A stretch of DNA of 56,306 bases, from the NCBI GenBank assembly GCA_040752415.1, contig JBFMGU010000032.1:1-56306 (forward strand). The letters are read 5' to 3'. The notes under the pieces were generated by a model. The model did not search any database and had not been told where the DNA came from. It saw only the letters and a program-made list of their open reading frames with translations. The stretch comes from Myxococcota bacterium (lineage in GTDB: Bacteria > Myxococcota > JACRCW01). The position numbers were made by a program, and so were the translations under genes. Position 1 is the stretch's first letter. The number at the start of each line of letters is the position of its first letter. Shown piece after piece: positions 1 to 56,306 of the stretch.

Positions 1-347
1 TGCCGGTACCGCGTGAACGGTGAAGGTGGCCGGCAATGGTCAGCCCCGGGCCCAGTGGTTCGTGACGACGGGAATTGGCCTGCAACGTCGGCCCAGCGGC
101 TCATGACGCCGGAAACCGGCTCGCAATTGGGGCTTCCGAGCTGCGTCGACCGGTGAAGACGTTGTGCGGTGGCAGCGGTTCGTCAGTCGGATCGAGCGAC
201 ACAACCGAGGGCCCCAAGTGTCGCCCATGAACCGGCCGGGCCGGTTGCATCGCGGGCCGTTTCCGTCGTCATGACAGCGCGGCCCGGGGCTGACCATTGC
301 CGGCCACCTCCACCGTTCACGCGGTACCGGCAACGGGCAGCCCCTAC
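1..347. repeat. Long inverted repeat (REPIN/MITE-like), left arm truncated by the window edge
   Basis: 1-52 is the reverse complement of 281-332 with one mismatch. The right arm continues to ...gcagcccctac (347), a GTAG-headed end on the minus strand. The sub-motif tttccgtcgtcatgacagcgcgg recurs at ~260 and ~407. Confidence 0.85.
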
Positions 348-458
348 ATTGCTGACCGCTTCCCCCGTGGCTTCGACAGCGTGAACGGGGGCACGCGTGG
401 ACCGGTTTTCCGTCGTCATGACAGCGCGGTCCGAGGCGCACGGAGACGTTCGTTGCGG

Positions 459-2036
459 TCACTCCGTCGGGGTGCGGAACAGGCCGCGCAGGTCCTCGCT
501 GATGGAGATGCACTCGCGGTCCCCTGTCAGCTCCATGCCGGAGAATCCGCAGCTCGCGCCGTTGCGGCTGCCCAGCGCAATCACCCGCCACTGGTACAGC
601 TTGCCCGGCTCCAGCACGGGGGCCTGCGCCGGTTGCGTGGTACCCGCGCCCGCCGTCCCGTAGGTGACGGAAGGCGGTGAGGTCGTGTCACAGCCGTTGG
701 CGTCGTCGGGACAGACCGTGGTGGCCCAGACGCGGCGACCGGCCGAGTCGAACACCGCCACCTGGTAGTTCTTGGACGACGAGTACTCCTCCCACTGGAA
801 CGCGGGCGTCAGCGTGGTCACCTCCTGGACGTCGTCACCCGCGCCCGGTCCCACCAGCTCCACCGCGCCGGTCACCTTGAACGCGGGCACCGAGAGCGTG
901 CGGCTCCCGCCGTCACCCGGCACGGGCTGCTCGTGGATGAACAACGCACCGCCGATGTTCGACGGGTCGTAGACGCACGGCGACGGGTCGTTCTCGTACG
1001 CCGCGAGCACCTCGTAGGTCCCGTCGGGCACGCCGCTGATGCTCCAGTCCCCGCTGATGCTGGGCTCCCCCGTCGACGGAGCGCGCAGCCCGCGCGGCAC
1101 CTCGCCGCGAATCACCGAGACCGCGGTCAGCGGAAACGTGATGCCCGGCTGCAACGTCTCGCGCGGGACGAGCACCACGCTGGTCCCGCCGGTGCAGCCG
1201 CCCGCCACCGGGTTCACCGAGCCGCTGACGGTGGCCACCGCCGTGTCATTCTTGCTGAGCTGCACGCCCGTCACCGTCTCCCCCGGCGTCACCACGACGT
1301 TGCTCGCCGGCGTCAGGTTCTCCCCCACCACGTAGCCGCGCACCACGTAGGTCCCCGCGGGAACGTTGTTGATCGTGAACGCGCCGCCGGCGTCGGTGAG
1401 CGCGGTGAGCGCGGTGGGGGTGCGGTTGGCGTCGGAGGCGGTGACCAGGATGCCGCCGTTGAAGGTCGCCCCGACCACCGTGCCCTGGATGCGACCCAAC
1501 CCCGTGGCGTCCTCCAGCGGCGTCAGCTCCACGCGGGTGAGGTCGCTGGCGTAGACGTATTTCCCGTCGGAGAGCGAGGCCTCGGAGAGCTCCAGCGGCA
1601 GCGCGGGACGCAGCGGGGACGGGAACGTCTCATGGCCCTGCGCCGTGGCGCGCAACGTCACCTTGTCCTGCTGCGGCTCCCCGTTGTGGTCGCGCGCCAC
1701 GAGCAGCTTGAGCTCGTATTGGCCCAGCGAGTCGGTGGTGACCGGGCCCGCGCGCGGCGTGCCGTCCTCGTCGAGAGCCACCACGTCGGCGCCCGGGATG
1801 GCGCTTTCGTCCACCTCGTTCACCACGGTGCCGCGCACCACCACCGGCGGGAAGCATCCCGTCTCGCTGGTGCCGTAGATGTTCTCGCAGATGGAGCCGT
1901 CTTCGCAGGTGGTCCCCGCGGTGCACGACGGCTTTTCCTCCTCCTCCTTCTCCTCCTGCGGCCCACAGCCCGGAGCGCAACCCGCCGCCGCCAATCCCGT
2001 CGCCATCACCGCCCACAGCCAAGAACTTCTCGTCAT
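459..2036 (-). CDS. Lipoprotein with carboxypeptidase-regulatory-like (Ig/beta-sandwich) repeats
   Basis: ATG at 2036 with GGAG upstream. Lipobox-like LAAAGC, a Cys-rich N-terminal module, then repeated 'GxVxG...TDxxGxY/F' beta-sandwich signatures. Confidence 0.75.
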   Translation of the reverse strand: MTRSSWLWAVMATGLAAAGCAPGCGPQEEKEEEEKPSCTAGTTCEDGSICENIYGTSETGCFPPVVVRGTVVNEVDESAIPGADVVALDEDGTPRAGPVTTDSLGQYELKLLVARDHNGEPQQDKVTLRATAQGHETFPSPLRPALPLELSEASLSDGKYVYASDLTRVELTPLEDATGLGRIQGTVVGATFNGGILVTASDANRTPTALTALTDAGGAFTINNVPAGTYVVRGYVVGENLTPASNVVVTPGETVTGVQLSKNDTAVATVSGSVNPVAGGCTGGTSVVLVPRETLQPGITFPLTAVSVIRGEVPRGLRAPSTGEPSISGDWSISGVPDGTYEVLAAYENDPSPCVYDPSNIGGALFIHEQPVPGDGGSRTLSVPAFKVTGAVELVGPGAGDDVQEVTTLTPAFQWEEYSSSKNYQVAVFDSAGRRVWATTVCPDDANGCDTTSPPSVTYGTAGAGTTQPAQAPVLEPGKLYQWRVIALGSRNGASCGFSGMELTGDRECISISEDLRGLFRTPTE

Positions 2037-2323
2037 GGAAGCATCTCCATTCCCCGTTGAGCATGACTTCCATTCCACCTCCCGACCGGACCCATCAAGC
2101 TTTGGAGTGCTCCCACCCGCAGGTTGCCGGATGAACAGTGCCCACCGTCTGTCAGCCCGACGTCGTCGTGGATGAACCTGCGGTGGCCCCTGGGTGGTTT
2201 GAACTCAAGACGAGCGCAGCCAAAGCAGCGTGGGAGCGCGCCCCGACCATCCCGACTCCCGGGGCGGCGCGGCGCGCTGGCCCTTCCGCCGTCACGACGA
2301 TAACGATCCGTCCCGGAGGTCCG

Positions 2324-3352
2324 ATGCGAAACGCGGTGACGATGTTGGCGGTGCTGGTGTTGGCGGCGTGCGGAAACCGGCCCGGCGCAGGAGGCGATAC
2401 CAGCGCGGACGCAGGGCCGACGCGGGATGCATCCGTCTCCGACGCAGGCGCCGCCGACGCGAGCACCTCCCCCGACGCCGGCACGGGTGGCACCCTCACC
2501 TGCGCCTTCGAGCGCTCCAACGCCACCGGCCGACTCTGCGCCTTCCAACCCAGCACCATCGACAGCCGCGTCTCCGACGAGTTCGGCTGGCACGCGGTGG
2601 GCATCCCGACGACGGTGACCGCGCAGACCCGCATCTACGTGCACCTGGTGGGCTCCGGCGGCCAGCCCGTCAATCCCGCCAACGGCAACGTCCCCAACCT
2701 CACGCTCATCCAGGAGGCGGTCGAGCGCGGTTTTCTCGTGGTGATGCCGGCCTATGACAACGAGCCCGCGGTGGGCGGCCTGTGCGGCCAGGACCTCGAC
2801 TGCTTCGAGCCGGTGCGTCGGGAGATCCTCTACGGGGAGGCCGCCGCCGGCGAGTACGCGGACCTCAAGGACGTGCAGGTGCCCAACGACATCCGCTCCC
2901 GCACCTCCATGCTCCTGCGCGCGCTCAAGGACGGTGGCTTCCTCGGCGCCACGCCTCCCGCCGCGCTGGCCGGTGACGACGTGGATGTGGCCCAGCTCTG
3001 GCTCGGCGGTCACTCGCAGGGTGGCGGGCACGTGGCGTTGTGGGCCCGGGACCACCTGGTGGCGCGCGTGTGCATGCTGAGCGCACCGGTGGATGCGGCC
3101 ACCCAGCCCAGCCTGCAGCCGGCGCCGTGGGTCGGCGGGAGCTGGGTCACCCCGCTGGGCGCGCGTCGCGCCGTGGTGCATGAGGATGACCCGGTGTTTG
3201 ACCGCGTGAACGCCAACCTCGACGCCATGGGCCTGGTGGAGGACACCCACTGGCGACGCCTCACCGAGGCCACCAACGACCCCCACGCCGAGACCGCCAA
3301 GGGGACGGCCGCCGCCTCGTCCAGCGCGCGGGTCTGGGCCTGCTGGGAGTGA
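2324..3352 (+). CDS. Lipoprotein alpha/beta-hydrolase (BPSS1187-like)
   Basis: GGAGG before ATG 2324, lipobox VLAAC, DAG linker, nucleophile elbow GHSQGGG, downstream HEDD and NDPH candidate acid/His residues. Confidence 0.75.
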   Translation: MRNAVTMLAVLVLAACGNRPGAGGDTSADAGPTRDASVSDAGAADASTSPDAGTGGTLTCAFERSNATGRLCAFQPSTIDSRVSDEFGWHAVGIPTTVTAQTRIYVHLVGSGGQPVNPANGNVPNLTLIQEAVERGFLVVMPAYDNEPAVGGLCGQDLDCFEPVRREILYGEAAAGEYADLKDVQVPNDIRSRTSMLLRALKDGGFLGATPPAALAGDDVDVAQLWLGGHSQGGGHVALWARDHLVARVCMLSAPVDAATQPSLQPAPWVGGSWVTPLGARRAVVHEDDPVFDRVNANLDAMGLVEDTHWRRLTEATNDPHAETAKGTAAASSSARVWACWE

Positions 3353-3451
3353 CCGGGCATCCGTCATCCGCGCTCCGCCCGTTTTCCTAGAACGCGTGCC
3401 TGAGCGACGACCGCCCGCCCCGCGCGAAAACGTCCTGTGACAGGGACGCCC

Positions 3452-3811
3452 ATGCAGACCTCCTCGCGCTCCAACGGCAACACCTCCGGCGGACTCGCCT
3501 TTGGCGACGGGTTCGGCCAACAGCGCGGCTACGCGGTGGACGTGGACAAGCCGGCGCGCCCCAAGGTGCAGCAGGGTGGAACCGGGCCCCGCCCCCACGC
3601 CGCTCCCGCGCGCCGCTCCCTGGCCGCGCCCAGCCCCTTCGTGGATGGCTTCGAGCGCAAGGGCCCGCCGCCCATGACCCCGCGCCCCGTCGAGGCCTCG
3701 CCCCCGGGCGCGCTCTCGTCGTTGAGCAACCAGTTCATGAAGCGGTTCTTCAACACGCTCCGTCGCGCCAATCCCGGCGCCGCGCAGGCCGACAACCTCC
3801 AGGCCGCCTGA
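3452..3811 (+). CDS. Small Pro/Gly-rich hypothetical protein
   Basis: ORF with GC3-rich codon usage filling the gap between two + strand genes; contains FVDGFE; no recognisable domain. Confidence 0.55.
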   Translation: MQTSSRSNGNTSGGLAFGDGFGQQRGYAVDVDKPARPKVQQGGTGPRPHAAPARRSLAAPSPFVDGFERKGPPPMTPRPVEASPPGALSSLSNQFMKRFFNTLRRANPGAAQADNLQAA

Positions 3812-3870
3812 GGGCTGACGACTGCGCAAGGCTCTGGTAGGACGCCTCCTCCCTTGCGACGGAGGCAGAT

Positions 3871-5436
3871 GTGATCACGCTCAAGAGCTACGTCAGCGGC
3901 CAGTGGGTTGCCGGCAAGTCCAACCCCGCCACGCTCGTCAACGCCACCACCGAAGCGCCCGTGGCCGAGGCCTCCACCGACGGCGTGGACTTCGCCGCGG
4001 CGCTGCGTTTCGGTCGGGACAAGGGTGGGCCGGCGCTGCGCGCCATGACGTTTGCCCAGCGCGGCGCCCTGCTCAAGAAGCTCTCCGACGTGGTGGCCGC
4101 CCACCGCGACGAGCTGATGAACCTGGGCATCGAGAACGCCGGGAACACGCGCTCCGACGCCAAGTTCGACGTGGACGGCGCCACCTTCACCCTCGCCGCG
4201 TACGCGGAGCTGTGCACCGGCCTGGGTGAGGCGCGCTTCCTCGTCGACGGGGACCCGGTGGCCATTGGCCGTTCCTCCCGCCTGAGCGGCCAGCACGTCA
4301 TGCTCCCGCGCCACGGCGTGGCGGTGCACATCAACGCGTTCAACTTCCCGGCGTGGGGCATGGCGGAGAAGGCCGCGGTTTCCCTCGCCGCGGGCATGCC
4401 CTTCATTGCCAAGCCCGCCACCGCCACCGCGCTCCTGGCCTGGCGCATGTTCGAGCTGTGGGTGGAGTCCGGGGCGCTCCCCGAGGGCGCCGCGCAGTTC
4501 CTGGCCGGCGGCGTGGGCGACCTGTTCGATCACCTGGGCCCGCAGGACGTGGTGGCCTTCACCGGATCCAGCCACACCGCGGTGAAGCTCAAGAGCCACC
4601 CGCGTGTCCTCGAGAAAGGCGTGGCGTTCAACGTGGAGGCCGACAGCCTCAACGTCGCCATCTGCGGCCCCGACCTCAGCCGCGGCACCCCCGCCTATGA
4701 CCTGTTCCTCGGTGACGTCGTCAAGGAGATGACGCAGAAGGCCGGACAGAAGTGCACCGCCATCCGCCGCATCTTCGTCCCCGCGGAGCTCCTCGAGTCC
4801 GTGCGTGAGGACCTCGTCGAGCGGCTGGGGAACCAGAAGGTTGGCGCGCCCACCGCCGAGGGTGTGGTGGTGGGACCGCTCTCCACCGCGCAGCAGAAGA
4901 AGGACGTGCTGGCCGGCATGCGCAAGCTGATGAACGTGGCCAAGGTGCTGGTGGGCGGCCCCGACGGCGTCAAGCTGGTGGGCGCCGACGAGAAGAAGGG
5001 CTTCTTTGTGATGCCCACGCTGCTGGAGGCCCCGGACGCCGACGCGGCGCGCGAGGTGCATGAGCTGGAGGTGTTTGGCCCGGTGGCCACCCTGATGAGC
5101 TACCGCGACGCCGCGCACGTCACCGCGCTGGCCGCGCGCGGCGAGGGTGGCCTGGTGGCCAGCGTGTACACCGACGACAAGAAGTTCGCCTCCGAGGTGT
5201 TCTTTGGCCTGGCGCCGCACCACGGCCGCGTGTGCCTGGGCAGCGAGAAGATGGCCGGCGCCGCGGTGCCGCCGGGCACGGTGATTCCCACGCTCTTGCA
5301 CGGTGGCCCGGGCCGCGCCGGCGGTGGCGAGGAGCTGGGTGGCCTGCGCGGCATGCGGCTGTACATGCAGCGCACCGCCGTCCAGGGATTTGGGCCGCTG
5401 CTGGAGAGCCTGGCCGCGGGCGGCAAGAAGGTCTGA
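3871..5436 (+). CDS. Aldehyde dehydrogenase, 3,4-dehydroadipyl-CoA semialdehyde dehydrogenase / PaaZ N-terminal (ALDH_MaoC-N) type
   Basis: [15 protein letters not shown], catalytic Glu in VEADSLN, catalytic Cys in [34 protein letters not shown]. 521 aa with no C-terminal MaoC domain. GGAGG RBS. Confidence 0.88.
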
Positions 5437-5515
5437 GACCCCACGCGCGGGGAAGAGGCCCGCGTGGTTGCGGGTTGTTGTCCCCGGTCTCGTCGGAAGG
5501 GCCCGGAGCGCCACC

Positions 5516-6319
5516 ATGAAACGTCGCAAGGTGCTGGCGGAGGACGCGGACAAGTACGCGCTCTACCAGGTGTCGGTGCAGAACCCGGAAGCCAGCGTCC
5601 ATCACCTCTCGCGTTTCTACCGTGACGCCTACGGTGGTTCGCCGCGCGTGCTGCGGGAGGACTTCTGCGGCGGCGCCGCGGTGTCATGCGCGTGGGTGGA
5701 GAGCCAGAAGGAGCGCGAGGCCTGGGGCGTGGACATCGACGACGAGCCCATCATGTGGGGGCTCATCAACAACGTGCTCCCCATGGAGCGCCACCACAAC
5801 GCGCGCATCCGCCTGGTCCACGCCGACGCACGCACCGCCCGCACCCCGCCCGCCGACGTGGTGGCCGCGCAGAACTACTCCTGGTTCATCTTCCGCACCC
5901 GCGCGGACCTGCTCACCTACTTCCGCTCCGCCCACCGCAACCTGGATTCCAAGGGACTGCTGGTGCTGGACATGATGGGCGGCGGCGCGCTGCAGACCGA
6001 GAGCTGCGTGGAGTCACGTCGGGTGGGGCGGTTCACGTACGTGTGGGACCAGCTGGCGTTCAATCCCCGCACCCACGAGGCCATCTTCCACATCCACTTC
6101 CGTTTTCCCGACGGAAGCATGATGCGACGCGCCTTCGAGTACCCCTGGCGCATCTGGACCATGCCGGAGGTGCACGAGCTGCTCGACGAGGCGGGCTTCC
6201 GCAAGACCCACGTCTACTGGGGCGTGCGCGACTCCCGCTCCGGTGACCTGGTCTACCGGCAGCTCAAGGTCCCCACGCCGGATCCGTCGTGGCTGGCGTA
6301 CGTGGTGGCGGTCAAATAG
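5516..6319 (+). CDS. Class I SAM-dependent methyltransferase
   Basis: ATG 5516; DKYALYQVSVQ, motif I-like LREDFCGGA, GVDID, DVVAAQNYS, GLLVLD. The 3' end overlaps the convergent ATPase stop by 8 bp. Confidence 0.8.
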   Translation: MKRRKVLAEDADKYALYQVSVQNPEASVHHLSRFYRDAYGGSPRVLREDFCGGAAVSCAWVESQKEREAWGVDIDDEPIMWGLINNVLPMERHHNARIRLVHADARTARTPPADVVAAQNYSWFIFRTRADLLTYFRSAHRNLDSKGLLVLDMMGGGALQTESCVESRRVGRFTYVWDQLAFNPRTHEAIFHIHFRFPDGSMMRRAFEYPWRIWTMPEVHELLDEAGFRKTHVYWGVRDSRSGDLVYRQLKVPTPDPSWLAYVVAVK

Positions 6320-8996
6320 CGGGGCCGCGGTAACGCAACAGGCGCAGCGCGTTGGCCACCACCAGCAGCGTGCTGCCCTCGTGCAACACCACCGCGTGCG
6401 AGATGCGCACCCAGCCGAACACCGACGCCAACACCAGCACCGCGCTCACCCCGAGCGAGATGACCAGGTTCTGTCGGATCACCGTGGTGGCGTGACGCGC
6501 CAGGCCCACCGCAAAAGGCAGGCGCCGCAGGTCATCGCCCATCAGCACCACGTCGGCGGTCTCCAGCGCCACGTCGGAACCGGCGCCGCCCATGGCCACT
6601 CCCACGCTTGCCGCGGCCAGCGCGGGCGCGTCGTTGACGCCGTCACCCACCATGGCCACGCCGCCGTGCGCCGCCAGGTCCTTCAGCGCGTCCACCTTGC
6701 CTTCCGGCAGCAGCGGCGCGCGGGGCTCGTCGATGCCCAGCTGCGCGCCCACCGCGCGCGCCACGCGGATGTTGTCGCCGGAGAGCATCACGGTCTTCTT
6801 GATGCCCAGCTTGTGCAACGTGGCCAGCGCCTCCCTGGCCTCCGCGCGGATGGTGTCCGCCACGCCAATGACGCCCAGGAAGCGGTTGCCGCGCTTCACC
6901 AGCATCGTGGTCTGACCGGCTTCCTGCAGGCGCACCACCTCGTCGAGGAGGGGCTGGGGAACGGTGTCGCCCTCAAACAGCTCCACGCTGCCAATGCCCA
7001 CGTCCTCACCGCCCACCTTCGAGCGGATGCCCTTGCCGTGCACCGCCTCGCACCCGTCGGCATCCTCGGGCGTGATGTTCCGCTCCCGCGCCGCGTTCGT
7101 CACCGCCTTGGCAATGGGATGGGAGGACAGGGACTCCGCGCCCGCGGCGGTGGCCAGCAGCAGTTTCTCGTCGACACCCTCGGTGGGGTGCACGGTCATG
7201 ACGCGCGGGATGCCGCTGGTGAGCGTGCCGGTCTTGTCGAACGCCACGGCGTGCACCTTGCCCAGCGACTCCAGGTGCGCTCCGCCCTTCATGAGGATCC
7301 CGCGCTGCGCGGCGCGCGCCACCGCGGAGAGCACCGCCGACGGCGTGGAGATGGCCAACGCACACGGCGAGGCGGCCACCAACAACGACACCGCGCGCAG
7401 GAGTGACTCCTTGAGGTCGTGCCCCATCGCCAGGAGCACCGCGCCCAACGCCGGCGCCGCGACGAGAACCACCGGGACGAACGTGCGCTCGACCTTCTGC
7501 GTGAAGCGCTGCGTGGGACTCTTCTGCGCCTCGGCCTCCGCCACCAGGTCGATGATGCGCGCCAGCGTGGACTCGCTGGAGAGGCGCGTGACCTTCACCT
7601 CGATGGCGGCGTCGACGTTGATGGTGCCAGCGAACACCTCGTCACCGACCGTCTTGGGCACGGGGATGGATTCACCGGTGATGGTGGCCTGGTCCAGGGT
7701 GCTGCGCCCCTCGACGATGCGGCCATCCAACGCCACGCGGTCGCCGGCGCGGATGACCAGGATGTCGCCGCGCACCACGGTGTGGACGGCCACCTCCACA
7801 ACTTGCTCGCCTCGTCGGACGCGCGCGTTGTCCGGCCGCAGCTTGCCCAGCGCTTCCACGGCCCGACGGGCGCGCTCCATGGCGCGGTGCTCCAGCGAGT
7901 GGCCCACGCTGAAGAGGAAGAGCAAGAAGCCACCTTCGAACCACGCGCCCAGCAGGCCCGCGCCCACCGCGGCCAGCACCATCAGCGTCTCGATGTCGAA
8001 GATGAGCTGGCGGATGGAGTTGAGCGCGGCCTTGGCGGGGAAGAAGCCCGCGGCCACCGTGGCGACGACGTACAGCACGGTGGAGACCATGGGTGGCGCC
8101 TGCCCCCAGCCCTCCAACGCGTAACCCACGGCGAGACACAGGCCGCTGAGCACGCCGAGCGGCAGCACCAGCTTGGGAGCCAGACCACCGCCGTGCGCGT
8201 GATGGGAGCACGCGTGCCCGTGGGTCACGTCCTCCAGCTGGAAACCCAGGCCCTTCACCTTCTCGTGGATCAGGTCCTCGTTCACCGTCTCGCGGTCGAA
8301 TTCCACGACGAGACGCTCGGCCGCGTACGCGATGTTGGCGCTGAGGATGCCGGGCTGGCGGCTGAGCACGTGCTCAATGGAGTAGCCGCACTGCGCGCAG
8401 TCCATCCCGCGCACGAACCAGGTCTTGTGCTTGTAGCGTCGGGCCACCGCGGCAGCGGTCTTGCGGACCTGGACAACGAAATCGTCGAAGTCCTTGGGCG
8501 CGCTCTTGAGGTGCAGGCACACCTCGGCGAAGCCCTGGTCCCGTCGGAGGTGGACCTCCTCGACGTCACCGCGCTCCATCAGCGCCGTGCGCAGCTTCTG
8601 GAAGCGACCCACGTCGTCGGTTTCACCCGGCAGCAGCGCGCGCAGCTCCACCTGGCAGGCCGGACCGCCGGTCTCCGCGTTGCGTCGCGTGGGGGGACGC
8701 GCCGGGGTGTCGTCGTGATCATGGTCGTGGTGATCATGGTCATGGTGCGCGTGGTCGTCGTGGTCGTGCTTGCAGTCCGGACCGTGGACGTGGCCGTGAG
8801 CATGGTCGTGATCGTGGTCGTGGTTGCAGTCCGGACCGTGGACGTGGCCGTGATCATGGTCGTGATCGTGGTTGCAGCCGGGCCCGTGCACGTGGGGCTT
8901 GCTCGGTTGGCGCAACAGCATCCCGCCGCGTCGTGGGGCAGCGGTGCCGATCACCTTGAGCGTGGGCTTGTCGTCTTTCGTGTCCTCGTCGGCCAT
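6312..8996 (-). CDS. Heavy-metal P1B-4-type ATPase (CzcP-like) with His-rich N-terminus and a CxxC HMA domain
   Basis: TGES, DKTGT, GDGVND; transmembrane SPC (VAASPCALAISTP) and HEGST are P1B-4 signatures; GMDCAQC HMA motif; N-terminal His/Asp repeats. Confidence 0.93.
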   Translation of the reverse strand: MADEDTKDDKPTLKVIGTAAPRRGGMLLRQPSKPHVHGPGCNHDHDHDHGHVHGPDCNHDHDHDHAHGHVHGPDCKHDHDDHAHHDHDHHDHDHDDTPARPPTRRNAETGGPACQVELRALLPGETDDVGRFQKLRTALMERGDVEEVHLRRDQGFAEVCLHLKSAPKDFDDFVVQVRKTAAAVARRYKHKTWFVRGMDCAQCGYSIEHVLSRQPGILSANIAYAAERLVVEFDRETVNEDLIHEKVKGLGFQLEDVTHGHACSHHAHGGGLAPKLVLPLGVLSGLCLAVGYALEGWGQAPPMVSTVLYVVATVAAGFFPAKAALNSIRQLIFDIETLMVLAAVGAGLLGAWFEGGFLLFLFSVGHSLEHRAMERARRAVEALGKLRPDNARVRRGEQVVEVAVHTVVRGDILVIRAGDRVALDGRIVEGRSTLDQATITGESIPVPKTVGDEVFAGTINVDAAIEVKVTRLSSESTLARIIDLVAEAEAQKSPTQRFTQKVERTFVPVVLVAAPALGAVLLAMGHDLKESLLRAVSLLVAASPCALAISTPSAVLSAVARAAQRGILMKGGAHLESLGKVHAVAFDKTGTLTSGIPRVMTVHPTEGVDEKLLLATAAGAESLSSHPIAKAVTNAARERNITPEDADGCEAVHGKGIRSKVGGEDVGIGSVELFEGDTVPQPLLDEVVRLQEAGQTTMLVKRGNRFLGVIGVADTIRAEAREALATLHKLGIKKTVMLSGDNIRVARAVGAQLGIDEPRAPLLPEGKVDALKDLAAHGGVAMVGDGVNDAPALAAASVGVAMGGAGSDVALETADVVLMGDDLRRLPFAVGLARHATTVIRQNLVISLGVSAVLVLASVFGWVRISHAVVLHEGSTLLVVANALRLLRYRGPAI
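8709..8894 (-). repeat. Coding tandem repeat: 3x HVHGPxC(N/K)HDH plus a poly-(HD) tract
   Basis: Translation reads HVHGPGCNHDHDHDHG-HVHGPDCNHDHDHDHAHG-HVHGPDCKHDHDDHAHHDHDHHDHDHDD. Confidence 0.9.
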
Positions 8997-9011
8997 GGTG
9001 GCCGGAGGTTT

Positions 9012-9911
9012 TCACTTCCCGGCGGCCTTTTCCAGCGTCGAGACCACCTCTTCCATGTGGTCCACGTAGCTCTGGTCGGGCTTGGGCAGCCCCGGCAACA
9101 CCGTCAGCTTCCCGCCCGCCTTCTCCGCCACCACCTGCGCCGTGGCGGAAGGGAACCATCCCTCGATCAGGAACAGCTTCACCTTGCGCGCGCGGGACAG
9201 CGAGATGAGCTGCACCACGTGCACCGGCGTGGGCGGAACTCCCGGCCGAGGCTCCACGTAGCCCACCATGTCCAACTGCAGCCAACGCGCCAGGTAGTTG
9301 AGACTCCGGTGATAGGTCACCACGCCCATGCCCTTGAGACCGGCGAGGCGCGTCTCCCACTGCTTGGCCTTCTCCTCGACGAGCTTCGCAAACGCCTCGG
9401 CGCGCGCGGTGAACTGTTCGGCCTTCTCGGGTGCCAGGTTGATGAAACGCTGCGCCAGACCCCGGGCCACGCGCGCCGCGTTGTAGGGGTCCTTGAGATA
9501 GTGCGGGTTGCCGCGCGGATGGATGTCGCCCTGCGAGCGGTCCACTGGCGTCGTGGGGACGTCCATGGGCTGGATGAACTGCGACGCGTCAATGTAGCCG
9601 GGCGCGCCCATCAGGATGCTGTTGTTGCGCGCGCCGGTCAGCAGCACGGGGAGCCAGCCCACTTCCAGGTCCAACCCCACCAGCACCAAGGCGTCGGCGC
9701 GGCTCATCGGGACCAGCAGGCTGGGGCGCGCGTCCACGAAGTGGGGATCCTGGAACGACGAGGCCAGCGTGGTGACCTTGCCGTCCTTCCCCAACACCTC
9801 GCGCGCAATGCTCGCCACGTCCTCGGTGGTGGCCACCACGTCCAGCGCGTGCGCCCCCGACGGAAGCAGCAACGCGAGGAACAACCCCAGGGCCTTCAGG
9901 AGATGGAACAT
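9012..9911 (-). CDS. znuA: Zn/Mn ABC transporter substrate-binding protein (cluster A-I)
   Basis: Signal peptide ending AHA; VVATT, QDPHFVD, GLDLEVGWL, GDIHPRGNPHY, YHRSLNY, EPRPGVPPT. Confidence 0.88.
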   Translation of the reverse strand: MFHLLKALGLFLALLLPSGAHALDVVATTEDVASIAREVLGKDGKVTTLASSFQDPHFVDARPSLLVPMSRADALVLVGLDLEVGWLPVLLTGARNNSILMGAPGYIDASQFIQPMDVPTTPVDRSQGDIHPRGNPHYLKDPYNAARVARGLAQRFINLAPEKAEQFTARAEAFAKLVEEKAKQWETRLAGLKGMGVVTYHRSLNYLARWLQLDMVGYVEPRPGVPPTPVHVVQLISLSRARKVKLFLIEGWFPSATAQVVAEKAGGKLTVLPGLPKPDQSYVDHMEEVVSTLEKAAGK

Positions 9912-9914
9912 CGC

Positions 9915-10490
9915 TCACTCCTCCTCGGAGGAATCCACCGCCACGACGGAGATGGAGGTGTTCGAGGTCGGGCCCACGCGCAGCGTGTACTCGCCGGCGC
10001 TGAGCTCGAAGACGTAGAGGTGGCCCACCTTGCGCGGGTCGCTGCCGCAGCCGGCGGGCAGTTGGTCGCGGGGAATACTCGCGGTAGGTGCGTGGGCACT
10101 GCCCATGTGAAGCACCTCCAACGTCACGCCTTCCTGCTCCACCGCGATCCAGAGCTGCGCGTCCGCTCCCGCCGGCGCCCAGGAGAACGAGAGGTAACCG
10201 CCCTGCGCGCCCTGGAAGGGGACCAGGTTGATGGTGGTGCGACCGTGCTCGACGGAGAGCACCGTGTCCGTGCCCGCGTCGCCGCCCAGGGCCGCGACGT
10301 CGGCCACCGCGGTGACCGTGGGAAGGTCCGGGCCCTCGTTCATGTGCTCGCAGCCGTCCACCACGTAGTCCACGTATGGACTCTCGACGCCCGCATCACC
10401 GTCGCTATTCGAGCCGGCGTCGGTGGTGGTGCCCGTCTGGGTGCAGGCCAGGGCGAGGGACGTGAGGAACACGGGGAACAAGCGCTTCAT
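9915..10490 (-). CDS. Uncharacterised lipoprotein with GCEHM motif
   Basis: MKR + hydrophobic + LALAC lipobox; start overlaps the upstream stop (ATGA); stop 3 bp before znuA start; candidate metal ligands CEH, H, C. Confidence 0.8.
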   Translation of the reverse strand: MKRLFPVFLTSLALACTQTGTTTDAGSNSDGDAGVESPYVDYVVDGCEHMNEGPDLPTVTAVADVAALGGDAGTDTVLSVEHGRTTINLVPFQGAQGGYLSFSWAPAGADAQLWIAVEQEGVTLEVLHMGSAHAPTASIPRDQLPAGCGSDPRKVGHLYVFELSAGEYTLRVGPTSNTSISVVAVDSSEEE

Positions 10491-11386
10491 GGGGGCTCCT
10501 GGAATCCGAACTCTTGCCGACGGGGAAAAGCCGGGTCGGGCTTGGGAAGAAGGGAGAGATCCTCGGAACGACGGACCTCCAACGCGGAACTGCTCTCGTC
10601 CGCCACCCGCTCACGGATTTTGGCGACGTCGGTGGGGGCGAAGTTGCGGTCCAGACGACGCGCGCCGTTGCGCACCTCCAGGTTCTGGAACGCGATGCCG
10701 TTGAACAGCCCGTCGGGCAACGTGACGCGCATGGTCGCGAGGACCAGCGGCTCGCGGTCGGTGGACAGCTCGAGGTCACCGGATTGCGTGAGCGCGGTGG
10801 AAACCATGTCCTCCACCACCATCACGAAACGCTCACCACTCAGGCCCGGCCCGTCGACGCGGCCGGTGACGGTGAGGACCGGCGCATCCAGCGTCAACGT
10901 GGTCCAGGCCTTCTCGGGTACCGTTCTCGTCGGGAAACGCGCGAGCTCGGCGGTGCGGGCGTCCACGGTGACGGGACCCTCGTAGCGGGCGCTTTCACCG
11001 GCGGTGCCGCCGCCACCGGCAAGCTCCTCGTACGGGACGAGCCGGTCGCCGCAGTGACAGTGGCCCCCGTGGCAGAGCGTGCAGCCGGGCGGAGGATTCG
11101 CGGGGTCGAACGTGCTGCTGCCTTCGCCGCTCGTTGCGGCGGTGGAGACCGTGGCGCCGGGCAAAGCCACCGTGGCGCTCTCGACGACGACGGTGAAACC
11201 CTGGTCGGTGGTGATCGGGGCGGTGGCGCTGGGGAATGTGAAGGCCGCTTGCAACGTCAGCTCAGACGTGGATTCGCCGGCGAGAAGCGTGCAGCCGGTA
11301 AGGGTGCCCGCGATGAGACATGCGATGGCGAGGGAGAAGGTTGGTGGAGATGCGGCCCCCCCACCCGGCCGCCTTCGCGCCTGCAC
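10487..11386 (-). CDS. Uncharacterised lipoprotein with FDPANPPPG-CxxCHGGHCHC motif (start uncertain)
   Basis: Lipobox LTGC after hydrophobic FSLAIACLIAGT. The nearest in-frame start is GTG 11386, inside the inverted-repeat arm; the frame stays open up to ATG 11899. The stop is coupled to the next gene. Confidence 0.75.
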   Translation of the reverse strand: MQARRRPGGGAASPPTFSLAIACLIAGTLTGCTLLAGESTSELTLQAAFTFPSATAPITTDQGFTVVVESATVALPGATVSTAATSGEGSSTFDPANPPPGCTLCHGGHCHCGDRLVPYEELAGGGGTAGESARYEGPVTVDARTAELARFPTRTVPEKAWTTLTLDAPVLTVTGRVDGPGLSGERFVMVVEDMVSTALTQSGDLELSTDREPLVLATMRVTLPDGLFNGIAFQNLEVRNGARRLDRNFAPTDVAKIRERVADESSSALEVRRSEDLSLLPKPDPAFPRRQEFGFQEPP

Positions 11387-11901
11387 CGATTTGTCGACGA
11401 CGGCGGCCGACCTCCCCCACGGTGTGGGGAGGCGTAGATGTGCCGCGCCCGGTGGTTCCGCTGGGCTCGGCGCGGCACAAGGCCTCGATGGGACCAGGCC
11501 GCGGATGGCGCGCGACGACGGCGGCGTGGGCGGCGAACACCTAACCCCCCCACCTTCACACCGCTGCGCTCGCTCGCCCCCCTTCCCCATGCCGGAGTTG
11601 TCGTCGTCGATCATTCTGGGGGAAGGGGGGCCACCGACTTGGTCTCTCCCCGCCGCAGAGCGGCCCTCGCCCAAGCGCGTGAGCGCAGTGGCTTGAACGT
11701 GGGGGGTTGGGTGTTCGACGGAATCACCGCGCGCCACCCGCGGCCTGGTCCCATCGAGGCCTTGTGCCGCGCCGCGCCCACCGGAACCACCGGGCGCGGC
11801 ACATCTACGCCTCCCCACACCGTGGGGGAGGTCGGCCGCCACGACGTGGAAGCGGTGAACGCGCAAGGCGGCCGGGTGGGGGGGCCGCATCTCCACCATC
11901 C
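11339..11901. repeat. Nested inverted-repeat element (~170-bp outer arms around a second palindromic unit)
   Basis: 11342-11514 is the imperfect reverse complement of 11728-11898. The inner unit (cggcgaacacctaacccccc... / ...ggggggttgggtgttcg, ~11531-11720) matches the family at 41562-41891 and 56071-56168. Confidence 0.92.
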
Positions 11902-11906
11902 CCAGG

Positions 11907-13472
11907 TCAGAACGCGTGCGCACCGTGCGCTCCAATGGCCACCTCCAACGCCAGAAACAACGCGTGCGTGGGATGGCGACGGAAAAATGGCCGATCCAAC
12001 CCGTACTGCACCCTCAATCGCGAGAACTCCGTGGGCCAGAACGTCAACGCCACGCTCCCGCGCGTGCGCAATCCCGTCCAATCCGGGTCCGTGGGATCCC
12101 CGCCCAGGTGTGCGCCCGGAATGCCACTCCCGTATTCCATCCGCATCCCCGCCGCGAACTGCTTGGCAAAACGCCAGAACACCTGCGCGAAGCCACCGTG
12201 GTCCGTCAGCACGCCTCCCGCCACCTGTCGACGTCGCAGGATCCACTCCGCGTGCAGGCTGATGATCTGGTACGCCAGCTCAAAGGACGGCATCCACGCC
12301 GGCGACCCTGGCAGCCGATAGCTCGGCAGGTTCTGCCCGATGGGCCGGAACTTCAGGTACACATCGGACCCGATGATCTCCGTGCGGTGATCCCGACCAT
12401 TCCACTGCGGCAGCCCCACTTCCTGCACCCCCAGGAAGGTCGCCACCTCCTCGGGCGGCGTGCCGGTCTCGAGGACGTCGGAGAGCGTGAGCTGGTCAAA
12501 CCTCCCCGTCCCATGCGGCCCCGCCATGCCACTCACGCCCCACGCGAGCGAGAGTGAATCACTGAGCGGAAAGAACTGCTTCACCGCGCCGGTGTACTGG
12601 AACATCCGCGGGTCCCGGACCCACGCGCTGTTGTTCCCGAGGAAGCTCTTGGCCGTCGCGCCGCCCGCCGCGTCGGTGACGCTGAACACCGTCTCCAGGT
12701 ACCACGGCAGCGGCGCCAGCCAGCTCAGCTCCACACCAAGGCCGCGGTTCCCCTCGCTGCCGAAGATCTTCCCCCAGAAGATGGGCTGATCAATGAAGTC
12801 CCACGCGTGCAGGTGCGTGTTGTTGAACCGACCAAACCGCGTGAGGAACTGCCCCGCGCGCACCTGCAGGGACCCCGGCAGCGCCATCGTGGTGGCGTAC
12901 GCCTCCTCGATCTCGACGCCAAACTGCGAGAACACGATGTTCCCGTCGGCGCGGAAGTACGGGTCCACCGCGGCGCCAAACGCCAGCTCCAGCTGCTGGA
13001 GATTGAATCCGTTCCTGCGCGGGTCATGCCCACCCGCCTGCAGCGGTTGATCATTGGAGAAGAACGCCAGCGCCACGTCGGTGATGAGGGAGAGGTCCGG
13101 GTTCACGTTCTGGGAGGCCGGCAACGCCATCACCGTGGCCCCCGCCTGCGAGGGCCGGGGCGCCGCCTCCGACGAGCCCACGGTGTACGGCGAGCCGCTG
13201 GTGGGCCCGCCCTGTCGCTCCAGGTCGCGCTTGAGGGCCTCCTCCAGGTCCTTGAGGTCCGCCTCGCTCAGCCCCGCGTCCTCCGCCGCCGGCGCACCCG
13301 CATCCAGCCCGGTCACGGTGAAGGGCGCACCCGCATCCGCCTCCCAGCCCGACTCCGTCGACGGAACCGGCCCCGCATCCGGCGCCTCCTGCGCGCGCGC
13401 CGGCGCCGCCGTCACGACCAGCAACGCCACCAACACGCCACGCGCGCTCGCGGGACGGGCGAGACGATCCAT
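11907..13472 (-). CDS. Outer-membrane beta-barrel protein of the kind found in zinc-uptake clusters
   Basis: ATG 13472 with GGAG; signal peptide ending ARA; DAG linker; NPDLSLI, GGHDP, ELAFGAAVDPYF, EIEEAY, NNTHLHAWDF, PTEFSRLRVQY; C-terminus GAHGAHAF ending in Phe. Confidence 0.8.
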   Translation of the reverse strand: MDRLARPASARGVLVALLVVTAAPARAQEAPDAGPVPSTESGWEADAGAPFTVTGLDAGAPAAEDAGLSEADLKDLEEALKRDLERQGGPTSGSPYTVGSSEAAPRPSQAGATVMALPASQNVNPDLSLITDVALAFFSNDQPLQAGGHDPRRNGFNLQQLELAFGAAVDPYFRADGNIVFSQFGVEIEEAYATTMALPGSLQVRAGQFLTRFGRFNNTHLHAWDFIDQPIFWGKIFGSEGNRGLGVELSWLAPLPWYLETVFSVTDAAGGATAKSFLGNNSAWVRDPRMFQYTGAVKQFFPLSDSLSLAWGVSGMAGPHGTGRFDQLTLSDVLETGTPPEEVATFLGVQEVGLPQWNGRDHRTEIIGSDVYLKFRPIGQNLPSYRLPGSPAWMPSFELAYQIISLHAEWILRRRQVAGGVLTDHGGFAQVFWRFAKQFAAGMRMEYGSGIPGAHLGGDPTDPDWTGLRTRGSVALTFWPTEFSRLRVQYGLDRPFFRRHPTHALFLALEVAIGAHGAHAF

Positions 13473-13504
13473 GCCAGCTCCACCCTCCTTCCTTCCCGCG
13501 CCAT

Positions 13505-13525
13505 TATTGCAACGCTGTCGCAATA
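13505..13525. promoter_or_regulatory. Putative Zur/Fur-family operator
   Basis: TATTGCAACG-C-TGTCGCAATA, a 10-1-10 palindrome with 8/10 matches and a TTGCAAC-N3-GTCGCAA core. AT-rich within GC-rich DNA, 33 bp upstream of the barrel gene, overlapping a minus-strand AATAAT -10-like hexamer. Confidence 0.65.
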
Positions 13526-13547
13526 TCTCCCGAAGCCGGTTCTCCGG

Positions 13548-14417
13548 TCAAGTGCGCCTGCGGATGACCGCGGAGGCCATGGCCAGCCCGCACATGACGC
13601 AGGCCAGGAAGGTCTGGGATCCGCCGACGGGAAAACGCAGGAAGAACGCGAACAGGTACCCGCCGCCGCCCGCCACCATCCCCAGCAGCGGCGCCAGGAT
13701 GAACACCACGTTCATGCGACCGCTGAGCGCCAGCGCGGTCATGGCGGGGAGCACACTGAAGGCAAACACGCTGAGCGCGCCAATGGCATGGGTGGTGACC
13801 GCCACCGCCACGCCGATGGAGAGGAAGAGGAACAGGTTGAGCGCCCGCACCGGGAGGCCCTGCACGCGCGCGCTCTCCTCGTCAAAGCTGGTGAACACCA
13901 GTCCGCGCTTGAGCAGCAGGTGCGCGCCCATGAGCAGCACGGTGGTGACGATGGTGAGGTGGAAATCCAGCTCCCGCACGACGACACCGGGCCCGAACAG
14001 CACCGCCTGGATGTCGTGGGCCTCCTGGGTGATGCGGTCCCCGGCCATCACCGCGCCCGCGCTGCCAAAGAGGTAGCCCAGTCCCAGCAGCCCTTCGCGC
14101 GTGAGCCGCATGCGCTCGGGGTTGAAGGTGAAGAACCCCATGGCGAGCAACGCGCAGACCAGGGCGCCCGCCACCGGCTCGGCCAGCGCGTGGGGAATCC
14201 ACTCATACATGTCCAGCAGGAACACCAGCGAGACGCCGAGCGCGGAAGCCTGGCTCACCGCGGCGGAGACGAACACCGTGCGACGCAACACGATGTACAC
14301 GCCGAGGTAACCGAGCAGCACCCCGGCGAGCATCCCGGTGATGACGGGGTCACGGAACAGGTCCCAGCTGTCCAGGAACTCCTGCAGCGTGGGCGTGGGC
14401 GTCTCGGCGGGATTCAT
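13548..14417 (-). CDS. znuB: Zn/Mn ABC transporter permease
   Basis: LGVYIVLRR..FVSAAVSQASALG, VLFG, FDEESARVQG, IGALSVFAF; multiple TM segments; ATGA overlap with znuC. Confidence 0.9.
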   Translation of the reverse strand: MNPAETPTPTLQEFLDSWDLFRDPVITGMLAGVLLGYLGVYIVLRRTVFVSAAVSQASALGVSLVFLLDMYEWIPHALAEPVAGALVCALLAMGFFTFNPERMRLTREGLLGLGYLFGSAGAVMAGDRITQEAHDIQAVLFGPGVVVRELDFHLTIVTTVLLMGAHLLLKRGLVFTSFDEESARVQGLPVRALNLFLFLSIGVAVAVTTHAIGALSVFAFSVLPAMTALALSGRMNVVFILAPLLGMVAGGGGYLFAFFLRFPVGGSQTFLACVMCGLAMASAVIRRRT

Positions 14418-15193
14418 GTGTGCGGTCCTCCCGCCTTGCGTCGCTGGAAGTGGTCCAGCTCGACGAGCAGCTCATGCGCCTTCTCCTGCCCGTACAGCCG
14501 CGCGAACTGTTCATGGCCCAGCACCTCCCGCGGGGTGCCGGCAAGCACGGTGCGACTGGTGCGGTCCACGAAGATGACCTGCTCGGCATACTCCGCCGCC
14601 ACGCTGAGCTCGTGGGTCACCATCACCACGGCCATCTTGCGGTCCCGGCGCACGCGGTCCACCAGGCTGAGCATCTCGCGCTCCGCCACCACGTCCATGG
14701 CGCTGGTGGGCTCATCCATGAACGCCACTTCCGGTCGGGAGACCAGCGCGCGCGCGAACAGCACCCGCTGCTTCTGGCCCTCGCTGAGGGAGCGGAAGGA
14801 CTGGTCGCGCAGCTTCCACACGTCCACCGCGTCCATGGCGAGCTTGAGCTCGTCGTAGTCCAGGCCGCTGCTGCCCCAGAAGTTGAACCCGTTGAGGGCA
14901 CCCATCCTCACCACGTTGATGGCGGTGAGGGGATAGATGGGGTCGTAGTGCAGGCGCTGCGGGATGTAGGCCACCTTGAGGCCGGGAGCGTGCATCACCT
15001 GTCCGCTGACGGGCGGGATGAGGCCCAGCACGGTCTTGAACCACGTGCTCTTGCCCGACCCGTTGCGCCCCACCACCACGCAGAACACGCCGCGGTGCAC
15101 GTCCACCTCGATGGGCGGAAGCATGGCCACGCCGTCGTAACCCACCTGCAAGCCGCGGCAATCAATGAGGACGTTGGGATCCTGGATGCTCAT
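14414..15193 (-). CDS. znuC: Zn/Mn ABC transporter ATP-binding protein
   Basis: Walker A GRNGSGKST, YIPQ, signature variant LSEGQKQR, Walker B FMDEP, VTHE. Confidence 0.9.
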   Translation of the reverse strand: MSIQDPNVLIDCRGLQVGYDGVAMLPPIEVDVHRGVFCVVVGRNGSGKSTWFKTVLGLIPPVSGQVMHAPGLKVAYIPQRLHYDPIYPLTAINVVRMGALNGFNFWGSSGLDYDELKLAMDAVDVWKLRDQSFRSLSEGQKQRVLFARALVSRPEVAFMDEPTSAMDVVAEREMLSLVDRVRRDRKMAVVMVTHELSVAAEYAEQVIFVDRTSRTVLAGTPREVLGHEQFARLYGQEKAHELLVELDHFQRRKAGGPHT

Positions 15194-16182
15194 CAGTGCC
15201 GGTGCCCGCGCTTGTGACCCTTCCCGTGGTGGTCATCGTCATCGTCGTCATCGTCGTGGCCGGCCCCCACGCTCACCGGCTCGCGCGCGTCGTGGTCATG
15301 GTCCTCGTCGGGAAGCGGCTGGGTGAAGCGCTGTCCGCCCACCTCCAGCGTGAAGGACTGGCAGCCCTTGGGCACCGTGAAGTTCAGCACCGCGGGCAGG
15401 CGGGACTCATACACCTTCAGCACCTTGCCCTTGTCGTCGTAGATGGTGCCGCCCGCGGCCACGGTCATGGTCTCGTCCACCAGCACCGCCACCAGCTCCG
15501 CCATCTCCTCCATGCGGTCCGCCACGCGGTGACACCACAGGTGGCCCACGCCGGGGTACTCGTCGTGGCAGATCTCCTCCATCTGCTTCTCGTCCACCTG
15601 GTCACCCACGCCCACGAGGATGAAGTTGAGGCGCGGCAGGCGCCCCGCGGCAATCTCCTTGGCCACCTGCGTGCTGTAGGCGCGGACGTCGGCGGCGTCG
15701 TGGAGCTGGCTGTCGGTGATGATGACGGCCAGGCCGCGGCGCGCGCCCTTGCTGACCTGCTGGCGGATGAACTGGACGTAGTCGCGCAGCACGGGGAGCA
15801 GCACGGTGGCCTTCCCGTAGAAGCGCGGCCCGGGGAACTTGTAGCTCTTGGCCTGGTTCCCGTTGAGGTCGCCCACCACCTCGAGCTGGCTGCCGTCGCC
15901 GGTGGCCCAGTAGGCCACGCGCAGCACGCCGTCGCGGTCCTTGGTGGCCAGGTACTCCAGCATCCACTGCATCTGCGGTTCCACCTGGTTGCGGACCCCG
16001 CCCAGCTTGGCCAGCACGCCGCGTGGACCGTACTCGTCCTCCATGCTGGCGGAGCCGTCCATGTACAGCGCCACGTCCAGTCCCTCGACGGTGGGGTCGT
16101 GCAGGAGCGTGGCGGTGACGTTGCCGTCCCTGTTGTGGACGTCCGAAAACGGCTTGACGATGACTTCGTGCTTGTGACCCAT
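15193..16182 (-). CDS. vWA (MIDAS) domain protein with His/Asp-rich C-terminal tail, paralogue 1
   Basis: MIDAS-like LYMDGSASM ... T ... IITDS; NFILVGVG; tail DEDHDHD...HDDDDDDDDHHGKGHKRGHRH; stop overlaps znuC start (TGATG). Confidence 0.8.
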   Translation of the reverse strand: MGHKHEVIVKPFSDVHNRDGNVTATLLHDPTVEGLDVALYMDGSASMEDEYGPRGVLAKLGGVRNQVEPQMQWMLEYLATKDRDGVLRVAYWATGDGSQLEVVGDLNGNQAKSYKFPGPRFYGKATVLLPVLRDYVQFIRQQVSKGARRGLAVIITDSQLHDAADVRAYSTQVAKEIAAGRLPRLNFILVGVGDQVDEKQMEEICHDEYPGVGHLWCHRVADRMEEMAELVAVLVDETMTVAAGGTIYDDKGKVLKVYESRLPAVLNFTVPKGCQSFTLEVGGQRFTQPLPDEDHDHDAREPVSVGAGHDDDDDDDDHHGKGHKRGHRH

Positions 16183-16476
16183 GGGGCGCCTCGCCGGTTG
16201 GGCCCCTCGTACCACAAACGGCCCGCGAGGCCATGGGCGGGACGGCGGGCTTTCCGCTGGCCAGCGCCGTACCGACCGCTCTCCGACGCTACCGCCCGTC
16301 CACCGGCTCGAGCTGATGCCGCGTCGGTCCGGATCCCGCCGCCACGTCTCTGTCAAGCAAGCTCACCCGAAGGCACCCAGAGCTCCTTGCGGGCCTGACG
16401 CCACCGTTCGTCAACGACAAGCTTCAATTCCGACGGCAGCGTTGTTTGTATTGACCAGATGAGACTCAGATTAGGA

Positions 16477-17220
16477 TTAGGGGCAGGCGAAGGTCGGGTG
16501 GGCGCCGGCATCCGCTGATTCCTCACCACAGAGCAGTGGTTGCTCTTGATAGGATGAAACACACGCCAGTTCGGGGGCTGCGCACTCGCCGCCCAGGCAT
16601 GCTGCGGCCACAAAGGAATAGCTGCCGACGTCCCACACGAAGTCGTTGCCCGAGCTGAGCCTTTCGTATGTGGTTGCGCAACAGCACCGCGTGGCTGCGC
16701 AGTCCCGTGCGACCTGGCACGGGGCACCCGCCGCAGCCCCATCCGATTCCCAGGACCCTCCATCGCTGATGGATTGCCACCACAGAACGCCGCCATCGCT
16801 TGCCAGCGGCCTGGTGAACATCATGCTGATGCTCGCGTCCTGGAGTTGATGTTTCAGCACCTGGAGATGGCATGTCACGTGGGCGCCAGTGGGGTCCGAC
16901 AGGGTGATCGCGCCACAGTATCCCTCGCAACGTCCGGTATCGGGAACGGTGGCCTCATAGTGGATGCGACCAGCGTCGTCGCTGAAGACGCGCTCCGACC
17001 CGCACTCCATCTGGATGCCCGCAAGCCGGAATCCGGTGCCCCGTTCGATAACGACAAAGTCCCGAACGACGTCGAATGGTCCACATTCCGAGTAACCATG
17101 GCAGAGGTCACATCCAGAGCTTGGGCCCGCGCACGCGCGGCACGACGCGCACGCGACCATGACGATGGTGATGATCGCCTTGGCAAAGGGGGCGGAAGGT
17201 GAGTCAAGAGAAGACTTCAT
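16477..17220 (-). CDS. Cys-rich secreted/lipoprotein-like hypothetical protein
   Basis: Hydrophobic N-terminus followed by CASCRAC; many Cys; codon usage visibly less GC3-biased than neighbours. Confidence 0.5.
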   Translation of the reverse strand: MKSSLDSPSAPFAKAIITIVMVACASCRACAGPSSGCDLCHGYSECGPFDVVRDFVVIERGTGFRLAGIQMECGSERVFSDDAGRIHYEATVPDTGRCEGYCGAITLSDPTGAHVTCHLQVLKHQLQDASISMMFTRPLASDGGVLWWQSISDGGSWESDGAAAGAPCQVARDCAATRCCCATTYERLSSGNDFVWDVGSYSFVAAACLGGECAAPELACVSSYQEQPLLCGEESADAGAHPTFACP

Positions 17221-17302
17221 TCATGTCCCCCGTTGATGCAGTCACTCCTTATGGCCGCGTTCCCGTCACGTGGCGACCGCGCAACCCGTGAGGGCCCATG
17301 GC

Positions 17303-18301
17303 TCAGCCCTTTGGGCAGTGCCCACTTCGCGTGTACGCACAAGACTCCCGCCAGACGCGGCGCAACCCATCGCGATCCCACGTTCCCTTCTCGATGTCGT
17401 AGCATCCCGCAATCCGCCTCGCGGAGCTGAAGTCACCGAGCCACTCCAGTGTGTTCCGGAGGCGTCGTGCCACCAGCACATCCTCTTCCTCCCTGAATGC
17501 TCTTTCCATCCTCGCCACCTTCCACGCGGTAAGACGCGCCCTTCTGCTTTGCGGACACAGGACGCCAACGCGACCCTCATCGGCGTCGGTCGGAAACCGG
17601 AGGAACGCATCGACAATGGCGAGCCTTTGGGTGCGCGACAGCTCCAACGCCAGCGCGCCATCCCTTCCACCCAACCACAGCTCGTCCAGCGCAAGCGTTC
17701 GCGTCGTCGGCAACTCCGCCAATTCCGTCAGGGCTCCAACGAGGTACTCATCATCCCAATCGTCTTTGTACCAACCGTGATGCAGCTTCCTCACCGCGAC
17801 GACCTCTGCTGCATTCGGTGATGACACATCAATCTGTCCCTGCAACTCCAGCGTGGCGCCATAGGCCATGAAACTCAGCCTGCGGTCGCCCACTGGTGGC
17901 GCGCCTTTGCTGGCCGCTGCGTGCCGCAAAGTCACCAACGACGTCGCGTCGATTCGCCCCCTGATCAGCTCGAGTACCCGGTAGGCAACCCGCCACTCAC
18001 GTCGGTGCGGCTCGCAAGCGAACTCACGCATGACGACCACCCTCCGGCGCCAGAGACAAGTCCCGCCGTCCCCAGAGCACTCCTCGTCGACGGACTCGCA
18101 TGACGGGTCCAATTCGACGGGGACCACGAGGTCCTGCACCGCAACGACTTCAAGAACTGCGATCACATCCGCTCTGGAGATCCGCTCGGTCAGAAGCCAG
18201 GTCCCGCGGCGGGATGCGTGTGCTCCATCCGGGAGGAGAGAAGCCCACAGAATGAGCGCGACGGCCACAGCACAATAGCGGGCGTCGTTGGGCGTCGGCA
18301 T
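17303..18301 (-). CDS. Secreted hypothetical protein (beta N-domain, helical C-domain)
   Basis: Signal peptide ending GAHA, then LTERISRADVIAVLEV; atypical codon usage; start taken at ATG 18301. Confidence 0.55.
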   Translation of the reverse strand: MPTPNDARYCAVAVALILWASLLPDGAHASRRGTWLLTERISRADVIAVLEVVAVQDLVVPVELDPSCESVDEECSGDGGTCLWRRRVVVMREFACEPHRREWRVAYRVLELIRGRIDATSLVTLRHAAASKGAPPVGDRRLSFMAYGATLELQGQIDVSSPNAAEVVAVRKLHHGWYKDDWDDEYLVGALTELAELPTTRTLALDELWLGGRDGALALELSRTQRLAIVDAFLRFPTDADEGRVGVLCPQSRRARLTAWKVARMERAFREEEDVLVARRLRNTLEWLGDFSSARRIAGCYDIEKGTWDRDGLRRVWRESCAYTRSGHCPKG

Positions 18302-18386
18302 CACAGGTCGAAGCGTGCGTTCCTCGCACTTTGAGCACAACAAGACGCTTGTCCGATTGCCCTACAGCGGATCCCACTCGGATTGA

Positions 18387-18561
18387 CCGGGGAGGTGATG
18401 ACCCCTGGCCACGGAATCGCAGACAAGAATGGCTGCGCCACGGGGAATTTTGCCGTCGCTCCCGTAAGCCCACCGGCATTGGTTGTCGAAGCGGGTTCAC
18501 TGGACCGTGGCGCAGCCATTTGTGTCTGCGATTCCGTGGCCCGGGGCCATCACTTCGCCGG
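18387..18561. repeat. REP-like inverted-repeat doublet
   Basis: 18387-18443 is the imperfect reverse complement of 18505-18561. Each arm contains GTGG-cgcag...ctgcg, a short internal hairpin. Confidence 0.85.
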
Positions 18562-18627
18562 TGTGTGGTTCACCCAACGAAGACGACGTCATCGGGCGCC
18601 CAGCCTGATCGGGAACCGCTGTGAGGC

Positions 18628-20046
18628 TCAAGCGCGAGAGAGGGCACCCCCACCAGCATTCGTCGCGCGCAACGCCACCAGCTGCTGCTCCCGGTCATCC
18701 CGGTAGAACATGTTGTACGTGTCAAACGGGATGATCCGCCCGTCAGGATGCACGATGTGCACGCAGGTCTTCTTTACCGAGCGCACGTCGAAGTTGTGGG
18801 GATCCAGGAACTGCATGATGAGCACGCGGAACACGTTCTCGTACGTGATGCCTTCGGGCACCTGCACGGGCGGGAGGCAGCACAGCAGGTTCGTCAGCGC
18901 CGCGGTGGAGCTCTCCGGCGAGTGTGACGTCGAGAACAGCCGGAACACGTGGTCACGCAGCGAAGGGCTGCGCTCGTAGATGATCGTGTTGCGCTCGCCA
19001 CGGAGAAGCACCTCGGGGTCCACCATGCGCGTGAGCGGCAACACCTGCCCTTCCACCTTCAACGCGTAGCCCATCGCCAGACAGTCGGGATGGCAGGGCA
19101 CGGGAATGACGTCGGCGGGCTGGAACACGTCCCATTGCTCCAGGATGTTCCGTCGCACCTCCGAGAGGGTGAGCCGATCGGTGGCGGGGTTGAAATGCTC
19201 CAGGCGCCCCGCGGACTGGATGGGCTGGAACGTCACGCCGCGCACACACCGCTGCTGCACCGCGTAGCGCAGGAGGTCACCCACCTCGTCGTCATTGAGG
19301 CCCTTCTGGAGCGTGACCACCAGCGTGGTGGAGATGCCCAGCTCATTGAGCCGCTCCACCGCCTTCCGACGCACCTCCCGCAGGTCCGCGCCCCGCAACG
19401 TGCGCAGCGGTCCCTCGCGCAGCGAATCAAACTGCAGGTACACCTCGAAGCCCTTGCGGTACGTCGAGAGCCGCTCGGCGAACGCAGCGTCATTGGCAAT
19501 GCGGATGCCGTTGGTGTTGAGCATCAGGTGCTTGATGGGCCGCGCCTTGGCCGCGTCCATGATGCGGAAGAACTCCGGGTGCAGCGTGGGCTCTCCGCCG
19601 CTGAGCTGCACCACGTCGGGCTCGCCCTCGTTGCGCACCACGCAGTCCAGCATGTGCTCCACCTGCTCCAGCGTGCGGTGGGTCTGCCGCGACGGCGAGG
19701 AATCCGCGTAGCAGACCGGACACGTGAGGTTGCAGTGGTCGGTCACCTCCACCAGCGTCAGGCAACTGTGCTGTTCGTGGTCGGGACACAGGCCGCAGTC
19801 ATAGGGACAGCCGTGCTGGATGGTGGTGTTGAAGCGCAGCGGCACCTGCGCCGGCTTCAGGAAGCTGCGACACAGTTTGTAGTAGTCGACGTCGGTGGAG
19901 ATGAGCACGCGCTCGCTGCGATGCGTGGGACACCACTTGTGCAGGTAGACGTTGCCGTCCTGGAAGATGACCTTGGCTTCCACCTTGGTCAGGCACGTCG
20001 AGCAGACGCTGTTGGTCAGTTCGTAGAACAGGTACGGCCGGTCCAT
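18628..20046 (-). CDS. Radical SAM protein, tetraether synthase (Tes/MJ0619)-like family
   Basis: N-terminal CSTC...CPTH, GCPYDCGLCPDH, rSAM motif CNLTCPVC, SGGEPT, NTNG, YLQFD, CHPDC, C-terminal DPHNFD...CVHIVHPDGRIIPF. Confidence 0.85.
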   Translation of the reverse strand: MDRPYLFYELTNSVCSTCLTKVEAKVIFQDGNVYLHKWCPTHRSERVLISTDVDYYKLCRSFLKPAQVPLRFNTTIQHGCPYDCGLCPDHEQHSCLTLVEVTDHCNLTCPVCYADSSPSRQTHRTLEQVEHMLDCVVRNEGEPDVVQLSGGEPTLHPEFFRIMDAAKARPIKHLMLNTNGIRIANDAAFAERLSTYRKGFEVYLQFDSLREGPLRTLRGADLREVRRKAVERLNELGISTTLVVTLQKGLNDDEVGDLLRYAVQQRCVRGVTFQPIQSAGRLEHFNPATDRLTLSEVRRNILEQWDVFQPADVIPVPCHPDCLAMGYALKVEGQVLPLTRMVDPEVLLRGERNTIIYERSPSLRDHVFRLFSTSHSPESSTAALTNLLCCLPPVQVPEGITYENVFRVLIMQFLDPHNFDVRSVKKTCVHIVHPDGRIIPFDTYNMFYRDDREQQLVALRATNAGGGALSRA

Positions 20047-20087
20047 GGTCCTTCCCGCTCCGACGGTGGTATCCGTCTCCCCATAGC

Positions 20088-20822
20088 ATGCACCCGGTCC
20101 TCTTCCACGTCGGAGCAACGCCGGTTCCGTCGTACGCGGTGATGGTGGGGCTGGGATTCCTGGCCGCGTGGCTCATCCGTCGTGCGGAGGTGCGTCGGCT
20201 GGGGCACGCGCGACAACCGGGCTACCTCTGGGTGGGCGTGGGCTGTCTGCTGGGTGCCATGCTGGGGTCCAAGCTGGGCATGCTGCTGTTTGAGCCGCCC
20301 GAGGACTTCGCGCGCCTGCTGGCGCAGATGACGTCGTGGGATTTCTCCGGGAAGACGGTGGTGGGCGGGCTGGCCGGCGGCTACGTGGGTGTGGAGGTGG
20401 CCAAGAAGCTGGTGGGCATCACCACGTCGACGGGTGACGCGTTCGCGGTCGCGGTGCCCGCGGGTCAGGCACTGGGGCGCGTGGGGTGTCTCCTCGAGGG
20501 ATGCTGCTACGGCACGACCTGGAACGGGCCGTGGGCCATCCACCTGCACGGCGCGCTGCGACATCCCGTGCAAGCCTACGAAGCGGTGATGGACCTGGCT
20601 CTCGCCGCGATGCTCTTCACCATCCGTCGACAAACCCGGCCCGCGGGGCACCTCTTCAAGGTGTATCTCGTCGGATACGGGATGACGCGGTTTCTCCTGG
20701 AGTGGCTGCGTGGTGATCCGGCACTCACGTGGGCAGGTCTCACCTTGGTGCAGTGGGTCTGCCTGGCCGCGGTGATCGGCTTTGGCCGTCGGGTGTGGGG
20801 ACGGAAGCTCGTCGGAGCTTGA
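20088..20822 (+). CDS. Lgt-family (prolipoprotein diacylglyceryl transferase-like) membrane protein
   Basis: MHPVLF..G...SYAVM, GKTVVGGLAGG, GRVGCLLEGCCYG, HPVQAYE, RFLLEWLR. Confidence 0.85.
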   Translation: MHPVLFHVGATPVPSYAVMVGLGFLAAWLIRRAEVRRLGHARQPGYLWVGVGCLLGAMLGSKLGMLLFEPPEDFARLLAQMTSWDFSGKTVVGGLAGGYVGVEVAKKLVGITTSTGDAFAVAVPAGQALGRVGCLLEGCCYGTTWNGPWAIHLHGALRHPVQAYEAVMDLALAAMLFTIRRQTRPAGHLFKVYLVGYGMTRFLLEWLRGDPALTWAGLTLVQWVCLAAVIGFGRRVWGRKLVGA

Positions 20823-20896
20823 CCCTCCGCCGCACGCCACCTATCGACGTCACGCGGCGCCCGACGACACGCCGCCCAGCTGTGGAGGACGACGGG

Positions 20897-21832
20897 ATGA
20901 CTCGCCGACGAAGCAGCGAACGTGAACCCTTCGCCAGTGGCCGCACCCGTTCCTGGCTGGGCTGGGTCGTCGTGATGAGCGTGCTTGCGGGTCACGCGTC
21001 GCATGCCCATGCGCAGGCAGCGGCCCCTCCTCCGGAGCAACCCGCGCCGACACCGGAGCCTCCGGTCGTCGAGACACCTCCGGAGCAACCTGCGACGCCG
21101 GAACAACCCGCCTCTCCGCCCGCCGACGACACCGAGGAGCTCCCCTCCCTGGGCGTCCCCGAAGAGCCCGCGCCGCCACGTCGTGAGGAACCTCCCGTCA
21201 GCGTCCCGCCGCCGCCGTCGTTGTGGGACACCGAGCTGAAACCCGTGGCGACCTTCACACTGGTTCCCGTTGTGGCCGGGATGCTGGGCATGCTCTCCGG
21301 CGCATTGGCGGGAGCAGTGCTGTCCGCGGCGCTGGTGATTCCCTCCGCGTTGATGGTCCGCTTCGCCACGCCGTCACGGGAGATCTCCACGACGGGGATC
21401 TTCACCTTCTTCGCCGCGCCCCCCGTGTGCGCGTGGGCCGGCGCCATGGCGGGTTACCTCGTGGCTCGCGCGGTGGGAGCGGCAATGACGCCGGTGCAGC
21501 TACCTGATCGTGCGTCGCGCGGCGCCCGGGTTGCCACCTTTGCCGCCACCGACCTCCTCGCCCATCTCGTCGTGTTCATCCCCTTGGTGGCGCTGACGGT
21601 GGCCTTTGGCGCCGCCATGGGATGGACCTCAGGCGCGTTGTCGAGCGCGTCGCAGCCGTTCTTCGTCGTGGGACAACCCACCCCGCGACAAATCATGTTC
21701 GTCACCGGCGCGTTCTACACATTGCTCGCGGCCATGGTCGTGTGGCCCGCCGCGGCCGCCGTGGTGCAGCTCATCACGCCTGTCGCCTCCCTCGTGCTCT
21801 CCGGCGTCGTTGCGGAAGGTGGTGCCCCGTGA
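20897..21832 (+). CDS. Membrane protein: signal peptide, Pro/Glu-rich linker, several TM helices
   Basis: GGAGG before ATG 20897; signal ending AHA; PPEQPA repeats; about four long hydrophobic segments. Confidence 0.65.
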   Translation: MTRRRSSEREPFASGRTRSWLGWVVVMSVLAGHASHAHAQAAAPPPEQPAPTPEPPVVETPPEQPATPEQPASPPADDTEELPSLGVPEEPAPPRREEPPVSVPPPPSLWDTELKPVATFTLVPVVAGMLGMLSGALAGAVLSAALVIPSALMVRFATPSREISTTGIFTFFAAPPVCAWAGAMAGYLVARAVGAAMTPVQLPDRASRGARVATFAATDLLAHLVVFIPLVALTVAFGAAMGWTSGALSSASQPFFVVGQPTPRQIMFVTGAFYTLLAAMVVWPAAAAVVQLITPVASLVLSGVVAEGGAP

Positions 21833-22797
21833 GCGTGCGTGCAGCGGTGTTGACCATCTGCCTGTTGACGCCGCCCTCGGCGTGGGCCACCGCCGACGTG
21901 ACCGATGCACCGCCCCCGTCGGAGACCGCTCCCACCATGCCGGAGCTGCAGCCTGCTCCCGCGCCCACGCCGGAAAAGCCTGACGACGCCACGCCCACCA
22001 ACGAGGCAGCACCTGCGCGTCCTTCCCCTCCCTCCCCGACGACACCACCCGACCCACGTTGGTGGCGTGCTCCGCGTTGGCTGCGGCTGTGGGCATCTTT
22101 GGCTTCGGTGGCGGCGCCCACGGCGGTGGTGGTTGGTGTTGCGGGCGCCGCGGTGCTGGGCACCTGGGGCTTGGTGGCTGCGCTCCTGGGGCCGGGTCTG
22201 GTGGATGCGGGAAGTCGTGGGGACTCGCAGGCCGCGTGGCAGGGGCTCTACCCGGTCCTTCCCTTCGTGACGCTCGCGGCGTTCGTGACGGCAGTCATTG
22301 GCGCCATGGCCGTGATCGGTTACCTCGGCGTGCACCTGGTGGGGCCCATGCTCGCGCCGTTTCCCGACGAGGACGGGCTCGCGGTGCCGCGCTTGCGACG
22401 CGGCGTGGTCTTCCTGCTGCTCGACGCCATCATCCACGTGGCCGCGTTTGCGGTGAGCGCGGTTGGCGGCGTGGTGGGCGGTGGAGCGCTGGGCGGACTG
22501 CTGGCGTTCCTCATCACGCTCACGCCCTACACGGTGTGCCTGCCCTTCCTGCTTCCCGTCGGAATCCTGTTCTCGGTGCCGCCGGAATACGGGTGGCCCA
22601 ATCCCGCCGCGATCTACGCGCTGACCGCCATCCCGGCGTACATGGTGCTGTGTGGCGGCGGCGTGTTGGGTGGCGCGCTGGTGGCCGCGCAGTTTGGTAC
22701 TCCCGTCGTCACGCTGCTGCTCCTGGAACGCACGTGGAGTCTACCGCCCACGTTCCCACCGCCCTCCGAGGAGACAACGGATGACCTCGAGCCCTGA
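21829..22797 (+). CDS. Membrane protein with the same architecture as the upstream gene
   Basis: GTGA overlap with the previous stop; signal ending AWA; Pro-rich linker; multiple hydrophobic segments. Confidence 0.65.
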   Translation: MSVRAAVLTICLLTPPSAWATADVTDAPPPSETAPTMPELQPAPAPTPEKPDDATPTNEAAPARPSPPSPTTPPDPRWWRAPRWLRLWASLASVAAPTAVVVGVAGAAVLGTWGLVAALLGPGLVDAGSRGDSQAAWQGLYPVLPFVTLAAFVTAVIGAMAVIGYLGVHLVGPMLAPFPDEDGLAVPRLRRGVVFLLLDAIIHVAAFAVSAVGGVVGGGALGGLLAFLITLTPYTVCLPFLLPVGILFSVPPEYGWPNPAAIYALTAIPAYMVLCGGGVLGGALVAAQFGTPVVTLLLLERTWSLPPTFPPPSEETTDDLEP

Positions 22798-23227
22798 TCC
22801 CTTCCGCGTCGGCGTGGGTCCCCGCGCCGTGGCCTCCATCCTCGGCGTGGTGGCGGTGGCGTATTTCGTGTGGTGGGGCTGCTTCGCGGGAGTGCTGCCA
22901 CTCGCGGATTCCTGCGGTGGGCTGTGTTGCCCGGAGTGTCAGTGCTGCACGTCGCCCACGTCGGATTCCATGGCCTACTGCAGTCAGCCGGGCGAGAAGT
23001 GCAAGATCGAGTGCGAGAACCCCGGCACGTTCTTCTTCTGCACCTGTCCCGAGACCGGACTCGCCGACACCTGCTTCTGCCAGCAGGACGGCACGTATGA
23101 GCCGTGTGTCCACACGTGCGACTCGCCCGGAGTCACCGGTGAGTGCGTGTGTGTCACCGGCGTGGGACCCGGAACGTGCACCTGTGGTGACGACGGAACG
23201 TATGACCCGTGCCTGCTCCGCGGCTGA
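22781..23227 (+). CDS. Membrane-anchored Cys-rich protein (148 aa, 21 Cys) with an internal duplication
   Basis: GAGGAG before ATG 22781; one TM ending WWGC; two copies of C-x2-PG-x4-CxC-x7-TCxC-x2-DGTY-x-PC. Confidence 0.7.
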   Translation: MTSSPDPFRVGVGPRAVASILGVVAVAYFVWWGCFAGVLPLADSCGGLCCPECQCCTSPTSDSMAYCSQPGEKCKIECENPGTFFFCTCPETGLADTCFCQQDGTYEPCVHTCDSPGVTGECVCVTGVGPGTCTCGDDGTYDPCLLRG

Positions 23228-23270
23228 GTGAAGGGGACATGGGCTCAGCCCGTCAAATGACGACGGCGCA

Positions 23271-24575
23271 TCACGCCGCAAGTACACGCATCCGGTAGGG
23301 CAATACCTGGGCAATGCGCGGGATGGCGTAGGGCGTGCGGAGCAGCGGCGCGTCCACCGTGAGCTCAACGTGGCGCACCACCGCACAGATGACGACGAGG
23401 AAGTGGAGCTCGGCGAGCTGCTGGCCGGTGCACTTGCGCGGTCCGTGCAGGAACGGGACGAACGAGAACGGCTCGCGCGGCTGCGGCGTGGCCCAGCGGT
23501 CCGGGTCGAACTCGTCGGGGCGGTCCCAGAAGTCGGGATGATGGTGCAGCGCGTAGAGCATGAGCGCCACCTCCTGCGCCGCGGGGAAGGTCTGCCCGTC
23601 GTGCTCGAACGCGGCTCCCGCCCGGCGCAGCACCGCCATGGCCACGGGATAGCGACGGAGGACCTCGAGGAAGAAGCGCTGCACGTCGGGAAGGCGTCCG
23701 AGGTCGTCGTGCACAGGGCCCGCTTCCCCGAGGACGCGCGTCACCTCGTCACGCAGACGCTGCTGCCACGCGGGGCGCCGCGCAAGCTCGTGCAGCGCGC
23801 ACGTCACGACGTAGTCGATGGCATTGAACGCGCCGTAGATGTGGTTGAGCGCATCGGTGGCCTCGGGAAGGCCGAAGTCCGCGCCGGCGATGTCACGCAT
23901 CCAGCCGGGACGGTCAGGGGCGCCAGCGTCGCGCAGCGTGGCCACGGTGTCCCGCATCCGGCGGACCATGCGCGACTCCTCCCAATAGTTGTGCAGGAGC
24001 ATCGGCAGGTGGAGCAGCTTCTCCAGGCCCATGCCCAGGAGGTCCAGTCGACGTCGCGGATCCTGGTTCATGGTGTGTGACTTGTAGTCCAGCAGCTGGC
24101 GGGCGTAGCGGCACACCGCGGGCTCGTCGACGCGCAGGCCGTAGCCCACGTGCAGCACGGTGTTCACGCCCAGCTCCACCATGTCACGGTAGAGGTCTGC
24201 GCGTGGCGTGCCATCGGAAAGCGCGCGCAGGTGCTGGACGGTGTGTGCGTGCATCCACGCCGCGTGCGACGAGAGCTGGCTCGCCTTGAACGCCGGCTGC
24301 ACGGCGCGGGTCTGCCGCAGCCAGCTCTCGCCGTCGCGGAAGAGGACGCCGTCGGCGCCGGGCAGGTTGCGGAGGAACTGGTAGACGCGCGACCGCTTCT
24401 CGGTGTGGACGCGCTCCAGGAGAACGGTGCGCACCAGCGCCGGGTCGCAGGTGTACAGCGTCCCGCCGCTGAGGAACGACTTGCCATGCTCCACGCAGGC
24501 CTGACCCCAGCCGGCGTGGCCGTGCTGACGCATCAACGCGGACAGCTGTGACGACGAGACGCTGGGGATCGTCAT
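23271..24575 (-). CDS. Cytochrome P450 (atypical I-helix)
   Basis: Heme motif FLHGPRKCTG, ExxR EVLRRYP, PDEFDPDRW; I-helix HIYGAFNA; ATGA coupling to the upstream P450. Confidence 0.92.
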   Translation of the reverse strand: MTIPSVSSSQLSALMRQHGHAGWGQACVEHGKSFLSGGTLYTCDPALVRTVLLERVHTEKRSRVYQFLRNLPGADGVLFRDGESWLRQTRAVQPAFKASQLSSHAAWMHAHTVQHLRALSDGTPRADLYRDMVELGVNTVLHVGYGLRVDEPAVCRYARQLLDYKSHTMNQDPRRRLDLLGMGLEKLLHLPMLLHNYWEESRMVRRMRDTVATLRDAGAPDRPGWMRDIAGADFGLPEATDALNHIYGAFNAIDYVVTCALHELARRPAWQQRLRDEVTRVLGEAGPVHDDLGRLPDVQRFFLEVLRRYPVAMAVLRRAGAAFEHDGQTFPAAQEVALMLYALHHHPDFWDRPDEFDPDRWATPQPREPFSFVPFLHGPRKCTGQQLAELHFLVVICAVVRHVELTVDAPLLRTPYAIPRIAQVLPYRMRVLAA

Positions 24576-25837
24576 GGGACAGCCTCGAAGGTGAGCGGCA
24601 GTGCGTTGCGAAAGCGCGGCGCCAGGAAGATGTGCAGCGGGGGATCCTCGTCGCGCGCGTGGACGCGGGCGCGCCGGACCACGCTGGCCACCACCTCGGA
24701 CAGCACCAGCTCGGCAAGCGTCTGTCCCACGCACTTGCGAGGTCCAACGAGAAACGGGATGAACGCGCCCTCCACCACGACGTCACCGCGCAGCCAGCGC
24801 TCGGGCTGGAATTCGTCCGGGTGCCTCCACGACGCGGGATCGTGGTGCAGCGCGTGCACGAGGAGGAGCAGCTCCGTGCCCGCGGGCAGCCTCTCCCCCT
24901 CGACGTCGACCGGCGCGCCGGTGCGGCGTGCCACCGCCATGGTGACCGGGTGACACCGCAGCACCTCCCGGACAAACGCGCGCACCCGGGGGATGTCCCA
25001 CGCACGCTCCGGGCCGCGCGTGACGTCGCCATGAAGCACCGGGAGCAGCTCGGGGTGTCGTCCGAGCCGGAGCAGCGCGCAGCTCACCACGAAGGGCAGC
25101 GCGTCATAGGCCCAGAACAGATGCGAAATGGCGCTATCCGCGTCCGGCGATGCCAGGGCGCCGCCCAACCGCCCCAACCAACTGTCATCCGGCGGGGTCC
25201 CGTCGGGAACCAGGGCGCGTCGCTGAGCCTGGTAGTCCCGGAACGTCCGAAGCGACCGGAGGACCAGGCCAGGGAGCTGCGTGAGGGCCTGGCCGGCGCG
25301 GATGTGCGGGTCGTCAAAGCGGAAGCGCGGGTCGTGCTGCGTGTCCAGCCAGCGACGGAGCGCGCCGATGAGCTCCGCGCCCCCCGAGCCCCCAGGCACG
25401 AGGCCGAATGCCAGCGAGACGAAGAGATCCGCGCCGAGCTGGATGCATGACTCGCGCGCGTCAGTCAGGGTGCCCTGCTGGCACCAGCGTCCCACGTGGT
25501 CGTCCACGACGCGGGCCACGCGCGACGAGATGGCGTGCACGTGCGGGCGCGAGAAAACCGGGAGCAGCGCACGCGCCTGCTTCTTCCAAGCCTCGCCGTC
25601 GACAAACACCATGCCCCTCTGGCCCGGCATCCACCGCGACAGCAGCTTGTAGACGACGGGGCGTTCGCGGATGTGCTCGCGGCCCATGAGCACCTCATGG
25701 ACCACCCGCGGGTCCGCCGTTGCCACGAAGGGCCCGAGCCGGAAGGTGCGCCCGTTGGCGTCGACGATGTCACGCCAGGCCGCCGGACCGCGTGCGTGCA
25801 GCGCGGACTTGAGGTCGGCGTTGGCAACGGACTTCAT
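24572..25837 (-). CDS. Cytochrome P450 (atypical I-helix)
   Basis: Heme motif FLVGPRKCVG, EVLRCHP, PDEFQPERW; I-helix HLFWAYDA; starts 8 bp after the fusion gene stop. Confidence 0.92.
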   Translation of the reverse strand: MKSVANADLKSALHARGPAAWRDIVDANGRTFRLGPFVATADPRVVHEVLMGREHIRERPVVYKLLSRWMPGQRGMVFVDGEAWKKQARALLPVFSRPHVHAISSRVARVVDDHVGRWCQQGTLTDARESCIQLGADLFVSLAFGLVPGGSGGAELIGALRRWLDTQHDPRFRFDDPHIRAGQALTQLPGLVLRSLRTFRDYQAQRRALVPDGTPPDDSWLGRLGGALASPDADSAISHLFWAYDALPFVVSCALLRLGRHPELLPVLHGDVTRGPERAWDIPRVRAFVREVLRCHPVTMAVARRTGAPVDVEGERLPAGTELLLLVHALHHDPASWRHPDEFQPERWLRGDVVVEGAFIPFLVGPRKCVGQTLAELVLSEVVASVVRRARVHARDEDPPLHIFLAPRFRNALPLTFEAVP

Positions 25838-25845
25838 GGCGAGAC

Positions 25846-28077
25846 TCAGTAGTGGCGTTCCAGGAGGTACCAGCCAAACGCGCGCAGGTAGATCTTCGTG
25901 GTTGATTCCACGACGAGCGGGTCAAGCGCGGCCCACGCCTCTTCCACCATGGTGCGCGCCTGCTCCTCACAGGCCTTCAGCGCGCCGCAGTCCTCCATGA
26001 GCCGGATGGCCTGCCCAATCGTCGTCGTCGCGGTGGGCCGGGACTGCAGGATTTCCCACAGCTGGTGGCGGGCCGGGCGCTCCAGCTTGCCCATGGCCTT
26101 GGCCACCGGCGCGGTGATCTTGCCCTCGGTGATGTCCTCGCCGCGCGTCTTGAGGCCGCCCTGGAAGCCGCGCAGGTTCAGCACGTCGTCAATGATCTGG
26201 AACGCGGTGCCGTACGCCTCGAACAGCCGGCCCAGCGCCTCCACCTGCGCATCGTTCGCGCCGGCCATCAACGCCGCAATGCGCGCGAGGTTGGCGGGCG
26301 GCACGCCTGACTTCAGCCGGTGCGTTGCGAGCACGCTGGCTTCCAGGCTCGTGGCGTCGCCACTTTCAACAACGGACGGCAAGCGGTGCCACTGGCCGGA
26401 AATGTCCATCGCCTGGCCCGCGTGCGCGGCGCGCAGCGCCTCAAAGTAGCTCTCGTAGATGCGGAGAACCACGCGGTCGGGCAGCTTCTCCCGCAGCAGC
26501 GGAAGCTGCGCGAGGAACATGCAGGCGCTGCCCGCATTGATGGCCAGCGGCTCACCGTGCACCTTGTGGCAGGACGCCCCCCCGCGCCGGACCACGGAAC
26601 GGTCCTGCACGTCGTCGATGATCAGCGACCCGGTGTGGAGGATCTCGGGCACCGCGAGCCAGTGCGCGTACTGCTGCGAATCACCGCCCACGACATCCAT
26701 GGCCGCCAGGAGCGCGTAGGAACGCCACGCCTTGCCACCGCGGGTGACAATCTCGCGAACCGGCGTGACGACGTGGCGGTGGTACTGCGCCAGGTCCATC
26801 CCCTCGGTGAAGTGCTCGTGCCCCGGGTCGGAGACCAGGCGCGCGAGCTGGGGCGAATCCGCCGTTGGAGGAAGGAGCTGGTCGACCGCCTGACGCGTGG
26901 CGCGGCCAACGGCCTCGAAGAAGCGGTCCTGGGTCTCGACGTTGTTGAACCCGCTGCGCTCAACGAAGCCGAGCCCACCGACGCTCCTGCCGCCCATGGT
27001 CCCCTTGAGGCGCATGCGACCCTCCCAGAACGCGGGCGGGCTGATCAGCGTGGGGAACTCCTGCGCGTTGAACTCGGCACTGACGTCCACGTCGAGCTGC
27101 AGCCCGGGGACCGCGAGGTGGTAGCGCACCGGGTAGTCATTGAACGTGCGCGTGCTGGTCCACCGCGTGCCCTCGGTGAGCGAGAACTCACTGTGCTGGC
27201 TGCGGTTGCCCTGCGGGTCGACGACGATGAGCCAGTGGCCGATGCTCCTGCCTCCACCCTCGACGTCAAAGAGGTCGTACGCGCTGATGTCGTAACCGTT
27301 GTCGAGCTGGGCGCTCAGCCAGTTCCACGCCACGCTGCCAATCCGTCGCGCCTCCTTGCGTTCGTCGGCGGGACGGCCGAACTCGTGGTCGTACCAGCCC
27401 ATGCCCTTCGTGACCGGCAGGGTGGCACCCTCGACGAGCACGGAGCCCTCCACCCGGCAGCGCGGCGTGAAGTAGTAGAACATGTCCTCCGCGGACGCGC
27501 CCACCACCTGCCCTTCGTCACCGTGGCGGACCATGGGCTTCTCGGGCGTGAACACCAGCCGCGCGCCGTGCTTGCCGTCCTCGTGGAGGAGGTCCAGCGC
27601 GTAGCTTCCCTCGGGAGTCTTGTGCAGGCGGCAGGTGCCAAACCGCAGGTCCATCACCGACGGGTCGACCACGGGATTGACGTCAAAGAGACGATCCGGG
27701 CGAGGAACCGTCTTCCGCTGCAACACCTCGGCCATGGCGCGGCGGAGCCGTTCATCCCGCGTCCCTTCACCCCGGTTGAGACGCTCCAGCGTCACGTCGG
27801 GCGCGCAGCGGTCCAGCACCGGGTCCATGACGTAGCGGTGCCGTTGCACGTCAACCAGGGCCCAGGTCACCGAGTGCGAGTGGATGGGCGCGCCACGCTT
27901 GTCCTTGCCGACCACCATCCGGAAGAAGGACGCAAAAACCGAGAACGGCCGCCCGTCCTCCGTCTCAAGGTGGCTGTTGAGGTACCACCACTCCAGCGTC
28001 GAGGATTCGTGCGGCAGATCCTGGACGGCAAGATCAATTGGACCGGCTCCTGGCCAGTCCGCGGGGCGCTGATTCAC
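25846..28077 (-). CDS. Fusion: AttH/CrtC-like (lipocalin-like double barrel) domain + trans-isoprenyl diphosphate synthase (GGPPS-like)
   Basis: aa 1-375: EWWYLNSHL, YYFTPR, GWYDHEFG, WNWLSAQLDNG, YPVRY, FWEG, GFVE. aa ~380-743: GGKAWR, LHTGSLIIDDVQDRSVVRRG, GQAMD, LKSG, FQIIDDVLN, EDITEGK. Confidence 0.88.
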   Translation of the reverse strand: MNQRPADWPGAGPIDLAVQDLPHESSTLEWWYLNSHLETEDGRPFSVFASFFRMVVGKDKRGAPIHSHSVTWALVDVQRHRYVMDPVLDRCAPDVTLERLNRGEGTRDERLRRAMAEVLQRKTVPRPDRLFDVNPVVDPSVMDLRFGTCRLHKTPEGSYALDLLHEDGKHGARLVFTPEKPMVRHGDEGQVVGASAEDMFYYFTPRCRVEGSVLVEGATLPVTKGMGWYDHEFGRPADERKEARRIGSVAWNWLSAQLDNGYDISAYDLFDVEGGGRSIGHWLIVVDPQGNRSQHSEFSLTEGTRWTSTRTFNDYPVRYHLAVPGLQLDVDVSAEFNAQEFPTLISPPAFWEGRMRLKGTMGGRSVGGLGFVERSGFNNVETQDRFFEAVGRATRQAVDQLLPPTADSPQLARLVSDPGHEHFTEGMDLAQYHRHVVTPVREIVTRGGKAWRSYALLAAMDVVGGDSQQYAHWLAVPEILHTGSLIIDDVQDRSVVRRGGASCHKVHGEPLAINAGSACMFLAQLPLLREKLPDRVVLRIYESYFEALRAAHAGQAMDISGQWHRLPSVVESGDATSLEASVLATHRLKSGVPPANLARIAALMAGANDAQVEALGRLFEAYGTAFQIIDDVLNLRGFQGGLKTRGEDITEGKITAPVAKAMGKLERPARHQLWEILQSRPTATTTIGQAIRLMEDCGALKACEEQARTMVEEAWAALDPLVVESTTKIYLRAFGWYLLERHY

Positions 28078-28244
28078 GTGTTGTTTCTCGGCAGGCTTGA
28101 GGCGTGAGACCGGCGTGCATCGTGCCGGCCTAACACATTAGGCGCGGGAGGTTAACCACGGCGTCAAGCCCGCTGTCAACAGAATTCGCTTGCCCGTTGG
28201 TGGCGGGACAGTGCAAGAAGCTGAGCAATTGCACGAGGATATTG

Positions 28245-30560
28245 ATGCCTGCGATTGAACCAGGGTTTGCCTGGGGTTTGTGCGCGCGCCTGCTCGCGCT
28301 GGTTCTTGCGGTGGCGTTCACCTCCCTGGCCATCGAGATACTCCCGCTGTGCGGGTCGCGCGGGATCACGCCGGCAAGACAGAAGCTGCGTCGCATGCGC
28401 GAGGACCTGGGCCTCTGGCGCGTGTTGCTGCGGCACCCGTCGGTGCTCTGGTTGTCGTCGTCGGATACGGCGCTGCGTTGGCTGCCGCGGGTGGGCCTGG
28501 TCGCGGCGCTCCTGGCCGCGGCGGGTATCGCGTCGGGGCCCATGTGGGCGGTGTGCTGGGTGGCCTACCTCTCGCTTGACGTTGTCATTGGGCTGACCTT
28601 CCCATGGGAAAGCATGCTGCTGGAGGCGTGCTTCCTCGCCATCTTCCTGCCTCCCCTCGACCCGTTGCCGTCGTTGGCCATGCCGGCGCCGCCGCCCGTA
28701 CTGGCATTCGCCTACCATCTATTGCTGTTTCGGGTTCTCTTCGGCTTTGGCAAGCACAAGTTTAGCCCCGACGCGAAGAAGGACCCCAACTACCTGCGCG
28801 GCTTCCTCATCAGCCAGCCCATTCCATCCCCTCTGGGATGGCTCGCGTTCCGCACGCCACGGGCCATCCTGGTGGCGGCCCACGCGCTCATGTTTGTCGT
28901 GGAGATTCCCTTGCCGTTCCTGGTGTTCTTCCCCGGCTGGCCGCGCCTGCTGGCCGCGGCGGGTTTTGTGGGACTGATGCTGGGAATCCAGGCCATGGGC
29001 AACTTTGGCTTCTTCAACGTGCTCGTCATCGTGCTGAGCGTTTCCCTGTTGGATTCGCGCTCGGTGCTCGAGCAGGACTGGCGGGCGCTGCTGGACGTGG
29101 ACATGCTGCCGCTGGCGCTGGTGGCCACCTGGGTGGTGTTGGCGGGCTTGATCCACCTGCCATTCAGCACGTGGGTGGCGCGCGGCTGGCCGGAGTGGCC
29201 GGTGTGGGGCGCGGTGAAGACGGCGCCCATGCGTGCGCTGATGGCGGTGATTCGCGGCACCATGCCCTTCCGCACCGTGCACGCGTATGGCGTGTTTCCG
29301 CCGCGCAGCACCGCGCCCCTGAAATGGATCCCGGTGTTCGAAGGCACACGCGACGGCGTGACGTGGGAGCCGTTCCGCTACAAGTACATGCCCGTGGACG
29401 AGAAGAGCCCGCCACGCTTCGTGGCGCCGCATTGTCCGCGGCTGTGCCACTGGGCGCTGTATGAGGGCTTCGGCTTCTCGTCGGGAAACATGCTGGGAAC
29501 CCTGTTCAGCATGGGCAATCCGCATGACATCTCACCGGTGTCCGGCGCGGACCGCGTGATGCAGCGGCTGCTGGAAGGTGACGGTCCGGTGCGCGAGCTG
29601 TTCCGTGCGCCGCCATTCCCGGACGCGCCCCCCACCGCCATGCGGATGCGCCTGCACATGCTCTGGCCAACCACGCCCCAGGAGCGCCGCGCCACCGGCA
29701 ACTGGTGGCACGTACGCGTCGTGGATGAGCACCTTTCCGCGCGCGGCAATGCTCCCGAGCTGTGGCAGCGCTGGATTCCCGACGCCGTGCAGTTCCACCC
29801 GGATGATCGCTGGGCGCGACGGCGCATTGCGCGCCTCAGGCCGCTGCTTTCCGGCGCTGGCACGCTGGAAGCGCGTGTGCTCTCGGTGCTGGATGACAAG
29901 GCCAGGACCCTGTGGCCGGTCTTCTGGAACGACGTCGTCCCGACCGCACGGGGCCTTGGCGCCAACCGCTGGAGCACCATCCAGGAGGACTCCGACGCGC
30001 TGCGCGAGCGTCACGGACCGGCCGGTGTGGAGGCGCTGGACCGCATCCGCGGCGCCGTGGCGACGACCCTGCTGGAATCCATCGAGCCCCATGTGCTGCA
30101 GCGCCGGGAACCCTTTGTGATCGTTCGCACCTATTTCCATGCATTCATGTTGATGCAGCAACAGATGCTGGAGGGCCTCCCGCACTGCGAGCGCGTCGTG
30201 GCGGACCCGACCATGGCGGTGGGGCTGGCGTCGTCGCTGGACAATCACCAGGGACTCGCGCTCCTGGCGTTGGTTCGGCCGGGGATCATCACGTTCTTCG
30301 CGCGCAAGACACCGCTGCTGGGCGTGGTGGTGCCGCCGGGCCCTCCGCCGCCGGATATCACGCCGGGATTCCAGTTCCTCCTGCCGTTTCTTGCCGAAGC
30401 GTGGCCCCAGCCCGGACAACGCATTCCCAACGTGGTGCAGACCCCGGAAGGCGAATGGCTCCTGGATGGCCAGGACGTGCGCGCCGGGCTCCCGGTGAAG
30501 CCCACAGCCCAGCTCCCGCTCAACGAGGAGCCGGCGCGCGCTTCGCTTCGTGCTCGATGA
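28245..30560 (+). CDS. Lipase maturation factor (LMF1)-family membrane protein with C-terminal extension
   Basis: FPWESMLLEACF, LLFRVLFGFGKHK, QPIPSPLGW, GNFGFFN, YGVF, EGTRDGVTWEPFRYKYMP, APHCPRL; GAGG before ATG 28245. Confidence 0.82.
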   Translation: MPAIEPGFAWGLCARLLALVLAVAFTSLAIEILPLCGSRGITPARQKLRRMREDLGLWRVLLRHPSVLWLSSSDTALRWLPRVGLVAALLAAAGIASGPMWAVCWVAYLSLDVVIGLTFPWESMLLEACFLAIFLPPLDPLPSLAMPAPPPVLAFAYHLLLFRVLFGFGKHKFSPDAKKDPNYLRGFLISQPIPSPLGWLAFRTPRAILVAAHALMFVVEIPLPFLVFFPGWPRLLAAAGFVGLMLGIQAMGNFGFFNVLVIVLSVSLLDSRSVLEQDWRALLDVDMLPLALVATWVVLAGLIHLPFSTWVARGWPEWPVWGAVKTAPMRALMAVIRGTMPFRTVHAYGVFPPRSTAPLKWIPVFEGTRDGVTWEPFRYKYMPVDEKSPPRFVAPHCPRLCHWALYEGFGFSSGNMLGTLFSMGNPHDISPVSGADRVMQRLLEGDGPVRELFRAPPFPDAPPTAMRMRLHMLWPTTPQERRATGNWWHVRVVDEHLSARGNAPELWQRWIPDAVQFHPDDRWARRRIARLRPLLSGAGTLEARVLSVLDDKARTLWPVFWNDVVPTARGLGANRWSTIQEDSDALRERHGPAGVEALDRIRGAVATTLLESIEPHVLQRREPFVIVRTYFHAFMLMQQQMLEGLPHCERVVADPTMAVGLASSLDNHQGLALLALVRPGIITFFARKTPLLGVVVPPGPPPPDITPGFQFLLPFLAEAWPQPGQRIPNVVQTPEGEWLLDGQDVRAGLPVKPTAQLPLNEEPARASLRAR

Positions 30561-31827
30561 GGTCCGCGGCACGCCGCACACCGCCCGCGTCACGGAAGCT
30601 CCGCCGCACCGCTTCCATGGGCACACGCAGCGACGGGTCCGCCACGGCACGGGAGATGGCCTCGCGCACGCCGTCCGACGTCAGACGCGTCTTGTCCAGG
30701 CGAATCCCCGCCCCGAGATCAACGACGCGCATGGCCATGTCCAGCTGGTCCGCGAAAAGAGGAATCCCGACAATGGGCTGGCCGGCCGCCAGCGCTTCGT
30801 GCGCGGTGTTGATGCCGCAGTGTGAGACGACGGCGCGCACATTGGGATGGTGCATGATCGCCAGCGGGGACGGAGCCCAGGGCATGATGCGCACGTTGGA
30901 GGGCGGCGGCCCGCGGAGCGCCTCGGGTGTGCGCAACGCCCAGAGCACGCGGAACGCGTCGGAGCGGAAGCCGTCCAGCAGGGTGTCCAACAACGCGGGT
31001 CCGGCGCGGGAAACGGTGCCCAGGCTCGCGTAGACCACCGGCGGTCCCTCGCGGAGCCAGCGGTCGACGTCGTCCGGGAGCGCCGGCACGCTGGATGGAA
31101 GCATGGGGCCCACCATGTGGACGTGCGGCGGAATGTTGTGCGGGTACTCCACGCCAAACGTGGTGTTCACCAGCACGGTGCGTCCAGCCAGGCGCGTGTT
31201 GACGTCGGCCGGTGGCAGATTCCGCTTGCTGCGTTCAGCGTTGAGCTGCTTTCCCAGGGTGGCGTTGGCAACGCGTGCGGCAAGCCACCGCAGTGGCCGC
31301 GCAACGACGCGATCGAGCGCGCCCAGCGCGCGGATGGATTTCCCGGAGAAGAAGAGGGGCACGTCGCTCCCCGGCCTGATGAGCTCGACGGAGAGGATTC
31401 CCAGCAGATCCGCGTTGTTGATGACAACGGGGGTCCGCATGGATTCCGCGGCATCCAGCGCGCCCTGCGTGGCAACGTCAGCAACGACAACGTCGGGTGA
31501 GATCGTCCGGATTGCCTGGAGCGCGCCGTCAAAGGTGCGGGACCAGCGCGCCTGCAGCCATTTCACGATGACGGTGGCGCTGCGAAGAAAGTCCGGCTCG
31601 TGGGTGACCTGAGCCTCGATGTCAGCCCACGCGGGGGGCTCGCCGTCCAGCGGGCCCAGTGACAGCGCTCGCACGCCGTCGGTCCGCGCGCGTTCGACAA
31701 AAGGCATCGCTTCATCATGCGTGGCGACCGTGGCCTCCCAGCCGCGACGACGAAGCTCCCCGGCCTGCAGCAGCAACGGATGGATGTGCCCGGGGAGGGG
31801 AATCGCCATGAACAACGCGTGCGGCAC
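30520..31827 (-). CDS. GT1-family UDP-glycosyltransferase (small-molecule acceptor type)
   Basis: N-terminal IPLPGHIHP (catalytic His), PDVVVAD, VYASLGT, PSPG-like WAP...VVSHCGINTAHEALAAGQPIVGIPLFADQ; GAGG before GTG 31827; overlaps the LMF1 3' end by 41 bp. Confidence 0.9.
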   Translation of the reverse strand: MPHALFMAIPLPGHIHPLLLQAGELRRRGWEATVATHDEAMPFVERARTDGVRALSLGPLDGEPPAWADIEAQVTHEPDFLRSATVIVKWLQARWSRTFDGALQAIRTISPDVVVADVATQGALDAAESMRTPVVINNADLLGILSVELIRPGSDVPLFFSGKSIRALGALDRVVARPLRWLAARVANATLGKQLNAERSKRNLPPADVNTRLAGRTVLVNTTFGVEYPHNIPPHVHMVGPMLPSSVPALPDDVDRWLREGPPVVYASLGTVSRAGPALLDTLLDGFRSDAFRVLWALRTPEALRGPPPSNVRIMPWAPSPLAIMHHPNVRAVVSHCGINTAHEALAAGQPIVGIPLFADQLDMAMRVVDLGAGIRLDKTRLTSDGVREAISRAVADPSLRVPMEAVRRSFRDAGGVRRAADLIEHEAKRAPAPR

Positions 31828-32010
31828 AACAACCTCGGCAATGCAGCTCGGCCAGCTCCCAAGGGAATGCCAACGCGGACTTGGGTTTGTGAGCGGTCTC
31901 ATCCCCCTGCTGTGGTGCGGCCGTCAAGGATCATGAGGCCCGCCGTGTGACCCGGACCCGCACCGCCCGGGAAACCACCTGGCAACGAACAACGCGTTAG
32001 ACTGACCGTC

Positions 32011-33588
32011 ATGCTCATCCACAGCGCACTCCTGACCGCCAGCCTTGTCACGCTCGCCAGCGACGCGGGCTCCTCCGCCGCCATCCCACGTCGCCCCGAC
32101 ATCATCCTCGTCGTCCTCGACGACCTGGACAAAGTGGTCTCCGATCCTTTCGTCGAACGCATCATGGAGAAGACCACGGCGCTGCGCAGTCAGGGCGTCA
32201 CGTTTGATTTCGCATTCACGCAGACCTCCATCTGCTGCCCCGCGCGCGCGACGATCCTCACCGGCAAATGCGGCCACAACACCGGCGTCCTCACCAACGG
32301 CGGGCCCACCGGCGGATGGACCACGTTCCGGAAGAACGGACTGGATGACGTGACCATTGCGCGCACGCTGGAGGACGCGGGCTACCGCACCGTGGCCATT
32401 GGCAAGTACATGAACCAGTACGAGTTCTCCGACGGAAAGGCGCCGCCCGTTCCGGCGGGATGGACGCAGTGGGACGTGATCGTCGACGCGGGCATCAAGG
32501 GCTACCGCGGCTACAACTTCAACCTGCTCCACCACCGCAGCGGTGACGCCAAACCCACCGTGGTCCCCTGCGGTGACAAGGAGAAGGACTACTCCACCGA
32601 CGTGTTCCGCGACATCGCGCTCAAGTTCATCGACGACGAGTCCGCCCGCCAACCACAGGCGCCGCTGTTCATCTACCTTGCGCCCACCGCACCGCACCTG
32701 CCGCTTCCCGCGGCGCCGCGTCATCAAGCCCAGGCCGCGAAGTGGAAGGGCTCCCTGCCCACCAAGCGCCCCAACTTCTTCTCCGACGGAGAAACCGTGG
32801 CGGACAAGCCGGCCTGGCTGCGGGACTCGTGGCGGAAGCGACAGCGCGGCATCCTTCCCCGGTTCACCGAGCGGGATTGGAATGACCGCCTGGGCTCGCT
32901 CTACGCCGTCGACGAGATGGTGGCGGCGATTGTCGAGCGGCAGAAGGCGCGGGGGCGCTGGGAAGACACGCTGCTGATCATCGTCTCCGACAACGGGTAC
33001 AACCTGGGTGCACACGCGCTGGTGCACAAGATGGCGCCCTACGAGGAGTCCATCCGTGTTCCGCTGATGATCGTCGGTGGCGCGAACGCGGGGCTGCGCA
33101 GCGGTGAGCACGAATCACGCTGGGCCACACTTGCCGACCTGGCGCCCACCGTCCTGGACTTCGCGGGTCTGCCCGCCAACAACGACATGGATGGTGCCTC
33201 GCTGGGCCCGCTGCTCCGTCGCGGCGCACCACCGCCACCCACGTGGCGCACGGCGATGCTGCTTGAGTACGACGGAGGCGGTGCCGCCAACGGGTTCGGC
33301 GTCGGCGAGGAGCTGCGCGGCTTCGTGGACCTGATCACGCCCGCCGTCGCCCTCGACGTGCCCTCGTACCGGGGATTGCGCGCTCGGGTGGCGTGGCAGG
33401 GCGCCGAGCACACCTGGAAGTACGTGGAGTGGCCCACCGGCGAGCGCGAGCTCTACAACCTGGACACAGACCCCTACGAGCTCAACAACCTCCTCGCCGG
33501 CAAGTCGTCGACGTACCAGGAGCTCGCAACGGCGCTGCACCAGAAGCTGGAGGCGCTGAAGACCTGTCGCGGCGCAAGCTGCCGGTGA
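32011..33588 (+). CDS. Secreted formylglycine-dependent sulfatase (N-acetylglucosamine-6-sulfatase-like)
   Basis: PDIILVVLDD, CCPARATILTG (CxPxR), IGKYMN, APHLP, SDNGY, KMAPYEESIRVPL, ELYNLDTDPYELNNL. Confidence 0.9.
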   Translation: MLIHSALLTASLVTLASDAGSSAAIPRRPDIILVVLDDLDKVVSDPFVERIMEKTTALRSQGVTFDFAFTQTSICCPARATILTGKCGHNTGVLTNGGPTGGWTTFRKNGLDDVTIARTLEDAGYRTVAIGKYMNQYEFSDGKAPPVPAGWTQWDVIVDAGIKGYRGYNFNLLHHRSGDAKPTVVPCGDKEKDYSTDVFRDIALKFIDDESARQPQAPLFIYLAPTAPHLPLPAAPRHQAQAAKWKGSLPTKRPNFFSDGETVADKPAWLRDSWRKRQRGILPRFTERDWNDRLGSLYAVDEMVAAIVERQKARGRWEDTLLIIVSDNGYNLGAHALVHKMAPYEESIRVPLMIVGGANAGLRSGEHESRWATLADLAPTVLDFAGLPANNDMDGASLGPLLRRGAPPPPTWRTAMLLEYDGGGAANGFGVGEELRGFVDLITPAVALDVPSYRGLRARVAWQGAEHTWKYVEWPTGERELYNLDTDPYELNNLLAGKSSTYQELATALHQKLEALKTCRGASCR

Positions 33589-33591
33589 CGC

Positions 33592-35535
33592 TCAGCGACG
33601 ACGCCGTCGCAGCATCCACAACGCCACCACGGCCCACACGGCGCCGCGCAGCTCGGACGCACCCGCGTTCACGGAGCAGCCACAGCCAGCCGCTTCGTCG
33701 GCGTTCGCCGTTCCAGCATCGTCGTCGTTGATGGTCAGCGCGCCACCGTCCCCGCCGGACCGGCCCGCATCCGCGCCCACCGCGGCATCACCGCCCTGGG
33801 TGCCGGCGTCATCGCCCACGGCGGCGTCCGCGCCCTGGGTACCCGCGTCGTCCTGCGGCGTGATGACACCGCCGTCGGTGCGAGGCGCCGTGGCATCCAC
33901 GCTGCCGGCGTCGACGTCACCCGGACCACCCGCGTCCGTGGGTCCCGGCGTCCCCGCGTCTTCCTCCGGCGTCACCGCGCTGCCGACGACGATGTCATCC
34001 AACGTCACCCGCGCCTCCGCCTGGAGACACACGGTGCTGTACGCCTCCAGCTCGAACGCGAGTGTCACGGTCTGGTTTGCATAGGCCGCCAGGTCCACCA
34101 CGCGCTCGTTCCAGGTGTTCTCGGTGATGTCCTCGAACATGGCCTGCTCACCGTCGACGTTCTCGCCGCTCACCGTCACCCGCAGCTCCGCGTAGGTGTT
34201 GATGTTGATGGCGGCCAACAGCTCCAACATGCGCGCGTAGCGCAGGGTCGGGGCGGAGCCCAACGTGAAGACGCGGGAGAAGCTGGCGCTCACCACGCCA
34301 ACCTGGCAGCCCGACTCCGGCGAGAGGACCTCACCCTGGATCGCGCCGCTTCCCACGCTGCCTGTGTGATCGTCGGTGACGAGCGTGAACTGCGGATCGC
34401 GCATCCATCCCGTCAGGTCGTAGCCGTCGGCGTCGGAGAAGGTTTCCGCGGCTCCCACCGGCGTGACACCGGCGTCCGTGACCGTGTTTCCGGCGTCGGG
34501 AGCGCCAACCGCCGCGTCCGGGGAAACGGCCGCATCCGCCGCCCCACCCGCGTCCAAGACGGGAGCTCCGGCATCCTGGGTCGGCGCGTCGAGCAAGCCG
34601 AAGAAGCGCGCAATCTCCCGCGTGGAGCAGATGTCCACGTCGAGGATGTACGCCCCGGCCGTCCCGCAGCTCTCCGGCGTGCTCCCGGGATTCACCGGCG
34701 TGCCGTGCTGCATGTTGTCGATGGTGTGCCGCTCGACGAGGACCGTGTTGTTTGCATCCCGCCAACGCATCGTCGCGTCGCGCGCCACGGTGACCTGCTC
34801 GGTGGGCTGCGTGGAGAGACCGTGCACGTTGGTCCACTGCTGCGCAGCCTCGTCGGCGTTCACCACCTGCACCGTGGTGTCCGCGTCGCCGTGCCAGATG
34901 GACACACGCGGCCACGGACCGGAGTGGCTGCTGGCGTTCCGCACCTTGTCACCCCATTGCGCCGCCGTGTTCGCCTTGGGACCGTTCATGCAGCCCAGCG
35001 CGTCGGTGAGGCCCACACCGCAGCGGTAGGGCACACCGGCAATCACCGCGCCGGCCGCGAACACGTCGGGATAGGTGGCCAACATCACCGCGGTCATGGC
35101 GCCGCCCGCCGAGAGGCCGGTGACGAAGATGGCGTTGTCGTCGACGGTGGTGTTGCCGCGCACGTGGTCGACCATCTGCATCAGCGAGAGCGCCTCGCCC
35201 TGGCCGCGCGTGATGTCCCCGTCCTCGAACCAGTTGAAGCAGCGGTTCTGGTTGTTGGCCGTCTTCTGCTCCGCCACGACGAGACCCACGCCCAGCTCAT
35301 CCGCCAGGTCCACCCACCCCGTGCCCGTGGCGTACGCGGGACCCTGCTGCGTGCAGCCGTGGAGCACCAGCACCAGCGGCATGGGTGAGCGTGGTGACGT
35401 GGGGATGTGTTGGTACATGACCAGGTTGCCGGGGTTGGTCCCGAACCCGGTCACTTCTTCCAACGCGTGAGCTGCACCGACGGGGAGAAACAACGTGAAC
35501 AACAGGGACGAGAAGGCAATCCGAAAGCTGCGCAT
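33592..35535 (-). CDS. Extracellular PHB depolymerase-family esterase with extra beta-domain, DAG linkers and MYXO-CTERM-like anchor
   Basis: FGTNPGNL, LHGCTQ, CFNWF, GLSAGG, WHGDADTTV, MQHGTP; C-terminus GCGCSV...AVWAVVALWMLRRRRR. Confidence 0.88.
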   Translation of the reverse strand: MRSFRIAFSSLLFTLFLPVGAAHALEEVTGFGTNPGNLVMYQHIPTSPRSPMPLVLVLHGCTQQGPAYATGTGWVDLADELGVGLVVAEQKTANNQNRCFNWFEDGDITRGQGEALSLMQMVDHVRGNTTVDDNAIFVTGLSAGGAMTAVMLATYPDVFAAGAVIAGVPYRCGVGLTDALGCMNGPKANTAAQWGDKVRNASSHSGPWPRVSIWHGDADTTVQVVNADEAAQQWTNVHGLSTQPTEQVTVARDATMRWRDANNTVLVERHTIDNMQHGTPVNPGSTPESCGTAGAYILDVDICSTREIARFFGLLDAPTQDAGAPVLDAGGAADAAVSPDAAVGAPDAGNTVTDAGVTPVGAAETFSDADGYDLTGWMRDPQFTLVTDDHTGSVGSGAIQGEVLSPESGCQVGVVSASFSRVFTLGSAPTLRYARMLELLAAININTYAELRVTVSGENVDGEQAMFEDITENTWNERVVDLAAYANQTVTLAFELEAYSTVCLQAEARVTLDDIVVGSAVTPEEDAGTPGPTDAGGPGDVDAGSVDATAPRTDGGVITPQDDAGTQGADAAVGDDAGTQGGDAAVGADAGRSGGDGGALTINDDDAGTANADEAAGCGCSVNAGASELRGAVWAVVALWMLRRRRR

Positions 35536-35662
35536 CGACCAACCATGAAGAGGAGTGGAACCCGCCCCGTACCGGGACGCGGCGAAGCGGGCATCGGACC
35601 TTTGACGGGGTGCGTCAAAACTCCGCGCGTCCTATGGCCGCATCCGCCGAGGAGAGCGGGAA

Positions 35663-36637
35663 ATGACGTGGAGCGTGAAGCGGCTGGTGTCGTCGACGGT
35701 GGCGGGGTTCATCCTGGCGTGCATCCCGGTGCAGAAGCCACAGGCCTCCAGCATGGAGCTGGTGGCGGACTTTGGCGCCAATCCCGGCGACCTGCTCATG
35801 TACCGCCACGTTCCCGCCGAAGCGTCGTCACCCATGCCGCTGGTGCTGGTGCTCCACGGTTGCAGTCAGACGGGGCCGGCGTACGCGGAAGCCACGGGAT
35901 GGGTCGAGCTGGCCAACCGCCACAAGTTCGCGCTCGTGGTGGCGGAGCAGAAGACCACCAACAACCAGAGCCGCTGTTTCAACTGGTTCGAGGACGCGGA
36001 CATCACGCGTGACCAGGGTGAGGCGCTCTCGCTGCGCAACATGGTGGCGCACATGAAGACCACCGCCGGCATCGACGACGGGCGCGTCTTCGTGACCGGG
36101 TTGTCGGCGGGCGGTGCCATGACCGCGGTGATGCTGGCCCTCTACCCCGACGTGTTCGCGGCCGGCGCGGTGATTGCCGGCGTGCCCTACCGCTGCGGCG
36201 TGGGCTTGAGCCAGGCCTTCTCATGCATGAACGGCGGAGGCGGCACGCGCACCGCGGAGGACTGGGGCACGCTGGTGCGCAACGCCACGAGCCACACCGG
36301 TCCCTGGCCGCGCGTCTCCATCTGGCACGGGAGCTCCGACACCACGGTGCGCCCCGTGAACGCCGACCACCTGGCCCAACAATGGACCAACCTGCACGGT
36401 GAGCCCGAGACTCCCGACGACGAGCAGACCGATGGCAACGAGACCACCGCGAGCTGGACGCGGGCGGATGGGCAGACCGTCGTCGAGAAACACGTCATCA
36501 ACGGGATGGGGCACGGTACGCCCGTGGACCCGGGCACGGGTGAGTCCCAGTGCGGCACCGCCACCGCCTACGTGCTGGACGTGGACATCTGCTCGTCGTT
36601 GGAGATTGCGCGCTTCTTCGGTCTCGTCGGAGGTTGA
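35663..36637 (+). CDS. PHB depolymerase-family esterase, lipoprotein, catalytic domain only
   Basis: Lipobox FILAC; FGANPGDL, LHGCSQ, CFNWF, GLSAGG, WHGSSDTTV, MGHGTP; long identical stretches with the divergent paralogue. Confidence 0.88.
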   Translation: MTWSVKRLVSSTVAGFILACIPVQKPQASSMELVADFGANPGDLLMYRHVPAEASSPMPLVLVLHGCSQTGPAYAEATGWVELANRHKFALVVAEQKTTNNQSRCFNWFEDADITRDQGEALSLRNMVAHMKTTAGIDDGRVFVTGLSAGGAMTAVMLALYPDVFAAGAVIAGVPYRCGVGLSQAFSCMNGGGGTRTAEDWGTLVRNATSHTGPWPRVSIWHGSSDTTVRPVNADHLAQQWTNLHGEPETPDDEQTDGNETTASWTRADGQTVVEKHVINGMGHGTPVDPGTGESQCGTATAYVLDVDICSSLEIARFFGLVGG

Positions 36638-36648
36638 CGCGTCCGGGG

Positions 36649-36966
36649 TCAATCCGTCTCGATGTCCACGTCGACGCCGGGCACGCCCTTGTCCCTCTCG
36701 CCCTTGGTTTCCAGTTCAGGTTCGTCGATGTCGATATCGACACCCGGCACGCCCTTGTCTTCCTCATCCTCCACGTCCACGTCCACGCCGGGCACGCCCT
36801 TGTCCTTCTCGTCCTCCACGTCCACGTCCACGCCGGGCACGCCCTTGTCCTTCTCGCCCTTCCTCTCATGCACGTGGGGGCTGCCGGTCTCATGGGCCAG
36901 CGCCGCGCCGCCCGTCGTCAGCGTTCCCGCCAACACCAGGCTCAGGATCGTCCGCTTGCGTTGCAT
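36649..36966 (-). CDS. Small secreted acidic repeat protein, 4x DKGVPGVD(V/I)D(V/I)(E/D)
   Basis: GGAGG upstream; signal peptide ending ALA; 105 aa; first three repeats have a 45-nt period. Confidence 0.75.
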   Translation of the reverse strand: MQRKRTILSLVLAGTLTTGGAALAHETGSPHVHERKGEKDKGVPGVDVDVEDEKDKGVPGVDVDVEDEEDKGVPGVDIDIDEPELETKGERDKGVPGVDVDIETD

Positions 36967-37097
36967 CACGTCCTCCAGGTTGGGCTTCCGACGGTGATGT
37001 ACCGAGGTGGCGTGACCCTCCCAAGCACGTCGACGGTGCCTGGCTCGCACACGACCTGGGACGGCTGCGGTGAAACGGAGCGGGTGCAGGAGCCGCA

Positions 37098-38060
37098 TCA
37101 GGGCGCGGGGGCCTCACGTTCCGAGGCTGTCCCGGGGCCGGCCAGGATGTTCCGCGCGTCCTCGAGGAACCGCGCCTCGTCGGTCAGGCCGTGGGTCCGG
37201 GTGAATTCAAGGAGCCGGTCGTAGCGCGCCACGGGGTCGCAGCGGGTGTTCCAGCACAGCTTCTGGAGGTCGATGGGACACAGGTCCAGCGGGCGCGCGT
37301 CGGCCTCCTGGCGGTGGTTGCTGCCGTTGAGGACGCACTCGTAGGCCACGCAGTGCGCCATGGAGAACATATGGGAGAGCTCGTGCACGGCCGTCTTGAG
37401 CGTCCGCAGCAGGAAGAGACGGAACTCCCCGGCTGAGCCGTCGGCGTTTCCGTTGCGATAGATGGACCACACTCCCACACGGTCCCGCAGCGAAGCCTGC
37501 CCGAACACGAAATTCCACGAAGGGTCCGGGTACAGGTCTGACGACGACAACGCAAGGAACGCCACCGAGTCCGCGGGCCGCCGGGGAACAAGCAGCTCCT
37601 CGAGCACGAAGGTGGTGAGCACCTGCTCCATGCCCCAGCTGGGATGCACCCGACGGGCGCGCGCCGGGATCTCGGAGGCGGGAATGGAAGCGTGAAGTCG
37701 GACGGGCAGCCCGAAGAAGCGCTCCACGTAGTCCGCGGAAAGCTCCACCACCCGACGCTGTGCCGGCGTGAAATCTCCGATGGGCACGATGTCGATGGCC
37801 TTGTGGCCGGCCACGCGTACCGGGCGGCCGCGCACGTACTCGGCGAAGGACTGTCCGCGTTCGTGGTGTTGGTCGAGCCAGTCGCCGGGGCGGGGGCTGC
37901 GCTTGGGCGCGAACAGGGGCTTGAGTGCCTCGAAGCGCGGCTCCAACTTCTCGCGTCGCAGCTCGGCACCGCGGGATGACAGTCCTTCGGTCATGGCGAG
38001 TGCTCCCAACGCGGACGCCAGCGCCAACCACGTTGCGGCCAGGCCGCACCACCGACGCAT
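37098..38060 (-). CDS. Archaemetzincin (peptidase M54)-family zinc metalloprotease, secreted
   Basis: PGDWL..H.E.GQSF, DLYP..SWNFVFGQAS, HELSHMFSMAHC...CVLNGSN, LCPIDLQKL; signal peptide. Confidence 0.85.
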   Translation of the reverse strand: MRRWCGLAATWLALASALGALAMTEGLSSRGAELRREKLEPRFEALKPLFAPKRSPRPGDWLDQHHERGQSFAEYVRGRPVRVAGHKAIDIVPIGDFTPAQRRVVELSADYVERFFGLPVRLHASIPASEIPARARRVHPSWGMEQVLTTFVLEELLVPRRPADSVAFLALSSSDLYPDPSWNFVFGQASLRDRVGVWSIYRNGNADGSAGEFRLFLLRTLKTAVHELSHMFSMAHCVAYECVLNGSNHRQEADARPLDLCPIDLQKLCWNTRCDPVARYDRLLEFTRTHGLTDEARFLEDARNILAGPGTASEREAPAP

Positions 38061-38218
38061 GCCCGCACCTCGTCGGGATGTGTAGCGACTGCCCGCGCCG
38101 TGCTCAGGGAACGGTGGAAACTGCCTGGCCTCCGGTCGCGCCCGCCTGGCGTGGTCCACGTGCGCCGGTGCCACGCTCCGCTGTTCTTTCCGACGACGAG
38201 GCGTGGTGCGTTAGTGAC

Positions 38219-38462
38219 GTCACGAAGTGGGTGAGCGGGGTGAGCGGCGCCCTGGAGTGCGGTGCGACCGCGTGCAGTCGCGCCACGACGTGAAGCACCG
38301 CCCTGGTTTGGTCCAACCCGGTCGATGCTGCGAGCCCGGGGAGGCCAGCCGCGCCTCACAGTCAGTGGACCGATCCAGGGCGGTGCTGCACGTCGCCGCC
38401 CGGCTGCACGCGGTTGCACCGCACTCCAGGGCGCCGTGAACCTCGCGCACCCACTTCGTGAC
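38219..38462. repeat. Inverted-repeat element (~97-bp imperfect arms)
   Basis: 38219-38315 pairs with 38366-38462; core ggcgccctggagtgcggtgc / gcaccgcactccagggcgcc. Confidence 0.88.
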
Positions 38463-38702
38463 CCTCCTCGTCATTCTTCCGTCAGACAACAACACGACCT
38501 CCCCGGGGCCCCGCCGGGCCACCCCGGCGACGCCTCCAAGTGGCAGCGCGAGGGTGTGCTGGACTCTCACAACCCGTTCCCGTCACCGCCGCCCTGCTCC
38601 CGGCCCTGCCTCCGCATCCGCCACCCGCCGACTTGGCACGCGCGCCGACGGTGGCGACAGGAGTTCGACGCTCGCGCGTCGGCACAGGTAGATTCCGCGG
38701 TC

Positions 38703-39845
38703 ATGTCGGGGAGTGGACACCTCTATCTGCCTTCGGCCGAACCGCAAGCGTTGCGCGACGCGCTGGCCTCGCTGCGGGTGGGCCCCGATGAGATGCTGGG
38801 CGTGCTCGTCGGCGAGCAGGGCGCGCCCGACCTCGAGGAGATCGTCGCCACGCTGGCAAGCACGCCGCTGTCGTTCTTTGGCGGGCTGTTCCCTTCGCTG
38901 ATCGACGGTCAAGAGCGCCATGACAGCGGCATCCTGCTGTTCACGCTCCCCAAGGTCACCGAGCCCATGTTGGTGCGCGGCCTGGATACCGGCCGGTTCC
39001 AGATCCCGGACCTGCTGCCCTGCGTGCAGGGGCCGGCGCGCGCCAAACCCACCGCGCTGGTGCTCGTCGACGGGCTGGCGCCCAACATCCCGCTCTTCCT
39101 CGAGGCCATCTACCACCAGCTCGGCAACCGGGTGAGCTACTGGGGCGGCGGCGCTGGGTCGCTCACGCTCAAGGCGCGGCCCTGCGTGTTCACGCGGGAG
39201 GGCGTGCACCAGGGCGCCGCGGTGGTGGCGCTGTCCCCCTGGCCCGCGCGGCTCGGGGTCCGCCACGGCTGGCGCGAGCTCAAGGGGCCCTTCGTCGCCA
39301 CGCGGTCCAACCGCAACGTGATCGTGCAGCTCAACTGGCGCAACGCCTTCGAGCTGTACCAGGCCGCGGTGGAGGCCGACGCCGGGGTCCGCATCACGCC
39401 CGACAACTTCTTCCGCGTGGCCAGCGGCTATCCCTTTGGCATCCGCAAGGAGGGGCAGGAGGTGGTGGTGCGCGACCCCGTGGCAGTGGGGGAAGGCGGC
39501 ACGCTGATCTGCGTGGGCGACGTCCCGGAGAACGCCGTACTCTCCATCCTCAAGGGTGAGCCGGAGCGCCTGGTGGGCGCGGCGGGACAGGCGGCGCGAG
39601 AGGCGGCCTCCCCCTTGCCGCTGAAGGTCAGGCACTGCCTGCTGGCGGACTGCGTCTCGCGCGTGCTGTTCCTGGAGGACCGCTTCCCCGAGGAGCTCGT
39701 CGCCATCGACCAGGAGCTGCGCGGGATGGCCAACGGCAACAAGCCCCTTGGCATGCTCACGCTCGGGGAGATCTCCTCGCAGGGCGAGGGCTACCTCGAG
39801 TTCTTCAACAAGACCTCCGTTGTGGCAGTCATGCATGAGCCTTGA
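38703..39845 (+). CDS. FIST-domain (NosP-like) sensor protein
   Basis: FFGGLFP, LVLVDGL, YWGGGAG, GVRHGW, YPFGI, VVRDP, DCVSR, GMLTLGEI...EFFNKTSVV. Confidence 0.85.
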   Translation: MSGSGHLYLPSAEPQALRDALASLRVGPDEMLGVLVGEQGAPDLEEIVATLASTPLSFFGGLFPSLIDGQERHDSGILLFTLPKVTEPMLVRGLDTGRFQIPDLLPCVQGPARAKPTALVLVDGLAPNIPLFLEAIYHQLGNRVSYWGGGAGSLTLKARPCVFTREGVHQGAAVVALSPWPARLGVRHGWRELKGPFVATRSNRNVIVQLNWRNAFELYQAAVEADAGVRITPDNFFRVASGYPFGIRKEGQEVVVRDPVAVGEGGTLICVGDVPENAVLSILKGEPERLVGAAGQAAREAASPLPLKVRHCLLADCVSRVLFLEDRFPEELVAIDQELRGMANGNKPLGMLTLGEISSQGEGYLEFFNKTSVVAVMHEP

Positions 39846-41562
39846 CGACGAGTTCCAGCAGACCTTCGCGGACATCTGCGTCCTGTTCGAGCTGGCCCTC
39901 TCGGTAGGCCAGTCGCTGGAGCTGGCCGCCAACTGCGAGCGCTTCCTGGCGACGCTGATGGCGCGCAAGAACCTGGGGTACGCGTCGGTGTGGCTGCGCG
40001 CGGACGTGCTACCGCGCCAACCCGCCGACGGCGCCGGCGCGCTGGTGTTGATCTACGGCGTCCCCCACGTGCACATCCGCGAGCGCACGCTGCCCGCGGC
40101 CCATCCCGGCTTCGCCGGCGCGGCGCAGGGTCCCTTCTCGGTGGCGACGGGGGATCCCGGCTTTGTCGCCTGCGTGACCGAACAGGGGATTGAGCGCGGC
40201 GCGTATGCGGTGTTCCCGCTGGGGCGCCTGGGCTTCCTCAAGCTGCACTCCGCGGTGCGCGGCACGCGCTTCTCCGACGCGGAGCTGAGCCAGCTGGACA
40301 CCGTGGTGCGCAAGTTCGCCACGTCGCTGGAGGGCTGCATTGCGCATGAGCAGGCCATCCTGGAGGTGGCCGAGCGCGAGCGGGCCGAGCGCGAGCGCGA
40401 AGCCATGCGCGAGCAGCTGCAGCAGGCGCAGAAGATGGAAGCCATCGGTCGCCTGGCGGGCGGGGTGGCGCACGACTTCAACAACCTGCTCACCACCATC
40501 CGCGGGCACTCGGAGCTGCTGCGCGAGCAACTCACCGAGCCCTCCTCCCGCGGCGAGCTCGACGCCATCCTCACCGCGTCGGGCCGCGCCGCCGAGCTGA
40601 TTGGCCAGCTGCTGGCCTTCTCCCGTCGCGGGAGCCTGCGCGCCGAGACGGTGAGCCCAGACCAGCTCATCGAGGAGATCGTGGGGTTGCTGCGGCACAC
40701 CGTCGACCGGCGCATCGAGATGGTGTGTCGGCTCGGGCTGGAGGGTGCGGCGGTCACGGGGGACCCCTCGTGGCTGCAGAGCGCGTTGCTCAACCTCGCC
40801 GTCAACGCGTGCGACGCCATGCCGGAGGGCGGACGCCTGGAGTTCTCCACGCGCGTGGTGGACCTGGATTCCGCCTTCACCGGGCGCCAGGCCATGCCGC
40901 TGACACCGGGGCCGCACGTGGAGATCTGCGTGGCGGACACCGGCGTAGGCATGGCCCCCGAGGTCTCCCAGCGCGTCTTCGAGCCGTTCTTCACGACCAA
41001 GGAGGTGGGGCGTGGCACCGGCCTGGGGCTGGCTGCCGTCTACGGGACGGTGAAGAGCCATGGCGGGAGCATCGAGGTGCGGAGCGCGCCAGGGCGCGGC
41101 TCCAGCTTCACCATCCACCTTCCGCTGGCTGCGCGCCACGTCGCCACGCCGCCCGCGCCCAAGGAGCCCGCGTGGATTGTGGGGCGCGGCACGGTGCTGG
41201 TGATCGACGACCAGCCCGAGGTGCGCCACGTGACCCAGACCATCCTGCAGCGCCTGGGCTACGCGGTGCTCTGCGCCGAGGACGGCGCGGCGGGGATTGC
41301 GCTGTTCACCCGTCGGCGCGAGGAGATCCGGCTCGTGCTCCTGGACGTGCGGATGCCGCGGATGGACGGCGCCGAGACGCTGCGTCGTCTGCGCGAGGTT
41401 GCTCCCCGACTGCCCATCATCATCGTGTCGGGCTTCCGGGAGGAGGAGGACCTCGAGGCCATGCACGCCATCGGGGTGCAGGGTGTCGTCGAGAAGCCCT
41501 TCACGGTGGGAGCGCTTTCCGAGGCCGTGGCCCGCGCCCTGGCGTCCCCGGTGGAGACCTGA
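39835..41562 (+). CDS. Hybrid histidine kinase-response regulator (GAF-like N-terminus)
   Basis: QAQKMEAIGRLAGGVAHDFNNLL, NLAVNACDAM, DTGVGM, FEPFFTTK..G.GTGLGL; REC domain VIDD, LLDVRMP, EKPF; overlaps the FIST gene by 11 bp. Confidence 0.93.
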   Translation: MSLDDEFQQTFADICVLFELALSVGQSLELAANCERFLATLMARKNLGYASVWLRADVLPRQPADGAGALVLIYGVPHVHIRERTLPAAHPGFAGAAQGPFSVATGDPGFVACVTEQGIERGAYAVFPLGRLGFLKLHSAVRGTRFSDAELSQLDTVVRKFATSLEGCIAHEQAILEVAERERAEREREAMREQLQQAQKMEAIGRLAGGVAHDFNNLLTTIRGHSELLREQLTEPSSRGELDAILTASGRAAELIGQLLAFSRRGSLRAETVSPDQLIEEIVGLLRHTVDRRIEMVCRLGLEGAAVTGDPSWLQSALLNLAVNACDAMPEGGRLEFSTRVVDLDSAFTGRQAMPLTPGPHVEICVADTGVGMAPEVSQRVFEPFFTTKEVGRGTGLGLAAVYGTVKSHGGSIEVRSAPGRGSSFTIHLPLAARHVATPPAPKEPAWIVGRGTVLVIDDQPEVRHVTQTILQRLGYAVLCAEDGAAGIALFTRRREEIRLVLLDVRMPRMDGAETLRRLREVAPRLPIIIVSGFREEEDLEAMHAIGVQGVVEKPFTVGALSEAVARALASPVET

Positions 41563-41891
41563 GGGGCTGCGCCGGAACAATCTGCCCAGGTCGGCGAAGC
41601 TGGCGAACACCCACCCCCCCACGTTCGCGCCACTGCGTCCACTCCCCCCTTCCCCAGACCCGATTTTCCGTCGTCACCGAGCCAGGGAAGGGGGGGCAAT
41701 CGATGCGCGCAGCTTCCATCTTCCGGACGAGAAAAAGTCCCAATGCCAATGCGTGCCCCCCTTCCCCGCAATGGTTGACGACGGTGAGCGGGTGTGGGGA
41801 AGGGGGGCGAGCGAGCGCAACGGCATGAACGTGGGGGGTTAGGTGTTCGCCGGCCACGACGGAATGGGTAAATTGTTTAGACGCAGCCCCT
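41562..41891. repeat. 330-bp MITE/REPIN-like element with ~95-bp imperfect terminal inverted repeats
   Basis: aggggctgcg...aacaat...ggcgaacac...cccccacgttc at the left end is mirrored at 41795-41891; two internal C6TTC4 / G-AA-G6 hairpins. Confidence 0.85.
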
Positions 41892-42116
41892 TACCAGCGG
41901 CTCCCGTTGGAGTTGGCCGTGGCGGAGGGTGAACCTGGCACCTGCGAAGCGCTGGTTCTTGGCTATCGCTTCCCCGGTCAATCTGAATGGGAACCGCCTT
42001 GGTCCTAGTTGTTCGCCCGCCCCGCCGACCTGGACAGACTGTTCTGACACTGCCCCCGCCCCCCTGCGGTTCCGCGAGGCGGGCGCGTCCTGAGCAGCCC
42101 CGTGCAACTCCCGACG

Positions 42117-43025
42117 TCACGGAGCCGCTTCACCCGGTGCAACCGCCGAGGGCGGCGTCCACGGCAACCACTCCCCCTCGTCCTCTGCAACGGCTTCCGG
42201 GGGCGCTTCTGTCGACGGAGGCGGCGCGACAGCAGTCGGCGGCGCGACGGCCATGGCCGGAGCAACAGGAGCCGGCGAGGCAGGTGCCTGCACCGCCGCA
42301 GTTGGTTGCGCACTGGCGGGCACGGCCTCACCACACGGATTCGCCATGTGGATCACGTTCTCACCGGGGCCCAGCGTGAGCCGGTGACGACACTGCGCCT
42401 GCGCGCTCTTGAACTCGACGACGTGCTCCGCGCCCAGCGTTTCCAGCAGGTACACCCCGGGCCGGTGGTCGCGCGAGGGCAGCGGCTGACCATCCAGGCT
42501 CACGACGTACGCCGCGTTGGTGTGCAGCTCCAGCTTGTGCAACCGCGGTTGCTCCACCTTCAGCGGGGCGATCTTCGGGGCGCCCGTTTCCTCGAAGGTG
42601 GCGCGGAACAGCTCCGTGGTGGCCACCGAGAGCGCGTGCTGCTTGAGCGGCTTCTTCCCCAGTTTCCCGACGACACGCTGGCACTCCAGCGAGACGCTGA
42701 CCTCTCCCTGCTTCTTGCGCTTGGGCCCGTGGAACACCACCAGGTAACGCGGCTTCCAGCACGAGGACGTCTTGCCAGGCTTGAACGCACGCTTCTGCTT
42801 CAGCGTTCCCTCCAGCAACCGCGCCGTGCGCGCCTCCAGCGTGGCCACCTTCCGCGCGCTGGGGCACAGCTTGCCCTTCTTGTTGCTGCCCGCCTCGCAC
42901 CAGCCCGCTTCCCCCTCGGGCAGCTCCGTCAGCACACCGTCCTTCTCCTGCACGTTGAACACGTAGAGGTCCGCGGACGCGACCTTTCCGGCCAGCGCGC
43001 CCACGAGGAAGAGCACAGACATCAT
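42117..43025 (-). CDS. Secreted hypothetical protein (Lys-rich N-domain, Pro/Ala-rich tail)
   Basis: Short hydrophobic N-terminus, several Cys, GC3-rich codons. Confidence 0.6.
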   Translation of the reverse strand: MMSVLFLVGALAGKVASADLYVFNVQEKDGVLTELPEGEAGWCEAGSNKKGKLCPSARKVATLEARTARLLEGTLKQKRAFKPGKTSSCWKPRYLVVFHGPKRKKQGEVSVSLECQRVVGKLGKKPLKQHALSVATTELFRATFEETGAPKIAPLKVEQPRLHKLELHTNAAYVVSLDGQPLPSRDHRPGVYLLETLGAEHVVEFKSAQAQCRHRLTLGPGENVIHMANPCGEAVPASAQPTAAVQAPASPAPVAPAMAVAPPTAVAPPPSTEAPPEAVAEDEGEWLPWTPPSAVAPGEAAP

Positions 43026-43069
43026 GGGAAGACCCTCATCTCAGACCGCTGGAAACGGGACCGGCCGGC

Positions 43070-44020
43070 TCAGTGGTGATCCTCATCGTCGTCGTCGTCG
43101 TGGTCGCCGGCGGGAAGCGGCTGCGTGTAGCGCTGGCCACCCACCTCCAGCGTGAAGCTGCGCGCGCCCTCCGGGACCTTGAACTCCAGCACGGCGGGCA
43201 GGCGCGCCTCGTAGATCTTCACCACGTTGCCCTTGTCGTCGTAGATGGTGCCGCCGGCAGCCACGGTCATCGTCTCGTCGACCAGCACCGCCACCAGCTC
43301 CGCCACCTGGTTGATCTCCTCGGCAATGCGGTGGCACCACATGTGACCCACGCCGCGGTACTTCTCGTGGCAGATGTCCTCCATCTGTTCCTCGTCGACA
43401 CCGCTGCCCACGCCCACCAGGATGAAGTTGATGCGCGGCAGGCGGCCCGCGGCCATCTCGTGCGCCAGCTCCTTGGAGTAGCGCTTGACCTCGTCGGCGT
43501 CGTGGATCTGGCCGTCGGTGACAATCACCGCGCAACCACGCTTGGCGCCCCTGGACACCTGCTCTTTCAGGTAGCGCACGTAGTCACGCATGGCGGGCGC
43601 CAGGAAGGTGCGGTTCCCCATGCGACGCGGCCCGGGGAACTTGTGCCCGTGCACGTCCACGCCCTTCAGCTCGCCAATCACCTCGACGTCGCGCCCGTCG
43701 CCACAGGCCCAGTAGGCCACGCGCAGGATGCCGTTGCGGTCCTTGGTGGCCAGGTACTCCAGCATCCACTGGACCTGCGGCTCCACCTCGTTGGGAAGGA
43801 TCTCGGTCTTCTGCGGCTTGCCGAACAGCCACGCCAGGAAGCCGCCCGTGGTCTTCGTCTTGTACTTGTACTCCTCGCTCATGCTGCCCGAGCCGTCCAT
43901 GTAGATGGCCATGTCCAGGCCCTCCACGGTGGGGTCGTGCAGCAGCGTCGCCTTCACCTCGCCGTGCTCGATGTGGATGTCGGAAAACGGCTCAACCGGT
44001 CTCTCGTGATCGTGGGACAT
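43070..44020 (-). CDS. vWA (MIDAS) domain protein with short His/Asp tail, paralogue 2
   Basis: IYMDGSGSM ... T ... IVTDG; shares long blocks with 15193-16182 (ATLLHDPTVEGLD, QWMLEYLATKDR, AELVAVLVDETMTVAAGGTIYDDKG); ends DHDDDDDEDHH. Confidence 0.82.
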   Translation of the reverse strand: MSHDHERPVEPFSDIHIEHGEVKATLLHDPTVEGLDMAIYMDGSGSMSEEYKYKTKTTGGFLAWLFGKPQKTEILPNEVEPQVQWMLEYLATKDRNGILRVAYWACGDGRDVEVIGELKGVDVHGHKFPGPRRMGNRTFLAPAMRDYVRYLKEQVSRGAKRGCAVIVTDGQIHDADEVKRYSKELAHEMAAGRLPRINFILVGVGSGVDEEQMEDICHEKYRGVGHMWCHRIAEEINQVAELVAVLVDETMTVAAGGTIYDDKGNVVKIYEARLPAVLEFKVPEGARSFTLEVGGQRYTQPLPAGDHDDDDDEDHH

Positions 44021-44038
44021 GTGTGCTCCGTGGGTGGG

Positions 44039-45361
44039 CTAATCAAAGTCCTTCATCCAGTCCGGGCGTCTGTCCTTCTTCGCCGTGGAATCTGGCTCCG
44101 GCTTGGGCTCCTGGCGGGTGGGCTGCGGCTGGAAATCTTCCATCCAGGACGGCGCTTGGGAAGCACTTTTCGCGGGCATGCTCCGCCCCGACGTCCCCGA
44201 CGTCACGCGCGGTGCGCTCCGGCCCGGCGCGTCGTGGGTTCCCATGAAGTCGCGCATCCAGTCCGCGGGCTCGCGACGGACCGGGCCGCGCGGCGGCGGC
44301 GTTGTGGGCCGGGGAGGAGGAGGCACGTGCGGCGGAGCCGGAATCCGCGTCACCGACGAGAGTGGCGGCCCCTGACGCACGCGGGTCGACAACGCCTGGG
44401 AGCGCTCATCCGGCCAACCCGGCAACGCCTTCAGGGACTCACGCGCCAGCTCCAGGAACGTGGCGGTATCTCCCTCCGGGGGAAGTGCCACCTTCTGCGC
44501 GGTGAGCGCGCCCCACACCGCGCCGAGCATGCCTCCGGAGCCGCTCCCCGACGACGAGAAAGCCCCCCTCCGTCGCACCGCGGAGTCGCCCTTGATCTGG
44601 TAGCCCTCGGCCCTGAGCTGCGACTCCAACGCGGCGCGACTGGGAACCGGCAGGACCCGGTCGACGAGCGGATGGCGCAACGCTTCCTTGCGCACGTCCA
44701 CCTGCAACGCCGCCAGCAGGTCATAGAGCAGCTCGTGCACCAGCGCGGTGTTGGACGCGTCGGTGACGACGAGCTCCGCCGGCATCAGCGGGTACGCCAG
44801 CACCAGGCCCTCGCCGGAGCGGATGGCCGCCTCGTTGTCACCGGGGAGGAGCGCGTGGAAGCAGCGCATGTTCTCCCCGCCCTGGAGCACAAAGGATTCC
44901 GCCGCGCCCAGCAGCAGGCCATGCAGCACATCCGCGCGCGTCACGGTGAGCTGTCCCTGCACCGACGTGGGATGGCCGCTGGGATACGGACCGTGCAGCT
45001 CGCCGTAGAGATAGACCGGATCATTCGGACCGGGCGTCTCCACGCGCTGTTCCATGACCTGCAGGTCGAACAGGTAGACCTGCGACGCTTCGAGCACGCG
45101 CGGCGGTCGCCCCCGGGCCACCTCGTGATGGGAAAGCTCCACCTGCACCGACGACGGAAGGGACCCCCGCGCGCTGCCCGGCTCCAGGCGGAGCACGCCG
45201 CTCGGGTCCACGGTGACCGCCCATTCCTCGTCGACAAGATGACGGTGGTGCAGCCGCAGCACGTCGAGCGCGTGGACCGGTCGCGCGCTTCCCACGGGGA
45301 CGGGGGCCACTCCGGCGCGCGCGATGAAATGGCGGGGAAGAGACACGGATGACGCCCTCAC
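44039..45361 (-). CDS. Hypothetical protein with Pro-rich tail and 3x WMxDF motif
   Basis: Fits between the wHTH and vWA genes with short gaps; C-terminal DWMRDF, SWMEDF, DWMKDFD; start uncertain. Confidence 0.65.
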   Translation of the reverse strand: MRASSVSLPRHFIARAGVAPVPVGSARPVHALDVLRLHHRHLVDEEWAVTVDPSGVLRLEPGSARGSLPSSVQVELSHHEVARGRPPRVLEASQVYLFDLQVMEQRVETPGPNDPVYLYGELHGPYPSGHPTSVQGQLTVTRADVLHGLLLGAAESFVLQGGENMRCFHALLPGDNEAAIRSGEGLVLAYPLMPAELVVTDASNTALVHELLYDLLAALQVDVRKEALRHPLVDRVLPVPSRAALESQLRAEGYQIKGDSAVRRRGAFSSSGSGSGGMLGAVWGALTAQKVALPPEGDTATFLELARESLKALPGWPDERSQALSTRVRQGPPLSSVTRIPAPPHVPPPPRPTTPPPRGPVRREPADWMRDFMGTHDAPGRSAPRVTSGTSGRSMPAKSASQAPSWMEDFQPQPTRQEPKPEPDSTAKKDRRPDWMKDFD

Positions 45362-45376
45362 CGCCGACGTGGCTTT

Positions 45377-45691
45377 TCAGGAGTCATTGCCACCCAGGTC
45401 CGCGGCCAGCTGGGCCAGCACGCGGGCGTAGGCGAGAACGCGCTCGAGACCGGCGTCGGTCAATTGATACACCGAACGCGTGCGGCCCAGGGGACTCTCC
45501 CGCACCCGCTGGATGATGCCCTCCTCCTCCAGGGCCCGCAGGTGTGAGAAGAGGTTGCCGCCGGTGAGCTGCAGGTCCTCGCGCAGCGACGAGAAATCCA
45601 GCGGGCCTTCCGCCGCGCGCAGCGCCTTGATGATGGCGAGGCGGGCGTGCGGGTGGAGCACGCGGTCCAGCTGGGCGGGGTTGGCGGTCAC
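45377..45691 (-). CDS. Winged-helix transcriptional regulator (ArsR/MarR-like, HTH_34 type)
   Basis: LDRVLH..ARLAII..L...DFSSLREDLQLTGGNLFSHLRALEEEG...YQLTDAG; GTG start at 45691. Confidence 0.8.
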   Translation of the reverse strand: MTANPAQLDRVLHPHARLAIIKALRAAEGPLDFSSLREDLQLTGGNLFSHLRALEEEGIIQRVRESPLGRTRSVYQLTDAGLERVLAYARVLAQLAADLGGNDS

Positions 45692-45755
45692 GGCGCACGC
45701 ATTGTTTCGACTCCGCGCCGCAGCCCGCAACTGAACACCTGTATCCGAGCTGAAA

Positions 45756-47411
45756 TCACCGACCCGCGTCGGCGCCCTCGAGCAGGGGTCGCCAGTGGGT
45801 CTCAAAGCGCCCTTCCCCGCTCACGTCGTCGACGACGATGCCGCGCGCGGTGGCCACCTGGGTCAGGAAGTTGCGGTCTCCCTTGAGCGGCACCAGCGGC
45901 GGCCGATTCCCGTGCGTGGCATAGGCGGCGTCGGAAAGCGCCTGGCGCAGCGGCACAAAGCGGTAACCCCGCGACTCGAGCATCTCCAGCACCGTTCCCA
46001 GGTGGTCCGCGTTGAGCTCATTGGCGTGCACCAACAGCACCAGCGGTATCTCGCGACCGTGGAGCTGCCGGCTCAACGCCTCGAAGTGCGCGGCGGATTC
46101 CTGCACGTGCTCGACGTAGAGGCGCGCGGTCTTCCGTCGGTCCGGGAGGCGCGCATAGGCATTGGCGAAGAGATGGTCCACGGTGTCCAACGAAACCGGC
46201 GCATGCGTGTAGCGCCGCTGCTCCATGAGACGGGCCATGGCCTCCACCTTCTCCTCGGTGTGGCCGTGGTCCAGGAACGGGTAGCGGAAGAAGGTGCCGC
46301 GCAGCTCCACGCCAAACTCCTGGCGCACCACCTCCTCGTTGCGCAGCACGTCCGCGGTGTACTCCGCGACGGAGAGCTTGCTGTACGCGCGGTGCGAGAA
46401 GGTGTGGTTGCCCATCTCCATGCCGGACTTGATCCACGCGCGCAGCGCCTCCCGGTGCTCCCGACCCGCCGCGATGAATCCGGTGGCCGGCACATGACGG
46501 CTGGTCAGGTGGGACGCCAGCTTCTCCACCGCCTCCGTGACGCTGCGTGACCCCTCCGGAGCGGGCCCCACCCAGGGCAGGTCGTCGACGGTGACGGCGA
46601 GGGTGCGCGGCACCAGGTCCTTGGCGATGCGATGCGTGTTCTCGAGCAGCTCACGGTCGAAGCGGTCCCCGTGTCCCGGAATGACGATGTCAGCGCGCAG
46701 CCCCTGGAGGGACTCGACGGCGCGGGCCCAGCCGGTGACGTCGGCGTCGGAGAGGTTCGCGGCGCGCTTGCCGGCGAGCACCATGCACCCGCCGAAGAGG
46801 ATTCCCTGACGGGGGAAATGCACCACCACGTTGTCCGGGGCGTGCGCCGCGCCGGGGAAGATGATGTCCACCGGCTCACCGCCCAGCACCAGGTGCGCGC
46901 CCTGCTGCAGCGGGAAGGTGCGGGACGGGGGAACCATGGGCACCGCCAGCAGTTGCGTGCGCAGTTCGTCGTCGGAAACCAGGGATGCCGCGTAGTCCCG
47001 CCGACGTGCACCGCGCTCCGCGATGAGCTTCGCCGTCAGGTCGGAACCGATGACGGGCACGCCAGCGCGGATGAGCGCTTCATTTCCGCCGGCGCCGTCG
47101 AGGTGGAAATGCGGGTTGATGGCGGTGAGCGCACGACCCGGGTACTGCGCGCGAATCCAGGCCAGGACCTCGTCGGTGGATTCCGGGGTGTAGGGCGTGC
47201 TGACCAGCACCAGGTGGTCCTTCCCCAGCTCCACGAGGAGGCTGTTGGAGGCCCACGGCCCCAGGTGGGTGATGACGGTGGCCCGGGGCGTGAGCGCCAG
47301 GCCCTGCAGGTCGGAGCCCACGCGGAAGGGAACCGGGCGCTGCGGCTCATGCGCCCCCACCACGCCCGCCACGACGAGAAACGCACCCACGCCCGCCAGG
47401 AGACCACGCAT
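45756..47411 (-). CDS. Secreted fusion: subclass B1-like metallo-beta-lactamase + NodB/CE4 polysaccharide deacetylase
   Basis: Signal peptide; MBL motifs HFHLDGAGG, AHAPDN, FGGCMV, IPGHG; CE4 motifs VTVDDLP, GNHTFSH, FRYPFL, LLVH. Confidence 0.85.
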   Translation of the reverse strand: MRGLLAGVGAFLVVAGVVGAHEPQRPVPFRVGSDLQGLALTPRATVITHLGPWASNSLLVELGKDHLVLVSTPYTPESTDEVLAWIRAQYPGRALTAINPHFHLDGAGGNEALIRAGVPVIGSDLTAKLIAERGARRRDYAASLVSDDELRTQLLAVPMVPPSRTFPLQQGAHLVLGGEPVDIIFPGAAHAPDNVVVHFPRQGILFGGCMVLAGKRAANLSDADVTGWARAVESLQGLRADIVIPGHGDRFDRELLENTHRIAKDLVPRTLAVTVDDLPWVGPAPEGSRSVTEAVEKLASHLTSRHVPATGFIAAGREHREALRAWIKSGMEMGNHTFSHRAYSKLSVAEYTADVLRNEEVVRQEFGVELRGTFFRYPFLDHGHTEEKVEAMARLMEQRRYTHAPVSLDTVDHLFANAYARLPDRRKTARLYVEHVQESAAHFEALSRQLHGREIPLVLLVHANELNADHLGTVLEMLESRGYRFVPLRQALSDAAYATHGNRPPLVPLKGDRNFLTQVATARGIVVDDVSGEGRFETHWRPLLEGADAGR

Positions 47412-47556
47412 ATCCCGCGGGTATAGGCGTGACGATCCGCGGCCTCAAGTCGCTCGCACGGGAGATACCAATCGACCACGAGACATTTGCTGGCGTTAGG
47501 GGATACACCTCCGTCGTCGGGTCTGGTCGGAACCCCCAGGGTTGGGCGGAGCAAGG

Positions 47557-48228
47557 ATGAAGGCAACACACCTCTGGGGACGACGCGCGCTCATCTCCGG
47601 GAGCGTCATCCTGCTCGTCGTGGGTCTCTGGTTCACCACGGGCGTGACCGGGGGCATGCAGCAGGCCCTGGAGTGGGCCAAGGGCATCATCCAGGAGCAC
47701 TCCCTCGTCGGGAAGCTGGTGTTCGTGACGCTCGCCGGGCTCTCCGCCATGCTCGCGTTCTTCTCCAGCGCCATCCTCGTTCCCGTCGCCACCGCGGCGT
47801 GGGGCAAGGGCACCACCATGGTGTTGTTGTGGACCGGGTGGATCCTTGGCGGAATCACGGCCTACAGCATTGGGCACCAGCTCGGTCGCGCCGCCGTCGA
47901 GCGCATGGTCTCACCCAAGAAGCTCGCGTACTACGAGGCGCGCGTCTCCGCCGAGACCCGCTGGTGGATGTTCCTCCTCTTCCAGTTGGCGGTGCCCTCG
48001 GAGATCCCCGGCTACCTCGCTGGCATCATCCGCTACCGGTTCCTCGGCTACCTGGCCGCGCTCGGCTTGGGAGAGCTGCCCTACGCGCTTGCCGCCATCT
48101 ACCTCGGTGAGTCGTTCGTCGAGCGCAACGTCGTCGAGTTCGCACTGGTCCTGTGCGCAGGCGTGGGTTTCACCGCGGTGGCCTGGCGCGTGCTCCACCG
48201 TCGTCTGGGTGGACCGGAAAGCCGCTGA
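47557..48228 (+). CDS. DedA/VTT (TVP38/TMEM64-like) membrane protein
   Basis: Hydrophobic; GWILGGITAYSIGH.LGR, P.EIPGYLAGII, Y.....LG.LP. Confidence 0.75.
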   Translation: MKATHLWGRRALISGSVILLVVGLWFTTGVTGGMQQALEWAKGIIQEHSLVGKLVFVTLAGLSAMLAFFSSAILVPVATAAWGKGTTMVLLWTGWILGGITAYSIGHQLGRAAVERMVSPKKLAYYEARVSAETRWWMFLLFQLAVPSEIPGYLAGIIRYRFLGYLAALGLGELPYALAAIYLGESFVERNVVEFALVLCAGVGFTAVAWRVLHRRLGGPESR

Positions 48229-48263
48229 ACGGGCTACAATCCGCGGCGGAAGGAGGGTGCGCC

Positions 48264-49124
48264 GTGAAGAGCTGCGCCGCGTGGATCTGGGTGCTGGTGC
48301 TGGGATGCGGTCCGCAGGACACCGCCACGGAGTTCACCATCCGCATCAACCACGACGGAGAGGAGCGCACCGCGCGGGTCCGTCTCCCGGACGGTCTCGA
48401 CGGAGAGAAGCCGGTGGGCGTGGTGCTGAACTTCCACGGCTACCTCAGCAACGCCGACCAGCAGGCGAGCCACACGGGCCTGCCCGACGCCGCCGCAAAG
48501 CGGGGCCTGGTCTCCGTCCACCCCGACGGCCACCGCAATTCCTGGAACGCGGGACCCACCTGCTGTGGCGACGCCAAGGACTCCGGGACCGACGACGTGG
48601 GCTTCGTGGACAAGCTGCTTGACGAGGTGGGCAAGCGCGTCACCGTGGATCCCAAACGCGTCTTCGCGCTGGGGCTGTCCAACGGCGGCTTCTTCTCCTA
48701 CCGGCTCGCCTGCGAGCGCGCGGACCGCTTCGCGGCCATTGTCTCGGTGGCGGGCGTCAACGGGATGAAGGACTGCAACCCATCTCGTCCGGTTCCGCTG
48801 CTGCACTTCCACGGCACCGACGACCAGATCGTGAAATACGAGGGTGGCCAGTACGACTTCGTGGGCGCCGAGCAGAGTGTCTCGGACTGGGCCGAGCGCC
48901 TCAACTGCCAGGGCGACCCCAGCGAGTCACTGCGCCAGGGGGAAGTCCACTGCGACGCACGCTCCACCTGCGACGGGAGCAGCGAGGCGGTGTTGTGCAC
49001 CATCGACGGTGGTGGGCACACCTGGCCCGGCGCGGACGAGGTGCCGCTGCTCGGTCACGTCACCAGGGACGTCGACGCCACGGAGATGGCGCTGGATTTC
49101 TTCGAGAAGCACCCGATGCCGTGA
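48264..49124 (+). CDS. LpqC/LpqP-like (PHB depolymerase-family) esterase lipoprotein
   Basis: AGGAGG before GTG 48264; lipobox VLGC; NFHGY, WNAG..CCG, DDVGF, GLSNGG, FHGTDD, GGGHTWPG. Confidence 0.85.
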   Translation: MKSCAAWIWVLVLGCGPQDTATEFTIRINHDGEERTARVRLPDGLDGEKPVGVVLNFHGYLSNADQQASHTGLPDAAAKRGLVSVHPDGHRNSWNAGPTCCGDAKDSGTDDVGFVDKLLDEVGKRVTVDPKRVFALGLSNGGFFSYRLACERADRFAAIVSVAGVNGMKDCNPSRPVPLLHFHGTDDQIVKYEGGQYDFVGAEQSVSDWAERLNCQGDPSESLRQGEVHCDARSTCDGSSEAVLCTIDGGGHTWPGADEVPLLGHVTRDVDATEMALDFFEKHPMP

Positions 49125-49131
49125 GACAGGC

Positions 49132-50268
49132 TCAACCGGGGTATCCGCACACCGAGCCCAGGCAGGCGTAGGGCGCGCAGCAATCCGCGTCGGACACGCA
49201 GGACTCGCCGAAGGCGGTGCACTCTCCCGCGTCGCCGGGGACGCCCCCGTCGGGCGGGTCTGGGATGCGCGCCAGCGTGGTGACTCCCGCGCCCCAGAAG
49301 GAGACCGGCAACGTGGTGACCAACGTGCCCACGCCGGTGGTCCGGTCAATGGCAACCACCTTCCCTTCCGACGTGAACCCGTAGAGCACGCCGTTCCAGT
49401 AGCCCACGCCCCACACGTCATTGTGGCCAATCCCGTCGCCAATCACGGTGGCGCGAGCGTCCGCGGGCTTGATGACCGCCAGGTGGTCCCCGTCGCCGTC
49501 GCGCTTGATGATCGCGTACGCGGCGTCATGCAGGATGGCCACCACGTCGCCGCTGCTGTACCAGTCGTCGCCGTAGGGACCCAGCAGCGTGGCCACGCCG
49601 GTCTGCACGTCAATGCGGTACAGGGAGCGCTCCGGCGACAACGTGGAGCCCACCAGCACCTCCTGCGTCGGGTCCAGCTGGCCCGCGGGAAGGAACGAGA
49701 GTCCGTTGAATTCGTCGTCGAGCTCGACGAGCTTCACCGCGCGCAGGCTCGGAAGGTCCACCCGGAACAGCGCGCTGTAGCTGCACCCGTAGACGGTGCC
49801 CTCACGGTCCACGGCCAGGTCGGTCATGGCATGCCCCAGCGATGGCGTGCTCCCGTCGCTCTCGACGAACTCGAACTCTCCCAGGTCCTCCACCTGCAGC
49901 GTGCTGACGTCGAGGCGGAAGAGGTTGGTGGAGCTGTGGCCGTACACCACCGGGACGTACTCCACGCCGCCCGACGAGCTGGACGACACCCCACCTCCAC
50001 TCGTGGACGAGGCACCGCCGCTACCGGACGTCGACGACACGCCCGAGCCCGACGACGCGCCGCCTCCCGACGAGCCTCCGTTTCCCGACGAGACGCCGTT
50101 CCCGGACGAGCCGTTTCCCGACGTCAATCCGCTGCTGCTTCCCCCCGCACCGCTGCTGCCGTTGTCCGCGACGCCGGGTTGGCCGGACATGGGGCAATGC
50201 ACCCCGGCGGCGAGGACCAGCAACACCCTTGCGGCGCGACCCACCAACTTCCCAGAGGACACATCCAT
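49132..50268 (-). CDS. Lipoprotein with Ser/Gly linker, beta-propeller-like core and C-terminal 6-Cys module
   Basis: Hydrophobic N-terminus ending GVHC; SSG repeats; MTDLAVDREG, FNGLSF, YSSGDVV, FWGAG; CTAFGESCVSDADCCAPYACLGSVC. Confidence 0.72.
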   Translation of the reverse strand: MDVSSGKLVGRAARVLLVLAAGVHCPMSGQPGVADNGSSGAGGSSSGLTSGNGSSGNGVSSGNGGSSGGGASSGSGVSSTSGSGGASSTSGGGVSSSSSGGVEYVPVVYGHSSTNLFRLDVSTLQVEDLGEFEFVESDGSTPSLGHAMTDLAVDREGTVYGCSYSALFRVDLPSLRAVKLVELDDEFNGLSFLPAGQLDPTQEVLVGSTLSPERSLYRIDVQTGVATLLGPYGDDWYSSGDVVAILHDAAYAIIKRDGDGDHLAVIKPADARATVIGDGIGHNDVWGVGYWNGVLYGFTSEGKVVAIDRTTGVGTLVTTLPVSFWGAGVTTLARIPDPPDGGVPGDAGECTAFGESCVSDADCCAPYACLGSVCGYPG

Positions 50269-50375
50269 ACCGGCACCCACCCGCAACCCGCGGTCCCGGG
50301 ACGATGGTTCGGCGCCCACGAGGTTTCAAGCGCGGCGCCCCGCCATCCCGCTCATGACCTCCCGTGGAACCTGAC

Positions 50376-51956
50376 TCAGGGGCCTCCGCCGTCACGACGT
50401 CGCGACTTGAACAGCAGGAAATCCTCGTCCTCGAGGTAGCGGACGCGCACGGGGGTCCCGTCGTTGACCAGCACCTGGTCCACCACGTCCAACACGCTGA
50501 GCGCGCCGCGGTCGCCCTTTCCGTAACCGGTGCCGGTGTAGATGAACTGTCGCCCCGCGGCGCCCGCGTCCAGCATGTCCTGCCCGAAGTACATGTACGA
50601 GTAACAGCTGAGGAACGCGACGAGCTGGTAGGGCGCGCGCGCCACCTCGCCGGAGAACTGGCCCGTCGGCAACTTCAGGTTGTGCTCAATCTGCGCAAGT
50701 CGCAGGTTCTCCCCAATGCCGGAGTGCCCGACGTAGATCACGAGGTGATCGCGACTCAGCGCCCGCCGGGCAATCTCCCAGTGGCCGGGCGGCCGCGGAC
50801 CGAACACGTTGGTGAAACCGTACTGGAGCACCAATGCCACCTTGCGTGCGCTCCGGCGCAACACACCTTCCACCTCCACCCGCAGGTACTCGCCTTCGAC
50901 GGCGGCGCGGTGTGCGGACACCGTCATCACGTCGGGAAGATCCCGCAGCATGTGGAGCATCTGGCGCGCGGCGCGCTCCCGGGTCTTGTCCTTTGCCAAC
51001 GCGGCCGTCACGCGGTCCGCCAACGGGGCTCCGTCGGAAAGCTCGTCGCGCAGGACGGGAAGCTCCAGGTCAGGCCATGACTGGTCCAGCACGCCAAACA
51101 GCACCGTGCCGCGTAGCGTCTCCGACTCCGCGCGCCAGGAGCGGTGCAGGTCGCTGAAGTCCAGCGTGGGCTCGGCAATGCGGTGCAGGGCCACCTCGTG
51201 CGGGAAGTAGTCCAGGCCCGACTTCATCAGCTTGCGACAATCAAAGGGTTTGCCATTGGCGTCGGGGCCGCGACGGTCGGGCTGCCAGTCGTACCAGTAG
51301 TAGAAGGGATGGGGCAGGTCGGCGAAGTCGTCGTCGCTGCACGGGTTGGTCACCGCGGTGCGGTCGTAATAGCGCATGAGACGGTGGTGCTTCTGTGGCA
51401 CGTGCCAGTAGAGCAGCCAGGGGTCACGTGGGAGCGGCACCTTGAGAATGGAATCCACGTCGCGGGGAACGCCGCACAGCGCGAGCTTGAACCGCACCAC
51501 GTACTCCACCTCCAGCGCTTCATCCTCGACCCTGGTGAAGCCCCGCTGGATGGCGCGCAGCGTGTAGGAGTCGGTGACCTCCAGGTGCGGCGGCGTCTGC
51601 GTCCACGGGAGGGCCAGGTTGCGGCCGTAGCGCGTGCGCCGCAGCGATTTTACCTCGACACTCGCGGGCTCCGCGGAGAGGACGGCCTGCACCTCGCGCT
51701 GCATCTGCGGGTTCGTGCGCAGCCAGCCCCAGACGTAACGGACCTGGTGCAGGATGGCGACGCGCGCGTTCTCCTCGTCGGAGATGGCGGGAGCCATGGC
51801 GGCGCGCAGCAGCGTGATGCGGCCCGGCAACGTGGCCAGGTACTCCCCGCCCTGGCGTGGACAGGATGCCACCTGCAGCACGTCGCGCGCGGCGCGCACG
51901 GCGGGTGAAACCAGGCTGGAGAAGAGGAGGAGAAGAACGCAGCACCATCGGCACAT
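50376..51956 (-). CDS. Secreted hypothetical protein, possible His/Cys-dyad (clan CD-like) C-terminal domain
   Basis: Signal peptide; LVIYVGHSG and LVAFLSCYSY near the C-terminus. Confidence 0.65.
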   Translation of the reverse strand: MCRWCCVLLLLFSSLVSPAVRAARDVLQVASCPRQGGEYLATLPGRITLLRAAMAPAISDEENARVAILHQVRYVWGWLRTNPQMQREVQAVLSAEPASVEVKSLRRTRYGRNLALPWTQTPPHLEVTDSYTLRAIQRGFTRVEDEALEVEYVVRFKLALCGVPRDVDSILKVPLPRDPWLLYWHVPQKHHRLMRYYDRTAVTNPCSDDDFADLPHPFYYWYDWQPDRRGPDANGKPFDCRKLMKSGLDYFPHEVALHRIAEPTLDFSDLHRSWRAESETLRGTVLFGVLDQSWPDLELPVLRDELSDGAPLADRVTAALAKDKTRERAARQMLHMLRDLPDVMTVSAHRAAVEGEYLRVEVEGVLRRSARKVALVLQYGFTNVFGPRPPGHWEIARRALSRDHLVIYVGHSGIGENLRLAQIEHNLKLPTGQFSGEVARAPYQLVAFLSCYSYMYFGQDMLDAGAAGRQFIYTGTGYGKGDRGALSVLDVVDQVLVNDGTPVRVRYLEDEDFLLFKSRRRDGGGP

Positions 51957-52001
51957 GGACGACGACGCTACCGCACCTCGCACGCGGGCCACATGCCCGG
52001 G

Positions 52002-52282
52002 CCTGCTCGCGCCAGGGGTCAGCGTTCAGACGGCGCGAGCTTTCGGACTGCGTGTGCAAGCGCCCATTCGACGACCCTCTGCGCAGTGGGGGCGCGCAGC
52101 ACCGCTTTGGCTTCGGTGCGCAGTTCATCACCGCCCACGTCGGTGGAAGCAGTCACCGGAGTCGCCCGAGCCCAAAGCGGTGCTGCGCGCCCCCACTGCG
52201 CAGAGGGTCGTCGAATGGGCGCTTGCACACGCAGTCCGAAAGCGCGCGCCGGGCTGACCGCTGACACCTGGGCGCGAGCAGG
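52002..52282. repeat. Long inverted repeat with a perfect 72-bp core
   Basis: 52039-52110 is the exact reverse complement of 52172-52243; imperfect pairing extends to 52002 and 52282. Confidence 0.93.
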
Positions 52283-52386
52283 TCCTTCGCCACGCCCCAG
52301 GCCCGGTCCGCGCTCGCGGGTTGCCCCGGCACGGCCCGCAGGGCTAACGGTGTCGACGTGGGACGGCCTCCCCTGGCCGCGAGGTC

Positions 52387-53949
52387 GTGATGCTGTCGTC
52401 GGAAGGCGCACCTGCGGAGACGTGGACGCCGCGTCGCTACCTGGCGGTGCTCGCGGGGCTCGCGCTTTTCCTCGGGCCGCTGCTCTACCTCCTGCAACCC
52501 TCGCAGCCGTACCCCGGCGACGCCGCGGTGGTGCGCGCGGAGGCGCGGTATCTCGTCGCGCACGGTACCTGGGGTGTTCCCGTCGGGGCGCCGGGCATGG
52601 AGATGTTCGTCCCGCCGGCGGCGCATCCCGGCCAGTACTTCCACCTGCACGAGGCGCGGGGCCGCTACTTCTCGCGCTGGGGACTGGCCGCCACCGTGCT
52701 CTTCGCACCGCCGCTGATGCTCGGCGTGCCGGCGTGGACCAACCAGGAGCTGGAGGTCCTGAACCTCTACAACATCCTCTGGGCGCTGCTTGCCTGCGCG
52801 GGGCTCCTGCGCCTGGTGGCGCGACACACCTCGTCCGTCGTCGTGGCGACCATGGCCGTGTTGGGCGTGCTTTGCGGCAGCTACGTCTTCACCTACCTGC
52901 GCGCGCAGACCAGTGAGCTGCCCCAGATGACGCTCGCCATCTGGAGCGCGGCGCTGTTCCAGGAAGTGCGCGCGGATCTCGTCGGATCGGGCCGCTACCG
53001 TCGACGGACGCGGCTCCTGCTGGCGGTCATGTTGTCGCTGCTCTCCGTGTTGTTCTGGATCAAGTTCTACTTCGTCCCCTGGCTCCTGGCCGCGCCGCTC
53101 CTGTTGTGCTGGTCAGCCCGGGCCGACCGGAGCTGGCTCCCGTCCGACGTCACCCGCCCGTTGTTGCGCGACGCCCTCCTGCTAATCGCGTTGGCGATCG
53201 CCGCGCGCGGCGTCATGGGCTGGTACGCATTCGGGGATCCCTTCGCCACCGGGGTGGGCGCCATCACCGCCGCCACCGAGGAGACCTACGTCTCGTTCCG
53301 CTACCTGCCGCGCTCGCTCGCCAGCTACGCGTGGGGCGCCGACGGAAGCCTGCTGTTGCACCTCCCCCTGCTCGCCCTGCTCCCATGGGGACTCAAGCCC
53401 ATGTGGACCCGTAGCGCGCCCGAGGTGCTCTTCGGTCTGGTGGGAATCCTCGTGGTCATGTTCACCGGGGCCATGGTGGAGAACCATCTCGGCGCATGGA
53501 GCCACGGCCCACGCTTCTTCGTCCCGGTGGTGGCCTGGCTGGCGGCGCCCGTGGCGTGTGCGTTGGAGCAGGCCCGTTCCAGCGTCGCTCCACGTCGAGC
53601 GCTCATGCATCTTGCCGCCGCCGCGCTGATTGCGCTGGGGGTGTGGTTGGAAGAGCCGTTGGTGCGGTTCCCGCCGTTCGCCTGGTACTACCTGCACGGG
53701 TTGTTCCACGCGGGCCCCCAGCTGCACGACGTGCCGGAGGCGTACTGGACCGACGTGCCACAGTCCCTGGCGCTGCGCGGCTTCCAGCCGGTGTGCAATG
53801 GCGACGCGGAAGGACCGCTGGGCGCCGGCCTGGTGCAGATGCAGCAACGTGCCACGCCGGAGGTGCAGGTGTTCATGCGCGGCCAGCTGGCGCGGGTGTG
53901 TCGCTCCGGGACGCTCCTGCTTGAGGGGTTGCGGACGTCGTCGCCGTGA
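52387..53949 (+). CDS. Polytopic membrane protein, GT-C glycosyltransferase-like
   Basis: First TM followed by PGD loop, YFSRWG, SE after a TM, WIK, YAFGDPFATG, WSHGPRFFVP; about 10 TM segments. Confidence 0.65.
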   Translation: MMLSSEGAPAETWTPRRYLAVLAGLALFLGPLLYLLQPSQPYPGDAAVVRAEARYLVAHGTWGVPVGAPGMEMFVPPAAHPGQYFHLHEARGRYFSRWGLAATVLFAPPLMLGVPAWTNQELEVLNLYNILWALLACAGLLRLVARHTSSVVVATMAVLGVLCGSYVFTYLRAQTSELPQMTLAIWSAALFQEVRADLVGSGRYRRRTRLLLAVMLSLLSVLFWIKFYFVPWLLAAPLLLCWSARADRSWLPSDVTRPLLRDALLLIALAIAARGVMGWYAFGDPFATGVGAITAATEETYVSFRYLPRSLASYAWGADGSLLLHLPLLALLPWGLKPMWTRSAPEVLFGLVGILVVMFTGAMVENHLGAWSHGPRFFVPVVAWLAAPVACALEQARSSVAPRRALMHLAAAALIALGVWLEEPLVRFPPFAWYYLHGLFHAGPQLHDVPEAYWTDVPQSLALRGFQPVCNGDAEGPLGAGLVQMQQRATPEVQVFMRGQLARVCRSGTLLLEGLRTSSP

Positions 53950-53952
53950 GCC

Positions 53953-55752
53953 TCACACCGGTTGCGAGAGGAGCTCCGCCACCTTGTCCAGCAGGACCTT
54001 GCGCGTGAACGGCTTCTGCAGGAAGCGCGTTCCTTCCCGTGGAATCTCGTCGGCCAACAGGCCCTCCGTGTAGCCGGAGATGTAGAGCACGCGCAGGTCT
54101 GGCCGGTGCTCTCGCAGCGCGGAGTGCAGCTCGGGACCGTTCATGCCGGGCATCACCACGTCGGTGATGAGCAGGTCCGGCGCGTCGCCGTCACGACCCA
54201 GCTCCAGGGCAACCTTGCTGCTGGGCGCTTCCAGCACGCGGTGCCCCGCGAGTCGCAACGAGAGACACAGGAACGCGCGCACGTCGTCGTTGTCTTCCAC
54301 CACCAGCACGGTGCCGCGCGGGGCCACGGGGGGCGGCGCGGCCGTCGGTCGGGACAGGTCTTCCGCCGCACCCACGAAGCGCGGCAGGTAGATGGTGAAG
54401 GTGGTGCCCTGGCCCACGCAGCTTTCCACCTGGATGAATCCGCCGCTCCCCTGCACCGCACCGTACACGGTGGAGAGCCCCAGCCCGGTGCCCCGCTCCT
54501 TGGGCTTGGTGGTGAAGAACGGCTCGAAGATGCGTGCCAGCGTGACGTTGTCCATCCCCACGCCGCGGTCCACCACGCTGAGCGCCACGTAGCTGCCCGG
54601 CATCATGGTCCCGCCCAGCAGTCGCACCGGACTGGTGCCGGTGAAGTTCTCCGCGCGCAACCGCACCTCACCCCCGCCGGGCATGGCATCACGCGCGTTG
54701 GCGACCAGGTTGACCAGCACCTGTTCCATCTGGCTGACGTCGGCGCGGACGTGCCAGAGGTCAGGAGGGATCTCCAGGCGGAGGACGTGACGCTCTCCCA
54801 GCAGGCGCTGGAGGAGGAGCTCCACGTCGCGGATGACGTTGCCCAGGTTCAACACCCGCGGCTCCAGCACCTGGTGACGACTGAACGCCAGGAGCTGCCG
54901 CGTGAGCTGCTCGGCGCGCTGCGCGTTGCGCACCATCTGGGAGACGTTTTCGCGCAGGGGTGAGTCGGCGGAGAGCTGCTCCAGGGTCAGCTCACCAAAG
55001 CCAATCATCGCCGTCAGGAGGTTGTTGAAGTCATGCGCCACACCACCGGCCAGCCGCCCCACCGCCTCCATCTTCTGCGCCTGGCGCAGCTGCTCCTCCA
55101 GGCGCCGTCGCTCGGTGACGTCGTGGATGATGGACAGGAGCAGGCGCCGGCCGTGAACCTGCACCGGGCCGGAGTAGACCTCCACGTCGCGGATGTCACC
55201 GTTGGCCACCCGGTGGCGGAAGTTGAAATACAGCCGGCGCTGCGTCCTGGCCGCCTCCATCTCCGCGCGCACCTCCGCCTCGGAGAGCGTGTTGATGTCC
55301 ATGATGCGGCGCTTGCGCAACTCGTCGGCGGAGAGGCCGTAGAACTCCTGGGCCGCACGGTTCGCGTCGACGATGGCGCCGGAATCCACGTCAATGAGCA
55401 GCTTGATGGCGGTGTTGACGTCGAAGAGCGCCCGGTAGAGGTCCTCCGCGTCGGGAGTGAATGACGGCAGGATGGAGGGCCCCGCCTCCGCGGCCAGGCG
55501 CGCCACGGCGTCCGCCACGCCGTCGGGGAGGGGGCGGGTGGTCTGGAGCTCCACGCGCGCGGTCCATCCGCCGGACGACGTGGCGGTGCAGGACGCGGTG
55601 GGCCCCGCGCTCCCGCTGGGGGCGTGGGTGAGCACGGCAGCCACGCGGCCGGCGTGTTCCACGGAGATGGTGGCGCCCACGTCGGGGTCATGGGTGCGCA
55701 GCATGGTCAGCAACGCTTCACCCACGGAATGCCCAGGTTCCTGCTCAGGCAT
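53953..55752 (-). CDS. PAS-domain hybrid histidine kinase-response regulator
   Basis: PAS (IVDANRAA..FYG...EL, FRHRVANG..RDVEV), AHDFNNLL, NARDAM, GTGLGL; REC VVEDN, LLITDVVMP, QKPF. Confidence 0.93.
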   Translation of the reverse strand: MPEQEPGHSVGEALLTMLRTHDPDVGATISVEHAGRVAAVLTHAPSGSAGPTASCTATSSGGWTARVELQTTRPLPDGVADAVARLAAEAGPSILPSFTPDAEDLYRALFDVNTAIKLLIDVDSGAIVDANRAAQEFYGLSADELRKRRIMDINTLSEAEVRAEMEAARTQRRLYFNFRHRVANGDIRDVEVYSGPVQVHGRRLLLSIIHDVTERRRLEEQLRQAQKMEAVGRLAGGVAHDFNNLLTAMIGFGELTLEQLSADSPLRENVSQMVRNAQRAEQLTRQLLAFSRHQVLEPRVLNLGNVIRDVELLLQRLLGERHVLRLEIPPDLWHVRADVSQMEQVLVNLVANARDAMPGGGEVRLRAENFTGTSPVRLLGGTMMPGSYVALSVVDRGVGMDNVTLARIFEPFFTTKPKERGTGLGLSTVYGAVQGSGGFIQVESCVGQGTTFTIYLPRFVGAAEDLSRPTAAPPPVAPRGTVLVVEDNDDVRAFLCLSLRLAGHRVLEAPSSKVALELGRDGDAPDLLITDVVMPGMNGPELHSALREHRPDLRVLYISGYTEGLLADEIPREGTRFLQKPFTRKVLLDKVAELLSQPV

Positions 55753-56070
55753 GACCTTGACCCCCGAAAGGCGGCGCCCGCCCTTCAGGACCGGTTTTAG
55801 ACGTCACCCGCCGCGTGCTCAACAACCAAGACGAGGCTCGGGCGGACGGCGGATGCGCGGCGAGGCGGGCCCGGGCGTCCCAGGTGAAGGCCCGGTGCGC
55901 CCAACGGGAAGCAGGGCTTCGGTCCTCGACGAGGCAACCGCGTTCGCCGCCAGGGTGGGCAAAGTTTCGTCCAGACTAATCATGACGATGTTACACTAAC
56001 CGGGCAGGCTGCGCACGAGAACCCCAGGCCCTGGGTTCGCCCGCGGGGTGACCACGCGGAGAGGCCCGTG

Positions 56071-56168
56071 GGGGGGCGGCGGCAGAACAATCTGCTCATG
56101 TCGGCGGGGCAGGCGAACCCCCCCCCACGCTTGCGCCACTGCGTCCGCTCGCCCCCTTCCCCAGAACC
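56071..56168. repeat. Single arm of the 41562-41891 element family
   Basis: gaacaatctgc...gtcggcg...ggcgaac...cccccacg...gccactgcgtcc.ctc.cccccttccccaga aligns by eye with 41575-41660; no partner arm within the window. Confidence 0.75.
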
Positions 56169-56306
56169 AAGTTTCTTTTGCCCACGTGATGCGGATCAGG
56201 CGACCGTCGGTATCGCCGGCAGCCGAGGCTGCACCTGGAAATTCACCAAGCCCTGCCCTCGTGGACCACTTTCACGACGTCATCGTCGGCAGGGCTCTAC
56301 CTTGGT

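Follow-up and report, generated by a model that had tools for sequence, protein, structure and literature searches.

Archaeal Tes couples lipid tails by C-C bond formation, and Lgt transfers diacylglyceryl to cysteine. For the Tes enzyme GDGT-MAS, the accessible part of PMC9433317 describes binding of phospholipids, including bacterial phosphatidic acid, and defines the motifs as a rubredoxin site, a 3Cys+His motif for [4Fe-4S]N and CX3CX2C; it assigns the labile Met439 to the C-terminal [4Fe-4S]C site and gives Tyr459 as fully conserved in 1000 archaeal homologues (the PDB numbering of the GDGT-MAS structure is the native numbering plus 20). For E. coli Lgt, the accessible part of Mao et al. 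(PMC4728403) places R143, Y235, R239, E243, and R246 at the diacylglyceryl C3 site, lists R143, R239, E243, R246, Y235, and G154 as intolerant of mutation, and describes His103 of the HGGL motif as essential and as a proposed peptide-binding site, with the active site facing the periplasm.

The window, the whole stretch of 56,306 nucleotides of Myxococcota DNA that was analyzed, brings relatives of both enzymes together in a group of five genes. These genes very likely form a real conserved unit, probably of lipid-modifying function as judged from their sequences; our search of the literature found no published description of an Lgt-like/Tes-like gene unit.

Organization of the locus

The five genes lie between positions 18628 and 23227 and encode a radical SAM enzyme (rSAM), an Lgt-like protein, two polytopic membrane proteins (mem1 and mem2), and a Cys-rich anchored protein.

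Table 1. Features of the locus, in positions of the window
Feature	Position	Strand	Details
Tes/GDGT-MAS-like radical SAM enzyme	18628..20046	-	472 aa, start MDRPY
Intergenic spacer separating the divergent rSAM and Lgt-like genes, start codon to start codon	20047..20087		41 nt
Divergent Lgt-family membrane protein	20088..20822	+	244 aa
mem1, polytopic membrane protein	20897..21832	+	311 aa, no family match
mem2, polytopic membrane protein, layout like mem1	21829..22797	+	322 aa
Cys-rich membrane-anchored protein	22781..23227	+	148 aa, 21 Cys

The rSAM and Lgt-like genes are divergently transcribed, and the 41-bp gap given for them in an earlier, sequence-only reading of this DNA is correct because the Lgt-like gene begins at 20088; the corresponding spacer in the closest same-phylum relative (L113) is 11 nt. 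A GGAAGGA-type ribosome-binding sequence, read from the sequence, immediately precedes the rSAM ATG, and no sigma-70-like sites were found in 18300-23500. The mem2 gene has a GTG start that overlaps the mem1 stop, and the first 17 nt of the Cys-rich gene lie within the 3' end of mem2. Third-position GC is 0.79-0.83 across the three frames (0.79 for mem1 and 0.81 for mem2), which supports mem1, mem2, and the Cys-rich protein as real genes; the count of 21 cysteines first made for the last of these was confirmed.

The radical SAM enzyme has the Tes fold

All of the motifs first listed for rSAM (CxxC...CxxH, GCPxDCGLC, CxxxCxxC, CHPxC, and DGRIIPF) are present in the enzyme. A rubredoxin-type zinc ribbon (C15xxC18...C39xxH42) is followed by an N-terminal 3Cys+His cluster motif (G79-C80-P-Y-D-C84-G-L-C87, with H90/H93 as the histidine) and the radical SAM motif CX3CX2C (C105xxxC109xxC112), the residues of all three being invariant in 120/120 orthologues. 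The C-terminal part contains C318-H-P-D-C322, L-L-C389-C390-L-P, C428, and D-G-R-I-I-P-F441-D442. Of these, C318, C389, C390, and C428 are likewise invariant in 120/120 orthologues; the LLCCLP sequence is thus present as described but is not the extra oddity of this gene that it had seemed. Residues 372-395, the loop that carries C389 and C390, were modeled at low confidence (pLDDT 31-49) and a cluster site formed by the four cysteines is therefore a putative one.

In Pfam, the enzyme matches Radical_SAM (85.2 bits) and Zn_ribbon_HMPTM (57 bits), with Fer4_12 below threshold. The best-scoring NCBIfam model is TrsS (NF045646) with 318.7 bits against a cut-off of 490, and Tes (NF045702) gives 279.6 bits against a cut-off of 450, in an alignment that spans only model positions 2-298 of 486, neither cut-off being reached. 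Direct comparison with GDGT-MAS (PDB code 7TOL) gave an E value of 5.2e-69 (phmmer), and the AF2 model (pLDDT 88.4) was matched by Foldseek over its full length to 7TOM (E 3.4e-38, TMq 0.81), with the next fold at a TMq of only 0.42. All four domains of the Tes fold (the rubredoxin domain, that of the N-terminal cluster, the radical SAM core, and the C-terminal one) are present in the model, and the relationship to Tes put forward in the sequence-only reading is well founded over the whole length of the protein.

Membership of Tes is a different matter. In a FastTree phylogeny with a single true Tes row and a midpoint root, the window rSAM falls not in an unrelated family but in a 14-row clade (support 100), and Tes (P0280) and 10 TrsS rows group in a separate 21-row clade (support 97). 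Columns 322, 427, and 442, which we infer to be ligands of the Tes C-terminal [4Fe-4S]C cluster, are cysteine in 11/11 Tes/TrsS representatives and read C322, T427, and D442 in the window enzyme. The last of these is the IPFD in place of IPFC that had already been remarked on, and a cysteine occupies this position in 56/75 superfamily representatives. The equivalent of Met439 is retained as M411, and Tes Tyr459 aligns with I431 in the 7TOL alignment. What stands of the Tes-like reading is therefore the fold and its extent, whereas scores, clade, cysteine columns, and Tyr459 all speak against membership. On this sequence evidence the enzyme is not Tes but a member of a separate clade, below the cut-offs of both Tes and TrsS. 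Tes-type tail-to-tail coupling thus cannot simply be assumed, because the enzyme fails the tests of Tes membership, above all at the site where Tes has the C-terminal cluster by which the substrate radical is captured.

The Lgt-like protein belongs to a distinct subfamily

The Lgt-like protein passes the Pfam LGT model (PF01790; 126.6 bits, cut-off 24.9) and does not reach the cut-off of TIGR00544 (78.5 bits, cut-off 118.9). In Foldseek, its AF2 model (pLDDT 91.6) matched a single structure at E<=0.001, that of E. coli Lgt (5AZB; E 2.9e-8, probability 1.00, TMq 0.63). The GRxGC...GCCYG pattern initially reported for this gene was found as GRVGC...EGCCYG. Residues R131, G142, Y197, R201, E205, and R208 align with E. 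coli R143, G154, Y235, R239, E243, and R246, respectively, and the first four are invariant across 63 members of the subfamily. E. coli H103, by contrast, aligns with a valine (TVVGGL) and N146 with C134. The Lgt-like proteins that are paired with rSAM orthologues form their own subfamily, in which GKT[IV]VGGL (consensus GKTIVGGL) replaces HGGL or YGG; with the HGGL histidine lost, the protein could conceivably no longer transfer lipid to peptides at all.

The gene is not the sole lgt of the genome, which has four LGT-family genes in all, every one with GRxGC. The window copy scores lowest by Pfam (126 bits versus 184, 165, and 142), and none of the four passes TIGR00544 (117.9, 92.6, and 74.4 bits for the other three). 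The three paralogues carry YGG, and the window gene does not appear to be the housekeeping lgt.

Conservation of the gene pair and of the five-gene form

An Lgt-like gene adjoins the rSAM orthologue in 73/80 loci from at least seven phyla, mostly directly upstream of it and often with overlapping stop and start codons. Within the same phylum, the two genes are neighbors in 15/16 loci, in three different orientations, as against 0/3 for distant Tes-like paralogues. A 733-residue protein (P0141) is a natural LGT-rSAM fusion, the one case found. The pairing, first noticed in the window alone, is thus far beyond chance.

Homologues of all five window genes recur together on the metagenome contig L125 (67, 36, 29, 43, and 59% identity), in support of the initial grouping of the five as one module. 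The L125 genes are tightly packed but reordered, with rSAM, mem1, mem2, and the Cys-rich gene as an overlapping string in that order, so that the mem1-mem2-Cys block follows rSAM there and the Lgt-like gene in the window. The presence of all five genes in another order indicates that, in this lineage, the block is part of the unit. This five-gene form, known from two loci and one 1-kb fragment, is what the window adds to the Lgt-like/rSAM core module.

Elsewhere, in 72/80 comparison loci, the pair is accompanied by an adjacent small membrane protein. It has three helices, and apart from Met1 and one C-terminal cysteine none of its residues is invariant. A profile HMM of this small Cys protein detected no member in the window (best E 1.6) or in the whole genome (best E 0.022); in the window, the partner slot is occupied by mem1, mem2, and the Cys-rich protein. 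The small Cys protein profile showed no similarity to those of the Cys-rich protein and mem2 (hhalign probabilities 0.1% and 1.1%, respectively), so that the case for treating them as equivalent is confined to gene position and a loose motif.

The mem1 protein has a signal peptide-like N terminus, a Pro-rich linker, and a polytopic hydrophobic domain, and has no match in Pfam or NCBIfam. Its L125 homologue, directly after rSAM there, is 37% identical and does not conserve the single cysteine of mem1; the mem2 homologue is 32% identical and shares one cysteine in a PY..CL.F.LP motif. That mem1 and mem2 are similar, as had been suggested, holds at the level of profile comparison (hhalign probability 73.6%, E 2.9e-5 over 62 columns) but not of BLASTP, which found no similarity (E 8.2), and the two are probably distant relatives. 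The Cys-rich protein begins with a transmembrane helix, VAYFVWWGCFAG, followed by CGGLCC. A search of 5.8 billion proteins gave a single cluster of homologues (P0289, 42% identical), and a homologue is encoded in the L125 gene cluster; the best conserved stretch is the anchor helix, with 12 consecutive identical residues. No paralogue was found in its own genome and no homologue among 400 further genomes sampled from the phylum. In two sets of other loci, the mem and Cys-rich proteins were found at 0/80 and 0/8, and they are lineage-specific rather than general parts of the module.

Proposed function of the module and alternatives

We tentatively propose, without calling it probable, that the five genes are one functional unit, this lineage's version of a widespread bacterial membrane module. 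That the module performs lipid-directed chemistry is fairly likely, given the full-length match of the rSAM model to GDGT-MAS and the lipid-site residues kept by the Lgt-like protein. That the cysteine of the partner is the lipid acceptor is possible but held with more reserve; it is supported by the C-terminal cysteine being the lone invariant residue of the small protein besides Met1, and by the anchor helix being the most conserved part of the Cys-rich protein.

The core would be a two-enzyme complex. Its membrane component has the Lgt fold and retains the phospholipid-binding and transfer residues of Lgt; the other component would be the radical SAM enzyme, cytoplasmic and with four metal sites, in which the rewired site C318, C389, C390, and C428 would replace the Tes C-terminal cluster. 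The Lgt-like protein would bind a glycerophospholipid and move a lipid moiety onto the cysteine thiol of a dedicated membrane-protein partner, with the acceptor at the outward-facing end of a helix that starts on the cytoplasmic side. From a lipid tail bound in the complex, the rSAM would abstract a hydrogen and then make a new C-C or C-S bond. The two enzymes cannot act simultaneously on the same atom, because the Lgt site is periplasmic and radical SAM chemistry needs the cytoplasm. In most lineages the partner would be the small three-helix protein with its one invariant C-terminal cysteine; here, the mem1-mem2 block and the 21-Cys protein would take its place, the conserved helix of the latter being the candidate acceptor site. 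In its most specific form, which is speculative and unlikely to hold in every part, the Lgt paralogue would put a glyceryl-lipid thioether on the cysteine of the partner, in this lineage the 21-Cys surface protein, and the fused or bound Tes-like enzyme would weld one of that lipid's tails to a second lipid or to sulfur, leaving the protein on a cross-linked, possibly membrane-spanning anchor. If true, this would be a new type of protein lipidation, and archaeal-type tail-coupling chemistry would exist in bacteria, turned from bulk lipids toward the anchoring of a protein.

A somewhat doubtful alternative is that rSAM remodels free lipids, coupling or cyclizing the fatty-acyl tails of ordinary phospholipids of the membrane in the manner of Tes (iso-branched tails, for instance, would yield membrane-spanning or macrocyclic products), with the Lgt-like protein only extracting or presenting the substrate and the membrane proteins as scaffolds or regulators. 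The full-length GDGT-MAS match, with the rubredoxin, N-terminal cluster and radical SAM sites and M411 all kept, is consistent with this, and fusion to a lipid-binding membrane protein in P0141 fits substrate delivery. However, a near-universal partner in which a cysteine is the sole invariant residue besides Met1 would be left unexplained, and many carriers, such as Paenibacillus, are to our knowledge not makers of membrane-spanning lipids. In the accessible part of PMC8941075, bacterial Tes homologues are proposed to make such lipids, and in that of PMC9433317 GDGT-MAS is described as binding ester-linked bacterial lipids; the latter also has the C-S intermediate of Tes carried by the very cluster for which rSAM has lost two of the three Cys columns common to Tes and TrsS, along with Tyr459.

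It is improbable that rSAM instead cross-links the Cys-bearing partner (here the 21-Cys protein), which the Lgt-like protein then lipidates to give a surface protein or lipopeptide. The partner proteins always have a conserved cysteine, the Cys-rich gene ends the overlapping string that rSAM begins in L125, and the peptide-modifying SuiB, SkfB, and anSME appear in the Foldseek list of rSAM (TMq 0.32-0.38), although this is attributable to the shared radical SAM core. Against this, the Pfam matches of rSAM include no peptide-maturase domain, its full-length match is a lipid enzyme, the predicted location of the Cys-rich domain is on the outer side of the membrane and thus apart from the cytoplasmic rSAM, and nearly all carriers of the module have no Cys-rich protein.

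That these are ordinary, functionally unlinked neighbors, a redundant housekeeping lgt copy and a cofactor rSAM such as a pterin methylase (cf. the HMPTM name), is most improbable: in some sources, close homologues carry the annotation 7,8-dihydro-6-hydroxymethylpterin dimethyltransferase, and the genome does hold four LGT-family genes, but co-occurrence across phyla and orientations, the fusion, and the separate GKT[IV]VGGL subfamily contradict it, varied gene orders argue against a single transferred island, and Lloyd et al. could not, in the accessible part of PMC9433317, corroborate the pterin-methylase assignment of MJ0619.

Comparison with known systems

Conceptually, the nearest bacterial function is that of Mss from Thermotoga (Sahonero-Canavesi et al. 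2022), a tail-joining radical SAM enzyme to which the module is likened by description only; the accessible parts of PMC13159169 and PMC13459092 describe it as only remotely related to Tes and do not mention an Lgt partner. TrsS, a radical SAM (seleno)protein, belongs to the same superfamily as the window rSAM, but its representatives (10 above cut-off) group with Tes and keep C322, C427, C442, and M411, and some are fused to an NTP-transferase/HD protein rather than to LGT. Tes itself (M. jannaschii MJ0619; 7TOL/7TOM; NF045702) shares with the window enzyme the four-domain, full-length architecture, the rubredoxin CX2C...CX2H, 3Cys+His, and CX3CX2C motifs and the Met439 equivalent, at ~28% identity in structural alignment. 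The two differ at Cys columns 427 and 442 and at Tyr459, which are Thr, Asp, and Ile in the window rSAM, and in the new invariant residues C318, C389, C390, and C428; the window clade is partnered with an Lgt-like protein, and we found no report of such a partner for Tes. With E. coli Lgt (5AZB/5AZC; PF01790, TIGR00544), the Lgt-like protein has in common the fold, the LGT domain, and the RHPxQxYE motif. It is shorter (244 versus 291 residues) with a reduced head domain, its subfamily has Val or Ile in place of the HGGL histidine and, unlike E. coli Lgt, it is genetically coupled, and once fused, to a radical SAM enzyme.

Organization of the Locus

The contig (69% G+C, from a host genome of 11 Mb) carries, on its minus strand, the gene for a radical SAM enzyme related to the tetraether synthase Tes/GDGT-MAS (rSAM) and, divergently, genes for a divergent LGT-family protein (Lgt-like), two polytopic membrane proteins (mem1 and mem2) and a membrane-anchored Cys-rich protein. 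Third-position G+C is 0.79–0.89 across all five frames, which therefore all look coding, and every sequence motif attributed to rSAM and the Lgt-like protein in the sequence-only reading was found on re-reading. A scan of positions 18300–23500 revealed no sigma-70 promoters. A terminator scan brought up the 13-mer GTGGCGCAGCCAT, with one copy per strand, ∼66 nt apart, in non-coding DNA just downstream of the rSAM gene (18429–18519).

The two minus-strand genes downstream of rSAM (16477–18343) belong to no family and have lower third-position G+C (0.71–0.72), one of them (16477–17220) encoding a secreted-looking, Cys-rich protein of 247 aa; overall G+C is 0.64 at 16–20 kb, compared with 0.68–0.70 in the flanks. 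Minus-strand genes at 6312–16356 form a metal-homeostasis block, encoding a heavy-metal P-type ATPase, ZnuA, an ABC-3 permease and an ABC ATPase; it is followed by a 387-aa protein of no family that ends in an Asp/His run. On the other side, the genes at 23271–31899, convergent with the Cys-rich gene, are probably a terpenoid gene cluster; they are not co-conserved with the module, the metagenomic contig L125 giving no match to them.

Coordinates of the five-gene locus, its terpenoid-type neighbors and the comparison loci
Locus	Feature	Position	Strand	Remarks
Window	rSAM	18628-20046	-	472 aa, start MDRPY
Window	Spacer between rSAM and Lgt-like	20047-20087		41 nt
Window	Lgt-like	20088-20822	+	244 aa
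Window	mem1	20897-21832	+	311 aa
Window	mem2	21829-22797	+	322 aa, GTG start, overlaps mem1 stop
Window	Cys-rich protein	22781-23227	+	148 aa, 21 Cys, start overlaps mem2 end by 17 nt
Window	Two cytochrome P450 genes	23271-24734, 24572-25837		
Window	CrtC-like lipocalin domains fused to polyprenyl synthase	25846-28077		743 aa
Window	Protein with lipase-maturation-factor (LMF1) domains	28197-30557		787 aa
Window	UDP-glycosyltransferase	30520-31899		
L125	rSAM	6776-8191	+	67% identical to window
L125	mem1	8188-9021	+	36-37% identical to window
L125	mem2	9018-9980	+	29-32% identical to window
L125	Cys-rich protein	9977-10411	+	43% identical to window
L125	Lgt-like	10407-11138	-	59% identical to window, convergent
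L114	47-53-codon frame	16672-16815	-	
L115	47-53-codon frame	6019-6174	+	
L116	47-53-codon frame	6769-6909	+	
L117	47-53-codon frame	4061-4219	+	
G302:C342	Tandem Tes-like pair (example)	5636-9338		
G251:C43	Tandem Tes-like pair (example)	65700-69414		
G304:C22	Tandem Tes-like pair (example)	305819-309507		

Family and Fold of the Radical SAM Enzyme

The enzyme comprises Pfam Radical_SAM and HMPTM-type zinc ribbon domains. In NCBIfam it scores best against TrsS (318.7 bits; the cut-off is 490), followed by Tes (279.6 bits; the cut-off is 450), and as it falls short of both it belongs to neither family. No second enzyme of its kind occurs in the genome, the runner-up among radical SAM matches having 63.8 bits. 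The only strong match among solved structures is GDGT-MAS (7TOL, E = 5.2e-69), and an AlphaFold2 model (pLDDT 88.4, pTM 0.89) superposes over its whole length on 7TOM/7TOL (E = 3.4e-38, TMq 0.81), whereas MoaA, the second-best fold, reaches 0.42. In GDGT-MAS, four metal sites are described: a rubredoxin site (C9X2C12X20C33X2H36), a [4Fe-4S]N cluster with C73, C77, C80 and a His as ligands, the radical SAM cluster (CX3CX2C) and a [4Fe-4S]C cluster with a labile Met439 (PMC9433317). rSAM shares with Tes/GDGT-MAS the whole-length fold and the first three of these sites, which are intact and invariant in 120/120 orthologues.

Close homologues number in the thousands; identity is 69–75% for the 119 listed in addition to the window's own. 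An exhaustive search gave 8488 matches at E ≤ 1e-3; among the best 150, which were listed, 83 with at least 420 aa were classified and 75 representatives aligned. A FastTree phylogeny, with SH-like support only, a midpoint root and a single Tes row, placed rSAM in a 14-row clade (support 100) apart from that of Tes and TrsS (21 rows, support 97). Among other relatives, TrsS-type proteins (P0279 and P0124–P0133) are fusions with a MobA-like NTP transferase plus an HD domain (DVU_1551 family), and P0267 is a fusion with DUF5714. Several large genomes from one family of the window's phylum carry tandem pairs of distant Tes-like genes, 31–37% identical to the window enzyme, which are a different, likewise uncharacterized system.

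The Rewired C-terminal Site

In all Tes/TrsS representatives (one Tes and 10 TrsS), Cys residues occupy the columns of window residues 322, 427 and 442, and Met that of residue 411. From the alignment, these three Cys and one Met would make up the [4Fe-4S]C site, the Met corresponding to the Met439 named in the GDGT-MAS report (PMC9433317). Compared with Tes/TrsS, the window enzyme keeps C322 and M411 but has T427 and D442 in place of Cys, and its nearest representatives (P0139, P0140 and P0141) lack all three column Cys. Tyr459 of GDGT-MAS, which like Met439 is fully conserved among 1000 archaeal homologues (Lloyd et al., PMC9433317), aligns with I431. The IPFD that the sequence-only reading had noticed in place of IPFC is thus both correct and meaningful, as its Asp is D442, at the Tes/TrsS Cys column.

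Four other cysteines, C318, C389, C390 and C428, are invariant in 120/120 orthologues. The LLCCLP motif, described in the same reading as extra, is present but defines the clade, its two cysteines being C389 and C390; this pair falls within residues 372–395 (pLDDT 31–49), the only internal part of the model that is of low confidence. A large bacterial branch of Tes relatives has, in effect, dismantled the Tes C-terminal cluster site.

The Lgt-like Protein

Pfam finds a complete LGT domain in the Lgt-like protein (126.6 bits), and the sole structural match to its model (pLDDT 91.6) at E ≤ 0.001 is E. coli Lgt (5AZB; E = 2.9e-8, TMq 0.63). In the E. coli enzyme, R143, R239, E243, R246, H103, Y235 and G154 are intolerant of or sensitive to mutation, R143 and R239 are assigned to the periplasm-facing site of the diacylglyceryl C3-O bond, and HGGL is proposed as the peptide-binding site (Mao et al., PMC4728403). 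Like E. coli Lgt, the Lgt-like protein keeps R131, R201, E205, R208, Y197 and G142; unlike it, Val stands at the H103 position and C134 at that of N146. Across 63 Lgt-like proteins paired with rSAM, R131, C134, G142, Y197 and R201 are invariant, with the motif GKT[IV]VGGL.

The genome holds three further LGT-family genes, with YGG in place of HGG. They also carry GRxGC, so this motif was rejected as a means of recognizing the paired subfamily, which is distinguished only by loss of the aromatic/His residue. All four score below the TIGR00544 cut-off (117.9, 92.6 and 74.4 bits for the other three, 78.5 bits for the window copy), and the window copy has the lowest Pfam LGT score, so that it can be dismissed as the sole housekeeping lgt, an identity that would have spoken against the sequence-only reading.

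Pairing of the Two Enzymes across Genomes

A genome scan revealed 535 rSAM relatives, of which the best 80 loci were kept. The phyla named among these are Planctomycetota, Verrucomicrobiota, Bacillota (Paenibacillus, Brevibacillus, Tumebacillus and Clostridia), Acidobacteriota, Gemmatimonadota, Kapaibacteria and Actinomycetota. An Lgt-like gene adjoins rSAM in 73 of the best 80 loci, in most cases immediately upstream in the same orientation and frequently with stop/start overlap, and at least four of the seven loci without it end within ∼600 bases of rSAM. Within the window's phylum, an rSAM orthologue occurs in 17 of 401 sampled genomes (52–70% identity, one broken); besides the window's locus, 15 of 16 have an Lgt-like gene, each seen with only 1.5 kb of flank, its placement varying between upstream and co-directional, divergent, and downstream. 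No Lgt-like gene was found within 1.5 kb of three distant rSAM paralogues (32–35% identity).

LGT, zinc ribbon and radical SAM domains are naturally fused in P0141 (733 aa; a cluster of three members), one of the nearest representatives, which came up only in the search of representatives. None of 18 longer rSAM homologues (827–2360 aa) contains an LGT domain, and a 759-aa open frame in locus L090, considered as a fusion, was rejected as it lacks one. As the pairing survives rearrangement and a fusion exists, a physical complex of the two proteins is argued. P0141 joins rSAM to the Lgt C terminus, which in E. coli Lgt is cytoplasmic, a geometry that suits a radical SAM enzyme. The co-occurrence on which the sequence-only reading depended is thereby borne out across phyla, in the window's own phylum and by the fusion.

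A Recurrent Third Partner

All-against-all clustering of adjacent reading frames revealed only one other recurrent neighbor, a small three-helix membrane protein with a C-terminal Cys, encoded directly after rSAM. It was present in 57 of the 76 loci with at least 500 bp downstream in a simple screen, which gave only two more hydrophobic-tail frames without Cys; an HMM retrieved it in 15 of 20 remaining loci (72 of 80 in total), in some of them between both enzymes, upstream of them or in multiple tandem copies. Four such genes stand in tandem after rSAM in a Phycisphaera genome bin (L072, 9257–11696). Besides Met1, the 57-sequence alignment has a single invariant residue, a Cys close to the C terminus, although its invariance is partly by construction, as the first screen demanded Cys in the last 45 residues. 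A basic loop and then a hydrophobic helix precede this Cys, which by the positive-inside rule would sit close to the external side of the membrane, where Lgt modifies lipobox cysteines.

The small protein was not detected by HMM in the window (best E = 1.6) or in a six-frame translation of the whole genome (best E = 0.022), and gave nothing significant in L125 or in the same-phylum locus L113. Profile comparison revealed no homology between it and either the Cys-rich protein or mem2.

The Membrane Protein Block of the Window

mem1, mem2 and the Cys-rich protein have no Pfam or NCBIfam family and no paralogues in the genome, the hydrophobic domains of mem1 and mem2 matching only themselves there, and they occur in none of the best 80 loci and none of eight larger same-phylum loci. 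The Cys-rich protein gave no usable match by features in a protein atlas (all structural TM-scores <0.4), no match in 400 other sampled genomes of the phylum and a single homologue cluster (P0289) among 5.8 billion proteins. A metagenome scan with the Cys-rich alignment led to L125 (259 kb), where homologues of all five genes lie within 4.4 kb in changed order and no other gene of the window is matched. The mem1-mem2-Cys block is intact with overlapping junctions in both, after the Lgt-like gene in the window and after rSAM, the usual slot of the small Cys protein, in L125. The view of the three accessory genes as incidental neighbors was set aside once L125 showed all five together, and these two loci and a 1-kb fragment (L126) provide good evidence that the five genes are one unit in this lineage. 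The unit proposed in the sequence-only reading holds to that extent, but the block is no general part of the module.

The two membrane proteins had been described as similar; BLASTP finds nothing between them, whereas profile comparison (hhalign probability 73.6%, E = 2.9e-5) suggests that they are probably distant paralogues. One Cys is conserved in mem2; the single Cys of mem1 is not. The Cys-rich protein and P0289 are 42% identical overall, and their best-conserved stretch is the N-terminal anchor VAYFVWWGCFAG, with 12 consecutive identical residues, followed by CGGLCC. Since the membrane anchor of such a protein is normally its least constrained part, this helix is a candidate recognition or acceptor site.

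Arrangements differ within this phylum. L113 has an 11-nt spacer and an Lgt-like protein that is 50% identical, and its Lgt-like gene precedes one for an 859-aa protein with an Lnb_N domain. In L114–L117, the Lgt-like gene is followed by genes for two conserved proteins of no Pfam family, one of ∼135 aa (WAPFHEHAVY...ENWETNDL) and a polytopic membrane protein of ∼290 aa (WFSHNRLFV...LDKL.APAWRDG). A conserved open frame (47–53 codons, third-position G+C 0.93–0.97) also lies ∼0.7–4.7 kb past the Lgt-like operon in these four loci. It has one hydrophobic helix, ends in FVFF[IV]AVVCG and then K, RK or KW, and may encode a detached Cys-tailed partner. L094–L099 are co-directional and have the usual small Cys protein. 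Given these differences, the accessory set is variable and Cys-bearing membrane partners recur.

Discussion

rSAM, the Lgt-like protein and their partners very probably constitute one functional unit, and it is fairly likely that the unit acts on lipid. That the partner Cys is the acceptor can be put forward only tentatively. The folds, conserved residues, pairing, fusion and partner pattern are consistent with a mechanism in which the Lgt-like protein would bind a glycerophospholipid at the retained R131/R201 pocket and transfer lipid to the partner cysteine; bound rSAM would abstract hydrogen from the lipid tail and form a C-C or C-S bond, possibly using the four-cysteine site that replaces the Tes cluster. 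The main rival, rather unlikely but the strongest of those considered, is Tes-like remodeling of free membrane lipids, to which the Lgt-like protein would contribute as a lipid-presenting subunit. Peptide-directed chemistry is improbable. That the genes are unrelated neighbors is highly improbable, chance adjacency having been rejected on the 73/80 and 15/16 paired loci. Topology is a difficulty for every model, as the Lgt site faces outwards and rSAM inwards. The observations of the sequence-only reading thus stand, and its interpretation, an undescribed module that builds a lipid and attaches it to a protein or peptide, is partly supported.

Bacterial tetraether synthase relatives have been known since 2022, the literature surveyed giving them no demonstrated function and discussing them mostly as candidates for branched tetraether lipids, which serve as palaeoclimate markers. 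Bacterial Tes homologues were reported, and were proposed to make these lipids (PMC8941075). The first-screened genomes of diabolic/iso-diabolic acid producers had no Tes homologues under stringent search criteria, and one was present in three of 14 iso-diabolic-acid-producing acidobacterial species (Sahonero-Canavesi et al., PMC13159169); a 2026 review describes bacterial homologues as detected by bioinformatics only (PMC13459092). The literature surveyed on Tes homologues makes no mention of an Lgt partner, and full-text searches for an Lgt relative together with radical SAM gave only two papers on archaeal lipoproteins, neither of which covers the module. The unit is thus real, conserved and, as far as found in the sources searched, undescribed. 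It is a small testable gene set, present also in culturable Paenibacillus, Brevibacillus and Tumebacillus. Were its product a lipid-modified protein, it would be a new branch of bacterial lipoprotein biogenesis; were it a free lipid, it would supply a route, missing so far, to unusual membrane lipids of bacteria.

The window adds a five-gene variant, in which two membrane proteins and a Cys-rich anchored surface protein stand for the usual mini-protein; the third component is thus interchangeable, which narrows the features that a partner must have. Both enzymes belong to known superfamilies, yet they fall outside Tes, TrsS and canonical Lgt. With the cluster site dismantled, an Lgt paralogue tied or fused to the enzyme and Cys-bearing membrane proteins beside it, this branch appears to do something other than Tes.

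Follow-up and report, generated by a model that had tools for sequence, protein, structure and literature searches.

A fusion of an AttH/CrtC-type double barrel with a trans-prenyltransferase, a candidate hydratase of prenyl chains, in a Myxococcota genome

What is made by a protein that joins an AttH/CrtC-type double barrel to a trans-prenyltransferase, and do the genes beside it belong to the same pathway? The question is raised by a locus of a Myxococcota bacterium (assembly GCA_040752415.1), in which such a fusion gene is followed by two P450 genes. The window is the whole stretch of DNA that was analysed, 56,306 nucleotides of contig JBFMGU010000032.1. The reading favoured here, to which a probability of about 0.5 is given, is that the synthase half makes a chain of C20 or longer, that the barrel hydrates an isoprene double bond of this chain to a tertiary alcohol and that neighbouring gene products decorate it. 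The relevant features of the window are:

23271..24575, minus strand: P450-B, 434 aa from ATG, with an ATGA overlap with P450-A (ORF, Pfam)
24572..25837, minus strand: P450-A, 421 aa, start 8 nt past the fusion stop (ORF, Pfam)
25846..28077, minus strand: fusion gene, AttH/CrtC double barrel and trans-prenyltransferase, 743 aa plus stop, GTG start (ORF translation, Pfam)
25849..26772, minus strand: prenyltransferase domain, aa 436-743 (Pfam, NCBIfam, alignment, PDB matches)
26176-26190, minus strand: SARM DDVLN, 630-634 (alignment)
26602-26616, minus strand: FARM DDVQD, 488-492 (alignment)
26773..26949, minus strand: junction, aa 377-435, predicted helical (AF2 model, alignment)
26950..27333, minus strand: barrel 2, aa 249-376, Pfam Lipocalin_9 (Pfam, alignment)
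27376..27993, minus strand: barrel 1, aa 29-234, Pfam CrtC N-terminal lipocalin (Pfam, alignment)
27382..27396, minus strand: W228-Y-D230-H-E232 motif, invariant in 25/25 and 30/30 sequences (profile alignment)
28078..28196, no strand: divergent intergenic region between the fusion and LMF1 genes, 119 bp
28197..30560, plus strand: LMF1-family membrane protein, 787 aa, at least 7 hydrophobic segments, divergent from the fusion
30520..31902, minus strand: GT1 UDP-glycosyltransferase (macrolide-GT family match, below cut-off)

The three minus-strand genes lie as the preliminary description had placed them, with TGA, 8 nt (gtctcgcc) and ATG at the fusion/P450-A junction and ATGA at the P450-A/P450-B junction; a longer, GTG-started ORF for P450-B (up to 24734) would overlap P450-A. 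No sigma-70 consensus was found in the 119 bp between the fusion and LMF1 genes, and a promoter and terminator scan gave nothing exceeding shuffled expectation. All motifs quoted earlier for the fusion protein (EWWY, GWYDHE, WNW, FWEG, DDVQD, DDVLN and EDITEGK) are present in the translation, and the HMM searches and structure prediction that had been proposed for its two halves returned Pfam matches above threshold, a double-barrel fold and an intact synthase.

The C-terminal half is matched by Pfam polyprenyl_synt over aa 436-693 (E 4e-44; 151.2 bits against a threshold of 27; 247 of 251 profile positions). Beside the two Asp-rich motifs it carries GGK (447-449), RRG (497-499), EDITEGK (647-653) and GK-T (652-655); 25 of 25 sequences share DDVQD, DDVLN, K449, R452, R497, R498, K589, K643, G652 and T655 without exception, and at least 90% keep K653. 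Positions -5 and -4 of the first Asp-rich motif are occupied by G483 and S484, and small residues at these positions allow C20 or longer products. A DDxxN second motif is compatible with activity in eukaryotic GGPP synthases, and the combination of an Asn-ending second motif with small -5/-4 residues is one that we take to resemble eukaryotic type III GGPP synthases. Among NCBIfam models, IdsA (115 bits), GGPP synthase (84) and FPP synthase (80) score above octaprenyl synthase (60), all below cut-off, and the 'C20 or longer' product proposed earlier is, on this sequence basis, a fair reading of G483/S484. PDB matches to GGPP synthases extend down to E 5e-20 and include the prenyltransferase domain of PvCPS. 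The likeness to short-chain GGPP synthases (PF00348) lies in the invariant FARM, the second motif and the Lys/Arg substrate-binding motifs, whereas the fusion's synthase differs in falling below the cut-off of every NCBIfam model (best 124 bits against 450).

The N-terminal half gives Pfam matches to CrtC over aa 29-234 (E 3e-17; 64.3 bits against 22.5) and to Lipocalin_9 over aa 249-376 (E 9e-19; 68.3 bits against 26.2), and its predicted model (pLDDT 91.2) is a double beta-barrel. Fold matches are headed by the AttH protein NE1406 (2ICH, TMt 0.85) and kievitone hydratase (7A0T, TMt 0.78), at only 15-20% identity to the solved structures. The motifs are distributed over barrel 1 (EWWY 29-32, GWYDHE 227-232) and barrel 2 (WNW 251-253, QE 339-340, FWEG 350-353, ER 373-374). 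In the profile alignment W-x-D-[HR]-[EQ], W-x-W, QE and [FY]WEG are common to the fusion barrel, kievitone hydratase and NE1406; D230 falls on the Asp of both WYDRQ (kievitone hydratase) and WLDRE (NE1406), WNW aligns with WTW/WDW, and EWWY also occurs in NE1406. The Asp/Glu motifs to which the preliminary description had drawn attention are therefore present, but as general features of the AttH family. D230 is a candidate proton donor of the barrel by this comparison, which runs through kievitone hydratase and NE1406 rather than through a CrtC sequence. No clear counterpart of RgCrtC H239 and W241 could be assigned by way of kievitone hydratase and NE1406; upstream of the Asp motif the fusion reads MFYYF.

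Constraint on the barrel is strong: across 25 sequences 52 of 340 positions never vary, and 34 of these carry polar or aromatic residues; mean pairwise identity in the same set is 50% for the barrel against 61% for the synthase. Barrel 1 also carries a family-specific helical insert of about 36 residues, absent from NE1406, with invariant D89, D108, E117, P125, P127 and D128; such an insert with invariant acidic residues could signal chemistry other than hydration. Judged by their sequences, both halves of the fusion look catalytically competent.

The characterised relatives all share one chemistry. Addition of water across an isoprene C=C, with a tertiary alcohol as the product, is carried out by the carotenoid 1,2-hydratase CrtC, which requires D268 and accepts C20 geranylgeraniol to some extent (PMC4717167, PMC12402844, both in excerpt), by kievitone hydratase (PMC5805349, in excerpt) and by the hydroxy-GDGT synthase Hgs (bioRxiv 10.1101/2025.10.20.683597, in excerpt). 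In RgCrtC the catalytic D268 is accompanied by the cation-stabilising W110, W283 and W285 (PMC4717167, PMC12402844, both in excerpt). The fusion resembles CrtC (PF07143), kievitone hydratase (7A0T/7A0Q) and Hgs in the two-barrel fold (TM 0.78-0.85), in the motifs and, putatively, in cofactor-free isoprene hydration. Unlike these stand-alone proteins, its barrel is fixed to a chain-making enzyme and has the extra insert, and where CrtC has a membrane anchor (PMC12402844, in excerpt) no hydrophobic segment was found in the fusion protein, which argues for a cytoplasmic location like that of its synthase half.

The two halves are rigidly joined. Residues 275 to 525, which span it, show no indels across 25 homologues; the full-length AF2 model reaches a pLDDT of 89.4 and a pTM of 0.88, and models from other sequence clusters superpose over the full length (TM 0.90-0.97). 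From this helical junction of fixed length it can be inferred that the chain is probably passed directly from synthase to barrel. The gene product would accordingly be a soluble two-domain enzyme. Its C-terminal trans-prenyltransferase, to judge from the intact motifs, would extend an allylic diphosphate with IPP until a product of C20 or somewhat longer is reached, which would be handed through the junction to a barrel that, by homology, acts as an AttH/CrtC-type cofactor-free hydratase. There, the buried D230 would protonate one of the chain's trisubstituted isoprene double bonds, with the omega-terminal bond as the likeliest target, W30/W31, W228, W251 and W253 would stabilise the tertiary cation, and water capture would yield the tertiary alcohol. 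In the window, two co-transcribed P450s may then oxidise the hydroxylated prenyl product, GT1 may glycosylate it and the LMF1-type protein may be responsible for lipid handling at the membrane; that part of the proposal rests on gene content common to a few related loci.

How far the neighbours belong to the pathway was judged from other fusion loci. Both P450s are sound family members (Pfam E 7e-37 and 5e-40) that keep the Cys-ligand loop FxxGxRxCxG. As a trait of the family, the coupling to two P450s that had been claimed is not borne out: of 85 other loci 3 have a P450 close to the fusion, of 20 same-phylum genome regions none does, and the arrangement is a local feature. Homologues without a P450 neighbour had been named in advance as speaking against the proposal, and they prevail; the linkage nevertheless persists in two loci (L042 and L023), the only ones with P450s related to those of the window, where the P450s beside the fusion are 40-42% identical to P450-B. 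The P450 of the third locus (L058) was rejected as the same partner, being only 22-30% identical to the window's P450s. The few P450s among about 725 neighbouring ORFs could be chance.

Within the window's clade the fusion is more often accompanied by a UDP-glycosyltransferase, an LMF1-type membrane protein or methyltransferases. GT1 orthologues adjoin fusions in 9 other loci, and LMF1 homologues stand beside fusions in full length in L026 (50% identity) and L042 (38% identity) and as partial genes in L085 and L017. Genes of a hydroxyl-decorating set (GT1, FkbM methyltransferase, GT28-like transferase, FAD oxidase, LMF1 or P450) are carried by 15 of the 32 other loci of the window's 33-row clade, compared to 1 of 59 in the other clade, and in L042 the order fusion-LMF1-FkbM-GT28-P450-P450 runs in a single direction. 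The 20 same-phylum genomes show no conserved fusion neighbours, and the decoration scenario is therefore limited to one clade. In a Nannocystaceae locus (L005) a UbiA prenyltransferase and a HAD phosphatase lie directly downstream of the fusion, which fits a product retaining its diphosphate. Radical SAM, LGT-like, small ORFs, sulfatase and esterase were rejected as cluster members, with no counterpart in 85 fusion loci. The LMF1 and GT1 genes, both of which lie in the window, had gone unmentioned in the preliminary description; they are more recurrent clade partners than the P450s.

Other activities of the barrel have to be weighed against hydration. It is quite improbable that it is a non-canonical terpene cyclase, whose Asp would protonate the terminal double bond and let neighbouring double bonds trap the cation, so that a cyclic C20 skeleton forms and is tailored by the P450s. 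The initiation chemistry would equal that of CrtC, which its authors liken to squalene-hopene cyclase (PMC4717167, in excerpt), and terpene-oxidising P450s are among the NCBIfam matches of both P450s, far below cut-off. The absence of a canonical class I/II cyclase, phytoene synthase or desaturase from the window, as stated earlier, was also upheld, with no such Pfam match in 37 further ORFs, a criterion that reaches only ORFs with a Pfam match. Ring-forming pericyclases (CghA, Fsa2 and Phm7, TM 0.45-0.51) are found among the distant fold relatives, but with these and the 25-phosphosteroid lyase the double-barrel superfold is shared at TM values of only 0.45-0.52, with rmsd 9-11 Å and 10-13% identity; the closest structures are a hydratase and AttH. 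Moreover, none of the characterised AttH-family members cyclises, the barrel (residues 1-380) contains neither DxDD nor class I cyclase motifs, the fusion protein matches no class I/II terpene cyclase Pfam family, and the commonest partners, glycosyl- and methyltransferases, require a hydroxyl group. Where the preliminary description had offered cyclase or hydratase, the hydratase is favoured by fold, aligned Asp motif and the chemistry of characterised relatives, while the cyclase found no specific support. A bolder version, which we consider unlikely, sees in the barrel a new beta-barrel terpene synthase acting on the chain still held by the fused synthase: it would protonate the omega end and cyclise, or capture the omega end as it emerges, in which case hydration would fix the chain length and bring about release; the acidic insert and the fixed junction would form a composite active site. 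Ionisation or elimination of the allylic diphosphate by the barrel, leading to a geranyllinalool-type tertiary allylic alcohol or a hydrocarbon and making it a beta-barrel stand-in for a class I terpene synthase, is very unlikely. The insert rich in invariant acidic residues would suit it, as would R354 (at least 90%) and R374 (invariant), which the fusion family keeps but the stand-alone AttH-like protein of the genome lacks. The next fold relative, the 25-phosphosteroid lyase (TM about 0.5), has a phosphate leaving group, its reaction being taken from PDB entry titles; this match is weak, however (rmsd 9-10 Å, 11-13% identity), the set of conserved Asp and aromatic residues matches that of hydratases, and the UbiA transferase of L005 requires a diphosphate donor.

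It is also conceivable, at low probability, that the protein is a Rosetta-stone CrtE-CrtC fusion, in which the GGPP made by the synthase goes into phytoene and the barrel acts at a later stage, hydrating the acyclic end of a C40 carotenoid, to which GT1 would add a sugar as in 1'-hydroxy carotenoid glycosides. Partners such as GT1 and the methyltransferases, which presumably parallel CrtX and CrtF, would agree with this, as would a CrtI-family desaturase above cut-off in 7 of 11 fusion-bearing genomes tested and PDB matches of P450-B that include the carotene hydroxylases LUT5 and CYP97C1. CrtC proper works on C40 carotenoids (PMC4717167, in excerpt). Nevertheless, no CrtI-family gene reaches the cut-off in the window's own genome, which is 96.8% complete (best 133 bits against 238), or in G268, with a seemingly interrupted copy, G402 and G403, whose completeness is not given (4 of 11 in all). 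Phytoene-synthase-like or CrtI-like genes occur in none of 105 fusion loci, the carotenoid cluster of G227 lies 1.3 Mb away from the fusion, and a fixed junction is hard to square with non-consecutive steps. Least probable of all is a non-catalytic domain that merely receives, measures or releases the synthase's hydrophobic product. Lipocalin-type barrels often bind lipids (PMC2954199, in excerpt) and most genomes have no pathway partners beside the gene; yet a passive binder would hardly need 34 invariant polar or aromatic residues, the hydratase Asp motif among them.

If the barrel does hydrate the chain, the family would make hydroxylated prenyl diphosphates or alcohols within one protein, a building block for which we know of no described pathway. 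It would be a bacterial counterpart, of different fold, of fungal synthase-cyclase fusions. PaFS, EvVS and PvCPS likewise unite chain synthesis and the next step in one polypeptide, but have an alpha-helical cyclase partner and a long flexible linker (PMC11474042, in excerpt) instead of a beta-barrel and a junction of fixed length. The clade partners (glycosyltransferases, methyltransferases, LMF1-type proteins and P450s) point to new glycosylated isoprenoid lipids. AttH-type hydratases are wanted as biocatalysts for tertiary alcohols (PMC12402844, in excerpt), for which a soluble member with built-in substrate supply would be useful.

With 1050 database matches, the named ones in Fibrella and Telluribacter, and with members in Myxococcota, Bacteroidota and Actinomycetota, the fusion forms a large and widespread family that has no characterised member in the literature found; searches for the fusion and its domain family returned mostly unrelated papers and none on the fusion. 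It is absent from 60 of 60 relatives of the window's genome, and a Bacteroidota sample held it in 1 of 401 genomes, too few for a synteny count. In a FastTree tree, with local supports only, the window's fusion groups apart from those of its own phylum, except for one long-branch row (L127), and the cluster may therefore have come by transfer. A search among shorter proteins for split forms gave 23 matches, mostly fragments at contig ends, among which P0124, P0125 and P0130 could be genuine barrel-only genes.

The three tightly coupled minus-strand genes of the preliminary description were confirmed in the sequence, together with their coordinates, the 8 nt between the stop of the fusion and the ATG of P450-A, and the ATGA overlap between P450-A and P450-B. 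All motifs quoted for the fusion are present in its translation, and the claimed absence of a terpene cyclase, phytoene synthase or desaturase held in Pfam scans of 37 other ORFs of the window.

25846-28077, minus strand: fusion ORF, 743 aa, GTG start
Fusion residues 29-234: CrtC domain (Pfam)
Fusion residues 249-376: Lipocalin_9 domain (Pfam)
Fusion residues 436-693: polyprenyl_synt domain (Pfam)
24572-25837, minus strand: P450-A, cytochrome P450 with intact Cys-ligand loop (Pfam and translation)
23271-24575, minus strand, counted from ATG: P450-B, cytochrome P450 with intact Cys-ligand loop (Pfam and translation)

The catalytic motifs of the synthase half are all kept and invariant across 25 homologues. 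Among solved structures, it is closest to GGPP synthases (E 5e-20). No NCBIfam model reached its cut-off; below it, the short-chain models scored 115 (IdsA), 84 (GGPP synthase) and 80 bits (FPP synthase), and the octaprenyl long-chain model lower, at 60 bits. G483/S484 precede the first Asp-rich motif and the second motif (DDVLN, 630-634) ends in Asn, features that we take to resemble eukaryotic type III GGPP synthases. Because of the model scores, G483/S484 and the Asn-ending motif, the putative product is given as C20 or somewhat longer.

Modelled alone, the barrel half (pLDDT 91.2, pTM 0.91) matched the fold of AttH NE1406 best (TMt 0.85), followed by kievitone hydratase (0.78), 25-phosphosteroid lyase (about 0.52) and decalin-forming pericyclases (0.45-0.51). 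When a profile built from 30 barrels was aligned to the NE1406 and kievitone hydratase structures, D230 of the W-Y-D-H-E motif fell on the Asp of WLDRE in NE1406 and of WYDRQ in kievitone hydratase, and the barrel has the WNW, QE and FWEG motifs in common with them as well. The barrel is strongly constrained, with 52 of 340 positions invariant and 34 of these polar or aromatic, and no hydrophobic segment was found in it. The barrel also contains some 36 inserted residues that NE1406 lacks, among them the invariant D89, D108, E117, P125, P127 and D128. Work on CrtC proposes that D268, the counterpart of D230, donates the proton, with Trp residues stabilising the cation, and reports some activity on C20 geranylgeraniol (PMC4717167, PMC12402844). 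A 2025 preprint identifies another AttH-like protein as the hydroxy-GDGT synthase, and by its account the known family members all form tertiary alcohols from isoprene double bonds (10.1101/2025.10.20.683597).

The most likely function of the fusion, at a probability of about one half, is to build the chain and then hydrate it to a tertiary alcohol. Rival readings make the barrel a cyclase, a site of diphosphate chemistry or a passive binding domain. In the full-length model (pLDDT 89.4, pTM 0.88) the last barrel strand continues into the synthase helices; no insertions or deletions occur in residues 275-525 among 25 homologues from several phyla, and models from other Atlas clusters superpose along their full length at TM 0.90-0.97. 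In contrast to fungal synthase-cyclase fusions, described with a long flexible linker (PMC11474042), the junction is fixed here, which suggests that the chain may be handed over directly between the halves.

The fusion could also be a joined CrtE and CrtC with a carotenoid role, as a CrtI-family desaturase scored above cut-off in 7 of 11 fusion-bearing genomes and carotene hydroxylases are among the solved-structure matches of P450-B. Against this, no such desaturase reached the cut-off in the window genome (96.8% complete), and it is also missing from three other fusion-bearing genomes, two of them MAGs of unstated completeness and one with an apparently interrupted fusion. Moreover, none of 105 fusion loci holds phytoene-synthase-like or CrtI-like genes, and in one genome (G227) a distance of 1.3 Mb separates the carotenoid genes from the fusion. 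No publication on the fusion was found in the literature searched for it or its domain family.

Among 5.8 billion proteins, 1050 matched the fusion; all 120 matches listed have the same domain trio, at 49-100% identity, and those with a named organism are from Telluribacter and Fibrella. In the Atlas, clusters of the fusion are most frequent in Myxococcota and Actinomycetota. Within the window's phylum it occurs in 25 of 400 other genomes, 23 of these in one family, while the 60 closest relatives all lack it; for the phylum to which a Bacteroidetes MAG belongs, the count is 1 of 401. In two loci (L128 of G247, L130 of G268) the gene matches as two pieces in different frames and may be interrupted or carry a sequencing error. 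A Haptophyta Atlas cluster of 221-aa eukaryotic proteins labelled Lipocalin-like/Polyprenyl synthetase has a feature score of 0.79, under the level needed to rank above a lead.

Neighbours were counted in 85 other loci (5 from genome contigs, 80 of 289 metagenome matches) by similarity to window genes and by clustering. The fusion ORF was called in 84 of these and the window, with at least 3 kb upstream in 47 and downstream in 45.

Genes beside the fusion in the 85 other loci
P450: 3 loci
LMF1-type membrane protein: 4 loci
GT1 UDP-glycosyltransferase: 9 loci
FkbM methyltransferase: 8 loci
GT28/MGDG-synthase-like transferase: 7 loci
FAD_binding_4 oxidase: 3 loci
201-aa protein without Pfam family: 15 loci
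~595-aa multi-pass membrane protein without Pfam family: 10 loci

The proposed coupling to two P450s is real in the window operon but rare in the family (3/85). Relatives of P450-B occur only in L042 and L023 (40-42% identity); the P450 of L058 was rejected as the same partner, being unrelated to those of the window. L042, judged a Bacteroidota contig from its type IX secretion tails, reads fusion-LMF1-FkbM-GT28-P450-P450 in one direction, and in L026 LMF1 adjoins the fusion divergently, as in the window. Same-phylum genomes, covered by 20 regions of ±9 kb, contained none of the partners listed above and no conserved neighbour. In a FastTree phylogeny of 92 fusions (local supports only; partial sequences below 650 aa left out), the window fusion groups with that of L011 (61% identity, local support 100) within a 33-row clade holding almost all decorated loci: 15 of its 32 other rows, versus 1 of 59 in the other clade, to which all same-phylum genomes belong except one long-branch row. 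The window cluster, best taken as P450-B, P450-A, fusion, LMF1 and GT1 (23271-31902), is a variant of a clade-specific set, possibly acquired horizontally.

In the other clade, the 201-aa protein is usually divergent and adjacent (L044:3374-3979) and the ~595-aa membrane protein is often the next gene (L044:6467-8266), likewise in L046, L074, L081 and L083; neither matched Pfam or NCBIfam. In a Nannocystaceae MAG (L005:10224-11943), a UbiA-family prenyltransferase and a HAD phosphatase directly follow the fusion, which hints that its product there keeps the diphosphate.

Elsewhere in the window, a minus-strand radical SAM protein (18628-20118) with an HMPTM zinc ribbon scored 319 bits with the TrsS model (cut-off 490) and 280 with that of tetraether lipid synthase Tes (cut-off 450). 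Head to head with it, overlapping by about 30 nt, lies a plus-strand Lgt-family diacylglyceryl transferase homologue (20088-20822); the two may form a lipid-modifying pair, which was not found beside fusions in the other loci examined. Three plus-strand ORFs without family match (20729-21832, 21622-22797, 22652-23227) converge on the P450 operon; between 21100 and 23227 the frame indicated by third-position GC changes several times, and the ORFs represent either unknown small genes or the remains of a decayed one. A sulfatase gene (32011-33588) directly precedes a divergent pair (33592-36637; 647 and 324 aa), each with a PHB-depolymerase-type esterase domain.
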